Source: Candidatus Microgenomatus sp. (lineage in GTDB: Bacteria; Patescibacteriota; Microgenomatia; UBA8517). From it: DNA of 64,000 nucleotides. The notes beneath the pieces are model-generated. The model was not told the origin of the DNA and did not search any database. It was given only the letters and a program-made list of their open reading frames with translations. The stretch is taken from NCBI GenBank assembly GCA_020724585.1, contig DYGS01000001.1, positions 2,893-66,892 on the forward strand. Reading direction: 5' to 3'. Made by a program: the position numbers and the translations under genes. This document shows positions 1 to 64,000 of the stretch, one piece after another. Position 1 is the stretch's first letter. Each line of letters opens with the position of its first letter.

Positions 1-440
1 GCAAGAGTAAACAAGTAATCAGAAAGACGATTTATGTATGGAAGTATATTGTGTATAGTATATTGTATATTGGGAACCGCAATTAGACTACGCTCTGCAC
101 GGCGCGCTAGTGCCCGCGCGTAATACAACTTAGTAGCTCTTGGAGTTCCTGAATAAATTATGAAGTTGGTAAGAACTGGCATAGTTCCTTCCATTGCATC
201 AATTTCTCTTTCTAATTTTTTAGTTGCATCTTTTGGAAATGTGAGTTTTGCACCAGAAAGAATTGAATTAATTGTAAATAAATTTTTTTGTATTTCTGTT
301 AGTTTTCCTATTACTCCTAAATATGAATTAAGTTCATCAATTGCACCAATTGCATTTATAGTTTTTGAAGATTTTAAAACTCTTTTCCCATTAAAAAGTC
401 CTGTTTTCCCTTTATCCCCTGTTTTTGTATATACACTCAT
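1..440 (-). CDS. ATP:cob(I)alamin adenosyltransferase, PduO-type (3'-partial, runs off window start)
   Basis: Minus-strand translation starts MSVYTKTGDKGKTGLFNGKRV, with AIDELNSYLG and ARRAERS motifs typical of PduO/MMAB adenosyltransferases. Its start ATG (438-440) overlaps the stop of the downstream Nudix gene. Not in the supplied ORF track because it is partial. Confidence 0.65.
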   Translation of the reverse strand, partial: MSVYTKTGDKGKTGLFNGKRVLKSSKTINAIGAIDELNSYLGVIGKLTEIQKNLFTINSILSGAKLTFPKDATKKLEREIDAMEGTMPVLTNFIIYSGTPRATKLYYARALARRAERSLIAVPNIQYTIHNILPYINRLSDYLFTL

Positions 441-844
441 TTATTTGTAGCAATTGATTGATAATAACTATCAAGAAAAGCTATTTTCTTTAAACTACCC
501 ATTTCATCTAAAGTCACCCAAAGGAATTTATCATGCTCTGTTGGGTTAAGTTTAACTTCACCTTCCAACAACTCACATTCAAAAAGAATTTGAAACTGAT
601 GTCTTTGAGGGTTACTTAAGTATGAATAAACAAATAACGGTTTCCCAACTTTTACTTTCAATCCACTTTCTTCCAAAAACTCGCGTTTCAATGCTTCGAT
701 CGGATTTTCCCCGTGCTCAACTGAGCCACCGGGTGTATCCCAATAGTCAGACATAAAGTCATTTTCTGGGGATCTATGGAGAACTAAATACTTATCGCCA
801 TCTTTAATTAAACCATGTACTGCAACTTTTTGATAGTTCTCCAT
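437..844 (-). CDS. NUDIX hydrolase
   Basis: Nudix box GGSVEHGENPIEALKREFLEESGL (GX5EX7REUXEEXGU). Confidence 0.8.
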   Translation of the reverse strand: MENYQKVAVHGLIKDGDKYLVLHRSPENDFMSDYWDTPGGSVEHGENPIEALKREFLEESGLKVKVGKPLFVYSYLSNPQRHQFQILFECELLEGEVKLNPTEHDKFLWVTLDEMGSLKKIAFLDSYYQSIATNK

Positions 845-846
845 AT

Positions 847-1293
847 TTATTTCAAATCTTTAATTTTTTCTGTAAACTCAATTGGATATTTTACTTCAAG
901 TAATTTTGAGGCTTCAAGAGGTGTGAACCAATTTACCTCAATATGTTCTTCAGATAGTTTTATTTCACTATTTTCAGGAATCTCACAAGTATAAGCTCCA
1001 AGAATTAAACCAACAGAATCATCACCTTGTGGTATTCTAATTTTGGATAAAACCATTGAAAAAGGTTTAATGTTTGAGACTTCTTTAACACCAATTTCTT
1101 CTTCAACTTCTATTTTTAAAGTTTCCTCAACACTAACATCTTTTTTAATTCTTCCACCAGGAACATCCCAATAAGCAACTCCTTTCCAGTCATCTCTATA
1201 TATCAATTTTTTTGGATTCACCTTCAAAAGAAGTATTTTCCCAGCAGAATTTTTAATCAATGCTTTTATACCTAAGTGAAAATTATCTTCCAT
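847..1293 (-). CDS. NUDIX hydrolase (second paralog)
   Basis: Nudix box PGGRIKKDVSVEETLKIEVEEEIGV. Sits 2 nt from the previous gene. Confidence 0.75.
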   Translation of the reverse strand: MEDNFHLGIKALIKNSAGKILLLKVNPKKLIYRDDWKGVAYWDVPGGRIKKDVSVEETLKIEVEEEIGVKEVSNIKPFSMVLSKIRIPQGDDSVGLILGAYTCEIPENSEIKLSEEHIEVNWFTPLEASKLLEVKYPIEFTEKIKDLK

Positions 1294-1341
1294 GACCTAA
1301 TTCTATACTTTATTTTTTAAAATTAAATAATTGAAAAGGAT

Positions 1342-1731
1342 TCAGGACAACCCTTTCCTGCGATAAAGTTTTTTCATTTTTAAGTATTCTTTGTCTGTCC
1401 CGGGCTCCATGCCATTTGTATTCTTCATTTTATCCGCAGGATATTTTTTAGAAATAGTTTCAAGTTTATTTTTAATTATTTCTTCGGCATCAATATTTAA
1501 AAGGGTTGCTATATCTAAACAATAAATTAAAATGTCAGCCAGCTCTTTTTTGATTTCGTTGACTTTTTCTTTGTCTTTTTTGACATCGTTTAAACTTGGA
1601 TTTGACCATTGAAATAGTTCTAGAAGCTCTGAAGATTCAATACTTATTGACTTTGCTAAATCTGAAGGCCTTAATTGGTCCCAATTCCGTTCCTTTAAAT
1701 ACTTCTTAATTTTTATTTGAAGAGACTTCAT
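1342..1731 (-). CDS. MazG-like nucleotide pyrophosphohydrolase (all-alpha NTP-PPase)
   Basis: ELLELFQW ... EIADILIYCLDIA motif arrangement typical of the MazG/dCTPase-like family. Confidence 0.55.
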   Translation of the reverse strand: MKSLQIKIKKYLKERNWDQLRPSDLAKSISIESSELLELFQWSNPSLNDVKKDKEKVNEIKKELADILIYCLDIATLLNIDAEEIIKNKLETISKKYPADKMKNTNGMEPGTDKEYLKMKKLYRRKGLS

Positions 1732-1742
1732 TATGAAGCATT

Positions 1743-2015
1743 TTAAATTACTTTTGTAAATCTATCAACTTCGGCCCCATTATCAAGAGTAACTTTTGCA
1801 AAAAATTCAGTCCCTGTTCTAACCCAAGTTAGTTTATCTCCATATTCTGCTTCATAAACTACACAAGGAGTTTCCGTATCTTCTATAAAGCCAACTGCAA
1901 GTATGTGATAAAACTGGTCTGGATGTTTATAATGATAGAATTTATCGCCCACTGCAACTTTAGATTTTAGATTTTCTAATTCTTTTAACAATTGCGATTG
2001 ATCTTTGTGTGCCAT
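1743..2015 (-). CDS. DUF1653-family small protein
   Basis: YHYKHPDQFYHILAVG...VVYEAEYGDKLTWVRTGTEFF resembles the DUF1653 consensus (YRHYKG..Y.V...A.HSETGE.VVY). Confidence 0.5.
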   Translation of the reverse strand: MAHKDQSQLLKELENLKSKVAVGDKFYHYKHPDQFYHILAVGFIEDTETPCVVYEAEYGDKLTWVRTGTEFFAKVTLDNGAEVDRFTKVI

Positions 2016-2031
2016 ATTTTTATTCTATTCT

Positions 2032-4467
2032 TTAGCATTCACTGTGTCCACAGGCGTGGCATTTGGCACAGCCTTCCTGGAAAACTAGTGCAGAAGCTCC
2101 ACAACCTGGGCAGATATCTCCCGCTTTTTCTTTAGTAGCTGTCAAAAACAAACTTTTCTGCTGTTCTTCTTCAAGATGTGGAACTGTAGCTACAACTTCA
2201 CTGGTTTCAGCTTCTTTTTGTTTTGTCGACCCAAAAACATTAGGACTGCTGTGGTAGCCATTTATACCAAAGTTGTAATGAACTGATATTGCGGCGGCTA
2301 CTGCATCAGGCAAAGACTTTATTTTTGTTGGCCCAAAGCCAATTGTCCTTCTGCCGCCAATCCCCGATAATTGTTCCGCAATCTCTCTTGCTTTATTTTT
2401 TGCAGATACATCTCCCCTAAACTTTAGAGCGGTGGAGATTGTCCTGCCCAATGCTTCAGCCATCGCCGCAACATCTGATCCCGCCTTACCAACATTCACA
2501 AAGACCTCTAAAGGTTCTCCAATACCATCCTCATTTATCGTCACAAAAGCAGTGCCAACAGGGGTGTTTAATCTATAAGTTGCTCCTTTAACCATATATG
2601 GCCTTTCTCTTAGAGGGTCCTTACTATCGCTAACTGTTTGTACTTCGGTCTCTGTATTTTTTGTCCCCAGATTTAATACCTGCGCATCTTTACATCCATC
2701 TCTAAAAACAGTTATGCCTTTGCAATCGCTATCATACGCCTGCAGGTACGCAGTTTTGATATCCTCAGGCGTTACATCATGCCTTAGATTGATGGTCTTG
2801 CTGACCGCATTCTCCGTGTATTTCTGGAAAGCATCCTGCATCCTGATATGCCAAATAGGATCAATTTCGTGAGCTGTTCCAAAAATTGCTTTTACATTGT
2901 TGGGGATTCCTTCAATATTCCTAATGACCCCCTTCTCAGATACTTTGTTCATTAAATCCTCCGACCAAAAACCCCTTTCTTTTGCAATTTTTTCAAAGGC
3001 GGGGTTAACAAAAGTTAGTTTTCTATCCAAATGTTTATCTTTAACTATGTGCTGAAATGCAATCGCGAAAAGAGGTTCTATTCCTGATGAAGCCCCGGCA
3101 ATTATTGATATTGTTCCAGTTGGGGCAATTGTTGTAACGGTTGCATTTCTTCTTTTTGCTTGGCCTTTATAGATAGATTTATCAAAAAGTGGAAAGGCTC
3201 CTCGAACTTTAGCTAGTTTCTGCGTTTCCGAAACTGCGGCCTCTTGAATTGTTTTCATCACTTTTTCCCCAAGTTTTAACGCTTCGTCGCTATCATATGG
3301 AATTCCAAGTTCTAAAAGCATATCAGCCCATCCACCAACTCCAAGACCGATTCTTCTTATGGCAAAGACGGTATTTCTGATTTGCTCAAGAGGATAAGGA
3401 TTAACTTCAATTACATTATCCAAAAACCTGGTAGATAATCTCGCCGTTTTTTCAAGCCCATCCCAATCAACCTGACCATCTTTAACAAAATATGTTAAAA
3501 ATATACTTCCCAGATTACACGCATCAAAAGGATATAAGGGTTGCTCCCCACAAGGATTAGTTGCTTCAATCGGCCCCAAAGTTGGAGTTGGGTTTGCAGT
3601 ACTTTTGTTTATTTTGTCTATAAAAACAAGCCCTGGGTCTCCAGTCTTCCAGGCTCCGTCTGCAATTTCATTAAACACTTCCCTTGCAGACTTCTTATCA
3701 ACAACTTCCCCTGTTTTGGGACTGATCAGATCATAATCTGTATCGTTTTTATAAGCCTCCATAAAGGCGTCTGTTATAGCAACTGAAATATTAAAATTTG
3801 TAATTCCCCCTCCATCCTTGCAGTGAATAAATTCCATAATATTGGGGTGATCAACTCTTAAAATACCCATATTTGCACCCCTTCTTTTGCCTCCTTGTTT
3901 TACTTCATTGGTTGCGGCGTCAAAAATTCGCATAAAAGAAACGGGGCCGGAAGCTGTGCCGCTTGAAGTTTTAACAATAGAACCACTTTCTCTTAAACGA
4001 CTGAATGCAAAACCCGTACCTCCGCCAGTTTTGTGAATGATTGCTTGATACTTTAAGGCATCAAAAATTCCCTCCATAGAGTCCTCAACCGGTAAAACAA
4101 AGCAGGCCGAATATTGCAAGCCATTATTCGTTCCTGCGTTCATTAATGTTGGTGAATTTGGCAAGAATTTACGGCTCACCATGAGTTCGTAAAAATCCCT
4201 TGCAGTATTCAATACACTTTTTTTGTTTCCTCCCCATCTTGCTTCGCTGGAAGCCACATCCCAAGCAACTCTCCAAACCATATCTTCAGGAGTTTCAATT
4301 GGATTTAAATTGCTATCCTTAACCAAGTATCTTTCTTCCAAAACCTTCAAAGCCTGCTCTGTCCAATCACCTTTGGGCAAATCCAAGGGTCTGGCAGGCA
4401 TTGGTCCGACCTTCTTTATCACTTCTTCCCTTATTTTTTGGTAAGACGGAGCTTTGTAGTGCTTCAT
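2032..4467 (-). CDS. nrdJ: Adenosylcobalamin-dependent ribonucleotide reductase, class II (monomeric NrdJ type) with C-terminal zinc ribbon
   Basis: 811 aa. RNR core motifs (NPCGEQPL, active-site cysteines) and a C-terminal CPGCG...CAKCHACG zinc finger. Confidence 0.85.
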   Translation of the reverse strand: MKHYKAPSYQKIREEVIKKVGPMPARPLDLPKGDWTEQALKVLEERYLVKDSNLNPIETPEDMVWRVAWDVASSEARWGGNKKSVLNTARDFYELMVSRKFLPNSPTLMNAGTNNGLQYSACFVLPVEDSMEGIFDALKYQAIIHKTGGGTGFAFSRLRESGSIVKTSSGTASGPVSFMRIFDAATNEVKQGGKRRGANMGILRVDHPNIMEFIHCKDGGGITNFNISVAITDAFMEAYKNDTDYDLISPKTGEVVDKKSAREVFNEIADGAWKTGDPGLVFIDKINKSTANPTPTLGPIEATNPCGEQPLYPFDACNLGSIFLTYFVKDGQVDWDGLEKTARLSTRFLDNVIEVNPYPLEQIRNTVFAIRRIGLGVGGWADMLLELGIPYDSDEALKLGEKVMKTIQEAAVSETQKLAKVRGAFPLFDKSIYKGQAKRRNATVTTIAPTGTISIIAGASSGIEPLFAIAFQHIVKDKHLDRKLTFVNPAFEKIAKERGFWSEDLMNKVSEKGVIRNIEGIPNNVKAIFGTAHEIDPIWHIRMQDAFQKYTENAVSKTINLRHDVTPEDIKTAYLQAYDSDCKGITVFRDGCKDAQVLNLGTKNTETEVQTVSDSKDPLRERPYMVKGATYRLNTPVGTAFVTINEDGIGEPLEVFVNVGKAGSDVAAMAEALGRTISTALKFRGDVSAKNKAREIAEQLSGIGGRRTIGFGPTKIKSLPDAVAAAISVHYNFGINGYHSSPNVFGSTKQKEAETSEVVATVPHLEEEQQKSLFLTATKEKAGDICPGCGASALVFQEGCAKCHACGHSEC

Positions 4468-4630
4468 ATATTTAATTGCATAATCTAATAACCTTTAATT
4501 TTTGTAAACTATCATTTTTTATGTAAAAATATATCAGCTCAGGCTCAAACCAGCTTCGTGAAAACTCCAGTTAAAGTTGCTCGCGGAAATTGTGAGGAGA
4601 TTTAAAAACTTATATGTATACCAAATTTAA

Positions 4631-5293
4631 TCAATCAAAAATGTTTTCAGGAGGAACTAGCCCTTTTGTCAACATCCTATCTCGTGTTTTTTTATAAACT
4701 TCCTTTGTTTTGTCAAGAGTCAAAACAATATGAGGTCTTAAGTCTTCAGGGGCGATAGGCATTATTTCCTGTTCGATCAACTCCCTATGTTTTAAAGATG
4801 AAGTTGCTAACTTCTCGTAAAAACCGTCTTCTGAATTATCGGACAGCTTTTCGGCCAATTCTAGATATTTTTCAGCTTTTGTTAAAGTTGATAACCCCAA
4901 ATCAGGTTTATTGGACTCGAAAAGTTTTAAAGACGACATCAACCGCTTGTCTGCAAATAATAAATTTAGTTCAGCTTTTTTTTGAGGTTTTAAACTAATC
5001 GCAAGCCACGCCTTATCTCTTATCACTTTCGCATACCAGAAAGGGCTATCAGGATGGATCTTTCCTGGATACGCAAACTCATAATCAATTTTCTTGGCTT
5101 TTTCGCTCTCTACTTTTTCTGATAAAACAACGGGGGTATAGGCATACCTAATAGAAGATGTAGACAACATAGTTGCCGAAAGTATTAAAAAGGCTAACAA
5201 CATCGTACCCAATCCTGTAGCAATTTTTTCTCTCATCGCTTCCCTATTTCGTCGGGTACCTTTTATTCTATACCAACTAGTCAATCCGTGCAA
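4631..5293 (-). CDS. hypothetical membrane-anchored protein
   Basis: N-terminal TM helix (LGTMLLAFLILSATML). No recognisable domain. Confidence 0.4.
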   Translation of the reverse strand: MHGLTSWYRIKGTRRNREAMREKIATGLGTMLLAFLILSATMLSTSSIRYAYTPVVLSEKVESEKAKKIDYEFAYPGKIHPDSPFWYAKVIRDKAWLAISLKPQKKAELNLLFADKRLMSSLKLFESNKPDLGLSTLTKAEKYLELAEKLSDNSEDGFYEKLATSSLKHRELIEQEIMPIAPEDLRPHIVLTLDKTKEVYKKTRDRMLTKGLVPPENIFD

Positions 5294-5320
5294 ATAAAAT
5301 TAACTTAAAAAATTCTCCTT

Positions 5321-5959
5321 TCAGCGAAAGAGAACAATTGGCCACTGCCAAAGCACATGAAGAAGTATTGGAGAAACTATATTCTTAGTTCGGGCATAAA
5401 CAAATGCGCTCCCAATACCAAAAAGGGTTGTTAAGAATAAATAAACCAAGGCCGCTGATATGTCAAGTTTCCAAACAAAAAATGTAATAGGTACATGGAT
5501 TAGCGCCCAAAAAACCGAGGTCAAGAGGTTTGCTCCCCACTCGTTTTTCAAAAATTTTAAAACTCTTGTAAATATATAGCCCCTAAATGTTATCTCCTCT
5601 GAAAAAGCGGTTATAAACGAAAGACCGAGCGATGTTATAAACGGCAAACTGCCAATATTTGCATTCAAATTAAATTCGCCTCCATATTTGATAAAATTAA
5701 TTATTAACGCTTCAAGAACAAAAAACATACCTAACCCAAGGGCGTAATAAACTGCAGGAAATAAATTTTTATAAGATATACCAATTGAAGAAAGACCTTC
5801 ACCTTCTTTCTTGAGTAGAATAAAAACGGGAATAAGCCAAACTATTGGTTTTATAAAAATTTCTTCAACAGTTTCCGGCAGTTGGAATAAAAACCTATAA
5901 AACCCCCAAACTATTAAAAGATAGACTGCCAAGTAAATCGCCCGTTTAAAATTTAGCAT
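5321..5959 (-). CDS. CPBP family intramembrane metalloprotease (CAAX protease-like)
   Basis: Polytopic, with EEITFRGYIF (EExxxR motif) and conserved His in later helices. Confidence 0.7.
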   Translation of the reverse strand: MLNFKRAIYLAVYLLIVWGFYRFLFQLPETVEEIFIKPIVWLIPVFILLKKEGEGLSSIGISYKNLFPAVYYALGLGMFFVLEALIINFIKYGGEFNLNANIGSLPFITSLGLSFITAFSEEITFRGYIFTRVLKFLKNEWGANLLTSVFWALIHVPITFFVWKLDISAALVYLFLTTLFGIGSAFVYARTKNIVSPILLHVLWQWPIVLFR

Positions 5960-5965
5960 TTTATC

Positions 5966-6475
5966 TTACTTAATTTTACACCCTTCAAAGGCTTTATCCA
6001 TAGCACTAATTATTAGCTTTACTTTTTCTATCGATTCTTCAAAAGAAATTGCCTTTTTCTCCTCTGGGAACCAATGAAATACGAGATTCCTTCCTTGCGT
6101 CCAAGCGTTCCAAAGTTCTTTTGCCAGTTCGTCTCCATTGCAATAATTTACTAACTTATCATAAACATATGAACCATTTCTATATTTTTTCTCTATAAAT
6201 GGGTTTAAAGCCTTGCCAATTCTAAACCTTTTGCCAAAATAATCCTCTTTGGAAATCATTCCAAGATCAAAAAAAAGTTTTTTTAAAAAACCTTCGTATG
6301 CTTTGGCTGCAGGGAAAACTACAAAAGAATAATCATGGAAGACTTTACTGCCTTGAGGCAAATCTCCTCCCCAACTTTTAACTGTATTTATCAAAAATTC
6401 GGACGCCACTAAAAGCTCTTGTAAATCTGGCTCTATGTACTCCCACCATGTTTTTTTCTCCAAATCCAAATCCAT
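5966..6475 (-). CDS. hypothetical protein
   Basis: ORF of 169 aa in an operon-like arrangement. No recognised motif. Confidence 0.35.
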   Translation of the reverse strand: MDLDLEKKTWWEYIEPDLQELLVASEFLINTVKSWGGDLPQGSKVFHDYSFVVFPAAKAYEGFLKKLFFDLGMISKEDYFGKRFRIGKALNPFIEKKYRNGSYVYDKLVNYCNGDELAKELWNAWTQGRNLVFHWFPEEKKAISFEESIEKVKLIISAMDKAFEGCKIK

Positions 6476-6482
6476 ATAAAGT

Positions 6483-6890
6483 TTATTTTAATCTTTTAAT
6501 TGTTATATCGTCCATGGGATAATCTTTTTTATCAGCCGTAACCAATGTTAGTGAATTAACTTTGCATGTTGCAGCAATCATACAATCAGACATCCATATT
6601 TTTTTTGATTTTCTATTAAAAAGTTTCCTGTATTTAGCGGCTTCCTCTGCTATAACCCTGTCAACAGATAAAGTTTCGAGATTATCAAGAAGCATTTTTA
6701 ATGATATTTCTTCATCTGCCTGCGCCCCCTCTAAAAATTCTGCCACAACAATTGAAGAAAAAAATAAAGTTTTTTGTTCGATAGCCTTTCTGACCCAGCC
6801 CGCATATGGCTCAATTCCCTTGAAAGCATATACCAAAACATTCGTATCAGCTAAATAGCTTACCATTGACTCCTTATCTTTCTGCTCCAC
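6483..6890 (-). CDS. vapC: PIN-domain toxin (VapC-like)
   Basis: MVSYLADTNVLVY PIN N-terminal motif and downstream acidic residues. The start may be the internal Met at 6866 (MVSYLADTN). Confidence 0.7.
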   Translation of the reverse strand: MEQKDKESMVSYLADTNVLVYAFKGIEPYAGWVRKAIEQKTLFFSSIVVAEFLEGAQADEEISLKMLLDNLETLSVDRVIAEEAAKYRKLFNRKSKKIWMSDCMIAATCKVNSLTLVTADKKDYPMDDITIKRLK

Positions 6891-7153
6891 CTATATATTT
6901 CCTCTTTTGAATTCCAATTAGGATGATTATTAATCTTAATTGATCCAACCACTCTATTCGCCAATTTCTTTAAATCTTCTTGCTCCTGTTTTTCTAAAAG
7001 AAGTCTTATTATCGCCGCTTTTCTCAAATATTCAGATAAGCTTTCGCCTCGTTGGCTTGCCATTTGTTCTACATGGTATTTAAGCTGATCGGTTAGGGTT
7101 ATTTGAGTTCGAACAGCTTTGTCATTTTTAGAAAGCATAGGTATTTGTATCAT
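6860..7153 (-). CDS. vapB: Ribbon-helix-helix antitoxin (VapB/CopG-like)
   Basis: Small protein directly upstream of, and overlapping, the PIN gene. EYLRKAAIIRLLLEKQ is RHH-like. Confidence 0.55.
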   Translation of the reverse strand: MIQIPMLSKNDKAVRTQITLTDQLKYHVEQMASQRGESLSEYLRKAAIIRLLLEKQEQEDLKKLANRVVGSIKINNHPNWNSKEEIYRWSRKIRSQW

Positions 7154-7247
7154 GATGTATTAATCATACATCATTAAAATATTTCTGTCAATGCCAGTAT
7201 GCTTTTTATTGGCTTAAATTAAAAATCAATGTAAAATAGACATACTA

Positions 7248-9455
7248 ATGAAAAAATTGTTCCTCAAATTGATTGAGTTTTTAAAAGTGGAGAAAAATAG
7301 GAAAAAAACTATTTTCTTTTCTGCCTTGGGCGCATCTTTTTTGTGGCTTTTTTGGGGGCTTCCACTCCCTACTAAACTCTCCTCGCCTGATATACCCGTC
7401 TCCACCAAACTTTTTGACAGAAATGGAAATTTAATTTATGAAATTTACGCAGACACAAGAAGAACACCGGTTAAACTTGATGAGCTCCCCAACCATATTA
7501 AAAACGCAACAATTGCAATTGAGGATAAAGATTTTTACAAACATTATGGTTTTTCCTACACAGGCATGGCAAGAGCTGTTTGGAAAATTGCCACTCGCGG
7601 CAAACTAGAAGGAGGGTCAACTCTAACGCAACAGTTGGTAAAAAATGCTCTTCTAACACCAGAGCGAACGATCAGAAGAAAAGTCAGAGAATTTTTTTTG
7701 ACCATGATCGTTGAAGGAATTTATTCAAAAAATCAAATCTTGGAGATGTATTTAAATCAAATTCCCTATGGCTCAACGGCTTATGGCATCGAAGCCGCCT
7801 CCGAGCTTTACTTTAAAAAAGCGGCCAAAGACTTAAATTTAGCTGAAAGCGCTCTTTTGGCGGGGCTGCCGCAAAGTCCAACTAGATACTCGCCATTTGG
7901 AGCCAGACCGGAACTTGCAAAACAGCGCCAAAAACAAGTGCTTGATCAAATGGTTATCAATAAGTTCATTTCTCAAGAAGAGGCGAAAAATGCATATAAT
8001 CAGGAGCTAAAATATGCAAAAATTGAAGCGCCCAAAGCACCTCATTTCGCTCTCTGGGTAAAAGAACAACTGGTCGAAAAATATGGAGAAAAAAAAGTTG
8101 AGCAAGGGGGATTGCGTGTTACAACAACACTCGACCTGGAGCTGCAAAATTTTGCCCAAGAAGCTGTTGCAAGCGAAGTTGCTAAACTTGCCAAACAAAA
8201 TGTAGGAAATGGCGCCGCTATTGTCACCTATCCCGCTACCGGAGAGATCTTGGCGATGGTTGGAAGTAAAGATTATTTTGCCGAAGATGAAGATGGAAAG
8301 GTTAATGTAATTTTATCCGAACGCCAGCCGGGATCATCGATTAAACCCTTAAATTACGCTCTCGCACTGCAAGGGAAAAAAATTACACTGGCAACAACTT
8401 TTGCCGATGTACCAACTTGCTTTTCGGTTTTAGGACAGGCACTTTATTGTCCTAAAAATTACGATGGGACATTTCATGGCTTAACCCAAGTAAGATTTGC
8501 ACTTGGAAATTCATTTAATATTCCCGCCGTCAAAGTTTTGGCGCTAAATGGGATTGATGAATTTATTGAATTTGCCAGAAAAATGGGATTAACAACACTT
8601 AGCGATCCGAAAAGATATGGACTTTCATTAACTCTTGGAGGAGGTGAAGTTAAACCTTACGATATGGCAATCGCATTCGGTGTTTTTGCAAACGACGGGG
8701 TAAAACAGGATTTAATTGCAATCACTGAAATTTCAGACTGGAGGGGGAAAGTCTTGGAAAAAGTTGATGTTAACGATCTTAAATTAACTGGTGAAAAAGT
8801 TCTTGATGTCGGAACTTCTTTTTTAATATCGCATACCCTGCATGATAATAATGCCAGACAGCAAGCCTTTGGACCTTCGAGCTTTTTAAATGTCAAAGGC
8901 CACCCTGAAGTTTCAGTTAAAACAGGAACAACAAATGACAGAAGAGACAACTGGACTATTGGCTATACCAAACAAATTGTTGCAGTTACATGGGTTGGTA
9001 ATAATGATAACACTCCAATGAGCGGCGCCATATCCGGGGTTTCTGGTGCCTCCCCCATTTGGAATAAAATTATTGGCTTTGCATTAAGCAAAAGTGAAAA
9101 AGGAGAATATGGAGACGATGACGGCCACGCTTGGCCGCTTCAACCCGAAAATGTGATTGGAGCTAATATTTGCGCTGATACGGGAAGCGCTGTTGTTGAA
9201 GGAGTTAACTGTCCTCAAAGATTTGAATATTTCCTAGAAGGCACTGTTCCTACAACGATAAATGTTATTGGCCAAGATGTCACAATTTTTAAAGATACAG
9301 GTCAAATCGCAATAAGAGACTATTTGCCCGAACAGGTTGAGGTTCAAAACAAACCTTTATATACAGATCCAACTGGAGGAATTTATTGTCTTACATGTCC
9401 AATTTCCTCACAATCCGCAACAATCCGCTACCCTCTTACTAAAAAGAGTAATTAG
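7248..9455 (+). CDS. Class A penicillin-binding protein (bifunctional glycosyltransferase/transpeptidase, PBP1A-like)
   Basis: GT51 motifs (EDKDFYKHYGFS, GGSTLTQQL) and transpeptidase motifs SSIKP (SxxK) and KTGTT. Confidence 0.85.
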   Translation: MKKLFLKLIEFLKVEKNRKKTIFFSALGASFLWLFWGLPLPTKLSSPDIPVSTKLFDRNGNLIYEIYADTRRTPVKLDELPNHIKNATIAIEDKDFYKHYGFSYTGMARAVWKIATRGKLEGGSTLTQQLVKNALLTPERTIRRKVREFFLTMIVEGIYSKNQILEMYLNQIPYGSTAYGIEAASELYFKKAAKDLNLAESALLAGLPQSPTRYSPFGARPELAKQRQKQVLDQMVINKFISQEEAKNAYNQELKYAKIEAPKAPHFALWVKEQLVEKYGEKKVEQGGLRVTTTLDLELQNFAQEAVASEVAKLAKQNVGNGAAIVTYPATGEILAMVGSKDYFAEDEDGKVNVILSERQPGSSIKPLNYALALQGKKITLATTFADVPTCFSVLGQALYCPKNYDGTFHGLTQVRFALGNSFNIPAVKVLALNGIDEFIEFARKMGLTTLSDPKRYGLSLTLGGGEVKPYDMAIAFGVFANDGVKQDLIAITEISDWRGKVLEKVDVNDLKLTGEKVLDVGTSFLISHTLHDNNARQQAFGPSSFLNVKGHPEVSVKTGTTNDRRDNWTIGYTKQIVAVTWVGNNDNTPMSGAISGVSGASPIWNKIIGFALSKSEKGEYGDDDGHAWPLQPENVIGANICADTGSAVVEGVNCPQRFEYFLEGTVPTTINVIGQDVTIFKDTGQIAIRDYLPEQVEVQNKPLYTDPTGGIYCLTCPISSQSATIRYPLTKKSN

Positions 9456-9470
9456 GGGTAAAATACCCGC

Positions 9471-11573
9471 GTGAAGAAAAAAAATTATATTTTCAAATTT
9501 TTTGAAATTGTTGGCAGGCCATTTTATTTTCTACTGTCAGGAATTTTTATTGCTTTGATATTCACTTTATACATAATTGGCCATACTGTAACCAAAGCGG
9601 TCAAACTGATTACAAAGATAGAAATAAAAAAAAATAAAAAATATTTAATACTTTGTTTGCTTCTCTCGTTGGTTTTTGTTTTTTATTATTTAATTTTAAA
9701 AGATTTACCCTCCCCTAAAAAACTTACGAGTAGAAATATAGAACTTTCCACCAAAATATATGACAGAAATGGAATTCTTTTATATACAATATACAAAGAC
9801 AAAAACAGAACTCCTGTCAAACTTTCGCAGGTTCCAAAACATGTTCAACTTGCAACATTAGCTGCCGAGGATGCAGAATTTTACATGCATCCAGGATTTT
9901 CTATTCGAGGAATGCTTAGAGCTATCACTAAAAATTTAAAAGAAGGTAAACTTGAAGGCGGATCAACAATTACTCAGCAACTTGTCAAAAATGCTCTTTT
10001 GTCATCTGAGAAAACTTTTATTAGAAAAGCACGGGAACTGATTTTATCTGTGGGCGTTGAACTAACTTATGAAAAAGACCAGATCCTTGAAATGTATTTA
10101 AATGAGGTTAATTATGGAGGTACAGTCTATGGAATTGAAGAGGCCGCAAGACACTATTTTGGTAAAAATGTTGAAAACTTAACACTTTCCGAAAGTGCGA
10201 TGCTTGCGGGACTTCCTAAAAGTCCAACAAAATTCTCACCCTTTGGGGGTAATCCCGATCTTGCTTTTGCACGCCAAAGGGAAGTCTTATATTTGATGAA
10301 AGTTAATAAATTTATAACTGAAGAAGAAGAAAACAAAGCAATAAATCAGAGACTTTCATTTATCGCTAACAAACAAAATATTTTAGCTCCCCATTTTGTT
10401 ATGTATATCAAGGAAAAATTGGTAGACATGTACGGCGAAGAGATGGTTTTGACGGGTGGATTAAGCGTTACCACCTCACTTGATTTAAATATTCAACTAT
10501 TGGCTGAAGAGGCCGTTAAAGAGGAAATAGATAAACTCAAAAACCTAAATGTAGGAAATGGAGCAGTTGTTATATTAAACCCAAAAACATTTGAAATTCT
10601 AGCTATGGTTGGAAGTAAAGATTATTTTGATATTCAAAATGGAGGCAATGTTAATGTAACAGTTAGACCTCGTCAACCAGGATCTTCAATAAAAGTCATA
10701 AACTATGCTCAAGCACTCTCCGGTAATTATACTCTGGCAACAATAGTTGACGATACTCCGATTACATACATCATAAAGGGCCAGCCCCCATACTCGCCTA
10801 AAAATTACGATAATACTTACCGTGGGAAAATGACGGTCAGACAAGCCCTTGCCCAATCAAGAAATATTCCCGCTGTTAGAATTTTGGCATCTTACGGAGT
10901 TTCCGAAATGATTGATTTGGGGCAGAAAATGGGAATTACAACCTGGAATGACAGATCCAGATTTGGACTGTCGCTAACGCTTGGCGGAGGGGAAACCAAG
11001 CTATTGGATTTAGCTTCAGTATATGCAGTAATTGCCAATTACGGTAAAGGAAAGCAAATAAAAGACATTTTGGAAGTTAAAAATAATAACGGAAAGATCC
11101 TATATTCCAAAAATAATTTTGAGGAAAATGGAGAACAGGTTATAGACCCAAGAGTTTCATACTTATTGATTGATGTTTTGAAAGATAACATTGCCCGTTC
11201 CCCCGCTTTTGGCGCCAATTCAATGCTTGTGATTCCCAATCATCCTGAAGTAGCAGTAAAAACTGGTACGAGTAATAACTTAAAAGACAATTTAACAATT
11301 GGCTTTAGTCAAGATTTTGTCGTTGCTGTCTGGGTGGGAAACAATAACGGTTCACCAATGGCCAGAATCGCATCGGGCATAACGGGCGCCGCGCCTATTT
11401 GGAATAGAATTATGAAAAGTTTGCTTTTCGATAAAGAATCTGTTGAGTGGCCAACCCCCCAAGGCTTGGTTTATAAAGAGTGTTTTTCCAGAAAAGAATG
11501 GTTTTTAGAGGAAAAGCAATTAAGCTGTCCCAAGATTATCGAGCCCGCCGCGACTGATATCTTGATAGAGTAG
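9471..11573 (+). CDS. Class A penicillin-binding protein (second tandem paralog)
   Basis: GTG start. AEDAEFYMHPGFS, GGSTITQQL, GSSIKV and KTGTSNN motifs. Confidence 0.85.
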   Translation: MKKKNYIFKFFEIVGRPFYFLLSGIFIALIFTLYIIGHTVTKAVKLITKIEIKKNKKYLILCLLLSLVFVFYYLILKDLPSPKKLTSRNIELSTKIYDRNGILLYTIYKDKNRTPVKLSQVPKHVQLATLAAEDAEFYMHPGFSIRGMLRAITKNLKEGKLEGGSTITQQLVKNALLSSEKTFIRKARELILSVGVELTYEKDQILEMYLNEVNYGGTVYGIEEAARHYFGKNVENLTLSESAMLAGLPKSPTKFSPFGGNPDLAFARQREVLYLMKVNKFITEEEENKAINQRLSFIANKQNILAPHFVMYIKEKLVDMYGEEMVLTGGLSVTTSLDLNIQLLAEEAVKEEIDKLKNLNVGNGAVVILNPKTFEILAMVGSKDYFDIQNGGNVNVTVRPRQPGSSIKVINYAQALSGNYTLATIVDDTPITYIIKGQPPYSPKNYDNTYRGKMTVRQALAQSRNIPAVRILASYGVSEMIDLGQKMGITTWNDRSRFGLSLTLGGGETKLLDLASVYAVIANYGKGKQIKDILEVKNNNGKILYSKNNFEENGEQVIDPRVSYLLIDVLKDNIARSPAFGANSMLVIPNHPEVAVKTGTSNNLKDNLTIGFSQDFVVAVWVGNNNGSPMARIASGITGAAPIWNRIMKSLLFDKESVEWPTPQGLVYKECFSRKEWFLEEKQLSCPKIIEPAATDILIE

Positions 11574-12185
11574 GTAAAACGGAAGCATTAAAAGAGGAGA
11601 TATTAGCGATAAGACAAATGGCCCTATATATGGGACTGCACCAAAAACTATCGAGGCTAAAAGCGAAAATAAGCCAAAAACCACAGACCTTCCTAAAATT
11701 TTCCAAAAGCGGCCGGAAACCATAGCTTTGCTTGTCCTTAACGCTTCACCAATCTTTAGCCCCCTATCTAAAACCAGCCAGATAGCAAATGAGTACCAAA
11801 CGGCAAATATTATCCCGGGGATAATTAACAGTACTAAACCGAAAAATATTATTAAACCAACAGTCAACGAAATCAAGAAAAATTTAAACATATTTCTGAT
11901 TCCCGCAGTAAAAACACTCCTCACCTCTCCCCCTATATGCAAAAGAGAATAATACTCAATCGTATTCATCCATACACCCGCTATTACTGTTAATGTTATG
12001 AATAATAAATAAAAGGGATCATAAACAGGCTTTTCATAATAACTAAGGGTATAGCCAATAAGTGAAGCTATAATCGCTAAAACAGCCATTATTTTAACAA
12101 AAAAGACAAAGTTTTCTTTTTTGAAGTAAATTCTAAAAGCCTCTTTTATATATTCGGTTGGTGATTTTAGTGTTTGTTCCTGCAT
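11520..12185 (-). CDS. polytopic membrane protein (unknown function)
   Basis: Five to six predicted TM helices. Overlaps the PBP 3' end by about 54 nt, so the true start may lie downstream. Confidence 0.4.
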   Translation of the reverse strand: MQEQTLKSPTEYIKEAFRIYFKKENFVFFVKIMAVLAIIASLIGYTLSYYEKPVYDPFYLLFITLTVIAGVWMNTIEYYSLLHIGGEVRSVFTAGIRNMFKFFLISLTVGLIIFFGLVLLIIPGIIFAVWYSFAIWLVLDRGLKIGEALRTSKAMVSGRFWKILGRSVVFGLFSLLASIVFGAVPYIGPFVLSLISPLLMLPFYLLYQDISRGGLDNLGTA

Positions 12186-12223
12186 TCTTGTTTTTCTATT
12201 ATCTATTAACTTTTACTTATTCG

Positions 12224-13153
12224 CTACCTTGTATGTTCAGTATATAATAGTTTAGTTAATTTTGGAAATAATTCATCTGCTTCTTTCTCAACCACCCCAT
12301 CTGTCATAATAACAAGCACAAAAGGCCTACTGCTCATTACAACTCCCGCATCGTTTACACTATGCACCTCTCTACCATATTTATGAGCAAGTCTAATTTC
12401 AGACGGAATGCCCAAACGAAGCCATTTTTCAAAATTAGTATCTGTTAACGATTCCAAAAATTTATTTGTTAAATCATCGCTTAATAATTCTTTTTTATAT
12501 AATTTTTTGAAAAACAAGCCAATATCCTCGGGTGTTGTGATATTTTCTGATAACGATGTATTAATCATTCCTAAATCTAATATGGCCTTATTTATATTTT
12601 CTTTACCCAGCGTTTCAAGTATTTTAAGGTAAATATTGTTATCAGATTTTTTTCCCATCGCCAAAACATCAGGCCATTTTTTTTCATCCTGTATTGCAAG
12701 ATACATAACAGGCAGTTTAATCAAAGAAGCCGCTTGCATTTTTTCTTGATGATTTAGGCCATAATAGTAATCGCCGTTTAAGTCATAAATATAAAAAGCA
12801 TAAATTCCCGAGTAGCCATTTGTTGCATCCTTAAATAGTTTCTTTACATTCTCAATTTTTTCCAAATTTATAGACGAACCTTTATTGCCAACAACAATTA
12901 CATCTTCCTCAAAAGGGTTTAGCTTTGAAAAATCAGGAATCGAAATTTTTGGCAAATTTGGAAGTTTGAAGTTGCGAGCAGATAGAGCTAAGATTGTTGA
13001 GGTTCCAACTGTTAATAAAAGCATTACTAAAACAAAAAGTCTCTCATAAACTCCCCACGGTTTAATAATTTGCTTTTCTCGAGATAGATTTTCCCTAGCC
13101 TTCTTATTTTCAGGCTTCAAATCCCTAATCTCATTTTTTTCAAAAACTCCCAT
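12224..13153 (-). CDS. membrane-anchored class A beta-lactamase-like serine hydrolase
   Basis: N-terminal TM anchor, then SLIK (SxxK), KSDNN (SDN) and KYG (KTG-like) motifs in the correct order. Confidence 0.55.
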   Translation of the reverse strand: MGVFEKNEIRDLKPENKKARENLSREKQIIKPWGVYERLFVLVMLLLTVGTSTILALSARNFKLPNLPKISIPDFSKLNPFEEDVIVVGNKGSSINLEKIENVKKLFKDATNGYSGIYAFYIYDLNGDYYYGLNHQEKMQAASLIKLPVMYLAIQDEKKWPDVLAMGKKSDNNIYLKILETLGKENINKAILDLGMINTSLSENITTPEDIGLFFKKLYKKELLSDDLTNKFLESLTDTNFEKWLRLGIPSEIRLAHKYGREVHSVNDAGVVMSSRPFVLVIMTDGVVEKEADELFPKLTKLLYTEHTR

Positions 13154-13158
13154 GCTAA

Positions 13159-13192
13159 AATTCTACCATTTAATTCTTGACATTCACACACA
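13159..13192 (+). repeat. 34-bp direct repeat copy 1 (aattctaccatttaattcttgacattcacacaca) with TTGACA and (CA)4
   Basis: Exact match to 13856-13889. Together the two copies flank the BrnT/BrnA module. Confidence 0.85.
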
Positions 13193-13205
13193 AAACTTCA
13201 GTACA
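13177..13205 (+). promoter_or_regulatory. promoter-like element P1 (TTGACA -35, CA-repeat spacer, weak -10); no downstream + strand gene
   Basis: TTGACA at 13177-13182 followed by cacacaca. The best -10 candidate (tacaaa) needs a 19-nt spacer. Confidence 0.3.
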
Positions 13206-13230
13206 AAGAAGCAAATAAGGCAAATTAGAA

Positions 13231-13509
13231 TTACATTGCAAAATCATCTTGAAGTCCTTTAGAAATATATTGTTTCATTAAAGTTTGATATGGCATATCT
13301 TTTTTGTTAGCCATCATCTTTACTCTTGTCAATAAACTCTCGGTGATTCTTAAAGAGATTGGCTTTTTTGTCAACTGTAAATTGGGAAATATAGCATGTT
13401 TAGCTTTACTCCAATCAAAATAATCTGTAGAATCTGCTTTATCCCAAAAATCTCTTTCTTCATCCTCTGTTTTAAAATTAGGAATTTGTTTAAGTTTTTT
13501 TACTTTCAT
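13231..13509 (-). CDS. brnA: BrnA antitoxin (CopG/RHH family)
   Basis: FWDKADSTDYFDWSKAK...ISLRITESLL...YQTLMKQYI pattern. Overlaps the upstream BrnT gene. Confidence 0.7.
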   Translation of the reverse strand: MKVKKLKQIPNFKTEDEERDFWDKADSTDYFDWSKAKHAIFPNLQLTKKPISLRITESLLTRVKMMANKKDMPYQTLMKQYISKGLQDDFAM

Positions 13510-13795
13510 AGATCTTCCTCTCTTTCTTGTTCATTCTTCTCGCAGATATTATTCTAATTTTTTCATTTCTAATTGTAAAAAAGATACTGATCAGGTCACT
13601 GTGTGCTGACTTACCAATGATCTGGAATCTATCTTCAAATTTAGAATGCTCCAAATCTTCAGCCAAGAGCGACTCATTATCTAAAAAAACACTTTCTGCT
13701 TCTTCATTTGAAATTCCGTGCTTTTTAAAATTTTTATCTTTATTTCCTTTATCCCAATCAAAAACAATTGGTTCAAGAATAATAATATTATTCAT
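13490..13795 (-). CDS. brnT: BrnT toxin (DUF497 ribonuclease toxin)
   Basis: FDWDKGNKDKNFKKHGISNEEAESVF and RIISARRMNKKER match the BrnT/DUF497 consensus. Confidence 0.75.
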   Translation of the reverse strand: MNNIIILEPIVFDWDKGNKDKNFKKHGISNEEAESVFLDNESLLAEDLEHSKFEDRFQIIGKSAHSDLISIFFTIRNEKIRIISARRMNKKERKIYESKKT

Positions 13796-13855
13796 AATCA
13801 GTATATACTACATCTATACAAATTGTCAAGATAACTTATGCCAAACCCCTTAAAT

Positions 13856-13897
13856 TAATTCTACCATTTAATTCTTGACATTCACACACACACACAC
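13856..13897 (+). repeat. 34-bp direct repeat copy 2, here extended to (CA)7
   Basis: Same 34-mer as 13159-13192. The CA tract is longer (13883-13897). Confidence 0.85.
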
Positions 13898-13903
13898 TAA
13901 ACT
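13875..13903 (+). promoter_or_regulatory. sigma70-type promoter P2: TTGACA, 17-nt CA-repeat spacer, TAAACT
   Basis: TTGACA at 13875-13880 and TAAACT at 13898-13903. The ATG at 13914 gives a leaderless or very short-leader mRNA. Confidence 0.55.
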
Positions 13904-13913
13904 CGTAGTTAAT

Positions 13914-14330
13914 ATGGCGGAGGAAGTAAGTAACGTTAATCAAGATTTAATAAGCGAAGCACTTAGTGACTTTCGCGAATCAACCGGCCAAAAACCCCAA
14001 AAAGAAGTTGTTTCTGTTGATAAAATTCTTGAAACCGCCAAACAAGTTGCAGTAGACTTTAAAAACAAAGCCTTTGAAACAGTTAATAAATTTCCAAACA
14101 AACTTGATTTTCTTCAGGCATCATTTATGGGCGCGGTTTCGGTTCTACCAGATTTTTATATATATGCCTTAAACTCACCAAATTTTCCTGCTAATGAGCC
14201 TGTTTCAAAGATGTTAGGTACTGTTATGTTTGGTGTCGTGTCGGTTATTTCAAAAGCAGGAACAGTTGAATTATTTAAAGCATGGCATGAAAAAAGCTTT
14301 CCAAAAGCAGAGGTACAGGCAAAACAATGA
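13914..14330 (+). CDS. hypothetical protein (start trimmed to MAEEV)
   Basis: The track ORF starts at 13875, but MTFTHTHT is just translation of the CA repeat. The Met at 13914 follows promoter P2. Confidence 0.45.
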   Translation: MAEEVSNVNQDLISEALSDFRESTGQKPQKEVVSVDKILETAKQVAVDFKNKAFETVNKFPNKLDFLQASFMGAVSVLPDFYIYALNSPNFPANEPVSKMLGTVMFGVVSVISKAGTVELFKAWHEKSFPKAEVQAKQ

Positions 14331-14689
14331 CTACATTTACAACTTTTTTAAATAAAATAAATCAATTTTCAGAACTTTTAGGTTTATCTCAAGAGGACAT
14401 GACAAAAATAAAATCGGATCTACTTGAGGGCGTTTTTTATGATTTAACTTCTAATCTTGCTAGTGATCCTAACCAAAAAACAAATTTGGAAAATCTATCC
14501 AAAATTAAACCAGTTACACAAGATGATTTTGACAAATTTATGTCTGAAGCCTCTACTTTATTAAAAAATGAAGGTTACGATATTAACGAAGCTTTTGATA
14601 AATCTGCAAAAACAGTACTTGAGGCGTTTATTGCAAAACTTGGTAACAGTCTCCCGCAGGATAAAATTGAGGCTCTAAATAAAATTTAA
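14327..14689 (+). CDS. hypothetical protein
   Basis: Start overlaps the previous stop (ATGA), suggesting an operon. No motif recognised. Confidence 0.4.
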   Translation: MTTFTTFLNKINQFSELLGLSQEDMTKIKSDLLEGVFYDLTSNLASDPNQKTNLENLSKIKPVTQDDFDKFMSEASTLLKNEGYDINEAFDKSAKTVLEAFIAKLGNSLPQDKIEALNKI

Positions 14690-14702
14690 CAAGAAGAATA
14701 AA

Positions 14703-15722
14703 TTACTTTCTTCTCTTTTCCCAAACTTCCTTGTTAACTATATTGGGGGGCATTTCAGAAGAATTTACTTTTAAGATGGCAGAAACTGCCAATTCTCCCA
14801 TTTTTTCTCTAGCTTCAACTGTTGCTGAGGCTATGTGTGGTGTTAATATTACATTTTCCATTCCTATTAGTTCTGGATCAATGTTTGGCTCATTATCATA
14901 TACATCAAGTGCAGCTCCTGATAAATGTCCACTTCTTAGAGCTTCAACAAGGTCATGCTCATTAACAACAGGCCCTCTTGCTGTATTAATTAAATAGCTT
15001 CCCTTTTTCATTTTTGAGAATGCTATAGCATTCATCATGTGCCTTGTTTCATCTGTTAACGGCACATGAAGGGTAACTATGTCTGATGTTTGTAAAAGTT
15101 TTTCTAATTCCTCATATCTAACACCTAATTCTTGTTCCACTTTTTCATCTCTTGTTCTTTTATTATAAATAACATTCATACCATAGCCTCCAGCTCTTTT
15201 AGCAACCATTGTTCCAATTCCTCCAAGACCAACTATTCCCAAGGTTTTACCTCTAAGTGATGTGCCTAAAAATATATCAGGCTCCCAGCCTTTATATGCT
15301 CCTCTTTTGGTGGCTTCATCTGCCTCAACTACCCTTCGGCAAAGGCTCAAGGCAAGGGCCCAAGTGTGTTCGGCAACTGCTTCATCAACTTCTTCGCATG
15401 GAGTATTACAAACTACTATTCCCCTCTCAGTTGCATCTTTGATGTTGATATTATCAAAACCAACTGCATAGTTACTAATTAATTTAAGTTGGGGGCCAAT
15501 AGCATCCATTACCTCTCCATCAATTTTGTCAGTTAAAAGAGATAGAATGTAGGAACTATCTTTACTTCCCTCTAAAAACTCATCGGATGTTAAAGGTCTA
15601 TTAAATTCTGATACTTTAACATCAAAACCTTTATCATCTAGGTCTTTTAAATGAGTCGTGGGAATTTGTCTTGATACAAAAACTTTCATTTGATTAAGGT
15701 TATCATAATTTATAACAAGCAC
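14703..15722 (-). CDS. D-isomer-specific 2-hydroxyacid dehydrogenase (glycerate/hydroxypyruvate or phosphoglycerate dehydrogenase-like)
   Basis: NAD-binding GIVGLGGIGTMVAKRA and a catalytic His/Glu/Arg pattern (LTPHIASAT). Confidence 0.8.
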   Translation of the reverse strand: MLVINYDNLNQMKVFVSRQIPTTHLKDLDDKGFDVKVSEFNRPLTSDEFLEGSKDSSYILSLLTDKIDGEVMDAIGPQLKLISNYAVGFDNINIKDATERGIVVCNTPCEEVDEAVAEHTWALALSLCRRVVEADEATKRGAYKGWEPDIFLGTSLRGKTLGIVGLGGIGTMVAKRAGGYGMNVIYNKRTRDEKVEQELGVRYEELEKLLQTSDIVTLHVPLTDETRHMMNAIAFSKMKKGSYLINTARGPVVNEHDLVEALRSGHLSGAALDVYDNEPNIDPELIGMENVILTPHIASATVEAREKMGELAVSAILKVNSSEMPPNIVNKEVWEKRRK

Positions 15723-15739
15723 AAAACAAAATGACTATA

Positions 15740-16735
15740 TTACATCTCATCCACTTTTACACCAGAGGATTTAAATCTTTCAACCCAAATATCAATATCG
15801 TTTTCCTTAAGAAGTCCTCTTTGCGCCCCCGTATAACCTATAACTGATGCGGAGTTAACACTTCCCCACACTAAACACTCGTCAAGAGACTTGCCTTTGA
15901 TTTGTGCAGACAAAAAGCCGGACCCAAAAGCGTCTCCCGCCCCCGTTCTTTCAAAAGCATCAACAGGCAAAGGTGGGCAATGAAAAAAATTGGCCCCATC
16001 AAAAGCATAAGCTCCAACTCCACCATCGGTAATTACTGAAACTTTGGGCCCCAAAGCAGAAAGGGCCAGCAATAGCTCACGGCTAACAAAGTCTTTAGCA
16101 GCAAAACCTGTTAATTTTTCTGCCTCCTGTTTATTAACAAAAATAGTATGCGCAAGCTTCATTACTTTATCAACAGTTTCAGATTTTTCTTTTAATTGCC
16201 AACTGCCTGGATTAAAAACAAGTTTGATTTCTGGATTTTTAAGGAGCCATTCAACCATATGATTATAAAACGGCATATAAGATTCTCCCATTGAAGTCAA
16301 ATAGACATACGACACTCTAGGAAGTTGAACTGGAAATTCATAACTTCTGGGGGCATGATAGGTAAAAATTGTTCTTTCACCTGAATAAGTTAAAACTACA
16401 TTAAAATTCGAGTTTGTTGCGGGCTGTTGAATAACATAAGTTAAATCGACCTCCTCCTTTTTCAAAGACTCAACTATCTGATTTCCAATGCTATCATCCC
16501 CAAGCGTCAACACTAAACCACATTTTATCCCCAATCTTGATGCGCCAACCGCGTTATTGGCTGCATTTCCGCCAACCGAAAAATCTAGACTTTTAACGGG
16601 AATTTTGTCGGCATATGAAAAGGCAATTAAACACTCTTTTGTGTTAATGTTGCAAAGTGACTCGGATTCAGATGGATTAATAAAAGCATCCATATTGCAA
16701 TCCCCAATGGATAGTAAGTCTAAGTTCATGGCCAT
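15740..16735 (-). CDS. PfkB-family carbohydrate kinase (ribokinase superfamily; possible phosphofructokinase)
   Basis: N-terminal GG motif region and C-terminal TGAGDAF anion-hole motif. Confidence 0.7.
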   Translation of the reverse strand: MAMNLDLLSIGDCNMDAFINPSESESLCNINTKECLIAFSYADKIPVKSLDFSVGGNAANNAVGASRLGIKCGLVLTLGDDSIGNQIVESLKKEEVDLTYVIQQPATNSNFNVVLTYSGERTIFTYHAPRSYEFPVQLPRVSYVYLTSMGESYMPFYNHMVEWLLKNPEIKLVFNPGSWQLKEKSETVDKVMKLAHTIFVNKQEAEKLTGFAAKDFVSRELLLALSALGPKVSVITDGGVGAYAFDGANFFHCPPLPVDAFERTGAGDAFGSGFLSAQIKGKSLDECLVWGSVNSASVIGYTGAQRGLLKENDIDIWVERFKSSGVKVDEM

Positions 16736-17721
16736 TACAACTCTCCTTCCCTAGCTAGTGATGTTTTTTTAAGTACTTCTAAAAACTTTTCTTGAGCAAT
16801 TATTACATTTTCTTTTTTTCCTGACCAAATACTCATAGCATCTTGCTGAAGCGCCCTACTGAAAGAAAATGATAAATCCCATGGACCAAAATGTTTTTCT
16901 TTGTTTAATTTAACAATCTCATTTAAGTTAAATATTGCCTGATCGGGAGCCTGCCCTCCTGAAAGAAATACAATTCCAAAAACTTCTTGGGGTACTGAAT
17001 TTTGAAAGGATCGAAGCGTTGAATTTGAAACTTCTAAGGGCATAACGGAAACACCGCTGTCTTTTCCAGGTAAGACCATGCTTGCTTTAAGTATCAAGTT
17101 GGTTACATCAACATTTTTTTGTTTCAATATTTCAAATAATTTTTTAAGTACCTTTGTTGTGACTTCTTCACATCTTGTATTTGTATGTTTTCCATCATAC
17201 AAAACTTCCGGCTCGACAATTGGCAGCATTTCTAAGTCTTGTACAATTTTTGCATAATCAGCCATTTTACCTAAAGTGTCGTCTAAAAATTCATCTGTTG
17301 GATATAAATCAGAAATATTTATTACTCCCCTCCATTTGGTAAATTCTGCTCCTAGTTTTTTGTATTCTTCAAGTCTTTCTTTTAAACCATTAATTCCTTT
17401 TGTAGTTTTTTGATCAGTATCTTTAAAACTTTCCAGTCCCTGATCGACTTTAATGCCAACAACAATACCTTTATTTTTTAAAATTTCGGCAAATGGCTCG
17501 CCCTGAGCTTTTTGTCGGAGGGTTTCGTCAAACAAAATTACTCCACTTATATATTTTTCAATATCCGGGGTCGTAAACAACATTTCTCTGTATTCTTTAT
17601 TCAATTCAGGAGTAGAAACTAAACCAAGATCAGAAAATCTTTTGGTAATAGATGGCGTTGACTCATCTGCAGCCAAAATTCCCTTGTAATGTACTAATAG
17701 TTTTCGGACAGTATCTTTCAT
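16735..17721 (-). CDS. fba: Fructose-bisphosphate aldolase, class I (glycolytic type)
   Basis: KGILAADESTPSITKRF motif of the class I (Schiff-base) aldolase family. Confidence 0.75.
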   Translation of the reverse strand: MKDTVRKLLVHYKGILAADESTPSITKRFSDLGLVSTPELNKEYREMLFTTPDIEKYISGVILFDETLRQKAQGEPFAEILKNKGIVVGIKVDQGLESFKDTDQKTTKGINGLKERLEEYKKLGAEFTKWRGVINISDLYPTDEFLDDTLGKMADYAKIVQDLEMLPIVEPEVLYDGKHTNTRCEEVTTKVLKKLFEILKQKNVDVTNLILKASMVLPGKDSGVSVMPLEVSNSTLRSFQNSVPQEVFGIVFLSGGQAPDQAIFNLNEIVKLNKEKHFGPWDLSFSFSRALQQDAMSIWSGKKENVIIAQEKFLEVLKKTSLAREGEL

Positions 17722-17738
17722 ACATTATAAGATTACAC

Positions 17739-18734
17739 TCATGCGTTCTTTTTGGCAATTAACTTTTTAATGGATTTAATAATATCTTCTTTTGCTAAAC
17801 CATATTCTTTAAAAAGCTCATCTGGTTTTCCTGATTGGCCAAATCTGTCTTGGACCCCAAGCATCTCCATATGCACAGGAAAATTTTTAGAAAGTGTTTG
17901 GGATACAACTGATCCTAGTCCTCCTATTACTTGATGTTCCTCAATTGTCATAATGGCATTAGTAAGTTTCGCATATCTGATAACCACTTCTTCATCGAGG
18001 GGCTTTATTGTGTGCATATTAATAACTATCGTTTCTATTCCATTTTTTTCAAGCTCTTTATAAGCTAACAGTGCCTGATAAACCATTAATCCATAGGCAA
18101 TAATTGCCACCTCGGGCTTTTTACTTTCAGTTAAAATATTTGCTTTCCCGATTTTAAATGGCGATTTTTCAGTCGTATAAACAGGACTTTCAATTCTTGG
18201 AAGTCTCATGTAGAAGGGCTTATCAATTTTGGCCATTTCTAGCGTTGCCTTTTTTGCTTCATTGTAATCACTTGGAGCAACTACATTCATACTTGGTATA
18301 ACTTGGGCAAGAGCAATATCTTCTAAACCCTGATGTGTTACGCCGTAATGACCAATATTAAGTCCGCTTTGTGCCCCAATTATTTTTACAGGATAACCAT
18401 CGATTCCAATTGTTGTTCTAATTTGTTCCCAATTCCTGCCTGGAGAAAATATCGCATAGGATGTTGCAAACGGAATCTTGCCGAAATTTGCAAGGCCTGA
18501 AGCAATTGTAACTAGGTTTTGTTCTGCAACTCCAACTTCAATAAATCTTTCAGGAAATTTATCTGCAAAGTAGTTAACTTTTGTAGATTCTTTTAAATCT
18601 GCAGTTAATGCAACTATTCTTTCATCTTGTTCACCTGCCTCCAATAACCCATGTCCAAAACCATCCCGCATGAGTTTCATTTCAATCTTTTTAGTAAATA
18701 TGTCAGGATTTAGATTTAATTTAGCATTTAGCAT
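17739..18734 (-). CDS. Transketolase, C-terminal subunit (split transketolase)
   Basis: Pyrimidine-binding and C-terminal domain motifs (EQNLVTIASGLA, GAQSGLNIGHYGVTHQ). Confidence 0.8.
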   Translation of the reverse strand: MLNAKLNLNPDIFTKKIEMKLMRDGFGHGLLEAGEQDERIVALTADLKESTKVNYFADKFPERFIEVGVAEQNLVTIASGLANFGKIPFATSYAIFSPGRNWEQIRTTIGIDGYPVKIIGAQSGLNIGHYGVTHQGLEDIALAQVIPSMNVVAPSDYNEAKKATLEMAKIDKPFYMRLPRIESPVYTTEKSPFKIGKANILTESKKPEVAIIAYGLMVYQALLAYKELEKNGIETIVINMHTIKPLDEEVVIRYAKLTNAIMTIEEHQVIGGLGSVVSQTLSKNFPVHMEMLGVQDRFGQSGKPDELFKEYGLAKEDIIKSIKKLIAKKNA

Positions 18735-18744
18735 TTGTAATTTG

Positions 18745-19593
18745 TCACTCCCCGTAAGGGGTTACCTTTCCTCCCATTGTTCTAATTTCCATAATTGCTT
18801 TTTTGGCTTCAATGTCATTTGGCGCTTTAGCATGCCAATTGGGATTATTTTCCATGAAATCAACTCCCATTCCCGGGATAGTATGAGCAATTATTACAGT
18901 CGGATTTTCAAATATGCTTCTGGCTTTACTGCAGGCTGAAACAATTTCATCAAAATTATGTCCGTCTATATCAATCACTGACCAGCCAAATGACTTATAC
19001 TTATCCAACAAGGGCTCGAGCGGCATAATATCTTCTGTATGCCCATCAATTTGAATATTATTTCTATCAACAATCAAGGTTAAATTTGAGAGATTGTTTT
19101 TACCTGCAAACATAACAGCTTCCCAATGGTTTCCCTCATTATGTTCCCCATCGGAACAAATAACGAATGTTCTAAATCTTTTTTTATCCATCCTTGCCCC
19201 ATATGCAACCCCGCAAGCCTGTGATAATCCCGACCCAAGCGGGCCTGATGTTGTTTCAAGACTTTTTAAAAATCTCTTATCAGGATGTCCCTGTAAAATA
19301 CTTCCAAATTTACCAATTTTAAAAAGCTCTTTGTGCTCAAAATAACCTCTATGGGCCATAACTGCATATCTTGCGGGACAAATATGACCATTTGACAATA
19401 CTAACCTGTCTCTATCTTCCCAGTCAGGTTTTTTAGGGTCATGAAGTAAAATCACATAGTAAAGTGTTACTAAAACATCAACCATACCAAGTGAACCCGC
19501 AGGGTGCCCATAACCTGCTTTTAAAATCATTTCAATGATATCTTTTCTAACTTCCTTTGATATTTCTTGTAATTCTTCTGTTGTATACTTCAT
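18745..19593 (-). CDS. Transketolase, N-terminal (TPP-binding) subunit
   Basis: GHPAGSLGMVD, LSNGH, GDGEHNEG and GSLGQG-like thiamine-PP binding motifs. Confidence 0.8.
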   Translation of the reverse strand: MKYTTEELQEISKEVRKDIIEMILKAGYGHPAGSLGMVDVLVTLYYVILLHDPKKPDWEDRDRLVLSNGHICPARYAVMAHRGYFEHKELFKIGKFGSILQGHPDKRFLKSLETTSGPLGSGLSQACGVAYGARMDKKRFRTFVICSDGEHNEGNHWEAVMFAGKNNLSNLTLIVDRNNIQIDGHTEDIMPLEPLLDKYKSFGWSVIDIDGHNFDEIVSACSKARSIFENPTVIIAHTIPGMGVDFMENNPNWHAKAPNDIEAKKAIMEIRTMGGKVTPYGE

Positions 19594-20240
19594 TTTGTGA
19601 ATGCCGCGTCGTACTTATCCATTTGACCATCAACATTATGGTTTCTTTCCACAATCTGATTTTCAAATTTTTTTATAATAGGAAGGACATCATCTACTCT
19701 ATTTGCAATTTCAAAAACTGAAAGTTCCTTATTGTCTATGTTCATATTCTTTCTAAAAACATCAATTATTTCTGCCCAATAACTACCAAAAAGGATAAAT
19801 GGTTTGTGGTGCCCATAATATAGTTTTGCCAAAACCCAAGCAGTTCCAAATTCTGATATTGTTCCAGTTCCTCCTTTAAACATGATAAATAAGTCACCAT
19901 ATTCCATAAGTTTAAACATTCTTTCGATGTAATTTGTCGTCACCACTTCCTCGTCGGGAACATTACCAACATATTTTCCCTCAAAGCCAGGTGCGTTTTG
20001 CGGATCGAAAGTAATCGTTATGGTTTTCCCTCCGCCACTTCTAGCCCCATTTGTTGCAGCTTCCATTACACCCGGTCCACCGCCATCAACTACGACATAA
20101 CCTTCTTTTGCTAAAATTTCTGCAACTTTAAAGGCTTGTGTATAAACTTCATCGCTTTCAGCAATATCTGCGTCTCCAAAAAAGGCAATATTTTTAATTG
20201 CCTTACCGCTATTATTTGCGTATTTTTTTGATTCTTCCAT
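19590..20240 (-). CDS. LOG-family protein (TIGR00730 Rossmann-fold, cytokinin riboside 5'-monophosphate phosphoribohydrolase-like)
   Basis: GGGPGVMEA and PGGTGTISE motifs. Confidence 0.8.
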   Translation of the reverse strand: MEESKKYANNSGKAIKNIAFFGDADIAESDEVYTQAFKVAEILAKEGYVVVDGGGPGVMEAATNGARSGGGKTITITFDPQNAPGFEGKYVGNVPDEEVVTTNYIERMFKLMEYGDLFIMFKGGTGTISEFGTAWVLAKLYYGHHKPFILFGSYWAEIIDVFRKNMNIDNKELSVFEIANRVDDVLPIIKKFENQIVERNHNVDGQMDKYDAAFTK

Positions 20241-20271
20241 AATTTATTTAACCAATAAAAATTAATATTTC

Positions 20272-21387
20272 TCAAGAAACTTTGTGTAAAAGCGTAATTG
20301 GATCAGATGGCACATGACTGCCTTCCAAGTTTCTACCCACTCTAATTACTTGTTCTACTAGTCTATTTGCATATCCCCACTCGTTGTCATACCAAGCAAA
20401 AACCTTAACCATATTTCCCGCAACGACTTGCGTTAATGGCAAATCAACAATTGCGGACTCACTTCTTCCTACTATATCACTTGATACCAAAAATCCCTCA
20501 GAAACTGCTAATATTCCCTTATAAATGGGATTTTCTACTGCTTCTTTAAAGGCATTATTAACTTCTTCTACGCTTACTTCTTTTTTCAAGAGAAATGTAA
20601 AGTCAGTAATTGATCCTGTTGCAACAGGCACTCTTAAACTCATACCATCAAAGAGGCCTTTTAAATCAGGTATTGTTTCAGTTACGGCAATGGCCGCTCC
20701 TGTTGTTGTTGGAACTATATTCACCGCTGCAGCTCGGGCTCGGCGAAGATCTTTATGTGATCCATCTTGCAAATTTTGGTCATCAGTATAACTATGAATT
20801 GTTGTCATCATGGCTTTTTCTATACCAAATTTAGCTTGCATAACTGCTGCAACAGGAGCCACGCAGTTTGTAGTACATGATGCATTTGAAATTACTGTTG
20901 CGTCTCGCAGTCCTGAGCCTGTCGAAGGATTCTCGTTTACACCTAAGACATAAGTGCCAACATTACCACCTTTACTGGGAGCTGAAATAATTACCCTCTT
21001 AGCTCCACCAACAGCATGTTTTTTTGCATCCTCTTCTGAGGTAAATCTTCCAGTTGATTCAATAACCACATCAACTCCATATTTGCTCCATGGGATTAAA
21101 CTTGGATCTTTTTGGGCTAAAACTGGAACATCTACATTGCGTTCTGGAATTAACAAACTTCCTATTTTTGTATCTTCGTTTTTTTCTAAGTACTCTGTAC
21201 TCTGTACTTTGTACTGGTATTCCCGATACATAGTGTCGTAGTTAACCAAATGCCCCCAACCATGAACATCCATTGATCCTGAAGTATTAATTGCACCAAT
21301 CTTAATTTCATCTAGGTGCTTGGATACAGCAATCCTGAAGGCTAATCTTCCTATTCTTCCAAAACCATTGATTCCAACTTTTACCAT
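20272..21387 (-). CDS. gap: Glyceraldehyde-3-phosphate dehydrogenase, type I
   Basis: NGFGRIGR, SNASCTTN and WYDNEWGY motifs. Confidence 0.9.
   Translation of the reverse strand: MVKVGINGFGRIGRLAFRIAVSKHLDEIKIGAINTSGSMDVHGWGHLVNYDTMYREYQYKVQSTEYLEKNEDTKIGSLLIPERNVDVPVLAQKDPSLIPWSKYGVDVVIESTGRFTSEEDAKKHAVGGAKRVIISAPSKGGNVGTYVLGVNENPSTGSGLRDATVISNASCTTNCVAPVAAVMQAKFGIEKAMMTTIHSYTDDQNLQDGSHKDLRRARAAAVNIVPTTTGAAIAVTETIPDLKGLFDGMSLRVPVATGSITDFTFLLKKEVSVEEVNNAFKEAVENPIYKGILAVSEGFLVSSDIVGRSESAIVDLPLTQVVAGNMVKVFAWYDNEWGYANRLVEQVIRVGRNLEGSHVPSDPITLLHKVS
21186..21217 (+). repeat. GTAC-rich short repeat inside the gap coding sequence (encodes QYKVQSTEYL on the minus strand)
   Basis: ctaagtactctgtactctgtactttgtactgg. 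Same length as the corresponding GAPDH segment in other species, so this is a replacement rather than an insertion. Confidence 0.6.
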
Positions 21388-21562
21388 GTGAGCAGTATTT
21401 AGTTAAAGTATAAGATTAAGTTTAAGAATATTAAAGACTCACTTTGGAAAGACTTTGAGGTAATTCGTTAGCTATCTTTACTAATACTGTAGCTAACTTC
21501 ATGGCTTTCTGCCAAACAATAAGTTTTTCAAAATATAACATATCTTAAACTTGTACTTAATC

Positions 21563-22555
21563 TTAAACTGTTAGTGCTTCAATACCCACAAGATTATCAT
21601 TAACTAAATATTCAATCATTGCACCACCGCCTACGGATACCCAATCAAACTTGTCTGCCAAACTATATTTATTAATAGCAGCTAAACTATCTCCACCCCC
21701 CACTACTTTAAAAGCTTTTGAACTGGCTACAGCCTGAAAAACTTTTCTTGTTCCTTGACTATGGCCTTCATCTTCAAATTTACCTAAAACTCCTGCCAAA
21801 ACAATTGTTTTTGCTTTTAAAATTTCTTGGGTAAAAACTTCAATTGTATTTAATGTTATATCCTCTTTGTCTTGTATAAGATTCGCTATTATTATTTTTC
21901 CCGTTTGATTTCTAACACTTTTAAGTCCTTTGTCACCCATTAAATCAGGAAGTTTGCCTCCAACTAATACTTTATCTGCAAGTTTTGATAATGGCTCAAC
22001 CATTTTTAGTTTGTCTTCTTTAACTCCACTTATCAACACAACAAGTGGTCTTTCTGGTTCATTTTTAATTTTGTCTAAATTATTGATCTCGTTCTCTAAA
22101 TTTAGACCTGCATAAGAAGGCAAATATTTTGGTATCCCCACAATTGAAGCATGGCTTCTATGACAGACACTAAATGCTTCATTTACATAAATATCTGCCT
22201 TACTTGCCAACTCTTTGGCAAATTCCATAGCTCCTTTGTCCTGAGCGGGGTCGAGGGATTCTCTTGGGTCAAATCTCAAGTTTTCTAATACTTCAAAATC
22301 TGACCTTCCCAACATTTCTTGAAGAACTTTTTCAATAGGTTTTAGACTTAAACTTTCATCTTTAACTCCATTGGGCCTACCCCTATGCCCTATTAGTATT
22401 ATTTTTGAATTATTTTCAATTAAAAATTTAAGTGTAGGAACTAATCTTTGAAGTCTAATGTCTTTTTCTGATAGATCACTAACATCTAAATCCCCCCTAA
22501 CAATTATTCTTTTTCCTTTTAAGTCTTTTTTTGTGAGTGAAGAAAGTAGTTTCAT
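21563..22555 (-). CDS. pgk: Phosphoglycerate kinase (compact, 330 aa)
   Basis: LKGKRIIVRGDLDV, GHRGRPNG and GGGDS...GGGAM motifs. Confidence 0.8.
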   Translation of the reverse strand: MKLLSSLTKKDLKGKRIIVRGDLDVSDLSEKDIRLQRLVPTLKFLIENNSKIILIGHRGRPNGVKDESLSLKPIEKVLQEMLGRSDFEVLENLRFDPRESLDPAQDKGAMEFAKELASKADIYVNEAFSVCHRSHASIVGIPKYLPSYAGLNLENEINNLDKIKNEPERPLVVLISGVKEDKLKMVEPLSKLADKVLVGGKLPDLMGDKGLKSVRNQTGKIIIANLIQDKEDITLNTIEVFTQEILKAKTIVLAGVLGKFEDEGHSQGTRKVFQAVASSKAFKVVGGGDSLAAINKYSLADKFDWVSVGGGAMIEYLVNDNLVGIEALTV

Positions 22556-22585
22556 TACATTTAATCATAGTTTATTCTTACTAAG

Positions 22586-22616
22586 TTGACAATCACACAC
22601 ACACACTGGCTAGAAT
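22586..22616 (+). promoter_or_regulatory. sigma70 consensus promoter P3: TTGACA, 19-nt spacer containing (CA)6.5, TAGAAT
   Basis: Perfect -35 and a near-consensus -10. The ATG at 22624 lies 7 nt after the -10, implying a leaderless transcript. Confidence 0.6.
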
Positions 22617-22623
22617 ACGCTGT

Positions 22624-22848
22624 ATGGCTACAATTACAATTGTGAGAGATGGTAAACCAAATTTAACTTTGGATATTCCCGATGAAATCGTAAGTGTTGT
22701 TGGAGCAGAAGTGTTATTGATGGGTTTAGAGGCCGAAGAAACCAGTAATAGATGGGGAGGTATTGGTGAAGAAGAATTGGAAAAAATAAAAGAACTTGGT
22801 AGGGCATTAATAGGTAAACATGTGTACGGAGAAAGAGAAAGACTTTAA
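22624..22848 (+). CDS. hypothetical small acidic protein
   Basis: 74-aa ORF directly downstream of P3. Confidence 0.45.
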   Translation: MATITIVRDGKPNLTLDIPDEIVSVVGAEVLLMGLEAEETSNRWGGIGEEELEKIKELGRALIGKHVYGERERL

Positions 22849-23231
22849 TTATTAGCTTCTAATTCCTTTATTTCTTTGTCAAAACTTAAAACTTTATATT
22901 TGTTAGCATTGGCTGAAGAAAGCAGATAGCTATCTACAAAATGTAATTTATTTCTGTAATTAGTCCACATTCCCAAAAGCCCTTTTCTGTCCTCCACTAT
23001 TAGCCATTTTTGGGATAATAGAACTTCCATACATGACGCAATTTCATTAAGAGATTTTTTATAAAACGATTCTAGTACAAAACATGTTTCCGCCACAACA
23101 ACCACTTTGATTAGTAACTTTAACTCACCCGCTTCAGCTTTTTTGAATATATCAACAGATTTTTTATAAAGTATTTCACTATCTCCAACCAGATACCTAA
23201 GTATTATATTTGTGTCTATTATATTAATCAT
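22845..23231 (-). CDS. vapC: PIN-domain toxin (VapC-like), start trimmed to MINIIDTNIIL
   Basis: PIN N-terminal motif IIDTNIILRYL. The upstream antitoxin overlaps by 8 nt (ATGATTAA). Confidence 0.7.
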   Translation of the reverse strand: MINIIDTNIILRYLVGDSEILYKKSVDIFKKAEAGELKLLIKVVVVAETCFVLESFYKKSLNEIASCMEVLLSQKWLIVEDRKGLLGMWTNYRNKLHFVDSYLLSSANANKYKVLSFDKEIKELEANN

Positions 23232-23469
23232 TTCTAGCCCAATTTTTAGAAAAACTATCACGAGCCTTACGAAGCTGTTTATCAGATAACACAGTATCGG
23301 ATTTAAGTGATCCTGCCAGAGACCAAAAATCTTGTTTTGGAGAAACAATTATTGTGTTCCCTACTTTTTGAGCAATAGCCTTGGTGGCACCATGAACACC
23401 TAAATCCTGAAGCATAAGCCTAGGAATTGAAATTTGCCCCTGACTTGTAATTGAAACTATTTGTTGCAT
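23224..23469 (-). CDS. vapB: AbrB/MazE/SpoVT-family antitoxin (VapB-like)
   Basis: ITSQGQISIPRLMLQDLGV swapped-hairpin motif. Confidence 0.65.
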   Translation of the reverse strand: MQQIVSITSQGQISIPRLMLQDLGVHGATKAIAQKVGNTIIVSPKQDFWSLAGSLKSDTVLSDKQLRKARDSFSKNWARND

Positions 23470-23524
23470 TACATTATTATGGTATATCTACATTATTTTG
23501 TCAAGTCACATTATTTACTTGAAG

Positions 23525-23553
23525 TTGACAATCACACACACACTGGCTAGAAT
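23525..23553 (+). promoter_or_regulatory. sigma70 consensus promoter P4: TTGACA, 17-nt spacer containing (CA)5.5, TAGAAT
   Basis: Near-identical to P3 (agttgacaatcacaca...ctggctagaat) but one CA unit shorter. ATG at 23560. Confidence 0.65.
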
Positions 23554-23559
23554 GCAGGT

Positions 23560-23778
23560 ATGGATAAAGAAAAATCGGGTCTTTCATGGTTAATAAGGGG
23601 GGAGAAATGTGAAGATGATTCATTTTTTTGTAAAAAAAACTGTGGGGCAACAGGTAAGCAGACTATAGAATATTTTAAAATATTCGGGGTTGTTATTAAA
23701 TCTCGTGTAAAGAGCTTTGAAATTTCTGGTGGCAATCCTGATTGTAAACACACTTGGCAGGATCATGGCTTAATTTAG
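23560..23778 (+). CDS. hypothetical small Cys-containing protein
   Basis: 72-aa ORF downstream of P4. Four Cys residues and no signal peptide. Confidence 0.4.
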   Translation: MDKEKSGLSWLIRGEKCEDDSFFCKKNCGATGKQTIEYFKIFGVVIKSRVKSFEISGGNPDCKHTWQDHGLI

Positions 23779-23799
23779 ATGATTATTTAGACTCACCAC

Positions 23800-24249
23800 T
23801 TAATTATTTGCTTCCAGCTTTTCAATTTCATCAAGTCTTCTTTCATGCCTAGCATTTTCTTCATATTTTGTTTCTAAAAAAGCAATTAACATTCCTTTGG
23901 CTTCTTTTTCCGTTGTGTAATCTGATGCAATAACTAATATGTTCATATCATCATCTCTTCTTCCTGCTTTTACTTGTAATACTGACTTTCCAATTGCAGC
24001 TCTAATACCATCAAATTTATTTGCAACAACCTCAACTCCTACTCCACTTCCACAAAGTAGTACCCCTCTGCTATGGGGTCTTTTAGCAACCATTGAGGAA
24101 ACCATTTCTGCGTATTTTGAATAATCATCATCGGGGTCAAAATGCAAAGCACCTAAATCCTCAAAATCATAATTCATGTCAAACAACCATGTGGCTATTT
24201 TTTCTTTTAACTCATATCCCCTATGATCGCTACCGATAAATATCTTCAT
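23800..24249 (-). CDS. rpiB: Ribose-5-phosphate isomerase B
   Basis: MKIFIGSDHRGYELKEKI and CGSGVG motifs (RpiB/LacAB family). Confidence 0.85.
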   Translation of the reverse strand: MKIFIGSDHRGYELKEKIATWLFDMNYDFEDLGALHFDPDDDYSKYAEMVSSMVAKRPHSRGVLLCGSGVGVEVVANKFDGIRAAIGKSVLQVKAGRRDDDMNILVIASDYTTEKEAKGMLIAFLETKYEENARHERRLDEIEKLEANN

Positions 24250-24908
24250 TATTTAAATCCTTCTACCAATTCTAACAGTTCTCTTTTAGGATCGCTACTT
24301 AACATCACATCACTTGCAACAGCGACACCCGTTGCACCCAGGCTCAAACTTATACTAATATCCTTTTGCGAATGAATCCCAGCTCCAACGATAAGCGGCA
24401 CACCTGAATTTTTGGATATTAAAACCGCTTTTGATATTATTTCAGGCTGGCTTGTTGCAACTGAAACATCTTTACTTCCTATTAAGGCAGGTGGTTCGTA
24501 GGAAACAAAATCTGGTTTAATTTCAAGCGCTTTTTCCATTTCTTCTATGTCTTTAGTGAAAATTAATGTTTTTAAACCAACTTCTTTTGCTCTTAAATGT
24601 GCTTTTGATAACGTTTCAAAGTCAACAAATCTATTTTCTGAATGATTTAGAACTGTACCAACTGCGCCATCCTCAAAAACGCCTTCAGCTAAAATGCTAC
24701 CTGTATGCGCCCCATATGTAACAGGGTCTATCTTTTGTGCCCAAATTTCAATTGAAGTTGTGCTTACAATTTCCTTAATATCAGAAGGTTGAACAACTGG
24801 TATTATTTTTACACCAGTTTCTTTGGAGACATCTTGAACTTTGTTTGCCATCAAAACAGCATTCTTACCTGTCCCACTTTCGTAAGTTTTAAAATTCAAA
24901 AAAATCAT
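24249..24908 (-). CDS. tpiA: Triosephosphate isomerase, archaeal-type (short, ~220 aa)
   Basis: NFKTY, VLNHSENR, YEPPALIG and VGAGIHS align with archaeal TIM (INYKTY, LINHSEKR, EPPELIG, CGAGIS). Confidence 0.8.
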   Translation of the reverse strand: MIFLNFKTYESGTGKNAVLMANKVQDVSKETGVKIIPVVQPSDIKEIVSTTSIEIWAQKIDPVTYGAHTGSILAEGVFEDGAVGTVLNHSENRFVDFETLSKAHLRAKEVGLKTLIFTKDIEEMEKALEIKPDFVSYEPPALIGSKDVSVATSQPEIISKAVLISKNSGVPLIVGAGIHSQKDISISLSLGATGVAVASDVMLSSDPKRELLELVEGFK

Positions 24909-24920
24909 ATTTTTAATTAT

Positions 24921-25166
24921 CTACATTATCAAATTATCAAGCTTTCCCTTGTCAAAACCAACAATAGTTTCTTTTGTTCCGTCATCTTTGGTAATTACAG
25001 TAAAAGGAACACCCAAAAACCCTCCTGAAATATTAGACATTTCTTCCCTCGCTTTTTCATCTTGATCGACTAATTTTTCAACAAAACTGACACCCTTTGC
25101 TGAAAGATAATCCTTTAGCATTCTGCAGTAAGGACAACTTGTTGTTGAATAAATTGCTACATTCAT
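24921..25166 (-). CDS. Glutaredoxin-like protein (NrdH/Grx fold)
   Basis: CPYC active site at the N-terminus. 81 aa. Confidence 0.7.
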   Translation of the reverse strand: MNVAIYSTTSCPYCRMLKDYLSAKGVSFVEKLVDQDEKAREEMSNISGGFLGVPFTVITKDDGTKETIVGFDKGKLDNLIM

Positions 25167-25669
25167 TTATTTACCACCTCCAAAATTTTTGTTTTTAAAT
25201 CCTCCTCTTTTAAATTTCCTGTGTGTTTAAAGGCTATCACTCCATTTTTGTCTAAAATTACAATTGAATTCTCCTTTGCAATGTTAAATTTTTTGGCCAG
25301 AGCATCTGTTTCTGTTGTGGTTTCGGAATCAAGAATATGAGACCTTAATCCAACAACTCCCTCTTTTGTAAGATCCTCCAAAACATTTCTGAAAAGCCTG
25401 TCCTGATTTAAACATTCAGGACACCAGTTTGCGATAAAAAATATGACCAAAACGCGCTTGTCCGCTAAGGCCTTGTCATATTCTTCTTTTGAATAATCAA
25501 GATATTTTGATGGAGATTCGTTCTCCGTCGCTTCTACACTCACCTTTTCTTGCGATTTCTCAACTTTTTCATTTCTATAACTTTTGAGCTTTATAAATAC
25601 ATTTATGAAAAATGCAAGGAAAGAAAGAAATAAAACAGTCAAAACCAAAATGAGGATAAATTTCTTCAT
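25163..25669 (-). CDS. membrane-anchored thioredoxin-fold thiol:disulfide oxidoreductase (TlpA/redoxin-like)
   Basis: N-terminal TM, then WCPEC active site. Confidence 0.65.
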   Translation of the reverse strand: MKKFILILVLTVLFLSFLAFFINVFIKLKSYRNEKVEKSQEKVSVEATENESPSKYLDYSKEEYDKALADKRVLVIFFIANWCPECLNQDRLFRNVLEDLTKEGVVGLRSHILDSETTTETDALAKKFNIAKENSIVILDKNGVIAFKHTGNLKEEDLKTKILEVVNK

Positions 25670-25693
25670 TTGTCTAATTTAAATATACCCTCT

Positions 25694-26161
25694 TTAGAAT
25701 GATCCTTCAAGGATTTTGGTTTCCAAGTTTTTATCAAGTACTTTTTCTTTACTTATGACCACTTTTTTGTATTCAGGATATTTTGTAGAATCAAAACTTA
25801 AGATAAAACCGCCTTTAGCTATTTGTAATTTTCCGAGTGAAATAAAATCACCATCCTTCTCAAGCCAGGCTTGGTAAAAGTAACCTTCCTCGGGGTCTTT
25901 AGTATCCACTAAGATTTCATTTTTTGTTGCAAGTCCCCTTTCGTCTCCTCCGGTTACACTTTTAAGTTCAATATAGGCCGTATTTTCAGGAATATCGTAC
26001 TTAAATTCTCTTTCAAAATCCTGCTTATATTCTATTGAGGGCGGAGGCGGCGTTGGCGAAATATCGTCTTTTTTTCTAAAGCTAAAAAAATATAGAAGCC
26101 CAAAGACAACCAAAACAACTACTACAAAACCTACCGTTACTTCTCTTTTAGAAAGGTTCAT
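25694..26161 (-). CDS. hypothetical membrane-anchored protein
   Basis: N-terminal TM. No motif recognised. Confidence 0.4.
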   Translation of the reverse strand: MNLSKREVTVGFVVVVLVVFGLLYFFSFRKKDDISPTPPPPSIEYKQDFEREFKYDIPENTAYIELKSVTGGDERGLATKNEILVDTKDPEEGYFYQAWLEKDGDFISLGKLQIAKGGFILSFDSTKYPEYKKVVISKEKVLDKNLETKILEGSF

Positions 26162-26203
26162 TTACTGGCAGGATACGCCAAGACAGTAAAGTTGTCAAGA
26201 AAA

Positions 26204-26425
26204 TCATTCACAACATGGATCTTTGAAGCCACAATTAGTACAAATTGCTTCTTTACTACCTGCAACAACTCCAATTTCATTCCCACATATAGGACAATTT
26301 TGCGTTTCCTTCTTTTTCCGCATATTTAACGCATTATTTCCGAAAGGTATTATTTCAGTTTCAGATAGACCGCAAATAAAGCCAATACTGCTGATACGAG
26401 AAGCCACTGAGTTGATGCAAGCCAC
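26204..26425 (-). CDS. small zinc-ribbon protein
   Basis: CPICGNE...CTNCG pair of CxxC. Confidence 0.4.
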   Translation of the reverse strand: MACINSVASRISSIGFICGLSETEIIPFGNNALNMRKKKETQNCPICGNEIGVVAGSKEAICTNCGFKDPCCE

Positions 26426-26595
26426 AAATCAAAGCCAAGATAACCAATCATGGCCAAAACAACTCCTGCAACAGCTCCTTTTATCAAATAATCTGAATAA
26501 TTTTTAAGCTGTTTTTTTGCCAAAATAAATCACCCCCTACTTCTCATTTCTACTTTACATTAATAATAACATAACATATATTGTTATTGTTGATT

Positions 26596-26637
26596 GTGTT
26601 TCCACGCCTTTTAATGCGTGGTGGTTTATTTGTTTTT
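26596..26637 (+). terminator. rho-independent terminator-like hairpin (ccacgcc-ttttaat-ggcgtgg followed by T-rich run)
   Basis: Perfect 6-7 bp GC-rich stem followed by tttatttgttttt. Confidence 0.5.
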
Positions 26638-26740
26638 AGTGAACCAAAGGAATAAGGGTGTAATCCCCTAGCTGTGCCGCAACCGTGAATCCTGAGTTAA
26701 CCGAAGGATAAGCCGGAAAACTAGCAATCATAAGTAACCA

Positions 26741-27928
26741 ATGCAAGTTGCATTGTTAGAATCTCGAGCAAGAATGGAAAGAACTGCATTAGATTTAAAT
26801 TTCGAAACTGCACATGATTTATTCCAAAGATTATTCATAGGCTACGAAAAAGTATATTTACTACAAGGCTCTGGTTTCAATATGACAAACCAAATTGATC
26901 AATGGATTAGGGATTTTGATCCAAATGATCAAGAATCGAAAAAAATATTGATAGAAAAAACTATGTCTGATGTTAGGGGCTTTTACCACGAATTTTTATC
27001 ACGAAGAGACATCTTTCCATTTGAACTAGAAATTAGAAAAAATGAAACAGGTGAAAGATATGTTTACTCAACTAAATACGATCAGCCGTTAGAAAACATC
27101 ACACAGGCAAATGAAAGAGAAGGAGCATTATTAGAGGGAGTAAAAATTGCGACTGAAATGATTATAAATTCAGAACCAAACACTATAATAATTTTGAACA
27201 GTCCTGAAGGTTGGACAGGACTTCCAACTGGAGCGCATCCGGACAATCAAACACATGTTTATTGGGTTGGATTAGATGGAGATTTAAAAGCATTAACTTT
27301 ACGCTCAGATATTGATATTGTTGCTAGCGAAAAACTTGTTGGATTAGATGGTGTGAATTTAAGTTTGATAAATCGTATTAAAAATGTAGTTAGAAATCCA
27401 ATCAGTGTTGCTGTTGTGAATGATGGGTTTATAGAGGCGCTTGATTTAATAGAAAAAGCATCGGGGCATGAACTAAATAAACTCAGGCATGAAATTCAAA
27501 ACAGAGATACATATATTGAACTTACCGGTGAAGAGGATTTAGAAATCAAACAAGTACTTTCTGATTTAGAATTATTTTTAAATGAAGAGATTAATGATAG
27601 GAGCGAACAAACTATAAAAAAACTTGCATTCAATATTGGAAAATCAATTCTTGACATGCAAAATGCTGTAAACAAACGAGAGGCTAAATACAATAACCAA
27701 ACAATGGTTGTTGGTTATGACTCTTCTGAAATAAAATATCAGGTTTTATCCCAACAAGTTAAAGAAATTTTAGGCTGCAGCAACGGAATTAGAGAACAAA
27801 GAAGTTTCGATTTTGATAGATTTGGTTCACTTGATTTTAACTGTCCGTCTTGTAACAGAAAAAACACTCGCCCACTTGGGCAACTTATTTCCAACTGTCA
27901 ACATTGCGGTGCAGATGTACGATGTTAA
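26741..27928 (+). CDS. hypothetical protein with C-terminal zinc ribbon
   Basis: 395 aa with C-terminal CPSCN...CQHCG. Function unknown. Confidence 0.45.
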   Translation: MQVALLESRARMERTALDLNFETAHDLFQRLFIGYEKVYLLQGSGFNMTNQIDQWIRDFDPNDQESKKILIEKTMSDVRGFYHEFLSRRDIFPFELEIRKNETGERYVYSTKYDQPLENITQANEREGALLEGVKIATEMIINSEPNTIIILNSPEGWTGLPTGAHPDNQTHVYWVGLDGDLKALTLRSDIDIVASEKLVGLDGVNLSLINRIKNVVRNPISVAVVNDGFIEALDLIEKASGHELNKLRHEIQNRDTYIELTGEEDLEIKQVLSDLELFLNEEINDRSEQTIKKLAFNIGKSILDMQNAVNKREAKYNNQTMVVGYDSSEIKYQVLSQQVKEILGCSNGIREQRSFDFDRFGSLDFNCPSCNRKNTRPLGQLISNCQHCGADVRC

Positions 27929-27930
27929 CC

Positions 27931-28140
27931 TTATTTTTTACTACAAACCTTGCATTCTCCCATGTGGGTCATTGCTGAATAAACAGCAGAAACACCAACT
28001 AAAACATATACCAAATTTGCAAGAGCTGGCATTCCACCCAATAAAGCTTGCACAAGGTCAAAATTAAACAAGCCTACTAATCCCCAATTAAGACCTCCCA
28101 CCCATAGAAGAGTATATGCAACATAATGAATAGATTTCAT
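27931..28140 (-). CDS. DUF378-family small membrane protein
   Basis: LWVGGLNWGLVGLFNFDLV matches the DUF378 signature. Confidence 0.7.
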   Translation of the reverse strand: MKSIHYVAYTLLWVGGLNWGLVGLFNFDLVQALLGGMPALANLVYVLVGVSAVYSAMTHMGECKVCSKK

Positions 28141-28208
28141 AAATTAAATCACCCCCATTCCTATTATTAAATATACACTATTCTTCTAAACCTGAATATA
28201 TGAACTGT

Positions 28209-28385
28209 TTAATCAAAGTTTTCAGGGACTCTAATTGTTATAGGCGTTGATGTGAGTTTTAAATTTGGAAACACCCACTTTTCAGCTTTATCCCAGTCTA
28301 AATATTCAAAAGAATTAGCGTTTTGCCAAAATAAACTCTCTTCTTTTTCTGATTTAAACTTTGGTACCCTTTTTAATTTTTTCAT
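28209..28385 (-). pseudogene. truncated BrnA-like antitoxin fragment (58 aa, lacks C-terminal RHH)
   Basis: Minus-strand translation MKKLKRVPKFKSEKEESLFWQNANSFEYLDWDKAEKWVFPNLKLTSTPITIRVPENFD aligns with the N-terminal 60 aa of BrnA at 13231-13509. There is no adjacent BrnT. Below the ORF-track length cutoff. Confidence 0.55.
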
Positions 28386-28387
28386 AT

Positions 28388-28570
28388 TTAACTATACAAA
28401 TCGTCAGCTTCATCTTTGGCTATCTCTGGATCGGTTGGAGTCTTTTTTTCAGATCTCAACATATCAAGAATTCTTTGAACTTCTAAAAATGCATCTGGGC
28501 TAATTTCAAAAACAGTGGTCCAAACGAAGCCTCCTTTTGGTTCTTCTTCTTTTGATACCTCAACAGTCAT
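28388..28570 (-). CDS. hypothetical small acidic protein
   Basis: 60-aa ORF 12 nt upstream of the ABC transporter gene on the same strand. Confidence 0.3.
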   Translation of the reverse strand: MTVEVSKEEEPKGGFVWTTVFEISPDAFLEVQRILDMLRSEKKTPTDPEIAKDEADDLYS

Positions 28571-28582
28571 ATTTATATTTTA

Positions 28583-30361
28583 TCACCTCAATTCATATTT
28601 AGAAAGTAGTTTTTTGTTTCCTTCTATTTGATATTTTAGAAGCTCACTATATAGACCTTTCTTTTTAGCCAAAGTTTGTGGTTTGTCATCGTCAACTATT
28701 TTTCCTTGATCCAAAACTATTACTCTATCTGCATTTTGAATTGTTGAAAATCTATGCGCAATTACTATTGTTAGTCTGTTTTTAAATAATTTTTCTAAGG
28801 CATCTTGGACTAAATGTTCTGACCTTGAATCAAGTGAGCTTGTAGCCTCATCCAAAATTAGTATTGGTTTGTTTTGTAGTATGGCTCTTGCTATTTGAAG
28901 TCTTTGTTTTTGTCCTCCTGAAAGTTTTACTCCCCTTTCCCCTATTTGTTCATCTAGTCCATTTTTATATTTTGAGACAAAGTCCCAGGCATTTGCCTGT
29001 TTTAATGCCGAAATTATTTGGTCATCTGACTTATTATCATGTCCATATGAGACATTTTCCTTAATAGAAGCTGAAAAGAGTTCAGTGTCTTGAAAAACCA
29101 AAGCTATATGATTTCTAATAAAAGAATGGTTTAATTTTGAATAATTCTTCCCAGATAGTAATATTTTTCCTCCAGTTGGATCATATAATTTAAGTATTAA
29201 ATTAATCAAAGTTGTTTTTCCTGCACCCGAGTGGCCAACTAATGCTACTGTTTCGTTATGTTTTAAATCAAGGCTAATATTTGTTAGAACATCTCCACCT
29301 TCTTCATATTTAAAGCTCACATTTTCAAATGAAATTGTTGGTTTATTTAATATTTTTAGTTTATTAAAGTCCTTAACTGTGTTAAATTTTTCCGTTGATT
29401 TTAAAGAAAGTATTTCAAAATAAGTTTTACTATCAGCCTCAGCCCTTTGAACTTGTTCTAATATATAACTCATGGCAAATAGTGGCCATCTGAGTTGATT
29501 TAGAAGCTGTATTATTAAAACCATTTCACCAAGAGTTAAATCTCCAAAAAATGTGCGTTTGAAAATAAGATAAAGAATAATAACTAAAACTACTTCCAAT
29601 CCAAATTCCCTGATAAAATTTAAGATGTGGTAGCCATTTGATTGTTTGTCATAGATTTTATTTATTTTTTCATAAGTTGATGACAAAAAATTCCATTCAG
29701 ATCCTTGAGTGTTATATGTTTTAACAAGTCTAATGTTTCCAATTACTTCTTGTATTCTTCCCCTTATTCCATCTTCAAAAACATTCTTTTCTTCCTGCAT
29801 TTTCCCCCATCTTTTGGTTGAATAACTGGTGATATAGATATAAACAGGAAAGACAGAAAAAGCCAAAAGGCCAACTGTTAAATCAAAATAAGATAAAACT
29901 GCAATTCCAAAAATAGCTTGCAGTAAAGCCGGCATTATAAAGTTGGTGGCACCGTTTACAAAATCGCGAATTGAGTTAATTCCCCTTATAAGCTGGGCTA
30001 CTATTTTTCCTGAAATCTCACCATCAAAAAAATTTTGAGGTAATGTAAATATTTTCTTGTAAAAGATTTCAGTTAAGAATCTACCCAAGCGAGATGAGAT
30101 ATAATCACCCAATCTTTGATTAACAGAATTAAAAATGACGACAGATAAATTAATTATTAAAATTAGGCCAAAAAGAAAAGATAATTTTGAATAATCACCT
30201 GTTTTATTCCCTATTTGATTAGACAGCTCATCAACCACATATTTTAAAGTAACTGGCGTTGCTTGTTGTAAAACCGCCTGAATAATAATTAAAACACAAG
30301 CAACTAGAATGAGTTTGTGCTGTGGTTTACTAATTTCGAAGATCTTGATGATGTTTTTCAC
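28583..30361 (-). CDS. ABC transporter, fused permease/ATP-binding protein (type I exporter, MsbA-like)
   Basis: Six TM helices, then Walker A GHSGAGKTT, signature LSGGQKQR and Walker B ILILDEATS. Confidence 0.85.
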   Translation of the reverse strand: MKNIIKIFEISKPQHKLILVACVLIIIQAVLQQATPVTLKYVVDELSNQIGNKTGDYSKLSFLFGLILIINLSVVIFNSVNQRLGDYISSRLGRFLTEIFYKKIFTLPQNFFDGEISGKIVAQLIRGINSIRDFVNGATNFIMPALLQAIFGIAVLSYFDLTVGLLAFSVFPVYIYITSYSTKRWGKMQEEKNVFEDGIRGRIQEVIGNIRLVKTYNTQGSEWNFLSSTYEKINKIYDKQSNGYHILNFIREFGLEVVLVIILYLIFKRTFFGDLTLGEMVLIIQLLNQLRWPLFAMSYILEQVQRAEADSKTYFEILSLKSTEKFNTVKDFNKLKILNKPTISFENVSFKYEEGGDVLTNISLDLKHNETVALVGHSGAGKTTLINLILKLYDPTGGKILLSGKNYSKLNHSFIRNHIALVFQDTELFSASIKENVSYGHDNKSDDQIISALKQANAWDFVSKYKNGLDEQIGERGVKLSGGQKQRLQIARAILQNKPILILDEATSSLDSRSEHLVQDALEKLFKNRLTIVIAHRFSTIQNADRVIVLDQGKIVDDDKPQTLAKKKGLYSELLKYQIEGNKKLLSKYELR

Positions 30362-30388
30362 CCTAATATTATATCTTGTTTAATGTTT

Positions 30389-30700
30389 TTAGGCACTGGC
30401 AAATTTGGGGTAATTAATTTTATTTTGCTTAGCAATAAATTGACGTCTATCAACATATAAGTCCAAAAGTCGCCTTATCATGCCTTGGTATGAGGCATTT
30501 TCTTTTTTGGCAAAACTTTTAAAAAAATTTAAACTTTTATCAGAAAGTTCTATTGTCACCCTCTTCTTTTTCTCACGCAAAACTAGCTCCTCAGGTTGAG
30601 GAAAAATATCATCAATTATCTCAAACTTAATTGGTTCATCTGTGTATTTTATTTTTTTCATAATAAGCTTTCTTTCCTTTTTTCCAATAACCTGCACCAA
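30389..30700 (-). CDS. brnA: BrnA-like antitoxin (RHH/CopG family), second copy
   Basis: VTIELSDKSLNFFKSFAKKENASYQGMIRRLLDLYV. Overlaps the upstream BrnT gene. The start is probably the internal Met (30661). Confidence 0.6.
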   Translation of the reverse strand: MVQVIGKKERKLIMKKIKYTDEPIKFEIIDDIFPQPEELVLREKKKRVTIELSDKSLNFFKSFAKKENASYQGMIRRLLDLYVDRRQFIAKQNKINYPKFASA

Positions 30701-30923
30701 TTATTCTAATGTTCTTTCCTCTGTACGTAAATCGTACTGTTATTATTCTTGATTTTACTTTTCCAAAACAAAAATATCTTTTTTCAGTTTTACTATGACT
30801 TTTATCTCTAGCATAAATACGTTTTTTATCAAAAAAGGCTAGTTGAGCAATTATAAAATCAACATCATGCTTTTCAATATTTTTTAAATTTTTGCCCCCG
30901 TCCCATTCAAAATACTTGTGCAT
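30636..30923 (-). CDS. brnT: BrnT toxin (DUF497), second copy; start trimmed to MHKYFEWD
   Basis: YFEWDGGKNLKNIEKHDVDF and RIITVRFT...IRIIGAGYWKKGKK match the DUF497 consensus. Confidence 0.65.
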   Translation of the reverse strand: MHKYFEWDGGKNLKNIEKHDVDFIIAQLAFFDKKRIYARDKSHSKTEKRYFCFGKVKSRIITVRFTYRGKNIRIIGAGYWKKGKKAYYEKNKIHR

Positions 30924-31047
30924 AATTATATTACTATTTATATGTATACTTGTCAATACTGTTACATAATATTGATATCTATGTATCTAATTGTAGTACA
31001 TTTTAATTTAAAAGTGCTATATAATAGCCTTGTTCGTTAATGTATAA

Positions 31048-31119
31048 TCCGCGATAGCTCAACGGCAGAGCAACAAGCTGTTAACTTGAAGGTTGTAGGT
31101 TCGAATCCTACTCGCGGAG
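31048..31119 (+). tRNA. tRNA-Asn (anticodon GTT)
   Basis: Cloverleaf folds: acceptor tccgcga/tcgcgga, D-arm gctc-aacggca-gagc, anticodon loop cTGTTaa, T-arm gtagg-ttcgaat-cctac, discriminator G. Confidence 0.8.
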
Positions 31120-31166
31120 CAGGATATAATTAAAATTTTAAAGTTTGATAATCTTTCTAATTTGAA

Positions 31167-31580
31167 TTATTCTTCAACAACTTCTTTTGTCTTTTTTACC
31201 TTTGGGGCTTTAACTACTTTTTCTTCTATAACTACTGGTGATTCTGTTTCCATTTCAAGTTTTTCTTGTTTAGGTGTCAAAAGTTCAATGATTTTGTCCA
31301 TTTTTGAGCTTAATTCATTGAATTGCTTTGAGTAATCAACTTTTTGCGGTCTTTCATCTCTTCTGTTATTCCCACTCTTATTACCCATTTTTTCAAAACA
31401 ATCGGAACAATACACAGGTTTACCTGAAGTTGGGTTAAAAGGGACTTTACAACTCTTTCCACAATTACTACAAATTGCATCAAACATTTCCCTTGGAGCA
31501 CTACTTCGTCCAAATCCACCACGATTTCTGTCAAATGGTCTACCACTTCGGCTGTCTCTATTAAATCTTCCCATATCCAT
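31167..31580 (-). CDS. hypothetical Arg/Gly-rich protein with zinc ribbon
   Basis: CSNCGKSC...CSDCF. RG-rich N-terminus. Confidence 0.4.
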   Translation of the reverse strand: MDMGRFNRDSRSGRPFDRNRGGFGRSSAPREMFDAICSNCGKSCKVPFNPTSGKPVYCSDCFEKMGNKSGNNRRDERPQKVDYSKQFNELSSKMDKIIELLTPKQEKLEMETESPVVIEEKVVKAPKVKKTKEVVEE

Positions 31581-31603
31581 GTATTGTGACAGGTATTTAA
31601 AAA

Positions 31604-32191
31604 TTAGATAGTGGCAATAATATTTTTGACAAAATCTATCCTGTGGTGTTTTGTTATTCCAAATTTTTTAATTGCCTCAATATGTTTTTTGGTTCCATAG
31701 CCTACATTATTTAAAAAGTCATAGTTAGGAAAGTCTTGATGAAGATTATGCATCAAAATATCTCTAGTTACTTTTGCAATAATACTTGAGGCCATAACTG
31801 TTTCGAATAAGTTATCGGCTTTCACAACCGAATTCGTCTTAGATAAGTTTATTTTTAGATTTCCATCAACTATATATTCATCTGCTTTAATTTTTTTAAT
31901 TAGTTTTCTAAAACCTTCTGCATTACAAAGACCTATCCCCTTTTGGTTTATTTCGTCAACTGAAATTTCTAATGTTTCAAAATAAACCAAATTGTTTTTC
32001 AATTCATCAACTATTTTGTTTCTTTGAAGTTTTGTCATTTTTTTAGAATCTCTAAATACAAGATTACCTAATTTTTGTTTAAGTGACTTATTTTCTTGAT
32101 AGACACTTGCACACATTAGCATAGGCCCAGCAAGAGCTCCTCTTCCAACCTCATCCAAACCACAAATTAATTTCATGTTATGATTATACAA
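31604..32191 (-). CDS. rnhB: Ribonuclease HII
   Basis: LICGLDEVGRGALAGPM catalytic N-terminal motif. Confidence 0.85.
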   Translation of the reverse strand: MYNHNMKLICGLDEVGRGALAGPMLMCASVYQENKSLKQKLGNLVFRDSKKMTKLQRNKIVDELKNNLVYFETLEISVDEINQKGIGLCNAEGFRKLIKKIKADEYIVDGNLKINLSKTNSVVKADNLFETVMASSIIAKVTRDILMHNLHQDFPNYDFLNNVGYGTKKHIEAIKKFGITKHHRIDFVKNIIATI

Positions 32192-32652
32192 TGGCTAAAA
32201 AGATTGTAATTATTTTAGTTATTCTGGTTATCATTGCTTCTTTATTTCTATTGCAAAAACCAAAAGAAAAATCTGAGATAGAAATGCCAAAAACAGAAAA
32301 ATTGAATCAAGAATTTAAACCATTTAACGCTAGTTTTGAAATAATTACAAATGGGACCAAAAGGATTTTTACTGATTCCAAGTATCACAATAGAAACCCA
32401 TTTGTTTACATTGAAAAAGGTAACCCGAATGTAATAATAGTTAAAAAAGAAGACACAAAGTGGTCTGAATTTTTTGACTCACTTCCAAGCCCAATGAAGT
32501 TAACAAAAGAATGTTTAACAACCGGAACAGGCCAAAAGTTTTGTACTAATAAAGATAGAAAACTATATTTTTTCTTAAATGGTAGTGAAAAACCAAATGT
32601 GCTGGACCTTTTTATTAAAAACGAAGATTATCTATTGATTGAGTATAAATGA
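32191..32652 (+). CDS. hypothetical membrane-anchored protein
   Basis: N-terminal TM (IVIILVILVIIASLFLL). Confidence 0.4.
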   Translation: MAKKIVIILVILVIIASLFLLQKPKEKSEIEMPKTEKLNQEFKPFNASFEIITNGTKRIFTDSKYHNRNPFVYIEKGNPNVIIVKKEDTKWSEFFDSLPSPMKLTKECLTTGTGQKFCTNKDRKLYFFLNGSEKPNVLDLFIKNEDYLLIEYK

Positions 32653-32673
32653 TTAAACTGTATACTTTTTAGT

Positions 32674-34023
32674 ATGAAAATTAAATTTTTGGGAGCTTCT
32701 GGAACAGTTACTGGTTCTTCGTATGCTTTAGAATCAGATAATGGCACAGCAATTTTAATTGATCTTGGTATGTTTCAAGGCCCGCATGAGGTTGAAAAGC
32801 ATAACCACGAGCCTTTTGACTATGATGCTTCTAAACTTTCTGCAGTAATTTTAACCCATGCTCATTTAGATCACTGCGGTAGGCTTCCAATTTTATTTAA
32901 AAAGGGGTTTAAAGGTAACATCTACATGACCCATCCCACTAAGGACTTAACAGACTTAACCTTAATGGATACTGTTAAAATTGCAAAAGAAGATGCTACA
33001 GAAAGTTTATATTCGCTTTCTGATGTTATCAATATCTCAAAGCAATTTATAACCATAAATTATCATGAAGAAATTCATATAGGAGATTTTCTAATCAAAT
33101 TATATGATGCGGGGCATATCTTAGGATCAAGTAGTGTAGAAATTGTCGATAAAAATTCCAAAGGTAATTTTAGAAAAATTATATTCAGTGGAGACATTGG
33201 AAACTACCCGGCTCAACTTGAAGAAAAAACTGAATTTTTAAAAGATGGTGATGTAGTTATATTAGAATCAACATATGGAGATAGACTTCACCCTAATGAA
33301 AATATATTTGAAGCAATTAAAAATGAAATAAACGAAGTTGAAAAAAGTGGAGGAACTCTATTAATTCCCACTTTTTCACTTGATAGGGCCCAAGAACTAC
33401 TGCACTTAATTGGACATTTGAAAAGAGAAAATAAAATATCAAAAACTACACCAATCATACTTGATAGCCCAATGGCGGAAAAGGCTACAAGAATATATGT
33501 TGATTATCCAAAATTATTTAATGACCATATTGAAGAAGATTATAAAAGAGGAGAACTTTTTGACTTTGAAGGATTAGAGGTAATTAAAAATTGGAAAGAC
33601 AGTCAAAAAATACACGACAGGACTGAGGCTAAAGTGATAATTGCAGGAAGTGGAATGATGGTTGGTGGTAGAATTGTTGGACATGCAAGCTATTATCTTC
33701 CAATGTCAACTACAAGGCTTATGATTGTTGGATATCAGGGTGATGGGACATTAGGAAGAGAACTTTTGGATGGAAAAAGAACAGTATTTATAAATAACCA
33801 AAGAGTTGAAGTGGCAGCATCGGTTCATGATTCACAAGCCATGAGTTCACATGCAGATCAGAAACAACTTTTAGAGTGGCTTAAAAATATTAAAGGAGTT
33901 AAAAAAGTATTTTTAACACACGGAGATGACGAAGCGAGAAAAACGCTCTCAGACATCATTAAGAAAGATTTAAAAATTGATGATGTAACGCTCCCGATTC
34001 TCAATCAAGAAATTTCTTTTTGA
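32674..34023 (+). CDS. MBL-fold beta-CASP ribonuclease (RNase J / CPSF-like RNA-metabolising metallo-beta-lactamase)
   Basis: HAHLDHCG (HxHxDH) motif and downstream beta-CASP His/Asp motifs. 449 aa. Confidence 0.75.
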   Translation: MKIKFLGASGTVTGSSYALESDNGTAILIDLGMFQGPHEVEKHNHEPFDYDASKLSAVILTHAHLDHCGRLPILFKKGFKGNIYMTHPTKDLTDLTLMDTVKIAKEDATESLYSLSDVINISKQFITINYHEEIHIGDFLIKLYDAGHILGSSSVEIVDKNSKGNFRKIIFSGDIGNYPAQLEEKTEFLKDGDVVILESTYGDRLHPNENIFEAIKNEINEVEKSGGTLLIPTFSLDRAQELLHLIGHLKRENKISKTTPIILDSPMAEKATRIYVDYPKLFNDHIEEDYKRGELFDFEGLEVIKNWKDSQKIHDRTEAKVIIAGSGMMVGGRIVGHASYYLPMSTTRLMIVGYQGDGTLGRELLDGKRTVFINNQRVEVAASVHDSQAMSSHADQKQLLEWLKNIKGVKKVFLTHGDDEARKTLSDIIKKDLKIDDVTLPILNQEISF

Positions 34024-34038
34024 TATAATAAAATATAA

Positions 34039-34863
34039 ATGAAAATTAAAAAACTTGTGAGTCTCTTGTTTATACCATGTCTAGCCTGGGTTGTGTTTGC
34101 AGCTAGCCAAGTTTATGCGCAGGAATTTAATTTCACAAAAGCAAAAGCAGATTATATTTTTCAGTCAGACAATTATAAAAATGCTCTTTTTGATTTTAAT
34201 TCAAAAAAAGATTCATACAATAAAAATCAGACGCTTTCTTTAAAAGAGGAGCTTCGCATATCACTTCTTAATTTTGTAGGCATTCGAAATGAATTTATCA
34301 AAAGTTACCTTAATCTTCTTCGAACCAAAACTGTTGAAGCGGCGGGACTGGGTGAAGCCCAAAAACAATCAATTTACACCCAGCTTGACAAGGAAGTTGT
34401 TTGGTACGATAGCAGGGAAAATAGTTATTCAAAAGATAACACCTTAGAAGATATTTTAAATAAATCGAAAGAGGAAGACTCACGATACGAAACAGAAACC
34501 GACCCCGCCATTAAATATACTCTGGCCTATCTAAGCTATAGCGATATAACTTTGTTAAAAAATAAACATTTGGAAATTTATAAAAAATTAAAAACTGAGT
34601 CTGAAACTCTTGTTGGTCTTAAGCGGGCAGACCAGAATCTTTTTAAAAGATGGTTTGACGATATAGACAGAGAGCTTTCCAATTTAGAAGCAGTTGAAAA
34701 AGAAGCAGTGGATGCAACAGCCAAGATTTATGCAGAAGAATCTTGGGAAAGAAGAAAATCTTATGAAAATGTTGTTGAAATTCTGCAAAAAAGTATCTCA
34801 AACTTATCAAGACTTAACAATTTTATTAAAGAGTTAGAAACAGTTATAAAAAATATCAGATGA
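34039..34863 (+). CDS. hypothetical secreted protein
   Basis: Signal peptide (LLFIPCLAWVVFAASQVYAQ). Confidence 0.45.
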   Translation: MKIKKLVSLLFIPCLAWVVFAASQVYAQEFNFTKAKADYIFQSDNYKNALFDFNSKKDSYNKNQTLSLKEELRISLLNFVGIRNEFIKSYLNLLRTKTVEAAGLGEAQKQSIYTQLDKEVVWYDSRENSYSKDNTLEDILNKSKEEDSRYETETDPAIKYTLAYLSYSDITLLKNKHLEIYKKLKTESETLVGLKRADQNLFKRWFDDIDRELSNLEAVEKEAVDATAKIYAEESWERRKSYENVVEILQKSISNLSRLNNFIKELETVIKNIR

Positions 34864-35222
34864 AAGAAAAAATAAATAAGTTTTTATTAAAAGCTAAAGA
34901 AGTCTGGTTAGTAATTGATGCAAAAGTCAGAGAACTTATACCTAATGATAGGTTAAGAAAAGTTCTTTATATCACAATCTCGTCTTTTGTCGGCCTTTTT
35001 GTGTTTCTTATTTTGCTTGGGATACTGTTGTCTCCATTTAGACGAAACGGTGAAGCAGGATTTAGTATTCTTAAGCCAAGAATTGATTCACAATTAAATA
35101 GGGAGATCGTTTTAACCGAAACTGAAAAGGAATTGCAGAAACTTGAAAGTGAAATTAGAAACTTAAAGTTTCCCCAAAGTGAACTAACCATCCCCGATAT
35201 TTTATTCAAGATAGTCCTGTAA
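34860..35222 (+). CDS. hypothetical membrane protein
   Basis: Single TM. Overlapping start/stop with the previous gene. Confidence 0.4.
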
Positions 35223-36281
35223 TTTTTTACGCCTTGATGGATGTTTGAGTTTGCGAAGCGCTTTGGCCTCGATTTGTCTAATTCTTTCTCTGGTAACTCC
35301 AAAAACTTTTCCAACTTCTTCTAGGGTCATTTGTTTTGTCCCTTCCAAACCAAACCTTAATTTTAATACTTTTGCTTCCCTTTCCGTTAAGGTCCCTAGG
35401 ACTTCATCTAAGTGATCTTTAAGAAGTTGTTTACTTGCCTGATCAACCGGAGAGAGTTGGTTTTCATCGGGTATAAAATCTCCCAAAATACTTTCCTGGT
35501 CCTCCCCGACAGGAGCTTCCAAAGATGTTGTTTCCTGAGCAATTTTGAATATCTCTCTGACTCGCTCAGCATCAAGATCAACCTGCTCGCCAATTTCCTC
35601 GGCAGTTGGCTCCCTGCCAAGCTCCTGCATCAACCTTCGACTAACTCTATAAAGCTTGTTTATCGTCTCAACCATATGGACCGGAATTCTAATGGTTCTG
35701 GCCTGATCAGCTATGGCACGGGTTATGGCTTGTCTTATCCACCAAGTGGCATAAGTTGAGAATTTAAAACCTTTTCTCCAATCGTATTTTTCAACAGCAC
35801 GGATCAATCCCTGATTCCCTTCCTGAATTAAATCCAAAAGAGACAAGCCTCTACCTATATATTTCTTGGCAATTGAAACAACTAACCTTAAATTACTTTC
35901 TGTTAACTTGTCTTTGGAGCGCTTATCGCCTTTCTCATACTTCTTGGCATACTCAATTTCATCCTCGGCATTTAAAAGTGTTACCCTCCCGATTTCTCTT
36001 AAATATTGTCTGACTGGATCGGTTGATTCAATTCCCTCAAGTCTTGTTAGAAGTTCAATTTCCTTATCAAGTTTTTCTTTTGAAGTTTCAATTGTAAGCT
36101 CATCATCGCTTGTAACTGACTCAAAAACATCAATTCCTTCACCAATTAATTTATCATAAAGATCATCAAGCTCCTCAATTCTATCTTCAGCATCGGGATA
36201 AATCTCTAAAATTTCATCCTGAGTCAAAAATCCCTGCTCCCTAGCTTTTTTGATGATATCTACAACTTGTTTTCTAATCAT
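35202..36281 (-). CDS. rpoD: RNA polymerase sigma factor RpoD (sigma-70)
   Basis: Region 2 [18 protein letters not shown]...[18 protein letters not shown] and region 4 [15 protein letters not shown]. Confidence 0.9.
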
Positions 36282-36302
36282 TGCTTTTTTTTATTTTAAA
36301 GA

Positions 36303-38054
36303 CTAACTCTCCTCTTCAAGTTTTGAGAGTTTTTCAGCAAGTTGTGTAAAAATATTTTGGAGTCTCGATACCTCTGTATCGTTTCCCGATTGTTCTTGCT
36401 CTCTTATTTCCCCCGCCAACTTTTCCAACGACTGTCTAATATCAAGTATTTTAAGCTCTTTGATTAAAATATTCAAATCCTCTTTTTCAGAAACAGAGAG
36501 AATAATATCTGAAAAGCCTTTTTTAAATTCATCGGGAAGAATTTCTAAAATTTCTTTTATATCTAATTTATTGGCTTTTTTAATCTTTTGGCATATCAAA
36601 TCGTAGGTTCTTTTAACAAACGGTGTAGTAATCAATTGTTTAATTTCCTGATCAAAAAATAAATCGTCTTTTGAAAGTATCAAATTTGCAAAAACCGCCT
36701 CCTCTAAAAGCTGTCTTCTGTCTTTTTTCTCATCCAATCTTTCAATAGCCGCTACCTTCTCACTGTTTTTATTTTTATTTTCTTTTAAGACTTCCTGTTC
36801 TACCGCCTCAATTGAAACAGATAATCTTCTTGCAACCAAATCCATATAGTGGGATTGAACAATTTTGTCTTCAATTAGTGCTAAAAGTGGCGTAATTTCG
36901 CGGCTTATCACGGCCTTCGTTTCTCCCTTTAGATTTTTAAATTTGGCAAAAACCTGGTCAATCAAAAAATCCCAGATGGATTTTGAATTAGACAAAATCT
37001 TTTTAAACTCATTGGGATTTTTCCTTGCAATTTCATCCGGATCTTTATAATTTTTAATCTCAGCTACTTTTACATCAAATCCAAAATTTGAAGCAAGAAT
37101 TGCTCCCCTTTTAGAAGCCTCATCTCCGGCAAAATCGGCATCTAAACATAAAATCATTTTTTTACAAAACCTACCCAAAAGTCTTATTTGATCTTCTGTT
37201 AAAGCGGAGCCTTTAATTGCAACAACATTTCTAAAACCCGCGGAGTAAGTTGAAATCATGTCAAGCTCACCCTCAACTATTATTGCAAAGCCTTTATCGC
37301 GGATTTCGTTTTTGGAAATATTTAGCCCATACAAAATTTTTGATTTGTGATATGCGGGAGTCTCGGGAGAATTTATATATTTTCCAGCTTCGCGCCTATC
37401 CCAAGGCAATACTCTTCCTGAAAAACCAACGGGATTATCACGGTGGTCAAAAAGTGGAAAAATTATTCTACCTCCAAACCTATCTATAACCCCTTTTCTA
37501 GTTTTAACAGCAAGTCCGCCTAAAACCAGGTCGCTTTGACTAATTTTTTTCTTTTTTTCCAAATACTCAATTAGCGCGCTGGAAAAATCTGGGGAAAAGC
37601 CAATTTTAAACTTTTTTATTTGATCAAGGCTTAAGCCCCTATTTTTTAATAAATAATTTAAGGCCTTTTCACCAGATTTGTGTTGGGTTAGCGCGTATTG
37701 ATAAAAATTTAGCGCATTTTTATTCATTTCTATTATTTTTTCCTTTTGGCTTGTTTCATGGGGTTTATAAAGTTTAAGTTTTACTCCAACTCTGTCTGCC
37801 AAATATTTGAGTGCTTCACTAAATTCCATAGATTCGTGGCGCTCCAGAAATGAAAAGACATCACCACTTGCTCCACATCCAAAACATTTAAAAATCTGAA
37901 GTTCGGGGGATACAAAAAAAGACGGGGTTTTCTCTCCATGAAATGGACAATTGGCCTTATAATTTCTGCCCGCTTTTTTAAGTTCCAAATATTCGGAAAT
38001 CAACGAAACAATATCTGTTTTGCTTTTCACCTCTTCTACTTGATTGTTTGCCAT
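36303..38054 (-). CDS. dnaG: DNA primase
   Basis: Zinc-binding CPFHGEKTPSF...CFGCG and TOPRIM EGELD...DADFAGDEA. Confidence 0.9.
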   Translation of the reverse strand: MANNQVEEVKSKTDIVSLISEYLELKKAGRNYKANCPFHGEKTPSFFVSPELQIFKCFGCGASGDVFSFLERHESMEFSEALKYLADRVGVKLKLYKPHETSQKEKIIEMNKNALNFYQYALTQHKSGEKALNYLLKNRGLSLDQIKKFKIGFSPDFSSALIEYLEKKKKISQSDLVLGGLAVKTRKGVIDRFGGRIIFPLFDHRDNPVGFSGRVLPWDRREAGKYINSPETPAYHKSKILYGLNISKNEIRDKGFAIIVEGELDMISTYSAGFRNVVAIKGSALTEDQIRLLGRFCKKMILCLDADFAGDEASKRGAILASNFGFDVKVAEIKNYKDPDEIARKNPNEFKKILSNSKSIWDFLIDQVFAKFKNLKGETKAVISREITPLLALIEDKIVQSHYMDLVARRLSVSIEAVEQEVLKENKNKNSEKVAAIERLDEKKDRRQLLEEAVFANLILSKDDLFFDQEIKQLITTPFVKRTYDLICQKIKKANKLDIKEILEILPDEFKKGFSDIILSVSEKEDLNILIKELKILDIRQSLEKLAGEIREQEQSGNDTEVSRLQNIFTQLAEKLSKLEEES

Positions 38055-38109
38055 AAGTTAATTGAATTATATCATCGACCTATTACATAATTCTGTACAG
38101 ATTGTCAAA

Positions 38110-38838
38110 CTACAATTCGAGTACTAGTGGCAAATGATCAGAAATTTTAATTTCAGGAACAAGAAGATTTTTAACCTTAATAGACTTGTCAACAAAACAA
38201 TAGTCCGCATACTTTTGTTTACCGTAATATTCATAGCCCCTATTTTTTGATTTTTCTCGCGCTTCACTCCATGCCATTTCATTCCTTGTTGTTTTGATGT
38301 TATATTCGAGAACCAAATTTTTATAACCTAATTTCTCAAAAATTTTAATACTTTTAGTTTCTGGATTTAAATTAAAATCACCCCCTATAATTTTGTTGCT
38401 GTCCTTATTTTTATAACTATCAAGAATTATTTCAGACTGTTTAATTCTGGCCCTAGTGTCATTTTTATGTCCGGGAGTTGCCATTCCATGAACATTTCCA
38501 ATTGAATATTTTTTGCCATTAAATTCCAGATCTATGTTTTGCAAAAAACCGTAATTGCGATTTATATTTTTGAAGATTTCTATAGACTCAAAACCTGTTA
38601 TTTTTATATTCTCGTTTACCGCGACCAACTGACCGTAATTTGGATAGCCCTCAAAATTATTTTGGGTTTGACTAAAAAATGTGGTAAAATTTTTAAAAGT
38701 GCTACTTGATAATAAACTCAGATTATCACTGCTAATTTCTTGTAAGCAAAATAGATTGGCGCCGATGTTGTCATTAAAAAAATCAATGATATTTGTTTTT
38801 AATCTAAGGTAATAGCAATTTAAAAATATTATCTTCAT
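38110..38838 (-). CDS. Endonuclease/exonuclease/phosphatase (EEP) family protein
   Basis: GGDFNLNPET and SDHLPLVLEL C-terminal catalytic motifs. Confidence 0.65.
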   Translation of the reverse strand: MKIIFLNCYYLRLKTNIIDFFNDNIGANLFCLQEISSDNLSLLSSSTFKNFTTFFSQTQNNFEGYPNYGQLVAVNENIKITGFESIEIFKNINRNYGFLQNIDLEFNGKKYSIGNVHGMATPGHKNDTRARIKQSEIILDSYKNKDSNKIIGGDFNLNPETKSIKIFEKLGYKNLVLEYNIKTTRNEMAWSEAREKSKNRGYEYYGKQKYADYCFVDKSIKVKNLLVPEIKISDHLPLVLEL

Positions 38839-38846
38839 TAAATTTC

Positions 38847-39326
38847 TTATGTTTTAAAATGATTCATAATACTGTTAAGCATTTGTTGTAGGCACCAGTT
38901 TGCATAAAGAGGTCCCAACAAATAACTTATTGGGCGGATAAAAAAGGATTTTGGCAATTGATAGTCTATAAACAATTTCACTTTAGAGCCATTGTTCACT
39001 TTGTTAATTTCTATACCCATTTTATAACCACCAATTACAATCAATCTAGGTTCATCTACTGTTTTCCATTCTTTTCTGTTGGGTGGGTCATAATGAGTTA
39101 CAACTTCATCAAGAAATAGCAATATCCCAAATACCTTACCCTCCATTTTTAAATGAGAACCAATTTTTTTAAAATGCCCGCTATCAATTGATGTTTCCAT
39201 CTTTCCTCCACTCATCATCCAAGAAGATTTACCCATATGCGAAGAAAGGTGGGAATGCTCATCAATAAACTCAAAGACCTCAGTAGGCGTGGCTTTTACA
39301 AAGACAATTTTTTCTTGATGAACCAC
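38847..39326 (-). CDS. hypothetical protein
   Basis: 159-aa ORF. No motif recognised. Confidence 0.35.
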   Translation of the reverse strand: MVHQEKIVFVKATPTEVFEFIDEHSHLSSHMGKSSWMMSGGKMETSIDSGHFKKIGSHLKMEGKVFGILLFLDEVVTHYDPPNRKEWKTVDEPRLIVIGGYKMGIEINKVNNGSKVKLFIDYQLPKSFFIRPISYLLGPLYANWCLQQMLNSIMNHFKT

Positions 39327-39368
39327 TATGAATAAATTATCTCACAAATTATGTTTTTAGCATAACAA

Positions 39369-39386
39369 GCGGTAAGGGAGAGATTC
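39369..39386 (-). repeat. partial duplicate of tRNA-Ser(GGA) 3' end (T-loop/acceptor 3' strand), 17/18 identical
   Basis: gcggtaagggagagattc matches gcggtgagggagagattc at 39483-39500 inside the tRNA gene, about 100 bp downstream of the tRNA 3' end. Confidence 0.7.
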
Positions 39387-39482
39387 ACCGTGCAATTACA
39401 ATACTTAGCACCATCGAATCGATCCCGATCGCGAGCAAAGCGAGCGATTTGCTATGCAAATCTTTAGCCTCGTTAAGCGGGG

Positions 39483-39570
39483 CGGTGAGGGAGAGATTCG
39501 AACTCTCGATAACCGTAAAGGCTATACGCGCTCTCCAAGCGCGCGCACTCGACCACTATGCGACCTCACC
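39483..39570 (-). tRNA. tRNA-Ser (anticodon GGA), class II with long variable arm
   Basis: Acceptor ggtgagg/cctcacc, 3-bp D-stem, anticodon stem cgcgc/gcgcg with loop tTGGAga, long variable arm, T-arm gagag-ttcgaat-ctctc, discriminator G. Confidence 0.75.
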
Positions 39571-39605
39571 GAGTCAGCAGACGAGGTGAAGGAGCACAAG
39601 ATTTG

Positions 39606-39628
39606 TCTTATGCGACCTCACCGAGTCA
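39606..39628 (-). repeat. duplicate of the 5' leader plus first 15 nt of tRNA-Ser(GGA)
   Basis: tatgcgacctcaccgagtcagc repeats 39556-39577 (ctatgcgacctcaccgagtcagc). Confidence 0.65.
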
Positions 39629-39629
39629 G

Positions 39630-40067
39630 CTATTTTTTCTTTCTTTTTTTCTCCCACTCCTTAATCATTATTGAAGCGTCTTTTAGCATGTCTTTTTCTC
39701 TTTTTAGCTCAAGTTTTTTTACTGCATTTGGATAATCAAACCAAGAAACATCCCCAATACCCAAAATTTCAGCTCCTGTTTTAAAAAATAAAAGATAGTA
39801 TATATATTTATAGGTCACGCTCTTGCCATTAACTGTTCCCGATCCCGCGGCTCTGCCTACTTCATCTAAGACTTTTATGTTCATGTTGCCCTGTTCTGAG
39901 GTGTGCCTTATAACGGCTCTGACAGATGATTCACCTCTTCTAACTGCAGTCTTTGGAATTTCCCAATCCCCGTCAACATTTTTTATAAGAAGATATAAAA
40001 TTTTACCGCGGCCTTCTTTAAAAATTACTGATCCTCCAATTAAAATCTCCCCATTCCCATTTTTCAT
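39630..40067 (-). CDS. hypothetical protein, possible degenerate NUDIX-fold
   Basis: GGSVIFKEGRGKILYLLIK...RRGESSVRAVIRHTSEQG loosely resembles a Nudix box, but the REUXEE core is not conserved. Confidence 0.3.
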   Translation of the reverse strand: MKNGNGEILIGGSVIFKEGRGKILYLLIKNVDGDWEIPKTAVRRGESSVRAVIRHTSEQGNMNIKVLDEVGRAAGSGTVNGKSVTYKYIYYLLFFKTGAEILGIGDVSWFDYPNAVKKLELKREKDMLKDASIMIKEWEKKRKKK

Positions 40068-40163
40068 ATTGGTATTTTACCATGAAAATGGCAAGTTTTG
40101 CTCAATCAGATTCGCAAAAGGCGGAGGATATAGGAATCCCCGCCCTAGGTGGGCTAACCTTAG

Positions 40164-40250
40164 CGGCGAGAGAGGGATTTGAACCCCCGTTCCGCAAATG
40201 CGGAGCATGGTTTTCGAAACCAGCCTGTTAGACCACTCCAGCATCTCGCC
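40164..40250 (-). tRNA. tRNA-Ser (anticodon CGA), class II
   Basis: Acceptor ggcgaga/tctcgcc, 3-bp D-stem ctg/cag with gagtggtctaa loop, anticodon loop tTCGAaa, variable-arm hairpin ccgca-tttg-cgg, T-arm ggggg-ttcaaat-ccctc, discriminator G. Confidence 0.75.
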
Positions 40251-40268
40251 TTGTTATTTATTAAAGTG

Positions 40269-40340
40269 TGTGCCCGACAAGAATCGAACTTGTATCTAAA
40301 GATCCGCAATCTTCAATTCTATCCGTTGAACTACGGGCAC
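40269..40340 (-). tRNA. tRNA-Arg (anticodon GCG)
   Basis: Acceptor gtgcccg/cgggcac, D-loop with GG, anticodon stem gaaga/tcttt with loop tTGCGga, T-arm acaag-ttcgatt-cttgt, discriminator A. Confidence 0.6.
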
Positions 40341-40359
40341 CTGTAGTTTGTATTATACT

Positions 40360-40899
40360 TCACTGAGGCAATTTTTTGGAAAACCAGTCAATAGCTTTAT
40401 CCAAATTTGATGGCGAGGCTTCCTCTTCAAGAAGATAATCTTTTAAGATTTTCCTTATATCCTCCTTATTTTCAGGTTTTATAACAAGCTCCATTCTGTT
40501 TGGAATTTTTCTTGTTTCAAAGACCAAAAGCTCTGTATCGTATCTCTTTGAAAACCAAAATCTTGTCAACATCTCCCATGGAGTTGCCCCTCCTGCAATT
40601 TTTACTCCCCTATCTGTGATTTTGTATTCAATAACCTCCGGTTCGACAGTTGACATAACATAATAGAGGAAAATTAAAGAAATTATAAGAATTACAGGCA
40701 TCGCCCCCTCTGCCAAAAACAAAATCAAGGAAACTATTCCTGCAATCGAAACAGTGGTTAAATAAAACTGCCTATCTCTTCTTTTAAATGGCCTTGAAGG
40801 TGCAATCCAAATCAATAAATCCTTTTCAAGTTCAGGCTTTTTGAATTTTGAAGTCTCAGCCTCATTACTCGAATTATTATTGGCAATATTATCACTCAT
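40360..40899 (-). CDS. hypothetical membrane protein (start trimmed to MSDNIANN)
   Basis: Two adjacent TM helices. The longer track ORF would run into tRNA-Ser(GCT). Confidence 0.4.
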   Translation of the reverse strand: MSDNIANNNSSNEAETSKFKKPELEKDLLIWIAPSRPFKRRDRQFYLTTVSIAGIVSLILFLAEGAMPVILIISLIFLYYVMSTVEPEVIEYKITDRGVKIAGGATPWEMLTRFWFSKRYDTELLVFETRKIPNRMELVIKPENKEDIRKILKDYLLEEEASPSNLDKAIDWFSKKLPQ

Positions 40900-40940
40900 A
40901 TCTAAATTATACCTCAAGTCTGATATAATTGCCTCTATTG

Positions 40941-41027
40941 GTGGGGTCGCATAGCCCGGTCCATTGCGGAGGTTTGCTAAATCTCTGAGCTGAAAAGCTC
41001 GCGCAGGTTCGAATCCTGTCCCCACCG
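40941..41027 (+). tRNA. tRNA-Ser (anticodon GCT), class II
   Basis: Acceptor ggtgggg/ccccacc, anticodon stem gaggt/atctc with loop tTGCTaa, variable-arm hairpin gagc-tgaaaa-gctc, T-arm gcagg-ttcgaat-cctgt, discriminator G. Confidence 0.75.
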
Positions 41028-41086
41028 CTCATATACATTCGCGATGTGGACAGTTTCGATGGTGCCAAGTAAAGAAAATGCACGGC

Positions 41087-41104
41087 GAATCCTGTCCCCA
41101 CCGC
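41087..41104 (+). repeat. exact 18-nt duplicate of tRNA-Ser(GCT) 3' end (gaatcctgtccccaccgc) followed by CA
   Basis: Identical to 41011-41028. No matching 5' half is present, so it is a fragment rather than a tRNA. Confidence 0.75.
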
Positions 41105-41123
41105 CAGTTCAATATGATTAAAA

Positions 41124-41205
41124 GGAAGGTGGGCAGGACGGTAATGCGCGAGTCTTGAAAACTCGTGAGCGTAAGCTCTAACAGGTTCGACCCCTGTACC
41201 TTCCG
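41124..41205 (+). tRNA. tRNA-Ser (anticodon TGA), class II
   Basis: Acceptor ggaaggt/accttcc, anticodon stem cgagt/actcg with loop cTTGAaa, variable-arm hairpin gagc-gtaa-gctc, T-arm acagg-ttcgacc-cctgt, discriminator G. Confidence 0.75.
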
Positions 41206-41211
41206 CAAAAT

Positions 41212-41245
41212 TAAGCCTAACTGGCAATAGTTAGGCTTTTTATAT
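41212..41245. terminator. bidirectional rho-independent terminator (taagcctaac-tggcaata-gttaggctt with T-runs on both strands)
   Basis: 10-bp stem hairpin between convergent tRNA-Ser(TGA) (+) and comF (-). T-tracts follow on both strands. Confidence 0.6.
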
Positions 41246-41816
41246 TTTTAAAATCTGCATTTTGAAGTGTTTTTTTGGCCTCATTAATTGTGGTTCCTGT
41301 TGTATAAACATCATCAAAGAGTAGTATATTGGGGATAGTATATTGTATATAGAGTTTGTTTACTTCAAAAACATTTTTAAGGTTATTTTTTCTATCAACC
41401 CCTTTTAGTCCAACCTGATGTTTTGTTTCTTTGGTTTTTATTAGTAAATCAGGAATAAATTTTAGGTTTAATTTTTCTGCAATTTTTTTACCCAAAATTT
41501 CCGTTTGATTGAAACCTCTAAAATTCTCTCTTTTTCTATCTAAGGGAATAGGAACCAAATTAGCATTATGCCACAAGCCATATGTTTTAAGCCTATCAAC
41601 ACAAATAGAAGCTAGTTCCTCAGCAATATCATATGCAAATTTGTATTTAATAGTAATTATTGCTCTTCTAATTACTCCTTTGTACTTAAATATTGAATAG
41701 TTATTATTTCTATATTGTCCCCTACGAACCTTTTCTAAACAATTTGGACAAATATATTTCCCTGAAGCACTACACTCCAAACACTTTTTAGGAAAAATAA
41801 AATCAAATAGACCCAT
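41217..41816 (-). CDS. comF: ComF-family protein (ComFC-like phosphoribosyltransferase-domain competence protein)
   Basis: N-terminal zinc finger CLECS...CPNCL and C-terminal PRTase motif LLFDDVYTTGTTINEA. Confidence 0.75.
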   Translation of the reverse strand: MGLFDFIFPKKCLECSASGKYICPNCLEKVRRGQYRNNNYSIFKYKGVIRRAIITIKYKFAYDIAEELASICVDRLKTYGLWHNANLVPIPLDRKRENFRGFNQTEILGKKIAEKLNLKFIPDLLIKTKETKHQVGLKGVDRKNNLKNVFEVNKLYIQYTIPNILLFDDVYTTGTTINEAKKTLQNADFKNIKSLTIAS

Positions 41817-41833
41817 TCTGATATATAATACTA

Positions 41834-41864
41834 TGTACTAAGTACTTTGTACTATGTACTGTAT
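41834..41864 (+). repeat. GTAC-rich short repeat (atgtactaagtactttgtactatgtactgta)
   Basis: 26/27 identical to 63886-63912. Member of a dispersed repeat family found at 7 or more loci. Confidence 0.7.
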
Positions 41865-42296
41865 ATGAAAGTTGTTAACAAAAAAGCAAATTTTAATTAC
41901 ACTCTATTTCCCGAAAGAATTGAGGCGGGCATTGCCTTAAAAGGAATTGAAGCCAAATCCTTTAGAGATAACAGAATTGATCTCTTAAACTCGTTTGTCA
42001 AAATAATTAATGGTGAAGTTTATTTAGTTAATGCCAATATCCCTGCAAAGGGCTTACAAAAGTATGATCCAACTAGAGCCAGGAAATTACTTTTACATAA
42101 ACGCGAAATCATAAAACTAATAACTAAAACGAAGCAACAAAAGTTGCAAATTGTGGCTGTTTCAATGTATAATAAGCATCGTAAAATTAAACTCGAACTA
42201 GCCTTAGCTAAGCCTAAAAGAAAGTTTGACAAGAAGGAGAGTATTAAAAAACATGATGTGCAACGCGACATTGAAAGAGAATTAAAAGGTCTTTGA
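41865..42296 (+). CDS. smpB: SsrA-binding protein SmpB (start trimmed to MKVVNKKANFNY)
   Basis: NKKANFNY...EAGIALKGIEAKS...KLLLHKREI motifs. The track ORF's extra 6 codons are translation of the GTAC repeat. Confidence 0.85.
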   Translation: MKVVNKKANFNYTLFPERIEAGIALKGIEAKSFRDNRIDLLNSFVKIINGEVYLVNANIPAKGLQKYDPTRARKLLLHKREIIKLITKTKQQKLQIVAVSMYNKHRKIKLELALAKPKRKFDKKESIKKHDVQRDIERELKGL

Positions 42297-42351
42297 GTTA
42301 AATTGAAAATTGAAAATTGTTAATTGAAAATTCCAAGCGTAGCTTGGACAT

Positions 42352-42733
42352 GGGGATGACCGGTTTCGACGGGAAGCTCTTTTAAAATAAGCAAGCCAAG
42401 TTTGATATAAACTTGTCAAAATGTATCAAAACTTAAAAGCAAAACAAATTTTTGCTTCTGTTAAGCCATACGCTGATATGCAATATGCATATCTTACTGT
42501 AAAGGCTTAAACAGCATTCTTGTATTTGGATTCCGACTGAATTTCAAGGGTGTCAACCAAATCGGAAGTAGTTTTTTATTCTTAGTTGTGGATAGAAAAC
42601 GAAATAATAACAACTTTACTTTTCATCATCCTGACAATTGGTTAGATAAAAAGGACATACAATAAATTGTCTAAGCTTGTAGAAATTTTTAAAAATGTAT
42701 TTTCGGATGAGGGTTCGATTCCCTCCATCTCCA
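42352..42733 (+). ncRNA. ssrA: tmRNA (SsrA), about 382 nt
   Basis: 5' end GGGGATGACCGGTTTCGACGGG (tRNA-like acceptor/D region). 3' end GAGGGTTCGATTCCCTCCATCTCCA (T-arm plus acceptor 3' strand pairing with the 5' end). Directly downstream of smpB. Confidence 0.8.
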
Positions 42734-42800
42734 CTCGCATTCGCTCGTTCCGATTTCAGGAATCGATAGCGCAAGTTATTGTGCTCCGTGTTTTGCACGC

Positions 42801-42817
42801 CGATTCCCTCCATCTCC
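42801..42817 (+). repeat. exact 17-nt duplicate of tmRNA 3' end (cgattccctccatctcc)
   Basis: Identical to 42717-42733, located 68 nt downstream of the ssrA 3' end. Confidence 0.75.
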
Positions 42818-42829
42818 TCCTAAGATGGT

Positions 42830-44236
42830 TTACTCAAACTCAATCATGTAAAGTTTTTGGTTTTTTATAAGAATTATCCTTTTTAATTCTTCTGAAATTA
42901 CCAAATCGGATGCTCCTTCTATGTTCTCGTTTACATATTGGATTTTGAATTTTCCATTTTTATCAAACACAACGATTCTCCTCTCTTTTTGATCCAATAT
43001 ATAAACATTTTTTAAACCTTCGTTGGTATAAATTGCATCAGGATTATTCATTTGGACAGCCAACCCTGACATTGAAACCGCAATTGGATTGCCATTTGCA
43101 AATCTGGAAACCTTGCCCGTTTCAGATAAAAGCCAGATGTTCCCGTCAATAGAAATATCTTTAACTTTTGAAAAATCAGCCTCAATTCCTGGAGCTAACC
43201 AATCCGTCTTTGCACCAAATCCCGATGTTTGACCCGAGTATCTATAAATTTTGTTTTGACTTTTATCAACTAAGTATATATTTCCCGCATATAAATAAAA
43301 TAGGGCGCTATCCCAGTCTTTATCTAATACTTTTTGAGAATTGTCCTTAATTTCCAAGATACCCTCGTTATTTAACGAGAACAACCTGTCCTCATATGAA
43401 GCAATATTTATTGAATTTTTCAAATCTTCTCTGTCTGCAACCTTCTTGGCATTTTTTGTTTTTATGTTGACTTTTATCACATTTTGGTTTTCTTTATCAA
43501 AAATAAACATTTCATCGCCAGTGGATGCAATCTGGCTGCCTTTAAAATCATTTATCTGCAAAGATAAATCAAGAAATTCTTTTGATTCTACTTTTACCTC
43601 GCCCAATATTTCCCCCTCCTTACCTTTGATACTATCAAGAAGTGCTTCTAAATCATCGCTTTTATACCCAGCATCTTTTAAGCGTTGGGCTTTGTCTTTT
43701 GAAGATCTAAAAAGTTCTCTTGAACGGGAAATATCAATTTCAAAAAGAGATATTGCTTCATCGTATTCATAAACAGCATCACCAAGTGTTTCTTTGGATA
43801 AATTTTCAAAATCATTAAGTTTCTTCTGCCTAATACCAAAAAACACACTCAAAAAAAGTAAGATCAATAAAATCATTCCAACTGTTAATGTCGTTTTTTT
43901 ACCTTGGGGAATAGCTTCGTTAAAATCGCTATTTTTAATATATAGATTGGGGCTAACCTCTATTTGCTCAATTTTAACTATTAATTTTTCAGTTTCCCCG
44001 AGCGTATAAATATCTCCAATTTGAGGCTTGCCTGTAATTAATTTTTCTTCATTTTGTGTTTCCGCCAAAATATAATTTTTACCATTTCGGGTTAAAACTG
44101 CTTTGGTAAAAGGCTCTAATTTAACAAAAATTTTATCATCTTTAATTTTAACTGATCCCACGCCGCGCAAGAATGTGTCAACTTTATTTGAAGAAAGTGT
44201 GAATTTGGATTTTTTTTTAAAAAAATTTATTATCAC
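42830..44236 (-). CDS. hypothetical membrane-anchored protein with beta-rich extracytoplasmic domain
   Basis: Single TM near residue 120. The C-terminal region has repetitive beta-strand-like segments. No named motif. Confidence 0.4.
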   Translation of the reverse strand: MIINFFKKKSKFTLSSNKVDTFLRGVGSVKIKDDKIFVKLEPFTKAVLTRNGKNYILAETQNEEKLITGKPQIGDIYTLGETEKLIVKIEQIEVSPNLYIKNSDFNEAIPQGKKTTLTVGMILLILLFLSVFFGIRQKKLNDFENLSKETLGDAVYEYDEAISLFEIDISRSRELFRSSKDKAQRLKDAGYKSDDLEALLDSIKGKEGEILGEVKVESKEFLDLSLQINDFKGSQIASTGDEMFIFDKENQNVIKVNIKTKNAKKVADREDLKNSINIASYEDRLFSLNNEGILEIKDNSQKVLDKDWDSALFYLYAGNIYLVDKSQNKIYRYSGQTSGFGAKTDWLAPGIEADFSKVKDISIDGNIWLLSETGKVSRFANGNPIAVSMSGLAVQMNNPDAIYTNEGLKNVYILDQKERRIVVFDKNGKFKIQYVNENIEGASDLVISEELKRIILIKNQKLYMIEFE

Positions 44237-44451
44237 AGTATTATCATAGCAAATATCAATACTGCTATTGCAAAAAGGAAGTGAGCAAAAGAAAGAATTT
44301 TTAGTTGTTTTTCAAAACCAACCTGAACAGTGTCTGTCATTAAACCAACTTGACGAATAATTACAAAGGCAAAAATTGCATAAATAATCAAGAATATAAG
44401 TATAAAAATTTTAATCAGCGGCCAAACCGAAAAATCTGCTAGGGATAACAT
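44233..44451 (-). CDS. small membrane protein
   Basis: 72 aa with two TM helices. Translationally coupled to flanking genes. Confidence 0.35.
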   Translation of the reverse strand: MLSLADFSVWPLIKIFILIFLIIYAIFAFVIIRQVGLMTDTVQVGFEKQLKILSFAHFLFAIAVLIFAMIIL

Positions 44452-45102
44452 TTACCTCACCCTCCCCTCTATTGCTTCAACCTGCTCTTCAATCCTCAAA
44501 TCTTGCAAAACTTTGGCAACTTGGTCAGGTTTTGGAACTGCCAAAAATTCAAAATTGGGAACTTCTGAAGCTGTTTGAATTAATACATCGCCGTAATTAA
44601 ATAGCGTTCTTACAACTCCCCCCATTTTATAAGTTACATCCTGAATTTTATCAATTGAAGCATCGCTGACTTCTTTGTAAATAAGATTAAAAAAATCTAC
44701 ATCAACAATTCTCTCGTCGGTTACAATGTAAACATTAAAAAACCAAGTCAAAAAACTTTCTAAAAAATAGGCAGTTGAAATAAGATACCAAATAAGGCTG
44801 AAAATAAACAAGAAATTTTTAGGAACACCTTCAAAAATTGACAAACCCATAACAAGTGAGGGAATTAAAAACAAAATGACTGCAGTTACTACCCAAGGAA
44901 CATTTGTTATCCAATGCTTCCTTAAAAAAAGAACCACTTTTTCTTCATTGTCCATTGTTTCAAATTTTAAATTCTCGGGGCAAAACATTATGGCGCTTAG
45001 GGGGTTATGTATTTGAGTTGGAAGATCTTTATACAACGCTTTTTTGTATTTATTCGTATCGGGATGGACAATAGGTTTTTTGGAAATAAAAATATCAGGC
45101 AT
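44452..45102 (-). CDS. membrane protein with bacterial PH-like (bPH_2/DUF304-like) domain
   Basis: Two TM helices followed by IVTDERIVDVDF...GDVLIQTAS... resembling YdbS/YdbT-type bPH domains. Confidence 0.4.
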   Translation of the reverse strand: MPDIFISKKPIVHPDTNKYKKALYKDLPTQIHNPLSAIMFCPENLKFETMDNEEKVVLFLRKHWITNVPWVVTAVILFLIPSLVMGLSIFEGVPKNFLFIFSLIWYLISTAYFLESFLTWFFNVYIVTDERIVDVDFFNLIYKEVSDASIDKIQDVTYKMGGVVRTLFNYGDVLIQTASEVPNFEFLAVPKPDQVAKVLQDLRIEEQVEAIEGRVR

Positions 45103-45114
45103 CTTTAAATTATA

Positions 45115-46767
45115 TCACTTCCGCTCGATATTAAAAAAAGCAAAGCCCTTTTGTGGAATCATTAGATACCCAGGGGCTCTTAAGTTAAAGGCTTGCTTAA
45201 ATTCATCACCAGTTAAATTGATGGTGCCATTAATGTTTATGTTAGTTGTCACTCCATTTCCTTGCGTTACTGTAACACTTGTAACTGAATTTACTCCTCC
45301 TTTTTGTTTTAATTCCGAAATGGAATAGGGATTTCCTCCCCAACAAGAAGTTGATGTTGATGTTACGCGCGAATCAGGACCTTGTTTCAATACAACGGCT
45401 GCATTAACAATATCTGTAAATTCTTCATTTGTTAGCCAGGGATTTGATCTGCCGCAAGTATCCCCCGTGTTTGAGTAACCTTTTCTGTACCAAGCCTTAT
45501 AAAGCCAAGGCGAACCACCCAGTTTTTCATATGTCCTCTCCATAAAATCTGATCCACCACTGCCATTTGTTGTATCCCAGCCTGAAGTTGTTATGTACCC
45601 CCCCGTGGTTGATGAGTAAAAAGTGGTCACTCCTTCAAGAACTTGCCCGCGAGTAGTAATTACAGCCTGTTTCCATGCATCAGGAGGATTATCTGCCTTA
45701 CTTTTTCTAAAAACCTGGCAAGATTCTGTTATACAAATTGTTTTCCCTTCTAATTTATATCTATATGCATATGTTCTGGCTGCAATTGCCTGCGCCTTTA
45801 GTGCTTCCGGATGCCATGAACTTGGCATCTCAGCAATACCCATCAAATAATAATCTTCAAAATTTACGCTTCCCACACCTGAAACGCTAATGTTTCCTCC
45901 TGTATCTTTATTAACCGGTTCTTTTCCATAATATGCCTTGAGAATATCGTTTGCTTTTTGATTATTTTGGGCTCTACCTCTCGCGCCGTATTGACTCATA
46001 CCTTTTCGATGAGTATAAGCACCAAAAGAAAATACAGCAAAAGATCCGCTTGGGGCAGACTCTCTAAAACCTTTGATTGATGCATTATAATCATCTGCCA
46101 GATCACTATCCCCCACACTTGCAGTAAAACCGCCCGATTTTGCCGCCAGCAATTCTTGTTGTTTGGCAGAAAGTGAAGATAAATACCCTTCAACTTTATT
46201 TACCTCGCCTGCCAAAAACTTTTCTTTTTCTGCAATCTGGGCTTTTAGCGAGGCTAGAGAATTTTTTGATTTTTCCAAATTTTCTTTATCTTTTTTAAGT
46301 TTTGACAAATCAGATACATATTTTTCTATTTGCTCTCTATCAGAATCAGCCGCTTTTTGTCTAAAATTTACTTCCCTAAATGCATCTAGCGCATCATGAG
46401 AGGCCAAAAAGGGCATTATCGGATCATAGAGCCTTATCAATTTATATGAGTTTTTGATTTTTTCCTCAAAAAGAGCTTTTGTGTAGGATAAATCATCTTC
46501 CCTTTTTTGAATCGATTTTTCCGTTTTTTGAATCTCTTGGGTTAAGTTGCCAATGCGTTTTCCTAAATCAACAATTTTGACCCTTAAATCTTCTAAATCC
46601 TGTTTATTTTTCTCATGTGCAGGAGTTAGAGCGTTGATTTCTCTTTGAATGCTATTTATCTGACAATCAAAATCGCTACTTGGACACTCTTGAGCCAAGC
46701 TAGGTAATAGCGAATAAGCAATAGCGAATAGAAAAACAATAACAAAAATTACAAATTTAAATTTCAT
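45115..46767 (-). CDS. secreted coiled-coil protein with C-terminal SpoIID/LytB-like domain
   Basis: Signal peptide, a ~250-aa coiled-coil, then HRKGMSQYGARGRAQ...ILKAYYG resembling the SpoIID/LytB signature (GMSQYGA...IL.HYY). Confidence 0.5.
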   Translation of the reverse strand: MKFKFVIFVIVFLFAIAYSLLPSLAQECPSSDFDCQINSIQREINALTPAHEKNKQDLEDLRVKIVDLGKRIGNLTQEIQKTEKSIQKREDDLSYTKALFEEKIKNSYKLIRLYDPIMPFLASHDALDAFREVNFRQKAADSDREQIEKYVSDLSKLKKDKENLEKSKNSLASLKAQIAEKEKFLAGEVNKVEGYLSSLSAKQQELLAAKSGGFTASVGDSDLADDYNASIKGFRESAPSGSFAVFSFGAYTHRKGMSQYGARGRAQNNQKANDILKAYYGKEPVNKDTGGNISVSGVGSVNFEDYYLMGIAEMPSSWHPEALKAQAIAARTYAYRYKLEGKTICITESCQVFRKSKADNPPDAWKQAVITTRGQVLEGVTTFYSSTTGGYITTSGWDTTNGSGGSDFMERTYEKLGGSPWLYKAWYRKGYSNTGDTCGRSNPWLTNEEFTDIVNAAVVLKQGPDSRVTSTSTSCWGGNPYSISELKQKGGVNSVTSVTVTQGNGVTTNININGTINLTGDEFKQAFNLRAPGYLMIPQKGFAFFNIERK

Positions 46768-46798
46768 TAAGTAATTATAACAACTTATCTGCTATAAT

Positions 46799-47365
46799 TT
46801 GCTTACGAAAATCGCGAATATGAAAATTGCGAAAAAAATATTAATTAGTCTGGTTTTAGTTTTTACAGTTCTACTTAAATTTTCAACTACTCCAGCATAT
46901 GCAATCTGTAGACAGTGGGTTCCATCCCAATGTGCGGCTGTTAGATGCAATGTTGGTGGAACTTGGCATTGCTGTGACACCACATCTGAATGTACTGCAC
47001 TCAACGGTTCGCCTATGCAAAATAACCCTGGAGGTAGCGTATATAATCCCAATCCATCTAATTCCAATCCAACATGCAATGGAGGTAGTGGTATTGACAC
47101 GGCAATAGGTTGCATTCCTGTTGAAGATACTAATTCCTTTATGGGCTGGATATTGGGTTGGGCAATTGGAGTTGGTGGCGGAATTGCTTTTTTACTAATT
47201 GTTTATGCCAGTTTTATGATAATGACTTCTCAAGGAGATCCTACAAGACTAAAGGCGGGACAAGAACTATTAACATCTGCAATTTCAGGCCTTATAATGC
47301 TTATCTTTTCAGTCTTTATACTTAAATTTATAGGAATTGATATACTTAAATTAGATAATTTATAA
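46799..47365 (+). CDS. pilin-like two-TM hairpin protein with N-terminal Cys-rich extracellular domain (array member 1 of 8)
   Basis: Signal/TM, Cys-rich 80-aa domain, then a TM-loop-TM module with MTSQGDPTRLKAGQELLTSAISGLIMLIF shared with the seven downstream paralogs. Confidence 0.6.
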   Translation: MLTKIANMKIAKKILISLVLVFTVLLKFSTTPAYAICRQWVPSQCAAVRCNVGGTWHCCDTTSECTALNGSPMQNNPGGSVYNPNPSNSNPTCNGGSGIDTAIGCIPVEDTNSFMGWILGWAIGVGGGIAFLLIVYASFMIMTSQGDPTRLKAGQELLTSAISGLIMLIFSVFILKFIGIDILKLDNL

Positions 47366-47367
47366 AT

Positions 47368-47691
47368 ATGTTTAATTCTGATAATTTAAATCAAATTCAA
47401 AACATCGGCCTTCCCACATTCACTTTTAGAGAGGGAGGGCGAACCACTGGAATTTCAAGAATTTTTCCAGTTATCCTCCCCTACATATTTGCCGCTGCGG
47501 GTATTATTTTAGTTTTTAACCTAATTTCTGCAGGTTTTAGGCTAATGACATCTTCAGGCGACCCTAAGGCAACCGGCGCCGCGCAAGCCAAAATTACAAC
47601 ATCATTAATTGGAATTTTAGTTATTTTTGTATCTTTTTGGGTAGTTAAACTTATTTTGCAGTTTTTTGGAATAAATATACAATTAATATGA
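47368..47691 (+). CDS. pilin-like two-TM hairpin protein (TrbC/VirB2-like), array member 2
   Basis: TM1 - MTSSGDPKATGAAQAKITTSLIG - TM2 architecture. Stop overlaps the next start. Confidence 0.6.
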   Translation: MFNSDNLNQIQNIGLPTFTFREGGRTTGISRIFPVILPYIFAAAGIILVFNLISAGFRLMTSSGDPKATGAAQAKITTSLIGILVIFVSFWVVKLILQFFGINIQLI

Positions 47692-47999
47692 ATAAACTTG
47701 CAGTTGATATCGGACAGCAATTTGTGGGAAACAATCCAAATTTAACTGATCCCAACAATATAAATAAAATTACAAAATCATTAATAGGTGGGTCACTCTC
47801 GCTGGCGGGAGTGTTGCTGCTTTTTATTTTGATCTTAGGCGGGATTGGAATGATTAGGGGTGCGGGAAATAACGACCCTAAAATGGTTGAGCAAGGCAAA
47901 AAAGCAGCAACTTCAGCTCTAATCGGTTTTATAGTTGTATTTACATCCTTTTGGATAGTAAAATTGATTGAACAAATTACGGGCTTAGTGTTACTTTAA
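47688..47999 (+). CDS. pilin-like two-TM hairpin protein, array member 3
   Basis: RGAGNNDPKMVEQGKKAATSALIGFIVVF loop/TM2 motif. Confidence 0.6.
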   Translation: MNKLAVDIGQQFVGNNPNLTDPNNINKITKSLIGGSLSLAGVLLLFILILGGIGMIRGAGNNDPKMVEQGKKAATSALIGFIVVFTSFWIVKLIEQITGLVLL

Positions 48000-48004
48000 A
48001 AAAT

Positions 48005-48376
48005 ATGGAAAATTTATCGGTACGGCAACTCCTTGCACAAACAAACCCATTTGGGACTGTAGATTTGCCCGCGGGCTTACAAGCCTATGGAAAAGAGCCT
48101 GGACCTGCTATAGGAAAATTGATACAGTTCTCTCTTCGAGCACTAGTTGTTGGTGCAGGTCTGTATGCCCTATTTAATCTGGTTTTGGCCGGTTATTCTT
48201 TTATGAGTGCAGGAGATGACAGTAAAAAAGTGGCCGCCGCCTGGGCACAAATATGGCAAACAATGTTAGGCCTGGCCGTTGCAGCAGGAAGTTTTGTCCT
48301 GGCAGCAATCTTTGGCCAAATCTTATTTGACGATCCTATGTTTTTACTATCACCAAAAATAGAAACACCAAATTAA
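48005..48376 (+). CDS. pilin-like two-TM hairpin protein, array member 4 (divergent)
   Basis: MSAGDDSKKVAAAWAQIWQTMLGLAV loop motif. Confidence 0.55.
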   Translation: MENLSVRQLLAQTNPFGTVDLPAGLQAYGKEPGPAIGKLIQFSLRALVVGAGLYALFNLVLAGYSFMSAGDDSKKVAAAWAQIWQTMLGLAVAAGSFVLAAIFGQILFDDPMFLLSPKIETPN

Positions 48377-48377
48377 C

Positions 48378-48746
48378 ATGAATAAAATTGCAGCAACATT
48401 AGATTTTTCAAACGGAGGATTAAAGGGTTTTGGAGCATTGGGATTAGAACAAAACCAAGCTAGTGAGTCGGTTTTTCAAGTTTTTATTTCTTCAGCCATT
48501 GGTATTATTAGTTTTGTTGCAATAGTTTGGTTTGTTTTCATAATCGTCACAAGTGGAATTTCATACATGAACGCTGGAGCTGATGCTAAAGCAGCCGAAG
48601 CAGCCAGAAAACGTATTACCAATGGTTTGATTGGTTTACTAATAACAATCTTTGGAATATTCATAATTAATTTGACAGGACAAATATTCGGCATCAAAAA
48701 TGTCTTAAATGTACCTGAAATGATTAAAAATTTAATTATTAAATAA
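48378..48746 (+). CDS. pilin-like two-TM hairpin protein, array member 5
   Basis: MNAGADAKAAEAARKRITNGLIGLLITIF. Confidence 0.6.
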   Translation: MNKIAATLDFSNGGLKGFGALGLEQNQASESVFQVFISSAIGIISFVAIVWFVFIIVTSGISYMNAGADAKAAEAARKRITNGLIGLLITIFGIFIINLTGQIFGIKNVLNVPEMIKNLIIK

Positions 48747-49123
48747 TGACGAACAACTTACTAGCTGGTGGTGGTGTTCCAAATACCATAACCAATCCAA
48801 TTTTTAAGGGAAGTATTTTTGACGCCATGATTTCAACAGAAGATGGTGGATATATTTTTTTTGGTACAGTTATTCCCAATCTAGTTGGTCTAATTTTTGT
48901 TGCAGGCGTGGTTGTTTTTATCTTTACATTTTTAATTGGAGCGTTTTCCTATATAATTTCCGGGGGGGACAAAACCAAGGTTGAAGGGGCAAAAGGTAGA
49001 ATTACTAGCGCACTTATAGGTATTGTTTTGCTATTATCTTCGTTTTTAATAATACAGTTGGTTGAAACATTTTTCAAAATAGATATTTTAACTATTGACA
49101 TAGGTCCATTGGTTATTCAATAA
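48746..49123 (+). CDS. pilin-like two-TM hairpin protein, array member 6
   Basis: ISGGDKTKVEGAKGRITSALIGIVLLL. Confidence 0.6.
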   Translation: MTNNLLAGGGVPNTITNPIFKGSIFDAMISTEDGGYIFFGTVIPNLVGLIFVAGVVVFIFTFLIGAFSYIISGGDKTKVEGAKGRITSALIGIVLLLSSFLIIQLVETFFKIDILTIDIGPLVIQ

Positions 49124-49135
49124 TACTTATTAGAT

Positions 49136-49486
49136 ATGAAGGATTTAGCAACAACAGCTTATTTATTAGCAGAGGAAAAAATCAATCTTCAGCCTGGCAA
49201 GGGAATTGCAGGTGAATTACAAGGTTTAAAACTTGACAACTTAGTTGGTGGTTTTCTAAATCTTATTTTGGTATTAGCCGCGTTGGTTTTCTTCTTTATT
49301 TTGGTTATAGGTGGAGTTAAATATATAGCTTCTGGTGGTGACAAAACCCATACTGAGGCTGCTCGAAGTCAAATTACAGCTGCTTTAATAGGTTTAGTTA
49401 TAGTTTTTGCAGCTTGGGCAATAGCTTCACTTATTGGAACATTCTTTGGAATAAACATATTCCAACTTGAAATACCAACAGTTTAA
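49136..49486 (+). CDS. pilin-like two-TM hairpin protein, array member 7
   Basis: ASGGDKTHTEAARSQITAALIGLVIVF. Confidence 0.6.
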   Translation: MKDLATTAYLLAEEKINLQPGKGIAGELQGLKLDNLVGGFLNLILVLAALVFFFILVIGGVKYIASGGDKTHTEAARSQITAALIGLVIVFAAWAIASLIGTFFGINIFQLEIPTV

Positions 49487-49534
49487 CTAATTCTTCACTT
49501 GTTCAAATATCTAGTTTAAGTTACACTAATTGTT

Positions 49535-49819
49535 ATGCAGCCACCAACATTAGACAAATTAGAAGGTGTTTTTACAAATTTAGTTTCAACACTTGTTGCA
49601 ATTGGTGCTTTTGGGCTTTTAATTATGCTTCTTTTGGGTGGTTTTAAATATTTGACATCCGGGGGCGATCAAAAAGCCGCCGAGGGAGCAAAAAATACTC
49701 TATCATATGCAATTGGAGGATTTTTGCTTCTCGCGGGTTCTTACTTAATTCTAAAAATCATTGAGAAAATTACAGGTGTGACTGATATTACACAATTTAA
49801 AATTTTTAAAGCTAATTAA
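49535..49819 (+). CDS. pilin-like two-TM hairpin protein, array member 8
   Basis: TSGGDQKAAEGAKNTLSYAIGGFLLLA. Confidence 0.6.
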   Translation: MQPPTLDKLEGVFTNLVSTLVAIGAFGLLIMLLLGGFKYLTSGGDQKAAEGAKNTLSYAIGGFLLLAGSYLILKIIEKITGVTDITQFKIFKAN

Positions 49820-49829
49820 TAAATGTCTA

Positions 49830-52313
49830 ATGAAAAACCTGTCTAAATTATCCTACTTCCTTTTATTTTTTCTATTTTTTGCCTTACTTATTGCCCATTA
49901 TTTGTTGAACACAACTATTGCTAAAGCTCAAGTTCCTGGTTTGAAATTTCCCTGCGATCAAACTGATGAGAATGAATTTAACACACTAAGACCCTACCAA
50001 GCCTCTCCATGTTCGGATGGCCCAAAAGCACTTTTCTGCAGTAATAAATTAGTAATTTTTGAAAATTTTCAACTAAAGGAAGAATGTAGAAGCCAGAAAA
50101 CTGGTTGTCCTAACTGTGACTGGACCTGTAACCTAAATTACCAGGTTGAGCCGCACAATTTAAATATCACACTTGACGAATCCGAATTACCAATCATGGG
50201 AAATACCCAAGATGATTTTGACAATGCCACAAAACTTAACGAATATGCCAGCTGGTATTTATCAGGCATTGATAGCACCGGTTCAACGGGCGAAACAACA
50301 GATGATCGAGTTGTCAATTTTTCAGGTCCAATTAACAAACTTTTGCCCCAAATGATACAAGATGCCGAAAGAAAAAGAACAATAGCTAGGGCCACAAATG
50401 AAAGGGAATATACAACCGATGACGATCAAGGTAAGTCAAGCCAAGTTACTTCTGTTGAAATGCATAACCAAATAGTTGCTTGCGGCGATGTATTCAAACT
50501 TTTTGGAATTTGGGATATCGGCCAGATTAAGCCTACTGATTGCTATAACGGCAATGAAAAAATAAGATTAAAGGACTGGATTGACGGAGATTTGTCTGAT
50601 TTTAATAAACTCATAAACAGGCTGGGCGGAGATGTCTGGAACAAGAGATATCCCCCTCTACCTTGGGCAGATGAAAATAATAAACCTTTTGAAAGCCAGA
50701 CAGCTTACCAAAAAGCATATCGAGAATGGAGAGGAGCATCTTGCATTACTATTCCAGGTATTGATAAAAATCTCTGTTTAGATAACCCTTTTGTACCAAA
50801 CAAGTGGGCTAAACTTTATCCCTATATACCTCTTTCATCTACAACCGATGTTGAAGGAAAAAATTATCTTTTAACAGGAGATGGACCGAATTATGTTCCG
50901 TCTCAAGGTACAGGGATTGAGAATGCACAGCATAAAAGTTATAAAAACGCCCCTCTCTATTTACCCCATTTACAGGAAGTCTATGACCTATCACAAATTT
51001 TGAATAAAACTTTTAGGCCGCAAGAATATGAAAGTGAGCCCTTACCCAAAACAACAGAGAAACTCAAAAAAGGTATTTCCACTAAAAGCGAAGATCTTTT
51101 GGGGCGTAATTCTGACCCAAAGCCAAATGACCAATTTGCATCCAGAGATCCCTACTCAACACTAGATTGCTCAGCAGTAAATGTTAGGGTAAATGAAGGG
51201 GATGATATTTTCCCGGGTGATAGACCAAGCGAACAAGAATTGTATGTTGAAGGAGTTGAGTACACAATCACTCAAGTTGAGTGCCATGAAGAAAATAGAA
51301 TAGAGTGTTTGCCAATTGGACCAGACCCAATACCCTGTACACGAAGAACAATAAATATACTAAATTGCCCCGCCCAAGTTGGAATAGAGTTTAAACTGGG
51401 GACAAAAACTCCACTTGCTGATGAAATTTTTTCTCAAACAGTTGCAGATTCAGGCAGTACCTTTAGAAAAATATTTCCAAAAGTAGAAGAGGGTGCCCCA
51501 GTTGAATGTATTGCAGATATTCCAACAACAACAAATGTAACATATAGCATTGATAACCCATTACACCAAGTTCCTGCAGGCGGTGAACAAGAATTCAAAC
51601 AAACATCATATCCAGCTGATGGAGCAAACAGTGGAACACAACTTACATTCCCCCACATAGGTTCTGTCTATGAATACTTTTTAAAAGGAATTCAAACCGC
51701 CTTAAGGCCAAAAGGTTTTGGCGAACCAATAGCAAATGGAAATTGTAAACCAACTGAGGAGGAAGAAGAATCAACATGTAAGGAAGATGTCCCAGACTCG
51801 GCAGTAAACAATAAATATTTGGGTCAATTCAAAACTAATTTTATTGATTTAGCAAACAGATGGAGTCAAAAGTGTCCTGGCGGAGAAAACAATATGGCTG
51901 AAAAATGCTACAATTTTGTAGCAAGTGAGGCCCAAAAGGCGGGTGTTAATCCAGCTTTTGTTTTAACAATCTGGCTCAACGAATCGGGCGCAAGTAACTA
52001 TTGTGAAGGAGGTACAACCACTCAAGACTTTGGTATGAACCTTCCATCAATTTATCAAAACATTTCCGAGCAACTTAAAAAGTTCTTAGATTTTGCTAAA
52101 GTAAAGTGGTGTGATGGACAGTCGGGTTTTGTTGAGCCCATGCATGGGTGGCTTAGTAGATTTCAAAGTTCTGCGGGAGTATGTAATCCAAACGATCCAG
52201 TTGCAACACAATACTACCATGATGTTATGAATACCACATGGAGCTGGGTTACTGGATGCACTACTGGAGGTAAATTTGGAATTCAGTGGCCCACAGATGG
52301 AAACTGTCCGTAA
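49830..52313 (+). CDS. large secreted Cys-rich protein with possible C-terminal lysozyme-like (GH73/glucosaminidase-like) domain
   Basis: Signal/TM anchor, many paired Cys throughout. C-terminal AFVLTIWLNESGAS...DFGMN resembles the E-S-G ... F-G motif of GH73 muramidase/FlgJ-like domains (tentative). Confidence 0.45.
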   Translation: MKNLSKLSYFLLFFLFFALLIAHYLLNTTIAKAQVPGLKFPCDQTDENEFNTLRPYQASPCSDGPKALFCSNKLVIFENFQLKEECRSQKTGCPNCDWTCNLNYQVEPHNLNITLDESELPIMGNTQDDFDNATKLNEYASWYLSGIDSTGSTGETTDDRVVNFSGPINKLLPQMIQDAERKRTIARATNEREYTTDDDQGKSSQVTSVEMHNQIVACGDVFKLFGIWDIGQIKPTDCYNGNEKIRLKDWIDGDLSDFNKLINRLGGDVWNKRYPPLPWADENNKPFESQTAYQKAYREWRGASCITIPGIDKNLCLDNPFVPNKWAKLYPYIPLSSTTDVEGKNYLLTGDGPNYVPSQGTGIENAQHKSYKNAPLYLPHLQEVYDLSQILNKTFRPQEYESEPLPKTTEKLKKGISTKSEDLLGRNSDPKPNDQFASRDPYSTLDCSAVNVRVNEGDDIFPGDRPSEQELYVEGVEYTITQVECHEENRIECLPIGPDPIPCTRRTINILNCPAQVGIEFKLGTKTPLADEIFSQTVADSGSTFRKIFPKVEEGAPVECIADIPTTTNVTYSIDNPLHQVPAGGEQEFKQTSYPADGANSGTQLTFPHIGSVYEYFLKGIQTALRPKGFGEPIANGNCKPTEEEEESTCKEDVPDSAVNNKYLGQFKTNFIDLANRWSQKCPGGENNMAEKCYNFVASEAQKAGVNPAFVLTIWLNESGASNYCEGGTTTQDFGMNLPSIYQNISEQLKKFLDFAKVKWCDGQSGFVEPMHGWLSRFQSSAGVCNPNDPVATQYYHDVMNTTWSWVTGCTTGGKFGIQWPTDGNCP

Positions 52314-52321
52314 AATATAAA

Positions 52322-53155
52322 TTAGATAGTTATATAATACTTCCCCCCACTTTCAGTAATTAAGCCTTTTATACCCATAATTGAAAGTGTTGTTCCTGTT
52401 TCCTCAATCCTCATTCCTGTTTTTCTTGCAATTTCGTCAATTTCCAATGGCTCAAGTTGTAGAATTTTATAAATTCGTTCTTCCTGTTTTGGCAGTTCTG
52501 GTCTATTTTTAATTTGTAATTTGTCATTTATAATTTGGCATTCCGCGATATCCTTCGCGGCCGTTGCCATCTTTGCATCTCCACTTTTAATTAATTCGTT
52601 ACACCCTACAGATACTCTTGAATTAATAGGCCCGGGAATTGCCCAAACTTTTTTACCTGCCTTTTTAGCTAGTTTGGCAGTTACCAAACTTCCACTGTTT
52701 TCACTTGCCTCAATAACCAAAACTCCAAGTGAAGCAAGATTTACAACTACTTTATTTCTTTGAGGATATTTCCACATACTAGGTTTAGCATTATCCTCAT
52801 ATTCAGAAACAATTGATCCACCTGATTTTATAATCTCATCATATAACTTTTTGTTTTCGGGTGGATAAATATGGTTTAGACCGCAACCAAACACTGCAAT
52901 GTGTTTTCCCCCATATTCCAATGTTTTTAATGCGACTTCTGTATCCACACCATACATAAAACCAGAAATTGTAGTTATGCTATTTGCAACTAAATCACAA
53001 ACAAATTTATCTACAACATCCCTTCCATATCTTGTCATCTGTCTACTTCCAACAATTGCAATTGAATTGGCAATTAAATTATTTGGATCCTCCCCACGAT
53101 AATTTAACTTCTTTTTTGTCTTCCCTGTTTTAATCTCTGTTGTTTTTGTTTCCAT
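52322..53155 (-). CDS. dprA: DNA-processing protein DprA (Smf)
   Basis: IAIVGSRQMTRYG...GFMYGVDTEVALKTLEYGGKHIAVFGCGL Rossmann-like DprA core. Confidence 0.85.
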   Translation of the reverse strand: METKTTEIKTGKTKKKLNYRGEDPNNLIANSIAIVGSRQMTRYGRDVVDKFVCDLVANSITTISGFMYGVDTEVALKTLEYGGKHIAVFGCGLNHIYPPENKKLYDEIIKSGGSIVSEYEDNAKPSMWKYPQRNKVVVNLASLGVLVIEASENSGSLVTAKLAKKAGKKVWAIPGPINSRVSVGCNELIKSGDAKMATAAKDIAECQIINDKLQIKNRPELPKQEERIYKILQLEPLEIDEIARKTGMRIEETGTTLSIMGIKGLITESGGKYYITI

Positions 53156-53168
53156 AATATCAACTAAT

Positions 53169-53237
53169 TGTCATTGCGAACGCAGTGAAGCAATCTATTG
53201 TTGTGGATTGCCATGTCGCAAGCTCCTCGCAATGACA
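53169..53237. repeat. 11-bp inverted repeat (tgtcattgcga ... tcgcaatgaca) with 47-nt spacer between dprA and yraN
   Basis: Perfect reverse-complement arms at 53169-53179 and 53227-53237. Confidence 0.6.
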
Positions 53238-53242
53238 CAGAT

Positions 53243-53647
53243 TCAAAAACTTATATTCTCGTAATGAGTTATTCTGCCCGTCTCCTCTACTATACAAATT
53301 GCATCTATTTGATACCTGTCATAAGTTTTGGCGATATCAGGGTTATTTAATAAATACATTTCCGCAGTTCTTTGAACCTGCATCAACTTATTTTTTCCTA
53401 TCATTTCTTCAGGCGTTCCATAATCTTCTGTTTGTTTAAATTTAACTTCCACAAAAACCAAAATCGCCTGCCCTGAGGGCATTCGGCTGAGCTCAGTCGT
53501 AGCCCCTGCCCAACGTGTAGCAATAATATCTAATTCACCAAATTTGGTTGAATTATTTTGGTCAATTATCTGATAGCCATGGTCAATTAGCCATTTAACT
53601 GCTAATTCTTCGCCTTGATTTCCTTTTAACCTATTAAATTGCTTCAT
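53243..53647 (-). CDS. yraN: YraN-family (UPF0102) endonuclease
   Basis: GEELAVKWLIDHGYQIIDQN...GELDIIA motif. Confidence 0.75.
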   Translation of the reverse strand: MKQFNRLKGNQGEELAVKWLIDHGYQIIDQNNSTKFGELDIIATRWAGATTELSRMPSGQAILVFVEVKFKQTEDYGTPEEMIGKNKLMQVQRTAEMYLLNNPDIAKTYDRYQIDAICIVEETGRITHYENISF

Positions 53648-53739
53648 GTTGACAAATTGTGTATAATGCAGTTAAGGTAAGCCGAGAGTTAAGCGGAACC
53701 CACGCGTAAAAGCGGGTGGTGATGTCGACAACTTTCGGT

Positions 53740-54201
53740 TTATTTTTTTAAATTCCAATACTTTATAATGTCTTCGTATTTTAAAACTAGCGCTTTACTC
53801 TTGTCTTTTCTTCTGTGAATACTCCACGCCAATTTATGTGACGGAGAATGTTTTCCAACTCTGACAAAAAATATTTGTGGTTTATTAATAATCTTTGAAA
53901 TTGCAAATAATTTGTATATTGTTTCTTTTATAAATTTATCTCTATTTGAATATTCCTCGTCAATTTCTAATTTAGTTATGTTTTTACTGAATTTAATTAT
54001 CAATATGAAGATCATTGTTGCGAACACTGTTTGAATTAAATCCGACCGTGCAACAATTGTTTTTCTTAAGAACTTTACTAATTTTATTTTTTCTGAAACA
54101 GATATATAAACTGCGCCGCAAAAATGGTTGGCGAGAGAAATAACGGTGTGGGTGTTTAAGTGTTCTAATTTTCCACTTTGATCAACTTCAGCTTTCATCA
54201 T
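53740..54201 (-). CDS. hypothetical protein
   Basis: 153-aa ORF translationally coupled (ATGA) to comM. Confidence 0.35.
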   Translation of the reverse strand: MMKAEVDQSGKLEHLNTHTVISLANHFCGAVYISVSEKIKLVKFLRKTIVARSDLIQTVFATMIFILIIKFSKNITKLEIDEEYSNRDKFIKETIYKLFAISKIINKPQIFFVRVGKHSPSHKLAWSIHRRKDKSKALVLKYEDIIKYWNLKK

Positions 54202-55757
54202 TATTCATTTCTAACACGATATTGCAACGCTTCAGCAACATGATTTGGAAGAATCCGATTGGTTCGGCTTCGCTCACCACCCTCAGCTACGCTGAGGTCT
54301 GCAATTGTTTGGGAAACTTTTATCAGTCTAAAATAAGTTCTGGCTGATAGATTATATGTATTTACAGCTTGTTTAAGTAAAACTAAAGCTTCCGGAGCAA
54401 TATCAACAAATTCCTTAATGTGTTTATTTTTCATGTTGGCATTGGTATAAAATGACAAGCCTTTAAATCTTTTATTCTGAATTTCTCTAGCCTTAACCAC
54501 TTCTTCTCTTATTTGTTTTGAGTTTTTAGCTATTCGCTTTTCGCTATTCGCTATCAGCTTATTAACATCGACAGCTGGTACATTCAAATGCAAGTCAATT
54601 CTATCCATTAAAGGTCCAGAAAGTCTTGATTGATAATTCATAACCATTCTTGGTGTACATATGCATTCTCTTTTGGGATCACCCAAGTAGCCACAAGGGC
54701 AAGGGTTAGCGGCCGCAATTAACATAAAACTTGCAGGAAAATTAACACTTCCTGCAATTCTGGTTATTGAAACCTTTCTATCTTCCAAAGGTTGTCTTAA
54801 GGCTTCCAAGGTTCCTCTTGAAAACTCAGGAAACTCATCCAAAAACAAAACTCCATTATGGGCAAGCGATATTTCCCCCGGATGTGGGTTTGTTCCTCCT
54901 CCAATTAAGCCTATTAAACTGGTTGTGTGGTGTGCAGTTCTAAATGGACGATTTCGAATTAACCCCTCTCCTGCAGGAATAAGCCCTGAAACAGAATAAA
55001 TTTTAGTAACTTCTAATGCTTCATCTTCGTTTAAAGGTGGCAATATACCTGCCGTGGCCCGAGCCAGCATTGTTTTACCTGCCCCAGGAGTTCCAACTAA
55101 AAATATATTGTGTCCTCCCGCAGCTGCGATTGTCATTGCTCTTTTTGCCGACTCTTGGCCAATAATTTCTGCAAAGTCAAACTCGACAGAACAGTACTCA
55201 GTACTTAGTACAGAGTACTTAGAACTTTTGATTTTCTCAATTTTCTTCAATCCATTTAAATGTGCAATTAATTCTGAGAGTGATTTAACAGGATAAACAT
55301 CAATTCCAGATAAAACTGATGCTTCATTGGCAGATTCACTTGGGACAAAAACACTTTTAATCCCCTTTTGTTTTGCAGCCAGTCCTAAAAGAAAAACTCC
55401 TTTGGTATGTCTTAGTCCTCCATCAAGTGAAAGTTCACCATAGAAAAAACTTTTTTCGATCGGTAACTTAACAAGTTCCATTGAAGCCAAAATTCCAATT
55501 GCGATAGGAAGATCATACAAAGATCCCTCTTTGGGAATATCAGCAGGAGCAAGATTAACTACAATTTTCTGATTTGGAAAATCAATGTCTGAATTTAAAA
55601 TTGCAGTTTTTACTCTTTCTTTTGCTTCTTCTATAGATTTATTGGGAAGTCCAATTATTGAAAATCCGGGGAATCCTTTTTTGAAAACATTAACTTCAAC
55701 CTCAATTAAATTTGGAGTTAATCCAAAATGCGACGCCGAAAGTATCTTCGTGAGCAT
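54201..55757 (-). CDS. comM: YifB/ComM-family Mg-chelatase-like AAA+ ATPase (competence protein ComM)
   Basis: N-terminal Lon-like domain, Walker A GTPGAGKTMLA, and the C-terminal ChlI-like region. Confidence 0.85.
   Translation of the reverse strand: MLTKILSASHFGLTPNLIEVEVNVFKKGFPGFSIIGLPNKSIEEAKERVKTAILNSDIDFPNQKIVVNLAPADIPKEGSLYDLPIAIGILASMELVKLPIEKSFFYGELSLDGGLRHTKGVFLLGLAAKQKGIKSVFVPSESANEASVLSGIDVYPVKSLSELIAHLNGLKKIEKIKSSKYSVLSTEYCSVEFDFAEIIGQESAKRAMTIAAAGGHNIFLVGTPGAGKTMLARATAGILPPLNEDEALEVTKIYSVSGLIPAGEGLIRNRPFRTAHHTTSLIGLIGGGTNPHPGEISLAHNGVLFLDEFPEFSRGTLEALRQPLEDRKVSITRIAGSVNFPASFMLIAAANPCPCGYLGDPKRECICTPRMVMNYQSRLSGPLMDRIDLHLNVPAVDVNKLIANSEKRIAKNSKQIREEVVKAREIQNKRFKGLSFYTNANMKNKHIKEFVDIAPEALVLLKQAVNTYNLSARTYFRLIKVSQTIADLSVAEGGERSRTNRILPNHVAEALQYRVRNE
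55191..55225 (+). repeat. GTAC-rich short repeat inside comM coding sequence (encodes ...SKYSVLSTEYCS... on the minus strand)
   Basis: acagtactcagtacttagtacagagtacttagaac shares k-mers (agtacagagtac, gtacttagtac) with intergenic copies at 62075, 63346 and 63875. Confidence 0.6.
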
Positions 55758-55818
55758 TATAAAAAAGTATGATACAAAATATTACAAATTACAACCATTT
55801 GACAATAATATATAGTTT

Positions 55819-55855
55819 ACAGTATACTGTTCCTAGTGTACTAGGAACTAGGAAC
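55819..55855 (+). promoter_or_regulatory. tandem palindromic operator-like sites upstream of the HTH-PRTase gene
   Basis: Perfect 12-bp palindrome acagtatactgt (55819-55830), then a 9-bp inverted repeat gttcctagt-gt-actaggaac (55829-55848) and an extra taggaac half-site. They lie 6-40 nt upstream of the ATG at 55861. Confidence 0.5.
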
Positions 55856-55860
55856 TTTTT

Positions 55861-56832
55861 ATGACTACGAAGCTAAAGATATTACAATATTTGAATCGAA
55901 AGGGCGAAACAACAGGTAATGAGCTCTCAAACCATTTAGGTCTATCTGACAGGGCAATTCGAAAACAGTTGAAAAACTTGATTGAAGAAGGAAAAATTTC
56001 GAAAATAGGAATTCCTCCCAAAGTCTATTATTATTTAAGTGAGAGGAAAATGACAAAAGATACTCCATATTTAGATAAAAATACTGAAGAATTTATTAAT
56101 ACCAACTATTTATACATTTCTCCAATTGGCGAAAGACTTGATGGAGTAGCGGGATTCGTAGAATGGTGCAAAAAAACAAACCAATCCGTAGAAAAAACTG
56201 CAAAAAACTATGTTGAAACAATTAATAAATATTACAAGTTCAAAAGGCATGGGTTGATAAATGGAACATTAAAATTAAAAAATACATTTCAAAGAACTGG
56301 CCTTGAAAAACTTTATTACTTAGATTTTTATTCAATTGACAGGTTTGGGAAAACCAAACTTGGACAGATGCTTTTGTATGCAAAACAAAGTCAAAACAAA
56401 GCATTAATGAAAGAGATATCTACAAATATTCGTCCAAAAATTATGAGGTTAATTAAAAAACTTAATATCACAAGCATTGGGTTTATTCCCCCAACTGTTA
56501 AAAGACAATTCCAATTTATGAAAGAGTTGCAAAAAAATCTTAGACTTGATCAAAATATAATTACAATTTCAAAAGCAAAAATACCTTACATGACACCGCA
56601 AAAAACACTAACCAAACTTGAGGATAGAATAGAAAATGCAAAAAAAACAATAATCGTGGAGGATAATAATAAACATAAAAATATTCTTTTAATTGACGAC
56701 GCAGTTGGTTCTGGAGCAACATTAAATGAAACTGCTTTACAAATCAAAAGAAAAAAACTTTGTACAGGTAAAATCTACGGACTAGCAATAGTCGGTAGTT
56801 TTAAAGGTTTTGATGTAATCAGCGAAGTGTAA
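55861..56832 (+). CDS. winged-helix HTH domain protein fused to phosphoribosyltransferase (ComF-like PRTase) domain
   Basis: N-terminal ETTGNELSNHLGLSDRAIRKQLKNLIEEGKI (wHTH) and C-terminal ILLIDDAVGSGATLNE PRTase motif. Confidence 0.55.
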   Translation: MTTKLKILQYLNRKGETTGNELSNHLGLSDRAIRKQLKNLIEEGKISKIGIPPKVYYYLSERKMTKDTPYLDKNTEEFINTNYLYISPIGERLDGVAGFVEWCKKTNQSVEKTAKNYVETINKYYKFKRHGLINGTLKLKNTFQRTGLEKLYYLDFYSIDRFGKTKLGQMLLYAKQSQNKALMKEISTNIRPKIMRLIKKLNITSIGFIPPTVKRQFQFMKELQKNLRLDQNIITISKAKIPYMTPQKTLTKLEDRIENAKKTIIVEDNNKHKNILLIDDAVGSGATLNETALQIKRKKLCTGKIYGLAIVGSFKGFDVISEV

Positions 56833-56862
56833 TTAAATTCAAAATATTGTATTATATAACTA

Positions 56863-57267
56863 ATGCCTAACCTCAATACAACTAATAATTTAAAGCTAAG
56901 AACTAAGAGCTTAAAATCAAATAGCCTCAGAGATAGAACCTTTGACTTTTCTATTCAAATAATTAAATTAATTTCTAATTTTCCAAACAAAACTGTTTAT
57001 TGGAAGATTGGAGATCAATTATTGCGATCAGGAACAAGTATCGGTGCAAATGTTACAGAAGCTCAGGGCTCATTATCTAAAAAAGAATTTATTAGCTTTT
57101 ACCATATAGCTTTAAAAAGCGCCAAAGAAACTGTTTATTGGCTTGAGATACTGCAAAAGTCTAACTTGATTAAAGAATCAGAATTATCTTGGTTTATTGA
57201 TGAATCAAACCAATTAGTTAAAATGCTTACATCGAGTATACTTACATTAAAGAGAAATTTGAATTAA
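56863..57267 (+). CDS. four-helix-bundle protein (TIGR02436-type, 23S rRNA intervening-sequence protein family)
   Basis: GDQLLRSGTSIGANVTEAQGSLSKKEFISFYHIALKSAKETVYWLEIL signature. Confidence 0.7.
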   Translation: MPNLNTTNNLKLRTKSLKSNSLRDRTFDFSIQIIKLISNFPNKTVYWKIGDQLLRSGTSIGANVTEAQGSLSKKEFISFYHIALKSAKETVYWLEILQKSNLIKESELSWFIDESNQLVKMLTSSILTLKRNLN

Positions 57268-57276
57268 AATAAAATT

Positions 57277-58935
57277 ATGAAAATAACTAAAATGCATTTT
57301 GTAAAAAAAATTGTTCTGATATTAATGTCTTCACTATTAGTTCTTAGTTCTTCGCTATTAACTCCTGCCATGGCAATGGCAGCCGACCCCGCCCCAAGCA
57401 CTTGGTACAATCAGGGTTTTACTGACTGGTATTCAAAAGTTTACGGCGACGAATCCCCCCCATCTGAAATTTTTGGAGAAAGATATACTGCAGCCCAAGT
57501 TCAATGGATTTTATATTCACTCTTTGCGTTTCCAATTAATTTTTTGGGTAGTAAAGTACAAGGTGCTGTAGCTTGTCTTTACGCTTTTGGACCCGGAAGT
57601 GTGTTTGATAAAACTGCTTGTATTCAACAGACTTTAGAAGCAGCTGGTGACGCTTTTCAGGTACTAAAAATTACAACATCTGTGGGCAACAACACAACAG
57701 AAACTAAAAGTTTTGCTAGCGCAGTATTCCAAGGATATAATAATAGGCCTGTTTCTGGTATAAAATATTTGAACGATACATTTTTTAGACTAAACATTAT
57801 TCAAACAGCCAATGCACAAGGATTTGGATATACCACCGCGATCGATGGTTTAAAAGAATATTGGCAAGGTTTTAGAGATATTGCATATGCCTTATCTGTA
57901 TTGGTAGTTATCATCTTTGCTTTTATGATAATGTTTCGAGTAAAGCTGTCGCCACAACTAGTTATTTCGGTTCAATCAGCCTTACCTAAAATTGTGGGCG
58001 CATTAATATTAGCGACATTCTCATATGCCATAGCAGGCTTTGTGATAGATCTTTCTTATGTTGTGGGTGGGTTATTCGCCTCACTAATGTCACTTGCTGG
58101 TTTTGCACAGTCAATACAAGGTCAAGGGCCAGCGCAAGCAAGTGCTTTTCAAAATGCATTTAATCAAATTATGCCAATTCAAGGAACTCAGGCTGTGGGG
58201 GGTTTCTATATACTTATTTGGATGTTTAGTTATACTATCGTCTTTTTCTTTGCAGCTGCATGGGCACTAATAAGTACAATTTCAGGGTTGTCTGTTTACG
58301 GTGTTTTGGCGGGAGTTTTAATGGTATTACTTACAATTTGGTTACTGATTTTAATGCTGTGGTACACCCTAAAAGTTCCTTGGGTCTTATTAAAAAACTT
58401 AATCAGTTTGTTTGTGTCGATTATAGTTGCACCGCTTCAAATAGTAATTGGGGCACTGGTTCCCACAATTGGTTTTGGGGTATGGTTTAAAAAGATTATT
58501 GCAGAAGCGCTTGTGTTTCCTCTTACTGGTCTATTTATGTTTTTGGCCTTGAAAACGCTTATGGCTTCTTTCGCAGCCAGTACTGGACAATTTTTACACT
58601 ATGAAGACGGCACATTATGGACACCTCCCATTTTAGGATCATCTGAGGATATGGCAGGCATAATTTGGCTATCTGTAAGTTTTGTTTTTATTACTATGAT
58701 TCCAAAGGCAGTTGATATAATGAAGATGCTTATCATGGGTGCCAAATTTGACTTTGGAAGCGCAATTGGTGAAGCTGCACAACCTCTAACTGGTGCATTA
58801 AGACTTTCCTCGGCCATAGGAAATATTGGGAAAGAGATTTCTACAGGGTGGGGTTTTCTTAACCCTAAATCAGACCAAGAAATTGGTGGTGCTAGCAGTC
58901 AGAAAAAATGGTGGGATCCAAGAAAAAAGTCTTGA
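57277..58935 (+). CDS. secreted/polytopic membrane protein (signal peptide, ~200-aa extracytoplasmic domain, then about 6 TM helices; VirB6/TrbL-like topology)
   Basis: Hydrophobicity pattern only. No named motif, so any VirB6/TrbL assignment is an inference. Confidence 0.4.
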   Translation: MKITKMHFVKKIVLILMSSLLVLSSSLLTPAMAMAADPAPSTWYNQGFTDWYSKVYGDESPPSEIFGERYTAAQVQWILYSLFAFPINFLGSKVQGAVACLYAFGPGSVFDKTACIQQTLEAAGDAFQVLKITTSVGNNTTETKSFASAVFQGYNNRPVSGIKYLNDTFFRLNIIQTANAQGFGYTTAIDGLKEYWQGFRDIAYALSVLVVIIFAFMIMFRVKLSPQLVISVQSALPKIVGALILATFSYAIAGFVIDLSYVVGGLFASLMSLAGFAQSIQGQGPAQASAFQNAFNQIMPIQGTQAVGGFYILIWMFSYTIVFFFAAAWALISTISGLSVYGVLAGVLMVLLTIWLLILMLWYTLKVPWVLLKNLISLFVSIIVAPLQIVIGALVPTIGFGVWFKKIIAEALVFPLTGLFMFLALKTLMASFAASTGQFLHYEDGTLWTPPILGSSEDMAGIIWLSVSFVFITMIPKAVDIMKMLIMGAKFDFGSAIGEAAQPLTGALRLSSAIGNIGKEISTGWGFLNPKSDQEIGGASSQKKWWDPRKKS

Positions 58936-58944
58936 TAAAAACCC

Positions 58945-61014
58945 TTATCTACTTCCAACTAAACCAAGAGCGTTTGCGATTGAATTGCCCATTCTAATCA
59001 TAGATCCAATTCTCTGTAGTGTTTTTGCATCTAATTGACCCGACTGATCATTACTTCTAAGCATTTTTATAAGGTCATTATAGTTATCCTCAGCAAACGG
59101 ATTATCCGCTATTGTAAAGGAAATATCTCCACCTTGTAAAGCTTGTAAATGTCCTTGTTTATAGTTAAATTCTGGACCAAGCAAAAAACTCCTAGCCTCA
59201 TAAAGAGGTCTCGTTTTTGACTCAGGGTCAAAAACAATTTTAAGAGCATCGCCCTTATCTGGTGGTTTCGTCTCAAGAGTACTTGCCAATATTTTGGCTT
59301 CTAGAATTCTAATTATCTGTGCACCGGCAATGTCTCTCCCTATCTCACCATCAACTTCTTGGGTACCTAATACCTGAGCACATAACCTCTCTGCTTCTAA
59401 TAAATCATTTAATGCCGGACCGCTCCAAAGAGAAAGATTTTGAGCCATTGGACCACCTGTAATTTTGTTTATCATTTGAGATTGGCGATTAAGTATTTTG
59501 ATATTTGTAACAGCAGAGGCTATTGGCAATCTTATGTTAGGAGGTAGGTCCTTCCCTTCTTTTTCTTCATATAATTCCTTAATCACATTATAAATATCTG
59601 TTGGTCGGAAAGCACTATCTAACATATCTAAAACAATTGAGGCAGAATTTTTATACACACTTTTTAATCTCTGTAATCCTGTTGGGTGTATCACAAAATC
59701 AAAAGGGTCACCACCCCAACCTTTTGGAATCGGCTGTAATTTACTAGGCTTATTATGTAGATCAGATTTATTAACAATATCTACATATTCAGTCCACTTA
59801 TCAACCAAAAAGATGTCGCAAGCGAGCTTTGCTGCCGCTCTCGTAACTCTCGTGTCCATCTCAGCGGTTCTAACCTCTTTTACAAGAACTTTGTCTATAT
59901 AAGCATCAAGTCCACCCTGTCTAGCCTCATCTTTAACAAAATGAATAACTCCATTTGCATTCATATTTATTTTGTCGCTATGAATTGTAATCTTTCTTGG
60001 TGTTTGGTTTTTATCGCCATGCCATTCGCTTTCTCCGTTTTGTTCAATTCCTAAATCCTCCATTAATCTGTCGTAATATTTTCTTATCAAAGGATCATTT
60101 AATAAATTTATTATTTTGTTTGGATCAGCATGTAGCAAATATGCATCATTCTCGTCCTGCCATCCGATATTTGGAGAGCCTTTCTCATTGCTACCAGTTA
60201 AAATTTTTGCATAATCTTCAAATGCACCACCTGATATTTCCATCGCCCTTGCAGAAGCAGTCACTGCCATTGATGCTCTTAAAAATTCATTCGAACTTTC
60301 TAGTTCTGTATTTGTAATTCTTGCACCCTTTTCCTTTGCAACATGTAAGTCCGTTTCATAATTTAAGGTTGCACTTAGCCATCCAGCATTCATTCTTGCG
60401 TTTTTTAAATACAATGAATTAAAAGCATATAAATTTCTAAAAACAAACTTCCGTCTATCTGATTGTTTTTCTGGGTCCAATCTAACAACTAATTCGGGTG
60501 AAACAAGATACGGTTCATTCTGTCCATTTTTAAAAACAGCACCGAGGTATAATGGTTGATCTCTCGCCGGTATTTTTTCTCTGTCATGGGCTACAGTAAC
60601 AACTGATGGGGTATTTCTTTCGTTTGCTACCAATAATTCTTGTCTTTGTTCGATGCGTTCCATCCACAATGCAGCCTCGCCTAAATCTAGACCCTCCTCA
60701 ATCATTTTATCAATCTCATCATGTATCTTCATTAAATAATCTGAATTCACGGATATATCACTTCTACGGGCCAATAATCTTATTTTCATTCGAAGTTTTG
60801 GATCATTTATGTCGTCGAACTCCTTCATGTCTCGCACTAACCAACTTGCCCATTTTTCATCATCTTTACCATTAATTCTACCTTTGTCAAGATTTGCCTC
60901 TATATCTTTACCTATTTCAATTGAACGAGAGATGTTCATTTCAGACCCAACTAATTTAGTAGCCCCACCCACATTGAATTTAACTGGATATTCAGTCGCT
61001 TCTGCCATATTCAT
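58945..61014 (-). CDS. hypothetical large protein (689 aa)
   Basis: Long ORF with no Walker motifs or TM helices recognised. Confidence 0.4.
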   Translation of the reverse strand: MNMAEATEYPVKFNVGGATKLVGSEMNISRSIEIGKDIEANLDKGRINGKDDEKWASWLVRDMKEFDDINDPKLRMKIRLLARRSDISVNSDYLMKIHDEIDKMIEEGLDLGEAALWMERIEQRQELLVANERNTPSVVTVAHDREKIPARDQPLYLGAVFKNGQNEPYLVSPELVVRLDPEKQSDRRKFVFRNLYAFNSLYLKNARMNAGWLSATLNYETDLHVAKEKGARITNTELESSNEFLRASMAVTASARAMEISGGAFEDYAKILTGSNEKGSPNIGWQDENDAYLLHADPNKIINLLNDPLIRKYYDRLMEDLGIEQNGESEWHGDKNQTPRKITIHSDKINMNANGVIHFVKDEARQGGLDAYIDKVLVKEVRTAEMDTRVTRAAAKLACDIFLVDKWTEYVDIVNKSDLHNKPSKLQPIPKGWGGDPFDFVIHPTGLQRLKSVYKNSASIVLDMLDSAFRPTDIYNVIKELYEEKEGKDLPPNIRLPIASAVTNIKILNRQSQMINKITGGPMAQNLSLWSGPALNDLLEAERLCAQVLGTQEVDGEIGRDIAGAQIIRILEAKILASTLETKPPDKGDALKIVFDPESKTRPLYEARSFLLGPEFNYKQGHLQALQGGDISFTIADNPFAEDNYNDLIKMLRSNDQSGQLDAKTLQRIGSMIRMGNSIANALGLVGSR

Positions 61015-61040
61015 AATTTTACCATTTTATTTATAAAATG

Positions 61041-61210
61041 GCCAAACTTTGTTTATTATTTTATTCACTTTGTGAAGGGTGAGGAGGAAAGAGGGAAAAG
61101 GAATGAGGAAAGAGAGAAAACAGAACAGAGGAAAGAGAAGTGAGGAGAGAGTTAACCACAAAAACTCATTCCTACTTACTCATTCCTGTTTCCTGTTCAC
61201 TCATTCCTAA
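61041..61210. repeat. homopurine (GA-rich) tract followed by its imperfect reverse complement (cctcattcc repeats)
   Basis: ggaatgagg occurs in the purine arm, and cctcattcc occurs three times in the pyrimidine arm, so the region can fold into a long imperfect hairpin or H-DNA. Confidence 0.55.
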
Positions 61211-61573
61211 TTACTTACTTACGCTCTTTATAAGCCCAGCCAACATTCTAGATATCTCCTCATTTCTAGCCACGAACTCCTTTACTTTGTTTCTGTCAAA
61301 TTCTTTCATCTCTGCAATTATTTCCAACCAACAACCGGTTTCGTAATTTGAGCCCCTTGCAATATCTAAAAATAGTTTAAAACTTTTCTTGGAGTTTCTT
61401 CCGTAACCTTCTGCAATATTTGCAGGAATTGATCCAACCGCACGAAATAATTGATTTAAAAGAAACTGCTTTGGAATAGGCAATTTATAATCTGAAAAGT
61501 GTTGAATAATATCAACTGTTAATCGTTTTGACTTTTGATATACAAGAAGTTCTTTGTGTGAAGTTAAACTCAT
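61211..61573 (-). CDS. four-helix-bundle protein (TIGR02436-type), second copy
   Basis: LVYQKSKRLTVDI...AVGSIPANIAEGYGRNSKKSFKLFLDIARGSNYETGCWLEI. Confidence 0.7.
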   Translation of the reverse strand: MSLTSHKELLVYQKSKRLTVDIIQHFSDYKLPIPKQFLLNQLFRAVGSIPANIAEGYGRNSKKSFKLFLDIARGSNYETGCWLEIIAEMKEFDRNKVKEFVARNEEISRMLAGLIKSVSK

Positions 61574-61599
61574 ATCTTAATCATACACTTTCCTCATTC

Positions 61600-62040
61600 C
61601 TGTCTCCTCTTTTCTATCTAGGAATAGCTTAGAAATCTAATATCTAATTTAATCTTATGTTCTTTAGAAAATATTTTTTTAATTCACTCCAATTAAATTC
61701 AACTAACATATTTGGATCAACATCATTTTTTGCATCACCAAAATAAATCAGTGCTTTTTTTAGGTATTAGTTACAAACCGAGAATTTTTAAGGTTTAATT
61801 TTATATATATGTTGCCAAAAATTTTTAGATTTTTTTGAAAGTCTACCATTTGAAATTACATTTTTAATTAACTCCCTATCAAAATTTTTATTAGGTCAAT
61901 CAATTGCCTTGGCATTTCCTAATTCTAGTATTCTATTAATAAAATACTTGTTTTTTAGTTACATCTACTTTTTTTGGATCAATGTCCCAAAAATATTTGT
62001 GAAGTGTTTTTAGCAGCATCATGTTCATATTATACTATTT
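61600..62040 (-). pseudogene. possible decayed remnants of DUF4143-type ATPase paralog(s)
   Basis: Minus-strand fragments translate to ALIYFGDAKNDVDPNMLVEFNW and LLKTLHKYFWDIDPKKVDV, resembling the K-x-YF-x-D motif region (KLYFLDTGL) of the adjacent intact ATPase. No intact ORF. Confidence 0.3.
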
Positions 62041-62043
62041 TAC

Positions 62044-62088
62044 TTGTGAAAATGTCGGTCTAGTTGCACCAAAAGCAGTACAGAGTAC
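62044..62088 (+). repeat. 45-bp direct repeat A flanking the AAA ATPase gene (ttgtgaaaatgtcggtctagttgcaccaaaagcagtacagagtac)
   Basis: 41/45 identical to 63314-63358. Confidence 0.75.
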
Positions 62089-62118
62089 AAAGAAAGCATA
62101 GAGAAACAATTGTTATAT

Positions 62119-63267
62119 CTATATTTGTGTATACGGAAGATATTGGACGCCTCCAGTAACTTTTAGGGGCTCTTTGATTAAGGAAATTATTGTTTTAGAT
62201 TTAAAATCTTTTGATTTTTTCTCAAAATAATTCATATTTTTTTCAAATTCTGTATCTGTCTTTGCCGCAATTTTAAACTCATACATATGAAGCCCGTTGT
62301 CATGAATAAGTAAGTCAACTTCGTGGCCTTCTTTGTCTCTTAAATAATATAAATATGGTATTTTGCCTTGGTTTATATATTTTTTGATAAATTCACAAAC
62401 CAAGTGGGTTTCATAAAAAGCTCCAGACATTGCTCCTGCTCTCATGGTGTCTGGGCTATTCCACCTAGTTAGAAATGAGGCCAGTCCTGTATCTAAAAAG
62501 TATAATTTCGGTGCTTTAATTATTCTTTTTGTTATATTTGCAAAATATGGACGGAGCAAATAAATTTGTTTTGTAGCTTCTAAAATTGAAAGCCATTCAC
62601 TTGCCGTAGTAATTGGAATTCCTGCATCTCTTGCCATGTCGGAAATATTTAAAATCTGGGCGGTCCTTGCTGCACAAACTTCAATAAAACGGTTAAATTC
62701 TGATATTTTTGTTATGCCGAAAATATCAGACAAGTCTCTGTCTAAATAAGTTTGTATATAAGAATTGAAAAAAGTATTTCTGTCTGGTTTATTTTTTGAT
62801 TGAAAAATTGGAAATCCCCCTTCAAAGATTTCTTCGAAAAGTGATTTTATTTTAAGCTTCTCTTTCTGAGATAGACCCAATAAGTCTAGGATTGCAACTC
62901 TCCCAGCAAGTGACTCTTGAATGTTTTTAATGAGATTAAACTGTTGAGATCCTGTAATCCAGAATTGTCCATTTTTATCTGATCTGTCAACTATTTCCTT
63001 TATCACTGAGAAAAGTTCGGGTGCATATTGTACTTCATCAATAATTACTGGTAATTTTAATTGCTCTATAAAAAGTTTTGGATCATCTTTAGCGCTTCTC
63101 CTTTGGACTACATCATCAAGTGTTACATATGTTCTATTCTCATTTTCTGAAAGTTTTTTTAATAATGTAGTCTTACCAACCTGCCTTGGCCCACCAAGAT
63201 ATACGACCTTAAAAGTTCTACTTGCTCGCAAGACAACTTCTTCTAGCAGCCTAGGTATATAGTTCAT
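62119..63267 (-). CDS. AAA-family ATPase with DUF4143-like C-terminal domain
   Basis: Walker A GGPRQVGKTT, Walker B VIIDEVQY, KLYFLDTGL motif. Confidence 0.7.
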   Translation of the reverse strand: MNYIPRLLEEVVLRASRTFKVVYLGGPRQVGKTTLLKKLSENENRTYVTLDDVVQRRSAKDDPKLFIEQLKLPVIIDEVQYAPELFSVIKEIVDRSDKNGQFWITGSQQFNLIKNIQESLAGRVAILDLLGLSQKEKLKIKSLFEEIFEGGFPIFQSKNKPDRNTFFNSYIQTYLDRDLSDIFGITKISEFNRFIEVCAARTAQILNISDMARDAGIPITTASEWLSILEATKQIYLLRPYFANITKRIIKAPKLYFLDTGLASFLTRWNSPDTMRAGAMSGAFYETHLVCEFIKKYINQGKIPYLYYLRDKEGHEVDLLIHDNGLHMYEFKIAAKTDTEFEKNMNYFEKKSKDFKSKTIISLIKEPLKVTGGVQYLPYTQI

Positions 63268-63313
63268 ATATGACTATATTACATTGACAGCGTAAATTAG
63301 TCAAGCACCAATT

Positions 63314-63358
63314 TTGTGAAAATGTTGATCTAGTTGCACCATAAACAGTACAGAGTAC
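63314..63358 (+). repeat. 45-bp direct repeat B flanking the AAA ATPase gene
   Basis: ttgtgaaaatgttgatctagttgcaccataaacagtacagagtac matches copy A. Confidence 0.75.
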
Positions 63359-63420
63359 TTAGTACAAAGTACATAAATATCACTGTGAAACATTAAACAA
63401 GTTGCAACAAAAGCTTCACA

Positions 63421-63490
63421 TAGTACGATAAAGGTAGTACCTAGTACAAAGTACACAGTACATAATACACAGTACATAGTACATAGTACA
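63421..63490 (+). repeat. GTAC-rich microsatellite-like tract (agtac/catagtaca units)
   Basis: tagtacaaagtacacagtacataatacacagtacatagtacatagtacatag. The track ORF 63301-63513 is just its translation. Confidence 0.7.
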
Positions 63491-63511
63491 TAGAAAAAAC
63501 AAACACAAAAC

Positions 63512-63886
63512 ATGGTTAATAGTTATAAAGATTTAACTGTATTTCAAAAATCAAAAGCTTTAACTATTGACGTAATCAAATACTTTAAGAAAAATAAAGT
63601 AAATAAATCAAATGACTTTTTACTTAATCAAGTTTTTAGATCTGTAAGTTCAGTTGGAGCTAATTTGGCTGAAGGATTTGGAAGAAACTATAGTCAAAAT
63701 TTTAAACAATTTGTTGGAATTGCTAGAGGTTCATCTTTCGAAACAGAATATTGGCTTGAGATATTATTAGATTTAAATGAATTTGATCAAAAAATTATTA
63801 AAGAATTCATTGAAAGAAATACAGAAATAAACAAAATGTTAACAGGATTAATGAAAAATATGAAAGGAGAATCGACTAAGTACTAA
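63512..63886 (+). CDS. four-helix-bundle protein (TIGR02436-type), third copy
   Basis: LTVFQKSKALTIDV...SVSSVGANLAEGFGRNYSQNFKQFVGIARGSSFETEYWLEIL. Confidence 0.7.
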   Translation: MVNSYKDLTVFQKSKALTIDVIKYFKKNKVNKSNDFLLNQVFRSVSSVGANLAEGFGRNYSQNFKQFVGIARGSSFETEYWLEILLDLNEFDQKIIKEFIERNTEINKMLTGLMKNMKGESTKY

Positions 63887-63906
63887 GTACTCTGTACTAT
63901 GTACTG
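63875..63906 (+). repeat. GTAC-rich short repeat overlapping the stop of the third four-helix-bundle gene
   Basis: actaagtactaagtactctgtactatgtactg. Shares a 16-mer (ctaagtactctgtact) with the copy inside gap (21186-21201) and 26/27 nt with 41836-41863. Confidence 0.7.
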
Positions 63907-64000
63907 CGTCTTCGACGCATGGAACAACATCCAATACCGCAACAGATAAGTTCATATCAGTTTAAGCTGGTTGGGGATATGACTTTAAAACAGTTTTTCC

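Follow-up and report, generated by a model that had tools for sequence, protein, structure and literature searches.

Mobile DNA classically inserts at tRNA and tmRNA genes, with tmRNA and tRNA-Ser among the common targets. The systems known to do so depend on an integrase and bring kilobases of cargo with them. One class of tRNA integration site is reportedly of a T-loop type. At the attL and attR sites of islands and prophages mobilized by tyrosine integrases, a direct repeat covers the gene from its T-loop to its 3' end; the proximal copy completes the gene and a displaced copy remains at the distal side. Some casposons also use tRNA 3' ends, and mobile endonuclease elements, such as the GIY-YIG element in Allomyces atp6, replace the 3' end of a gene and leave the displaced end downstream.

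In the 64-kb stretch of DNA analysed here (the window), the last 19 nt of tRNA-Ser(GGA), tRNA-Ser(GCT) and tmRNA are repeated 57-94 nt downstream of each gene (Table 1). The duplicates are parts of small non-coding modules that abut tRNA and tmRNA genes in Microgenomates-type Patescibacteria and fall into two mirror-image families. With a probability of about one half, we read the modules as non-autonomous, tRNA-loop-specific insertion modules that carry a folded att-like hairpin and are moved in trans.

Displaced gene ends and the anatomy of the modules

The first-pass annotation had reported partial duplicates of 17-18 nt behind the three genes and a 5' duplicate at tRNA-Ser(GGA). All are real and lie where it had placed them, the 3' duplicates being 19 nt long and corresponding to tRNA positions 56-74; at the tmRNA, where 18 of these 19 positions are identical, the span first noticed is identical at 17/17. 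The 5' duplicate comprises 22 nt (39557-39578, identical to 39609-39630). When the last 18 nt of the seven tRNA-like genes were matched against 150-nt pieces drawn at random from the window, best matches were 8-10, with a maximum of 15 leaving aside 18/18 matches, which are probably true copies. The observed values were 18 and 17, and 15 for tRNA-Ser(GGA), which scores no higher because of a 2-nt end offset. No 3'-end copy was found at the other four tRNAs of the window (Asn, Ser-CGA, Arg-GCG and Ser-TGA).

The DNA between the copies is mutually homologous at all three sites, with 3 matches to the shared spacer motif versus 0 expected and covariance-model E-values of 1e-15 to 1e-18. A search of the spacers with the Rfam 15 covariance models, those for group I introns and tRNA-like elements among them, gave no match at E-values up to 1. 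Each 3' module consists of the tRNA end (positions 56-74, X1), a linker (TCR-N-YTCG), an imperfect antisense copy of positions 56-74 (X'), a conserved apex hairpin (P2, TCGATRGYGC...TAAGG...TGCACGG) and an exact sense copy of positions 56-74 (X2). The extra insert of the tRNA-Ser(GGA) module holds a small hairpin of its own (GATTTGC-ATA-GCAAATC).

Table 1. Positions of genes and module parts in the window
Feature	Position	Strand	Details
tRNA-Ser(GGA)	39480-39571	-	ARAGORN and Rfam; X1 (positions 56-74) at 39482-39500; positions 1-14 at 39557-39570
tRNA-Ser(GGA) extra insert	39448-39481	-	34 nt, between X1 and linker; found only in this copy
tRNA-Ser(GGA) 3' module linker	39432-39447	-	TCGCTCGCTTTGCTCG; family motif TCR-N4-7-YTCG
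tRNA-Ser(GGA) antisense arm X'	39415-39431	-	CGATCGGGATCGATTCG; imperfect pairing with X2
tRNA-Ser(GGA) apex hairpin P2	39388-39414	-	conserved; ATGGTGC...TTGCACGG
tRNA-Ser(GGA) distal sense copy X2	39369-39387	-	17/19 identical to X1; two C-to-T changes
tRNA-Ser(GGA) 5' module	39572-39630	-	leader copy 39623-39630; exact copy of positions 1-14 at 39609-39622
tRNA-Ser(GGA) 5' module apex	39594-39608	-	AGACAAATCTTGTGC
tRNA-Ser(GGA) 5' module anti-acceptor strand	39585-39591	-	CTTCACC; plus spacer
tRNA-Ser(GCT)	40940-41028	+	ARAGORN and Rfam; X1 at 41010-41028
tRNA-Ser(GCT) 3' module	41029-41104	+	linker 41029-41041, X' 41042-41058, P2 41059-41085, X2 41086-41104 (19/19)
tmRNA	42352-42734	+	ARAGORN and Rfam; X1 at 42716-42734
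tmRNA 3' module	42735-42819	+	linker 42735-42747, X' 42748-42765, P2 42766-42800, X2 42801-42819 (18/19)

The stem formed by X' and X2 has the sequence of tRNA positions 56-74 and covaries with the tRNA beside it, T-loop variants included: X' of the tmRNA module reads ATCG, matching the CGAT of the tmRNA T-loop, and in the pairs with T-loop positions 57 and 59 all changes are compensatory. Overall, 81.4% of positions are paired versus 73.3% after shuffling, with a score of 0.230 versus 0.102 (0/500 shuffles). The 3' hairpins also fold better than shuffled sequences (z about -2), and their arms have well-paired inner and outer parts around a mismatched centre, an internal loop whose conserved position does not reflect random decay. 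The antisense arm and the apex hairpin are under structural constraint. Counts of G.U versus A.C revealed no sense-strand bias and carry no strand or RNA signal in either direction.

The tRNA-Ser(GCT) module lies between two tRNAs that are bracketed by one promoter-like and one terminator-like site, and a terminator-like site is located at 41213-41238, after tRNA-Ser(TGA). An intrinsic terminator was considered for this module and rejected, as no T run lies past X2 and the module is upstream of tRNA-Ser(TGA).

The 5' duplicate of tRNA-Ser(GGA) is a member of the mirror-image family, which copies position +1 to the D-loop. Modules of this type precede the gene and comprise, in order, an exact copy of +1 to the D-loop, a conserved apex of the AAGC-NNN-GCTT type, a complementary strand and a spacer. 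The family occurs at 16 of 216 tRNAs, all of its modules there folding as long hairpins (z -3 to -6 against shuffles), and the length of the duplication varies from 14 to 22 nt. A 5' module is common to the window and the more distant, syntenic L072, where identity begins precisely at mature +1, without conservation of the leader. In both families a strand of the module pairs with the displaced gene end and locks it into a long hairpin, while the tRNA gene itself is left intact.

Distribution, arrays and cargo

The 3' family occupies more than 60 loci in Patescibacteria/Microgenomates (15 genome loci and about 50 metagenome loci of the same architecture), behind at least 17 tRNA species, its hosts being Ser, Tyr, Leu, Pro, Thr, Gln, Lys, Trp, Glu and Gly tRNAs and tmRNA. 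The family is widespread in candidate-phyla-radiation bacteria and apparently undescribed; its patescibacterial hosts are genome-reduced. Modules of both families are about 50-110 nt long. The boundaries of the 3' modules, 55/56 and 74/75, are invariant in more than 45 non-redundant cases, the left edge of the 19-nt duplication being fixed within the conserved GGTT/CGAATCC. The architecture recurs in independent assemblies produced by many projects, and a JGI contig from the source genome also contains the window locus. None of 2.9 million viral contigs carried the motif.

Copies within a genome are 50-80% alike, and the three copies in the 64 kb of the window are all at tRNA-like genes. Within-genome copies are no more alike than copies from different genomes, except in L072, where two modules are 84% alike in the apex loop despite differing X/X'. 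Between the orthologous loci L092 and L093, the module body differs by about 21-23%, while X2 has 0/19 changes in both.

Different genomes carry modules on different tRNAs, resulting in a sporadic distribution. Four syntenic relatives have 0 modules at the same tRNA cluster, the gap between Ser-GCT and Ser-TGA being 1-61 nt in these relatives versus 95 nt in the window genome, and L072 carries modules at other members of the cluster. Tandem arrays occur, in which some second units are partly decayed, as do nested insertions and decayed solo copies away from tRNAs. Two loci hold cargo between units: 1.9 kb with DUF4145 and TPR-like ORFs in L093, and 0.37 kb with one small ORF, which by eye we take to be GIY-YIG, in L106. 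Neither has clean cassette boundaries, and partial X copies occur ahead of the distal linker. Beyond the distal copy, loci that share a homologous upstream flank are never homologous. This cargo and the non-homologous distal DNA bear out the earlier suggestion, in that such gene ends behave as insertion hot spots.

The 10 flanking ORFs tested (NUDIX, DUF5673, ComF-like, Exo_endo_phos and similar; SmpB also flanks the modules) included no recombinase and gave no integrase, intI-like or Cas1-like match. No recombinase, transposase or reverse transcriptase was found linked to the modules, and the cargo ORFs of L093 are not integrases. The lack of a remaining integrase noted previously thus holds for the flanking ORFs tested. 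The gene order around these ORFs is common to module-free relatives. No excised form, and no empty and filled pair within one population, was seen.

Likenesses to described elements

The modules share with integrase-island attL/attR the direct repeat from T-loop to 3' end, the proximal copy that completes the gene, the displaced distal copy, the tmRNA and tRNA-Ser targets and tandem occupancy. In contrast to these islands, their inserts measure 57-94 nt and lack an integrase, an antisense copy of the core and an apex are conserved, a mirror-image 5' family exists, and the motif is in no viral contig. Kilobase cargo between the repeats is likewise missing in the window; L093 and L106 alone have cargo, and there it lies between units.

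A folded site is shared with the CTX-type attP (IMEX) and with integron attC: imperfect inverted target-like copies, a loop, paired arms with a mismatched centre, a distal site within the inserted DNA and arrays at one attachment point, with a recombinase that would act in trans. Unlike CTX attP, which recombines at dif through XerCD, the modules target tRNA and tmRNA gene ends and show no link to Xer or to a single-stranded DNA phage. Unlike attC, the aligned sequences lack RYYYAAC/GTTRRRY (R''/R'), the 10 flanking ORFs tested gave no intI-like match, the target is not attI, and the apex has a conserved sequence, in contrast to the variable loops of attC.

MITEs, REP/REPIN palindromes and fungal mitochondrial double-hairpin elements resemble the modules in their small size, non-coding nature, hairpins, patchiness and lack of a transposase of their own, but the modules sit strictly at tRNA gene ends and their inverted repeat includes the duplicated target. 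Compared with MITEs, their ends (TCR... and ...GCACGG) do not form inverted repeats, they duplicate 19 nt rather than 2-10 bp, and near-identical dispersed copies are missing (3 in 64 kb, 50-80% alike). As in end-replacing endonuclease elements, the modules bring a replacement gene end and leave the old end as a fragment, although most have no ORF and their hairpin architecture is foreign to those elements. With casposons and the Cas1 integration of CRISPR they share a long target duplication of fixed length (19 nt in 3' modules), but they show no terminal inverted repeats and no Cas1-like match (10 flanking ORFs), and their body is complementary to the target.

Competing explanations

On the favoured insertion-module reading, a module would enter a tRNA gene at the T-loop (55/56) or the D-loop and rebuild the gene end, and a recombinase encoded elsewhere would move or copy it in trans, sometimes with cargo genes beside it. 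Mobility in trans and the mechanism of recombination are inferred, and so are two roles for the hairpin: it would serve as a folded recombination site resembling the duplex end of a tRNA gene, and in the transcript it would prevent the spare gene end from pairing wrongly with the actual tRNA. In favour of this reading stand the homologous spacers, the wide recurrence of one architecture with invariant boundaries, the covariation, the module-free syntenic relatives, the alike apex loops in L072, the tandem units, the cargo, the unchanged X2 of L092 and L093, the lack of a recombinase among the flanking ORFs tested and the 5' family. Several observations speak against an insertion module. Copies within a genome, L072 excepted, are no more alike than copies from different genomes, unlike those of a recently active MITE, a simple cut-and-paste element cannot account for the tRNA-tailored antisense arm, no linked recombinase, transposase or reverse transcriptase and no excised form were seen, and the cargo boundaries are unclean. 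The long-term conservation of X2 and the 5' module common to the window and L072 would fit a host function equally well.

Such a function is the main rival: a possible, less probable reading is that the modules are cis-acting elements of the host pre-tRNA, serving as a two-state switch, folding insulator or processing signal that controls tRNA maturation. The antisense arm would have two alternative partners, the end of the tRNA itself and the identical spare copy, and the conserved apex would be a site for a protein or ligand. The folding of both families beyond shuffles, the covariation, the internal loop at a conserved position, the distal copy that stays tRNA-identical while the rest diverges, the identity starting exactly at mature +1 in L072 and the location of a module between two tRNAs of one bracketed unit, itself no terminator, all argue for it. 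However, the sporadic distribution, with no modules in four syntenic relatives, the lack of an Rfam family and of sense-strand G.U bias, and the arrays, solo copies, nested insertions and adjacent cargo, which resemble mobile DNA, argue against it. More tentatively still, the modules may represent a new class of element that chooses and copies its target by base-pairing, either a guide-dependent mobile hairpin or a tRNA-specific riboregulator. The antisense arm would guide it to the T-loop-to-3'-end (or 5'-end-to-D-loop) part of a tRNA gene or transcript, changes in the arm would retarget it, and the identical sense copy would provide a two-state switch also able to gate maturation of the adjacent tRNA.

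The first-pass annotation had proposed att scars, left when integrase-bearing islands or prophages at the three genes were deleted down to attL-attR remnants. The duplicated segment is indeed the one typically duplicated by integrative elements, as at T-loop-type tRNA sites, and the common targets and the two related loci with cargo between tRNA-end copies also fit. The spacers are nevertheless not the random residue of deleted islands, because they lie within a conserved structured element found behind many tRNAs, a finding that the annotation itself had named as one that would refute it; the scar idea is therefore supported only in part. Independent deletions would not yield the same 57-66-nt conserved content and identical junctions in more than 60 cases, and scars do not explain the tRNA-tailored antisense arm, the conserved apex or the constant boundaries. 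With no integrase found either at the cargo loci or in the flanking ORFs tested, the motif absent from viral contigs and the hairpin structurally constrained, this account was already disfavoured and is unlikely. Equally improbable is a miniature transposon whose staggered cuts, measured from the T-loop by a casposase/Cas1-like or other ruler, leave a 19-bp target-site duplication. Its invariant 19 nt, the fixed left edge, the presence of modules in some genomes only and the tandem units would suit this account, but a fixed transposon would not hold an arm complementary to its specific target, no terminal inverted repeats were seen, no transposase or Cas1 was found among the flanking ORFs tested, the 5' duplication is of no fixed length, and a passive duplication is not expected to survive about 22% divergence. 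Chance repeats or an assembly artefact, for which nothing speaks except the shortness of each repeat, are practically negligible given the chance controls, the same architecture in independent assemblies and the locus in the JGI contig.

A module of 60-90 nt alone reproduces the duplication typical of att sites, precise to the single nucleotide, at either the T-loop or the D-loop, across many tRNA species of Patescibacteria. In metagenome-assembled genomes, the pseudo-att sites and partial tRNA matches that the modules create can lead island finders and tRNA annotation astray. If the modules are RNA elements, they would represent a new kind of control over tRNA maturation; if they are mobile, they would suggest a trans-acting recombination system that has so far gone unrecognised, and an inexpensive route for placing genes behind strong tRNA promoters.

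Duplicated tRNA and tmRNA gene ends in the window

Using ARAGORN and Rfam, we called seven tRNA-like genes in the window (table below), three of which, tRNA-Ser(GGA), tRNA-Ser(GCT) and tmRNA, have their own 3' end repeated downstream, as the first-pass annotation had reported. No such copy was found at the other four tRNA genes (Asn, Ser-CGA, Arg-GCG and Ser-TGA). These partial duplicates are real: when the 3'-terminal 18 nt of each of the seven genes was compared with random 150-nt pieces of the window, best matches were 8-10 and the maximum was 15, apart from 18/18 matches, which are probably true copies. The length initially given, 17-18 nt, needs correction, as the duplicated block comprises 19 nt, corresponding to tRNA positions 56-74. 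The 5' duplicate described for tRNA-Ser(GGA) is also present, with 22 nt that include the leader and positions 1-14. Inspection by eye showed that the window tRNA genes examined carry a C at position 74, where the duplicated block ends, and that neither these genes nor tmRNA encode a full CCA.

The spacers between gene and copy are homologous to one another at all three sites and share the motif TCGATRGYGC-N(13-21)-TGCACG-NY-GAWTC, which occurs three times in the window versus 0 expected. Each spacer folds as a long hairpin in which the 5' part of the spacer pairs with the distal copy and the apex carries a smaller hairpin. Rfam contains no family for these spacers. At tRNA-Ser(GGA), 34 extra nucleotides lie between the gene's own positions 56-74 (X1) and the linker.

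Features of the window and of related loci (L numbers) from other genomes and metagenomes
Sequence	Feature	Positions	Strand	Remark
Window	tRNA-Asn	31048-31120	+	ARAGORN/Rfam
Window	second copy of tRNA-Ser(GGA) 3' end	39369-39387		17/19 identical
Window	tRNA-Ser(GGA)	39480-39571	-	ARAGORN/Rfam
Window	5' module, tRNA-Ser(GGA)	39572-39630	-	
Window	copy of tRNA-Ser(GGA) leader and 5' end	39609-39630		upstream of gene
Window	tRNA-Ser(CGA)	40163-40250	-	ARAGORN/Rfam
Window	tRNA-Arg(GCG)	40268-40340	-	ARAGORN/Rfam
Window	promoter-like site	40880-40908		consensus match only
Window	tRNA-Ser(GCT)	40940-41028	+	ARAGORN/Rfam
Window	second copy of tRNA-Ser(GCT) 3' end	41086-41104		19/19 identical
Window	tRNA-Ser(TGA)	41124-41206	+	ARAGORN/Rfam
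Window	terminator-like site	41213-41238		consensus match only
Window	AT-rich palindrome/direct repeat	41821-41866		
Window	short direct repeats	42300-42335		
Window	tmRNA	42352-42734	+	ARAGORN/Rfam; adjoins smpB
Window	second copy of tmRNA 3' end	42801-42819		18/19 identical
L030	large serine recombinase fragment	1550-2635	-	
L072	5' modules	2175-2225 and 3735-3912		
L093	ORF pair between two units	892-2891	-	
L099	module with split X2	8042-8150		
L106	small ORF and degenerate module	6980-7370		
L113	module with split X2	6715-6830		
L120	decayed tRNA-Trp X2 and second gene end	2945-3010		
L142	614-aa ORF	6732-8576	-	

Mirror-image module families and their hairpins

A motif scan of one genome per GTDB species, and then of JGI metagenomes, yielded approximately 15 and 50 true members, respectively, with further matches arising by chance in high-GC genomes. 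All true members reside in low-GC contigs, mostly labelled Patescibacteria, Woesebacteria or Microgenomates, with a few labelled Gammaproteobacteria or "bacterium"; among named relatives, those closest to the window SmpB belong to Woesebacteria/Microgenomates. The motif was not found in 2.9 million viral contigs, and the modules go unmentioned in a 2026 survey of tRNA introns in Patescibacteria. Applied to the window, a covariance model trained on 48 members recovered only the three known copies; in related loci totalling 533 kb it recovered 87. The genes that these modules directly follow encode Tyr, all four Ser, Leu, Pro, Thr, Gln, Lys, Trp, Glu and Gly tRNAs and tmRNA. The duplicates, first interpreted as possible scars of lost elements, instead belong to a conserved structured element found behind many tRNA species and tmRNA.

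In each 3' module, X1 is followed by a linker (TCR-N4-7-YTCG), an imperfect antisense of positions 56-74 (X'), an apex (TCGATRGYGC-AAnTAAGG...-TGCAC-GG, or A) and a distal sense copy of positions 56-74 (X2). The identity block begins exactly at C56 in more than 45 non-redundant members (...GGTT/CGAATCC versus ...GCACGG/CGAATCC, the slash marking its start) and ends at C74 in most of them. In related loci, the stretch from +1 to the D-loop (14-21 nt) recurs as an exact copy 50-160 nt upstream of 16 of 216 tRNAs, Ser, Thr, Leu, Gly, Asn, Glu and Arg among them. After this 5' copy come an apex of the TAAGC-AAA-GCTTGG or AAGAC-AAA-TCTTG type (conserved form, AAGC-NNN-GCTT), the complementary strand and a spacer; pairing covers most of the copied segment in nearly all cases, and the three folds tested gave z = -5.9, -4.4 and -3.1. 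The two families are mirror images, each composed of distal sense copy, conserved apex, antisense arm, variable linker and tRNA.

Across 63 aligned 3' members, 81.4% of cells were paired versus 73.3% after shuffling, in an alignment that is model-fitted and so favours pairing. The covariation score was 0.230 compared to 0.102 for shuffled alignments and was reached by none of 500 shuffles, while pairing dropped to 20-59% in slid controls. Pairs to T-loop positions 57 and 59 showed compensatory changes only (CG 61/UA 2 and UA 57/AU 2/CG 2/GC 2). The outer five pairs, at positions 70-74, covary (discriminator pair, for example, CG 28/UA 23), and the stretch facing positions 62-69 is largely mismatched. 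The hairpin therefore consists of two constrained arms around an internal loop, a pattern that differs from a decaying perfect palindrome. X' is an antisense arm, rather than a degenerate copy of the 5' half of the tRNA T-arm, because it tracks the complement of variant T-loops (CAAA to TTTG, CGAT to ATCG) and not the 5' strand. G.U and A.C mismatches (50 versus 58) were uninformative for a strand or RNA signal.

Other known elements did not fit the consensus of the aligned sequences, namely a K-turn, an archaeal bulge-helix-bulge intron, hammerhead or other ribozyme cores (Rfam also found none of these) and a sigma-70 promoter in the apex. The apex loop could hold a tiny ORF (SD-like TAAGG, NTG start ahead of CACGG), but each tRNA would then give a different peptide and the stop positions do not agree, so this idea was dropped.

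The distal copy is conserved. In the orthologous tRNA-Gln loci L092 and L093, whose unique upstream flanks align, the module bodies differ by approximately 21-23%, yet X2 shows 0/19 changes in both, where about four differences would be expected if it were unconstrained. Likewise, when non-identical modules sharing a tRNA end were compared (27 pairs), divergence was 14-41% in the bodies, and only 3 of 513 X2 positions differed. The near-invariance of X2 despite divergence of the body thus indicates that its identity is kept by selection, gene conversion or continuing recombination between copies. Differences between X2 and X1, where examined, were mostly C-to-T or G-to-A.

Sporadic occurrence and genomic neighbourhood

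Four relatives, with SmpB proteins 67-70% identical to that of the window, have in common the gene order Ser-GGA, Ser-CGA, Arg, Ser-GCT, Ser-TGA, comF, smpB, tmRNA. None carries a module at these genes, even when filters were switched off and hits up to E = 1 were accepted, and the gene order around the window modules, smpB included, is common to module-free relatives. The flanks after the genes are unrelated between the window and these relatives, and the gap from Ser-GCT to Ser-TGA is 95 nt in the window compared to 1, 22, 24 and 61 nt. At L072, a syntenic locus that is more distant, modules follow Ser-GCT and Ser-CGA but not Ser-GGA, and three tandem 5' units precede Ser-CGA. Its two 3' copies are 84% alike in the apex loop despite differing X and X', an exception to the overall pattern, in which apex-loop similarity is 0.55 within and 0.56 between genomes. 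In one relative (L143), a 5' module lies upstream of the orthologous tRNA-Arg(GCG), where the window has none.

A second unit, often truncated, follows X2 in approximately 15% of members, and L059/L133 contain two perfect tandem units. Solo or decayed copies were found away from intact tRNAs at three loci (L096, L129 and L130). In L099 and L113 (519-kb genome, Ga0209431_10000002), X2 is split directly after CGAATC by 19-20 nt with a small hairpin of their own (CCTGTC-TGCC-GACAGG), which may be a smaller nested element. Between two units with a common tRNA-Gln end, L093 carries two co-oriented ORFs, of 287 aa (weak, sub-threshold DUF4145 match) and 276 aa (TPR-like), that may form a small defence-type islet without a recombinase. 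In L106, a small ORF, read by eye as a candidate GIY-YIG, precedes a degenerate module, and on either side of the whole stands a 33-nt direct repeat that combines the tRNA-Glu 3' end with a terminator-like flank. DNA after X2 is never common to loci with homologous upstream flanks. In L120, a decayed tRNA-Trp X2 gives way to a further hairpin and then to the 3' end that another tRNA-Trp allele carries (ATTCCTACCACCCCTGC, also present in L069), which looks like the fossil of an older gene end. A 2-kb stretch without called genes after tmRNA in L142, considered as a possible module, is filled by an ORF with a TTG start.

The first-pass annotation had noted the absence of an integrase, and indeed no recombinase was found among the ten flanking window ORFs tested, which comprise NUDIX, DUF5673, ComF-like, Exo_endo_phos and bacterial PH-domain proteins and hypotheticals. 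In a non-systematic reading of neighbouring ORFs, only two candidates stood out: a XerD-like gene approximately 1 kb from the module in L052, and a large serine recombinase fragment in L030 that abuts the 3' end of a tRNA-Tyr one gene beyond the module-bearing tRNA-Thr. Promoter-like and terminator-like matches bracket Ser-GCT, its module and Ser-TGA; were both sites functional, the module would be transcribed within the tRNA operon and would not terminate transcription. In addition, the stretch separating comF from smpB contains an AT-rich overlapping palindrome/direct repeat (TACTATGTACTAAGTACTTTGTACTATGTACTGTAT), and short direct repeats (TTGAAAATTGAAAATTGTTAATTGAAAATT) just upstream of tmRNA overlap a promoter-like match.

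Possible origin of the modules

Mobile or recombinogenic DNA is suggested by the patchy distribution, the arrays, the decayed and nested copies, the cargo genes nearby and the variability of the DNA downstream. The tailored antisense arm, structured hairpin and maintained distal copy rule out a passive scar or an ordinary transposon; classical island scars are a very unlikely source of the duplicates, and a ruler-type transposon generating a target-site duplication seems just as improbable. The main rival is a host RNA element, in which the antisense arm would pair with either of its two identical partners and so act as a tRNA-maturation switch or insulator. The covarying hairpin would suit such a role, the mismatch counts speak for neither strand, and we consider this explanation possible but rather unlikely.

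We favour, with a probability of about one half, a non-autonomous insertion module specific to the T-loop or D-loop of tRNA genes, whose hairpin would serve as a folded attachment site and whose movement would depend on a recombinase acting in trans. CTX-type folded attP and integron attC sites follow a similar logic, but the module fails their defining sequence and protein features. Our literature search found no description of the modules, and we file them as a tRNA-gene-targeted insertion with an att-type duplication. Under the favoured reading, the module would enter specifically at the T-loop or D-loop, its hairpin would mimic the duplex gene end for a recombinase acting in trans, and in the transcript the same hairpin would prevent the spare gene end from interfering with how the tRNA folds.

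Follow-up and report, generated by a model that had tools for sequence, protein, structure and literature searches.

Eight positionally conserved pilin-like genes in a chromosomal, origin-proximal type IV secretion locus of a Microgenomatia bacterium

[quoted passage not shown] In Patescibacteria, a T4SS that includes an array of VirB2-like pilins is already known from work published in 2023 and 2025 (PMC10633639, PMC12102498). Indeed, arrays of 2–11 such genes occur in 383 Patescibacteria assemblies and are abundant in Microgenomatia (PMC12102498), so the locus is not the unusual one that an earlier, sequence-only reading took it for. Three results go beyond the literature we found on these systems: the eight positional orthogroups, which argue against antigenic variation; a lysozyme-like C-terminus with an invariant Glu, a VirB1-like candidate, in an 827-aa protein; and VirB6 (TrwI) as the best fold match of a 552-aa protein.

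An ORF check confirmed the array and the Cys-rich 827-aa protein that follows it as they had been described. The eight genes (46820–49819) are co-directional and close-set on the + strand, spaced -4 to +48 nt apart, and none is preceded by a Shine–Dalgarno sequence. The features of the locus are as follows.

46789–46797, +: TGcTATAAT extended -10-like box, read from the sequence; it lies in the 52 nt that separate spoIID from the divergently oriented first pilin gene
46820–47365, +: pilin paralog 1, orthogroup 1; PF18895 21.9 bits
47368–47691, +: pilin paralog 2, orthogroup 2; PF18895 20.7 bits, NF045849 E 4.8e-8
47688–47999, +: pilin paralog 3, orthogroup 3; PF18895 34.1 bits, exceeding the gathering score (26.6); 4-nt overlap with paralog 2
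48005–48376, +: pilin paralog 4, orthogroup 4; PF18895 13.5 bits, the weakest Pfam match of the eight
48378–48746, +: pilin paralog 5, orthogroup 5; PF18895 16.9 bits, NF045849 match
48746–49123, +: pilin paralog 6, orthogroup 6; PF18895 32.8 bits
49136–49486, +: pilin paralog 7, orthogroup 7; PF18895 40.5 bits, the best family match; NF045849 E 2e-8
49535–49819, +: pilin paralog 8, orthogroup 8; PF18895 34.6 bits, shortest paralog
49830–52313, +: 827-aa membrane-anchored protein with one N-terminal TM segment and 26 Cys
51777–52310, +: C-terminal part of the 827-aa protein, a lysozyme-like peptidoglycan glycosidase domain of GH73/GH23 type
52322–57267, mixed strands: insertion splitting the T4SS locus, with dprA (-), yraN (-), a 153-aa ORF (-), comM (-), an HTH-PRTase gene (+) and a 23S-IVP gene (+)
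57277–58935, +: 552-aa polytopic membrane protein, a signal/anchor segment plus ~8 hydrophobic segments
58945–61014, -: 689-aa soluble protein, for which only 6 homologs were found
63919–64000, +: first 27 codons of a PrgI/VirB3-like gene cut by the window end; PrgI 30.5 bits

Each of the eight proteins consists of two hydrophobic helices flanking a short loop, with the motif S-G-G-D-x-K...E-A-A-x-x-I-T-x-A-L-I-G, in which the D and one G are invariant among the paralogs. A recognizable cleavable leader is absent in seven of the eight. Paralog 1 has a signal peptide (MKIAKKILISLVLVFTVLLKFSTTPAYA), followed by an 8-Cys ectodomain and the hairpin; the mechanical ORF call begins at TTG 46799, while the true start is probably ATG 46820, 3' of the TGcTATAAT box. 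That box is likely the operon promoter, a role we infer rather than take from the consensus promoter scan, since the scan did not list it.

All eight proteins match Pfam PF18895 T4SS_pilin (E 2.8e-10 to 0.077), four of them above its gathering threshold, and because all eight match, the shared motif is not due to chance. Six of the eight also have significant matches, each of them below the cutoff, to NCBIfam NF045849 ('pilin-like conjugal transfer protein'), which is the Mbov_0395 family known from ICEs of Mycoplasma. The Pfam scan gave no match to PF04956, the canonical VirB2/TrbC family, hhalign against VirB2 of pTiC58 found no detectable similarity (probability 0.3%), and no solved pilin structure was matched by sequence. 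The agreement of PF18895, NF045849 and the motif supports the earlier assignment of the small proteins as pilin-like hairpins of T4SS type rather than type IV pilins.

The sequence-only reading had correctly noted that the 64-kb window contains no VirB4, and had concluded that the locus was therefore not a canonical T4SS. A search for a VirB4-like ATPase elsewhere in the genome found one just past the window end, at window-equivalent positions ~65646–67490 (P-loop_TraG 113 bits, AAA_10, DUF87), so that conclusion was a window-edge artefact. In the same genome, PrgI is followed by a TraC/TrsD-like gene, VirB4, genes for 928-aa and 192-aa proteins, dnaN and dnaA. The precomputed 'TraC-like' label was not recovered in our Pfam scan. 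The PrgI/VirB3, TraC-like and VirB4 genes from 63919 onward thus mark the locus as the known Patescibacteria T4SS.

Homologous arrays were sought in related genomes, and the gene order proved to be conserved in dozens of them. Among 66 non-redundant Woesebacteria/Microgenomates loci, SpoIID, the eight pilins, the 827-aa and 552-aa proteins, PrgI, the TraC-like protein and VirB4 occur in near-fixed order; the gene immediately 5' of the 827-aa gene encodes a pilin in 54 loci, the 552-aa gene directly follows the 827-aa gene in 47, and the median start of VirB4 is 9.3 kb downstream. The DNA-uptake neighbors noted earlier are present, as Pfam confirms dprA, yraN, comM, the HTH-PRTase gene and the comF-like gene. 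As a clue to function, however, this setting fails: the dprA-yraN-comM block is found at this site in only 7 of the 66 loci, and is therefore a lineage-specific insertion and not part of the T4SS. Since it interrupts an otherwise contiguous T4SS locus, a ComB-like apparatus for DNA uptake, built from the hairpins and VirB4 and working with the neighboring dprA, comM and comF-like genes, seems quite unlikely. DNA uptake has been put forward as a possible role of Patescibacteria T4SS (PMC11665869), comF, recG and radA are found close to virB4 in Magasanikiibacteriota (PMC12102498), and here two PRTase/ComF-like genes accompany dprA, yraN and comM in or beside the locus; a comF-like gene has a syntenic counterpart upstream of the array in many relatives. 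Yet smpB, the tmRNA (in the window) and four opposite-strand genes separate the comF-like gene from the array, and in Southlakia epibionticum comEC-dependent competence is dispensable whereas the T4SS is essential.

Each of the eight hairpin genes belongs to an ancient orthogroup of its own, and their order is fixed. When the window pilins were compared with those of 44 other genomes, 345 of 352 best matches fell on the diagonal, with 44–62% identity between orthologs (41–60% when measured against the window copy) versus ~27% between paralogs. Conservation of the orthologs equals that of SpoIID and SmpB and exceeds that of the 827-aa and 552-aa proteins. Surplus copies are confined to groups 1 and 7, with the order kept in every case, and the arrays compared showed neither recent duplicates nor pseudogenes nor any change of order. 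One-to-one orthology, high conservation and the lack of reshuffling indicate purifying selection on eight distinct roles. Conservation and architecture are also what point to individual roles: orthogroup 7, the most conserved (62% mean ortholog identity) and duplicated in some genomes, is likely the major subunit, and orthogroup 1 is a plausible candidate for a tip, minor or adhesin subunit. The latter agrees with what had been suggested for the first hairpin protein, whose signal peptide and 8-Cys ectodomain were confirmed. Cys is present in this group in all 45 genomes compared, its ectodomain varies in length and Cys count, and its position is triplicated in loci L035 and L038. Orthogroup 4, despite its weak Pfam match, has a median identity of 60% to its orthologs.

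These data argue against the earlier suggestion of antigenic diversification, and make it very unlikely that the eight paralogs are interchangeable major pilins for antigenic variation or host-strain switching. Antigenic or host-range variation has been suggested for Patescibacteria pilin arrays, in which paralog identity averages ~25% and whose T4SS lies near dnaA/dnaN (PMC12102498), and the low paralog identity here would fit, as would the variable copy number of groups 1 and 7 and the variable ectodomain of group 1. The gap between ortholog and paralog identity and the diagonal pattern argue against it, with each paralog having its ortholog at the same position in the other 44 genomes, as conserved as the housekeeping neighbors.

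The 827-aa protein has 189 homologs, none of them named, and its AF2 model has a pLDDT of 80. No structural relative was detected for the beta-rich ectodomain (residues ~60–630). In the fold search the C-terminus matched a GH73 glucosaminidase best, in line with the GH73/FlgJ-type muramidase resemblance proposed earlier; the fold is lysozyme-like. Glu718 is invariant, within W-L-N-E-S-G-A-S, and a D-F-G-(I/M)-N motif is also present, though the domain has no Pfam match of its own and no sequence match in the PDB. We regard this domain as a candidate VirB1 equivalent. The 552-aa protein has TrwI (VirB6) as its top fold match, and a signal/anchor plus ~8 hydrophobic segments (the sequence-only reading had counted ~6 TMs and proposed a VirB6/TrbL-like topology); it is a candidate divergent VirB6. 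The chances that the wall-hydrolase and VirB6 assignments are functionally correct appear evenly balanced. The slot of the 689-aa protein is conserved in position, with occupants unrelated in sequence between genomes, and its membership in the T4SS is uncertain.

A mechanism can be proposed, which together with the T4SS assignment we favor, with some reserve, as the best overall explanation. Each hairpin would be inserted in the membrane so that its N-terminus faces out and its K/R-bearing loop faces in, a topology that fits because paralog 1 has a signal peptide and ectodomain. A VirB4/VirB3/VirB6-like platform would pull them out of the membrane and assemble them into one heteromeric pilus or stalk across the monoderm wall, with orthogroup 7 as major subunit, orthogroup 1 as surface-exposed tip or adhesin, and the other six as fixed minor or adaptor subunits, comparable to the minor-pilin sets of T2SS and type IV pili. 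The lysozyme-like domain may open peptidoglycan, the cell's own or the host's, in a VirB1 role, with the 552-aa protein in the VirB6 role. To our knowledge, no filament of any Patescibacteria T4SS has been seen, and a single heteromeric filament of hairpins could equally prove right or wrong. None of the scanned window ORFs, and none of the five gene products scanned past the window end, matched a relaxase, integrase or coupling protein; the lack of relaxase and coupling protein suggests that the apparatus probably serves host interaction, not conjugation, and it may be used for export or uptake of molecules where epibiont and host meet.

It is somewhat unlikely that the hairpins are instead membrane-embedded channel parts or a short periplasm-like stalk. 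The occurrence of the family in ICEs of wall-less Mycoplasma (by the sub-cutoff NF045849 matches), the lack of similarity to filament-forming VirB2 and the missing leader in seven hairpins would be consistent with this, but an extracellular Cys-containing domain with signal peptide is fused to the hairpin in paralog 1 and in a Pontibacillus homolog, a wall hydrolase is co-encoded, and eight distinct subunits presumably exceed the needs of a simple channel. Size and two-TM topology by themselves would fit holins or bacteriocin immunity proteins. That reading, and that of a conjugative mobile element, are effectively refuted: the profile search placed the paralogs specifically in PF18895, with NF045849 matches, VirB4 and PrgI belong to the same locus, the setting by dnaA/dnaN is a housekeeping one conserved in synteny across the whole class, and no relaxase, integrase or coupling gene turned up among the window ORFs and downstream gene products scanned.

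Like the T4SS in the Patescibacteria survey (PMC12102498), the locus combines tandem PF18895 pilins with VirB4, PrgI/VirB3 and a TrsD/TraC-like gene, and is chromosomal by dnaA/dnaN with no relaxase or coupling protein nearby. The survey found VirB6 scarce in Microgenomatia and VirB1 mostly absent (Quinonero-Coronel et al. 2025, PMC12102498), whereas here the VirB6-like and lysozyme-fold candidates are fixed locus members, and the pilins, unlike in its reading, are positional orthogroups. The T4SS of S. epibionticum ML1 (SEML1_0006-0019; Wang et al. 2023, PMC10633639) likewise lacks relaxase and coupling protein, and lysozyme and peptidase homologs are encoded beside its virB4; array and T4SS are essential there (PMC10633639; PMC12857230). 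The Saccharibacteria array has six pilins with Tn-seq essentiality (PMC10633639), versus eight here, and the present locus is split by the dprA-comM insertion.

Diderm VirB2/TrbC/TraA pilins share the two hydrophobic helices, the short charged loop and a gene adjoining VirB3 and VirB4, but have no detectable sequence or profile similarity to the window hairpins. In the known pili of this kind a single pilin polymerizes and VirB5 forms the tip; this monoderm, by contrast, has eight fixed distinct subunits and no VirB5. Bartonella and Anaplasma also have tandem divergent VirB2-like genes inside a T4SS locus, where the copies are interpreted as antigenic or host-adaptive variants, while the genes here are ancient, one-to-one orthologous and fixed in order. 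T2SS and type IV pilus minor-pilin sets, a functional analogy only, share a fixed set of distinct, individually conserved subunits from one operon, assembled into one fiber that has a tip complex besides its major subunit; their fold and assembly ATPase are unrelated, and the hairpins lack the class III signal peptide (G-F-T-L-I-E).

The Gram-positive T4SS wall hydrolases PrgK (pCF10), TraG (pIP501) and TcpG (pCW3) resemble the 827-aa protein in their large size, N-terminal anchor, peptidoglycan-glycosidase domain and place in a T4SS operon. In contrast to them, the 827-aa protein has no CHAP, NlpC/P60 or LytM domain, ~600 of its residues form the Cys-rich ectodomain, and it shows no profile similarity to PrgK. 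The same pilin family in the same gene order is found in Bacillota, on the Pontibacillus sp. ALD_SL1 megaplasmid (NZ_CP062975.1). Its cluster differs in being plasmid-borne, with two PF18895 pilins and a hydrolase of M23 + NlpC/P60 type. Like paralog 1, the first pilin combines a signal peptide with an ectodomain that contains Cys, and the pilins are followed by a TrbL/VirB6-like protein, a PrgI/TraL-like protein, a 274-aa protein, VirB4 and the large wall hydrolase. With hhalign, the Woesebacteria pilin profile matches the Pontibacillus pilin at 97% probability (E 2.7e-11).

The eight hairpin-protein genes lie where the sequence-only reading had placed them, and the array holds up well beyond chance. 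Nine plus-strand genes run from 46820 to 52313 with intergenic gaps of -4 to +48 nt, the first eight encoding products of 94-188 aa (paralogs 1 to 8) and the ninth a Cys-rich, membrane-anchored protein of 827 aa. A hydropathy scan places two hydrophobic helices around a short polar loop in every one of the eight proteins, which are mutually alignable and share the motif SGGD-K..EAA...IT.ALIG, with the D and one G invariant in the alignment of all eight. Paralogs 3, 6, 7, and 8 match the T4SS_pilin model PF18895 above its gathering score of 26.6 bits (34.1, 32.8, 40.5, and 34.6 bits, respectively), and paralogs 1, 2, 4, and 5 match in the same region below the threshold (21.9, 20.7, 13.5, and 16.9 bits). 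Six of the eight also match NCBIfam NF045849 ("Mbov_0395 family pilin-like conjugal transfer protein") with E values down to 2e-8, below the cutoff of that model. A recognizable signal peptide is present only in paralog 1, which also carries an ectodomain with eight Cys residues; the other seven proteins begin with 25-45 hydrophilic residues. Translation of paralog 1 probably begins with the ATG at 46820, downstream of a TGcTATAAT box. A scan for consensus promoters and terminators performed no better than on shuffled sequence. The GC skew of the plus strand is negative nearly throughout 1-64000, and dnaA is located beyond the right-hand end of the window. This makes the minus strand the leading one, so that replication and transcription of the pilin operon run head-on.

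The hairpins had been likened to TrbC/VirB2 pilins and set apart from type IV pilins, and the latter distinction stands. None of the eight sequences has the G-F-T-L-I-E motif of a class III signal peptide, and each has two hydrophobic helices where type IV pilins have a single N-terminal one; a Tad or type IV pilus locus was rejected. Holins or immunity proteins were also considered as the identity of the hairpins and rejected. The likeness to TrbC/VirB2 holds for the two-helix hairpin and the PF18895 match but does not extend to detectable similarity: PF04956 (VirB2/TrbC) has no match at E ≤ 0.1 among the eight, hhalign of a 435-sequence pilin profile with VirB2 of pTiC58 returns a probability of 0.3%, and a search of the PDB with the profile of the pilin alignment matched no solved pilin. 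The profile of the Woesebacteria pilins does match a pilin-like protein encoded on a Pontibacillus (Bacillota) megaplasmid, at an hhalign probability of 97% (E 2.7e-11). The cluster concerned is the following.

NZ_CP062975.1, 340110-364229: T4SS cluster of Bacillota on the Pontibacillus sp. ALD_SL1 megaplasmid (locus L072)

Its pilins give two PF18895 matches, of 47.4 and 23.8 bits, and the first of the two has a signal peptide and a Cys-containing ectodomain. The genes follow one another as two pilins, a TrbL/VirB6-like gene, a PrgI/TraL-like gene, a 274-aa protein, VirB4, and an M23/NlpC-P60 hydrolase, which is the order of the Patescibacteria locus. The match and the cluster order together demonstrate that neither the pilin family nor the gene order is confined to Patescibacteria. 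The Pontibacillus cluster is an exception to the statement that Gram-positive T4SSs lack VirB2-like pilins, and a Bacillota element with the same pilin family and order bears on the origin of the "Gram-positive pilus" as well as of the Patescibacteria pilins.

Across 44 further genomes that carry eight pilin genes, the best match of a pilin gene is the window paralog of the same position in 345 of 352 cases, and same-position orthologs share a mean identity of 44-62%, as against about 27% for paralogs within a genome. Non-canonical arrays still keep the order 1 to 8, and extra copies are restricted to group 1 (three copies each in the related loci L035 and L038) or group 7. The median identity to the window is 41-60% for the pilin orthologs, 48% for SpoIID, 59% for SmpB, 31% for the 827-aa protein, and 35.5% for the 552-aa protein encoded at 57277-58935 (plus strand). 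As judged from these comparisons, the pattern is one of purifying selection on what appear to be eight distinct roles. Together with the fixed orthogroups, it argues against recent diversification or antigenic variation, which had been proposed for the tandem paralogs; in Microgenomates the pilins form a constant set of eight parts, as opposed to a variable family. Group 7, being the most conserved and having the best family match, is the natural candidate for the major subunit, and group 1, in which Cys is always present and the ectodomain is variable, is a candidate tip or adhesin.

The sequence-only reading had noted that VirB4 was missing and concluded that the locus was not a canonical T4SS, which proves to be an effect of the window edge. 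A PrgI/VirB3-like gene (30.5 bits in the Pfam scan) comes right after the last gene of the window, which includes its first 27 codons (63919-64000), and beyond it in the same genome lie genes for a TraC/TrsD-like protein, VirB4, a 928-aa membrane protein, and a 192-aa protein, followed by dnaN and dnaA about 7-8 kb beyond the window end. The VirB4 protein (614 aa; window-equivalent about 65646-67490, starting 1.65 kb past the window end) matches P-loop_TraG at 113 bits as well as AAA_10 and DUF87, and has a Walker A motif. Genes for VirB4, PrgI/VirB3, and a TrsD/TraC-like protein in a row, on the chromosome near dnaA and dnaN and in a cluster free of relaxase and coupling-protein genes, are what characterizes the Patescibacteria-type T4SS, which is related to MPF-FATA; no relaxase or VirD4 domains were found among the proteins scanned. 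The locus is therefore the origin-proximal Patescibacteria T4SS of Quinonero-Coronel et al. (PMC12102498), who counted 441 arrays, each of 2-11 VirB2-like pilin genes, across 383 assemblies. The main claim to novelty made for it earlier falls away, as the system is of an already published kind; what the locus offers is a sharper picture for Microgenomates. The window itself is housekeeping chromosome of low GC content (about 35%), and its Patescibacteria hallmarks include DUF5657 and DUF5673 proteins, several 23S-IVP genes, tmRNA, glycolysis genes, dnaG, and rpoD.

Two of the genes around VirB4, both beyond the window end, have coordinates in locus L004. The 234-aa gene ahead of VirB4 (7652-8356, minus strand) is labeled PF26593 TraC-like in the precomputed annotation; a Pfam scan of its product at E ≤ 0.05 did not reproduce the label, and the Pfam copy used may be without that model. 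The position of the TraC-like gene is conserved in related loci. The 928-aa protein, directly after VirB4 (2950-5736, minus strand; window-equivalent about 67532-70318, plus strand), has an N-terminal coiled-coil region, a Gly-rich hydrophobic region at about residues 480-630, and, in its C-terminal domain, an H-E-L-A-H motif resembling that of zinc metalloproteases, with a weak match to Pfam Peptidase_M64. BLASTP finds no relationship between it and the 827-aa protein. In Southlakia epibionticum the pilin series and the T4SS are essential (PMC10633639; reviewed in PMC12857230), and peptidase and lysozyme homologs beside virB4 are reported to be essential as well.

All 189 homologs of the 827-aa protein are unnamed and come from Microgenomates, Woesebacteria, or Patescibacteria. 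When one genome per species was scanned with the family, 65 loci emerged, which were annotated with profiles built from the window's own proteins. The gene order is near-invariant, with comF-like, smpB, 468-aa, DUF5657, bPH, and SpoIID genes, each of them pointing leftward, ahead of the eight pilins, and then the 827-aa gene, the 552-aa gene, a large leftward ORF, PrgI, TraC-like, VirB4, and the 928-aa gene. Among 66 non-redundant loci, a pilin gene is directly upstream of the 827-aa gene in 54, the 552-aa gene follows it immediately in 47, and VirB4 starts at a median of 9.3 kb downstream. The dprA-yraN-comM(-HTH-PRTase) block, located within 52322-57267 in the window, comes after the 827-aa gene at only 7 of the 66 loci, among the closer relatives of the window, and so in the window it interrupts an otherwise contiguous T4SS locus. 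The conserved linkage to competence genes that marks a ComB-type T4SS is not seen. The embedding among DNA-uptake genes, previously read as a functional clue, is a lineage-specific rearrangement and does not speak for a functional link, and coupling to dprA and comM was rejected.

An AlphaFold2 model of the 827-aa protein on 41 homologs (mean pLDDT 80) predicts an N-terminal TM helix, beta-rich domains at about residues 60-630, and a helical C-terminal domain. The fold matches of the latter include LytB, FlgJ, and the Tn916-like Orf17 wall hydrolase, and Foldseek agrees; the modeled fold is the lysozyme-like, alpha-helical one of GH73 or GH23 that a VirB1 role would call for. Glu718, within W-L-N-E-S-G-A-S, is invariant in the 41 homologs, as would be a catalytic Glu in an E-S(-G) motif. 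The homologs carry W-L-x-E-S-G-A-S and D-F-G-I-N, which we take to correspond to the motifs of GH73. The window copy matches no Pfam hydrolase model (Glucosaminidase, SLT, SLT_3) and no PDB sequence, and faint SLT matches are seen in 2 of the 41 homologs; the C-termini of three distant orthologs match SLT_3 (PF18896) at 33.6-40.1 bits, above the gathering score of 27. A search of the PDB with the full protein sequence returned nothing, nor did one with the profile of the hydrolase-domain alignment or hhalign of the family with PrgK. The first about 600 residues hold 19 of the 26 Cys residues, and a Foldseek search of the PDB with residues 40-640 found no structural relative. The suggestion of a muramidase-like C-terminus is supported at the level of the predicted fold, where this domain appears to be lysozyme-like, either GH73-like or GH23-like.

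The 552-aa family is large, with more than 1,059 matches in one search and 3,415 cluster representatives at 50% identity, and is without a Pfam model; Pfam scans of 40 and a further 10 members gave no match. About eight hydrophobic segments follow a signal or anchor segment, in keeping with the five or more TM helices expected of a VirB6/TrbL protein in a T4SS locus. No sequence or profile match to TrbL, VirB6, or PrgH was obtained: hhalign of the family with pCF10 PrgH and with a TrbL-like Bacillota protein was not significant, a sequence search of the PDB found nothing, and the matches listed in an exhaustive search of representatives were all close relatives, with no bridge to VirB6. VirB6 is scarce in Microgenomatia according to the published survey (PMC12102498). 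Position, topology, and the best fold match together make it likely, with moderate confidence, that the 552-aa protein is the "missing" VirB6 of Microgenomatia.

In the best-supported reading, the hairpins would be membrane-inserted subunits that a VirB4/VirB3/VirB6-like platform builds into one heteromeric, wall-spanning fibre or stalk, and the 827-aa protein would be the wall hydrolase of the apparatus. What is observed directly is limited to the composition of the locus and its conservation; we infer assembly and function. A conjugative element was rejected, and because no relaxase or coupling protein is seen among the proteins scanned, the purpose is probably host interaction and not conjugation. 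Competence is probably not the purpose either, since the linkage to competence genes is not conserved. A more demanding proposal, which we hold only tentatively and consider rather doubtful, is that all eight hairpins are obligatory and non-interchangeable in one hetero-oligomeric T4SS fibre or stalk assembled in gene order, and that the large ectodomain of the wall-cutting 827-aa enzyme contacts the host cell. If true, an obligatory eight-part fibre in a monoderm would be an architecture unlike any known conjugative pilus, because each known one is a homopolymer of a single VirB2 that carries a VirB5 tip. The large, uncharacterized 827-aa and 552-aa families, of which the 552-aa one comprises at least 3,400 sequence clusters, belong constantly to the locus and are plausible VirB1 and VirB6 equivalents missed by profile surveys. 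Both families, along with the eight-part array, give structural and genetic studies something definite to aim at. In the single species tested, the Patescibacteria T4SS is essential, and the literature acknowledges its function as an open question (PMC11665869, PMC12857230).

The slot between the VirB6-like gene and PrgI holds one large (580-1076 aa), soluble, opposite-strand ORF in 39 of 41 related loci; it lies at 58945-61014 (minus strand) in the window and, among others, at 14493-16955 in L001 and 14977-17322 in L002, two of the related loci. The slot ORFs form at least three families with no detectable mutual similarity, such that the position is conserved and the sequence hypervariable. 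The window representative, of 689 aa, has only 6 homologs among 5.8 billion proteins, and no PDB entry was matched by its sequence. The slot may encode an effector or toxin-like cargo.

Finally, the window carries three 23S-rRNA-IVP (PF05635) genes.

56863-57267 (plus strand): 23S-rRNA-IVP gene
61211-61573 (minus strand): 23S-rRNA-IVP gene
63512-63886 (plus strand): 23S-rRNA-IVP gene

All three are bracketed by inverted repeats in which units of about 7 nt recur in tandem. In one such element, where 63433-63493 pairs with 63875-63912, folding gives z = -4.4. In related genomes such genes occur at differing places, even within the pilin array (loci L020 and L029), and they have the look of small mobile cassettes flanked by hairpins. 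Inside comM, 55190-55221 is a similar stretch of heptamers, 32 nt long. A 45-nt direct repeat, 91% identical between 62044-62088 and 63314-63358, flanks the AAA_14/DUF4143 ATPase gene (62119-63267), suggesting another inserted cassette; the gene is found at varying positions in related loci. Elsewhere, at 40360-41227 (minus strand), two mechanically called ORFs, 40360-41025 and 40907-41227, run into the tRNA-Ser genes at 40940-41028 and 41124-41206. A start further downstream (MSDNIANN...) is probable for the DUF5673 protein, and the 106-aa ORF at 40907-41227 is probably spurious.

Follow-up and report, generated by a model that had tools for sequence, protein, structure and literature searches.

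The DNA analysed is a 64-kb stretch (hereafter the window) of a 644-kb contig from a small CPR/Patescibacteria genome of the Microgenomates type. The block under study lies between divergent transcription units, at a type IV secretion-like gene cluster and beside dnaN/dnaA, and shows a leftward ATPase gene flanked by two four-helix-bundle (4HB) genes, hb1 and hb2 (Table 1). A third 4HB gene, hb3, lies upstream, where an earlier note on this DNA had placed it, and no others were found in the window. The open reading frames agree in coordinates and strand with those of the earlier note, and profile matches bear out its assignment of the small genes to the TIGR02436 type and of the large gene to AAA/DUF4143. 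Identity is only 52% between hb1 and hb2, and ~35% between hb3 and either of them. No transposase or integrase was found among the genes called within ±10 kb of the block.

Table 1. Genes, arms, repeats and promoter-like elements of the block, with positions in the window.
Feature	Position	Strand	Evidence or remark
hb3, third 4HB gene, 134 aa	56863..57267	+	PF05635/TIGR02436
Truncated left end of promoter-like module (CACTTTGTGAA), by start of 689-aa gene	61066..61076	+	Interrupted by hb1 cassette
hb1 distal 3' arm, GAGGAAA-type heptamer array (+ strand)	61084..61151	-	TRF period 7
hb1, 4HB gene, 120 aa	61211..61573	-	PF05635 and TIGR02436 matches
hb1 5' arm, purine-rich on coding strand	61588..61615	-	
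Frameshifted DUF6922 pseudogene	61788..62028	-	Frame-corrected peptide vs Pfam DUF6922, E 1.7e-11; three-frame translation
Repeat A, TGTGAAAA...GTTGCACC and GTAC heptamers	62044..62088	+	Duplicated copy of promoter-like module
ATPase, 382 aa	62119..63267	-	AAA_14 residues 19-136, DUF4143 residues 176-333
ATPase promoter-like site, TTGACT-17-TAATAT	63276..63304	-	Sequence conserved in ATPase-bearing relatives
Repeat B, half-module TTGTGAAAATG...GTTGCACCA and first GTAC heptamers	63314..63358	+	Conserved in L014, L016, L008, L018
Module C, full promoter/operator-like module of hb2-PrgI operon	63382..63429	+	Alignment of 24 module copies from relatives
hb2 5' arm, (AGTACnn)n array, units decaying up to start codon	63435..63511	+	TRF x8.4; period-7 scan
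hb2, 4HB gene, 124 aa	63512..63886	+	PF05635 and TIGR02436; conserved at head of T4SS-like operon
hb2 3' arm, (nnGTACT)n, overlaps stop codon, complementary to 5' arm	63875..63909	+	Inverted repeat I1
GC hairpin GCGTC-TTC-GACGC	63906..63918	+	Abuts ATG (63919) of PrgI-like gene

The three 4HB proteins score 92-96 bits against PF05635 and 96-108 bits against TIGR02436, whose curated cut-offs are 33.8 and 24 bits, respectively. The motif GxxRxxxSxxxNxxE, conserved in proteins of these families (S23p, 23S_rRNA_IVP) (PMC3936711), is present, and R43, S47, N51, and E54 are invariant in an alignment of 46 sequences. Structure prediction, suggested in the earlier note, was run on hb2 and gave a four-helix bundle (AF2 monomer model, pLDDT 90.6). 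The best Foldseek matches of this model were 2RLD and 2GSC (TM 0.74-0.90), followed by Avd and ribonucleoprotein structures of diversity-generating retroelements (DGR); the sequence of hb2 also matches 2RLD (E 3.6e-11), and both crystal entries list five chains. The dN/dS ratios, 0.11-0.23 for hb1 and 0.09-0.18 for hb2, indicate that the 4HB protein is functional and under purifying selection. Synonymous sites of hb2 are saturated, yet the GTAC cores of its arms persist. By analogy with its structural relative Avd, the protein probably binds nucleic acid.

The ATPase matches the PADLOC PDC-S01 model PDLC04790 over its full length (E 1.3e-100), which places it in the PADLOC candidate defence family PDC-S01, a family whose defence activity lacks experimental validation (PMC12988326). 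Like other PDC-S01 genes (COG1373, an AAA_14 ATPase with a DUF4143 PD-(D/E)XK domain), it is a single-gene unit among toxin-antitoxin genes; however, it does not roam among islands but has long resided at a single locus in several relatives.

Alignment of 24 copies from relatives shows that the module upstream of the secretion operon consists of TGTGAAA, about 11 nt, TTGCAC, 16 nt containing TTCAC, and TAnnnT. In the window, module C has TGTGAAA at 63384-63390, a -35-like TTGCAA at 63402-63407, a 16-nt spacer containing TTCACA, and a -10-like TACGAT at 63424-63429. A generic sigma-70 scan did not single out module C, and promoter-like matches in the region were at chance level. The conserved module would drive the operon of PrgI-like, TraC-like and VirB4-like genes, and in relatives without hb2 (L122, L126) it ends ~6 nt before the PrgI ATG. 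The 45-bp repeats A and B reported in the earlier note are real: they are identical at 41 of 45 positions (91%) and are the sole two copies in the window, where none is expected by chance; a third, weaker copy corresponds to C (63382-63426). Their similarity exceeds the 45 bp (62023-62043 vs 63262-63282, 81%) and reaches, for each copy, the ATGAAC start of the gene on its left. Repeat A is located 30 nt past the ATPase stop, upstream of the DUF6922 pseudogene, and a minus-strand promoter-like match overlaps it, with the first hexamer inside A (from 62058) and TATAAT beyond its left end (62029). We read A, B, and C as paralogous copies of the module, B and C being ancestral and A a younger local duplicate. 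Since every leftward gene inserted at this spot, both here and in L008, has a module copy on its 5' side, the direct repeats that bound the ATPase are best read as promoter-region duplications accompanying gene accretion.

Both hb1 and hb2 lie between inverted arrays of heptanucleotides, about four units on each side, from which a long stem enclosing the open reading frame is predicted. The hb2 arms form an inverted repeat of 35 nt, 86% complementary (arm score z 10.9), and fold into a continuous helix of 19 bp (z -5.3). What had been described as a GTAC microsatellite is indeed an array, although its actual unit is of period 7 (TAGTACA x8.4, 63435-63493); the copy number of this 5' arm differs between close relatives. 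Of 14 distinct orthologous loci, 9 carry the GC hairpin, with compensatory changes. We read hb2 as a discrete cassette of ~480 bp, formed by the 5' heptamer arm, the open reading frame, the 3' heptamer arm and the GC hairpin, and fitting precisely into the interval from the -10-like box to the PrgI start codon; it is inherited vertically in most relatives and cleanly missing in some.

The distal 3' arm of hb1, pyrimidine-rich on the hb1 coding strand, pairs with 61588-61615 (inverted repeat I5, 28 nt, 86% complementary, also found in the RNA fold; arm score z 8.3). Orthologs of hb1, 69-86% identical, are found at the same hot spot in L126 (as a pseudogene), L127, L129, and L130; they share the arm type and vary in orientation. 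We read hb1 as a second cassette, which belongs to a sister orthogroup, has GA-rich arms of its own and lies upstream of the leftward 689-aa gene. It sits upstream of, and outside, the putative promoter of that gene, and is therefore not obviously in its leader. The empty site with which the truncated module end was compared is that of L014 ('...ttattccacTTTGTGAAAATGTTGG'). The mutual inversion of hb1 and hb2 follows from their position on the two divergent sides of a shared intergenic region. For hb3, no inverted arms were detected (flank complementarity z -0.5), and a degenerate array of heptamers makes up its first ~24 codons; it is directly upstream of, and co-directional with, a gene encoding a 552-aa membrane protein, and L126 and L008 also have a 4HB gene or remnant at this position. 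Between hb1 and repeat A, the earlier note had described decayed ATPase-like fragments. This does not hold, as tblastn with the ATPase found no similarity in the ORF-free stretch, which contains instead the DUF6922 pseudogene and unassigned decayed sequence continuing down to ~61620.

The comparison with relatives that the earlier note had proposed shows that hb2 and repeat B each occur at loci lacking the ATPase and that the ATPase, in turn, occurs at loci lacking hb2. Orthologs of hb2 (65-90% identical) are found directly upstream of the PrgI-like gene in ~20 related loci (L008-L031), where the PrgI/TraC/VirB4 operon has neither ATPase nor hb1; sites empty of the ATPase include L014, L016, L011, L023, and L024. 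ATPase orthologs (77-89% identical) are divergently transcribed at the same promoter in L122, L124, and L126, all without hb2, and L126, where hb1 is a pseudogene, matches the window in its left-to-right layout. The ATPase-less L014, L016, L008, and L018 have repeat B, which there belongs to the conserved sequence preceding hb2 and PrgI. Accessory genes at the spot also differ: the window has the PDC-S01-type ATPase and toxin-antitoxin remnants, and relatives have Gp49/HTH, MNT/HEPN, BrnT/CopG, and HicAB genes. The ATPase and the two flanking 4HB genes are, then, separate residents of an insertion hot spot at the promoter of a secretion operon, where toxin-antitoxin genes, 4HB cassettes, and a candidate defence ATPase of the PDC-S01 type accumulate. 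We assign a probability of about 60% to the full reading, in which the block is three independent things in one intergenic hot spot and the cassettes are processed by way of the stem mechanism proposed below.

Alternatively, the repeats could go back to Campbell-type or site-specific recombination that brought in the ATPase segment, alone or together with its promoter, at the module; A and B would then be attL/attR-like duplicates of the site, and TTTGTGAAAA a core reused by all cassettes of the hot spot. Direct module repeats on both sides of the ATPase fit this, as do the two independent inserts of L008, each preceded by TTATTCCACTTTGTGAAAA and GTAC heptamers, and the segment from hb1 to the pseudogene, which lies between TTTGTGAA (61069) and TTGTGAAAATG (62044). 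However, a recombinase gene is missing within ±10 kb, and L122, L124, and L126 have the ATPase with a module on its 5' side only. The ATPase-promoter-module junction is moreover conserved among these three loci, which suggests vertical descent and not repeated integration. Furthermore, because leftward genes use the motif as a -35-like TTCACA, duplication of a promoter under selection accounts for the repeats just as well, and we consider recombination at the module unlikely.

The earlier note had gone further, proposing a composite selfish or mobile element, or a defence-related module, in which 45-bp direct repeats delimit the ATPase cargo and the inverted 4HB genes are terminal modules; it would fall if the repeat proved to be a common intergenic motif unrelated to the ATPase gene, or if relatives showed the ATPase and 4HB genes at unlinked conserved positions. 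Given the separate occurrence of the parts in relatives, essentially both situations were found. The geometry of the window alone fits the proposal, with direct repeats beside the ATPase and inverted 4HB genes outside, but hb1 and hb2 have unrelated arms and are too dissimilar for near-identical terminal modules, each is conserved in its own orthogroup at the locus, transposase and integrase are missing, and the parts occur separately at the same locus in relatives; a single unit of ATPase, A/B, and both 4HB genes was accordingly rejected, and the composite element is hardly credible. Parts of the claim survive: the 4HB genes are discrete cassettes prone to gain and loss, although singly and with their own arms rather than as composite ends, and the ATPase falls in a candidate defence family at a spot where toxin-antitoxin and defence-type genes gather in relatives. 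Integron-like and composite-transposon cassettes are similar in having co-oriented accessory genes stacked, each after a copy of the same short sequence; however, there is no integrase or transposase here, the repeat is the promoter-like module of the host operon itself, and the flanking 4HB genes differ too much for terminal modules.

The heptamer arms are not restricted to this locus. Inverted arms with z>3 were found in 68% of 78 genome loci with 4HB genes, from many phyla, against 3% at offset positions and 3.7% of 216 neighbouring open reading frames; about one third of the 78 loci showed no detectable arms, some of these being truncated reading frames. Periodicity is specific to lag 7 (113 of 202 flanks, vs 0-15 at other lags). 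Arms most often have four units; a gap of ~11 nt separates the 5' array from the ATG, and one of ~2 nt separates the stop from the 3' array. The heptamer sequence differs by cassette but travels with its reading frame, and in ten metagenome cassettes the heptamers were all different, with duplex z of -3 to -7.7. Cassettes are mostly located between same-strand genes, with gaps of ~45 nt. GTAC-type arrays are also present away from 4HB genes, for example 5' of smpB and inside coding regions, and arrays are thus not exclusively cassette arms. A rule of inverted, cassette-specific arms of about four heptamers around S23p/4HB genes across phyla was not found stated in the searchable literature.

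These features are most likely those of free-standing stem-loop cassettes, similar to rRNA intervening sequences (IVS), in mRNA leaders and intercistronic gaps. Each cassette would be transcribed with its host transcript, and its two arms, typically of four heptamers each, would pair into a stem of ~20-30 bp enclosing the 4HB reading frame. By analogy with the S23p-encoding intervening sequences of 23S rRNA, RNase III would cut this stem and part the 4HB message from the downstream operon message, the latter keeping a protective 5' hairpin. In the Coxiella 23S IVS, RNase III cuts a 28-bp stem whose loop holds the S23p reading frame, and 2-3 GACAGAT heptamers lie upstream of the reading frame, the cut being at the first repeat (PMC4990558). 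The S23p IVS of Coxiella and Leptospira (PMC4990558) share with the cassettes the protein family encoded in the loop, an element length of ~430-480 nt, terminal inverted repeats forming a stem of ~28 bp around the reading frame, which hb1 and hb2 both show, and tandem heptamers upstream whose number varies between strains. In contrast, the cassettes described here are outside rRNA genes, in an mRNA leader or between protein genes; in the window, they lie between protein-coding genes and Rfam matches are a tmRNA and tRNAs only. Furthermore, the reading frames here are under purifying selection, whereas that of Coxiella is decaying and apparently unexpressed.

Alternatively, the arms could act in DNA, as terminal inverted repeats of a small transposable element or as a hairpin/cruciform cassette; either the 4HB protein or a factor acting in trans would mobilise it, and the stem in RNA would be incidental. 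G:U pairs are not in excess over A:C among the mismatches of the stems (70 vs 63, p 0.6), so the stem is not demonstrably selected in sense RNA over being selected in DNA or a by-product of the arrays. Also consistent with action in DNA are the presence/absence polymorphism of hb1, hb2, and hb3 at orthologous sites, the variable orientation of hb1 orthologs, the movement of arm type with reading frame, and the many cassettes per genome in some organisms, with four 4HB cassettes within 5.5 kb in L038. On the other hand, filled and empty hb2 sites show no visible target-site duplication, no catalytic activity is known for the 4HB family, hb2 has kept one site through divergence past synonymous saturation, and the experimentally shown precedent for the architecture is RNA processing (PMC4990558). 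We therefore give this alternative a low probability. It is very improbable that the 4HB genes belong to (decayed) diversity-generating retroelements as their Avd accessory genes: PF05635 is homologous to Avd (PMC10053308) and the hb2 model matches Avd with TM ~0.7-0.8, but no reverse transcriptase (RVT) domain is present among the genes called within ±10 kb, the S23p-type 2RLD and 2GSC, rather than Avd, match best in both sequence and structure, and the repeats found here, 7-nt arrays on the flanks and copies of the promoter module, are not template/variable repeat (TR/VR) pairs. Avd itself (PDB 4DWL, 8UB7), which has a homologous four-helix-bundle fold, is a pentamer that binds reverse transcriptase and RNA; sequence similarity to it is negligible (6-10% identity in structural alignment).

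Heptanucleotide repeats are over-represented in bacteria, as in the cyanobacterial STRR, GGGAATC of Xanthomonas (PMC4692102), TAACTGA of Beggiatoa (PMC4679880), and the four-heptamer elements of Geobacter (PMC2700814). They resemble the arms of the stem-loop cassettes in their period of 7, typically four units, mostly intergenic location near start or stop codons, and copy number that varies between relatives; those of Xanthomonas are often convergent inverted pairs, and one of them, repeat #15, overlaps the start of the gene for the crystallised 4HB protein XCC0516. In those papers, however, one heptamer is used genome-wide and no link to PF05635 is made, while here each cassette has its own heptamer, in two arms that enclose the 4HB reading frame. 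A tentative extension, which we hold to be more doubtful than not, is that 4HB genes with inverted heptamer arms form one widespread class of stem-loop cassette, in which the 4HB pentamer would recognise heptamer-repeat nucleic acid and act both on its own arms and on orphan arrays that repeat the same heptamer at other genomic sites. The rRNA intervening sequences would then be only the first-noticed members of a class whose cassettes have spread, across many phyla, into mRNA leaders and gaps between cistrons. With about 4-5 units, each arm would match the five subunits, in a TRAP- or Avd-like manner, and the orphan arrays of this genome would be the GTAC arrays found within coding regions and 5' of smpB. 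If true, this would give a source and a function for the heptanucleotide-repeat excess (STRR, GGGAATC, TAACTGA, and the Geobacter H4 elements).

At this locus, the claim of a composite mobile or defence unit dissolves into ordinary accessory-gene accretion at a promoter hot spot. [quoted passage not shown] The arm rule links three puzzles: the role of the 4HB/S23p protein, the origin of rRNA intervening sequences, and the excess of period-7 repeats in many bacterial genomes.

The locus lies on a 644-kb metagenomic contig, inside a type IV secretion-like cluster which adjoins dnaN/dnaA and contains pilin-like genes, a gene for a 552-aa membrane protein, another for a 689-aa protein (p689), and PrgI-like, TraC-like and VirB4-like genes. 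The nearest named homologs belong to Woesebacteria, Shapirobacteria and other Patescibacteria, and a contig search of genomes with p689 as query gave zero relatives. ORF calls and profile searches agreed with the genes and families reported in the earlier note, including a third copy of the four-helix-bundle (4HB) gene: the hb1, hb2 and hb3 proteins pass the PF05635 and TIGR02436 cut-offs by a wide margin, and the ATPase shows AAA_14 and DUF4143 domains. Sequence identity is 52% between hb1 and hb2 and about 35% between hb3 and either of them, and no other 4HB gene was found in the 64-kb window. The 440-bp ORF-free stretch had been described as decayed ATPase fragments; a tblastn search with the ATPase as query found none in the window, and the frame-corrected translation of the stretch corresponds to a DUF6922 pseudogene (E 1.7e-11). 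According to an Rfam scan, known RNA families are absent at the locus. Upstream of hb3, a gene encodes an HTH and phosphoribosyltransferase (PRTase) protein which matches PADLOC models for PsyrT and for retron-type PRTase effectors (E 2e-18). In none of the related loci that were compared did a homolog turn up, so the gene is probably one more defence-type accessory gene inserted into the secretion cluster.

Features of the 4HB locus and its surroundings (window coordinates)
Feature	Position	Strand	Description
tmRNA gene	42352-42736		Rfam 136 bits; smpB directly upstream
HTH + PRTase gene	55861-56832		upstream of hb3
hb3	56863-57267	+	134 aa, 4HB gene
hb3 heptamer array	56863-56935		degenerate nnCTAAG array, codons 1 to ~24
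hb1 arms	61588-61615 pairs with 61084-61112		GA-rich heptamers, 28 nt, 86% complementarity
hb1	61211-61573	-	120 aa, 4HB gene
Repeat A	62044-62088		similarity extends leftwards over 62023-62043
ATPase	62119-63267	-	382 aa, AAA_14 + DUF4143
Repeat B	63314-63358		similarity extends leftwards over 63262-63282
Repeat C	63382-63426		third, weaker copy; full module 63382-63429
Half-sites TGTGAA/TTCACA	63384-63420		~27 nt apart around the -35-like box
hb2 5' arm	63435-63511		(AGTACnn) array
hb2	63512-63886	+	124 aa, 4HB gene
hb2 3' arm	63875-63909		complementary (nnGTACT) array, 35 nt, 86% complementarity
GC hairpin	63906-63918		directly abuts the PrgI-like start codon

Orthologs of hb2, 65-90% identical, were found in about 20 distinct related loci of other genomes (designated L), whose VirB4 proteins are 80-90% identical to that of the window, and hb2 is located directly 5' of the PrgI-like gene in all those with enough sequence. 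In five of them (L014, L016, L011, L023 and L024), only about 200 bp separate the p689 homolog from hb2, and neither the ATPase nor hb1 is present. At the same spot, L008 has small ORFs and a toxin-antitoxin pair of Gp49/HTH type, and its DUF4143 ATPase is 24% identical and located elsewhere. The ATPase orthologs of L122, L124 and L126 (77-89%) are divergent from PrgI at the same promoter, without hb2; the order in L126 is like that of the window, with the p689 homolog, an hb1 pseudogene, toxin-antitoxin genes, a DUF4143 fragment, the ATPase and PrgI. Orthologs of hb1 (69-76%) in L127, L129 and L130 occupy the same hot spot in varying orientation. Since hb2 occurs without the ATPase and the ATPase without hb2, the pieces occur independently at one locus. 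The observation in the earlier note was largely real, but its interpretation of ATPase, repeats and inverted 4HB ends as one composite cassette is unsupported. By VirB4 identity to the window (L008 90%, L122 86%, L014 83%, L011 81%), genomes lacking hb2 are nested among those bearing it, so loss is the simplest reading of its absence. Within the VirB4-like ATPase of L129 (L129 4411-6322) lies an intein that carries a LAGLIDADG homing endonuclease domain. The surroundings of the locus contain neither rRNA genes nor genes for a reverse transcriptase, integrase or transposase, and the integron/transposon and diversity-generating retroelement (DGR) readings were rejected because the three enzymes are missing there.

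The ATPase matches the PADLOC family PDC-S01 (E 1e-100), an abundant and unvalidated candidate defence family with an ATPase and a PD-(D/E)XK nuclease domain (PMC12988326, PMC3424549). Nothing sets it apart from other members of this known family, and the hot spot where it sits is conserved. A PADLOC search with the 4HB proteins gave zero matches. Both hb2 and hb1 are under purifying selection, with dN/dS of 0.09-0.18. The structure predicted for hb2 is, with good confidence (pLDDT 90.6), a four-helix bundle, and its nearest structures are 2RLD and 2GSC, followed by Avd and DGR ribonucleoprotein structures.

The direct repeats flanking the ATPase are real: A and B are 91% identical, with no other such copy in the window and none expected by chance. 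Where the similarity continues leftwards, it takes in the ATGAAC with which the minus-strand gene beside each of them starts. Alignment of 24 copies from relatives shows a conserved TGTGAAA, about 11 nt, TTG(C/A)A(C/A/T), 16 nt with (C/T)TTCAC, and TAnnnT; the minus-strand reading of this motif is TTTTCACAAA. The module resembles a -35/-10 pair with a 16-nt spacer between the inverted half-sites TGTGAA and TTCACA, and its conservation points to promoter function. The half-sites, present in all module copies in relatives, look like the operator of a putative regulator, and the divergent genes may use TTCACA as their -35 as well. In L122 and L126, the PrgI ATG is located 6 nt past the module end, which implies a leaderless-type mRNA. 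A generic sigma-70 and terminator scan of the region gave promoter-like matches at chance level and zero terminators, and was therefore left out of the evidence for module C. C is a full module. B is a half-module joined to GTAC heptamers, and this arrangement is conserved in L014, L016, L008 and L018, where the ATPase is absent from the spot. A is the younger copy. From these alignments, we read the repeats as probable duplications of a compact bidirectional promoter region which accompanied gene accretion; they possibly arose by recombination of Campbell type or att-like.

The hb2 ORF is enclosed by inverted arrays of heptanucleotide repeats, here called arms, and in the predicted fold by a 19-bp continuous helix (z -5.3). 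The GTAC-type arms are kept in all hb2 orthologs despite saturated synonymous sites, and the number of arm units varies among close relatives, a slippage-like behaviour. The GA-rich arms are likewise kept in hb1 orthologs. Scoring of the hb3 flanks gave no arms; the 3' arm is absent, and the degenerate array encodes the first codons of the gene (MPNLNTTNNLKLRTKSLKSNSL), whose reading frame seems, from this sequence, to have absorbed a former 5' arm. The GC hairpin before PrgI is found at orthologous positions in L008-L024. It has undergone compensatory changes in 9 of the 14 loci with an orthologous site, while L017 and L025-L028 lack it.

Ten distant metagenome 4HB cassettes also show inverted arms, each with a different heptamer (among them CTAGnnn, TAGGGAC, AGGGTAA, TAGCGGT, TAGGCAn and CGAAnnn) and with duplex z values of -3 to -7.7. 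A profile scan with a narrow 4HB alignment then gave 78 loci in named genomes, which cover Patescibacteria, Bacteroidota, Clostridia, Planctomycetota, Acidobacteriota, Desulfobacterota, Gammaproteobacteria and others. Ungapped complementarity between the 100-nt flanks, scored against shuffles, showed a median best inverted match of 13 (z 5.8) with z>3 in 68% of these loci, compared to a median of 6 and 3% at control positions with a 700-nt offset, and 3.7% for neighbouring ORFs (n=216). Self-similarity at lag 7 was found in 113 of 202 flanks versus 0-15 for lags 5, 6, 8 and 9. Arms most often contain four units; the 5' array stops about 11 nt short of the ATG, and about 2 nt separate the stop codon from the 3' array. 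Genes on the same strand flank most cassettes, separated from them by about 45 nt, and purine content is higher in the 5' than in the 3' arm at 57 of the 78 loci. Inverted heptamer arms are a family-wide hallmark of 4HB genes. L038 (1-4284, SDBT01061346.1) contains four 4HB cassettes in 5.5 kb with other genes interleaved; each of the three checked has its own inverted arms, of the TAGCGGT type in two near-identical copies and TAGCTnn in the third.

Period-7 arrays are in strong excess across the whole window, with 12 at lag 7 versus 0-1 at lags 5, 6 and 8-11, and they include positions 44-72, 18719-18736, 21190-21215, 41829-41860, 42300-42332, 54515-54554, 55192-55227 and 55840-55856. Several are far from any 4HB gene. 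Among them are GTAC-type arrays just 5' of smpB and within ORFs, one of which, in a yifB/comM-like gene, encodes the peptide SVLSTEY, and an AAATTGA array located between smpB and the tmRNA gene, whose predicted tag is AKQIFASVKPYADMQYAYLTVKA. Two GTAC-type arrays are found just upstream of dnaA in the hb2-bearing L014 (20059-20150). Orphan GTAC arrays number six in about 150 kb of hb2-bearing loci versus zero in six hb2-lacking loci (about 64 kb, with no GTAC array of any kind), small numbers which only hint at a tie to hb2-bearing genomes.

In Coxiella, the S23p-encoding IVS (intervening sequence) within the 23S rRNA has a terminal stem of 28 bp that RNase III cleaves; its authors noted that two to three GACAGAT heptamers precede the ORF and that cleavage takes place at the first of them (PMC4990558). 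Arms are therefore common to free-standing and rRNA-borne 4HB members. Genes annotated 23S_rRNA_IVP have also been noted within cas operons (PMC3936711) and in rRNA insertions of the CPR (PMC11270868). Over-representation of heptamer arrays with about four units is known from Xanthomonas and Nostoc (PMC4692102), from Beggiatoaceae, Bacteroidetes and cyanobacteria (PMC4679880) and from Geobacter (PMC2700814). X. campestris has 70 convergent array pairs, and repeat #15 overlaps the start of XCC0516 (PMC4692102), which is a crystallised 4HB protein. None of these three papers on heptamer arrays ties them to PF05635 genes, and beyond the single-organism note on the Coxiella IVS we found no such link in the literature searched, although database comments or other papers may hold one.

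The anatomy, the synteny, the arm signature across the family and the selection on the proteins are shown directly by these data. We infer that transcription from module C would run through hb2 into PrgI and that the arms would form a stem in the RNA. By analogy with rRNA IVS, RNase III would cut this stem, and the 5' hairpin remaining on the operon mRNA would stabilise the message. Stem mismatches are 70 G:U versus 63 A:C, without a G:U excess, which speaks against an RNA-specific role, and for this reason two other readings are kept: the arms may act at the DNA level, or they may be a by-product of how heptamer arrays are generated. The point of interest is that free-standing 4HB genes have an IVS-like architecture with heptamer arms, together with how general it is.
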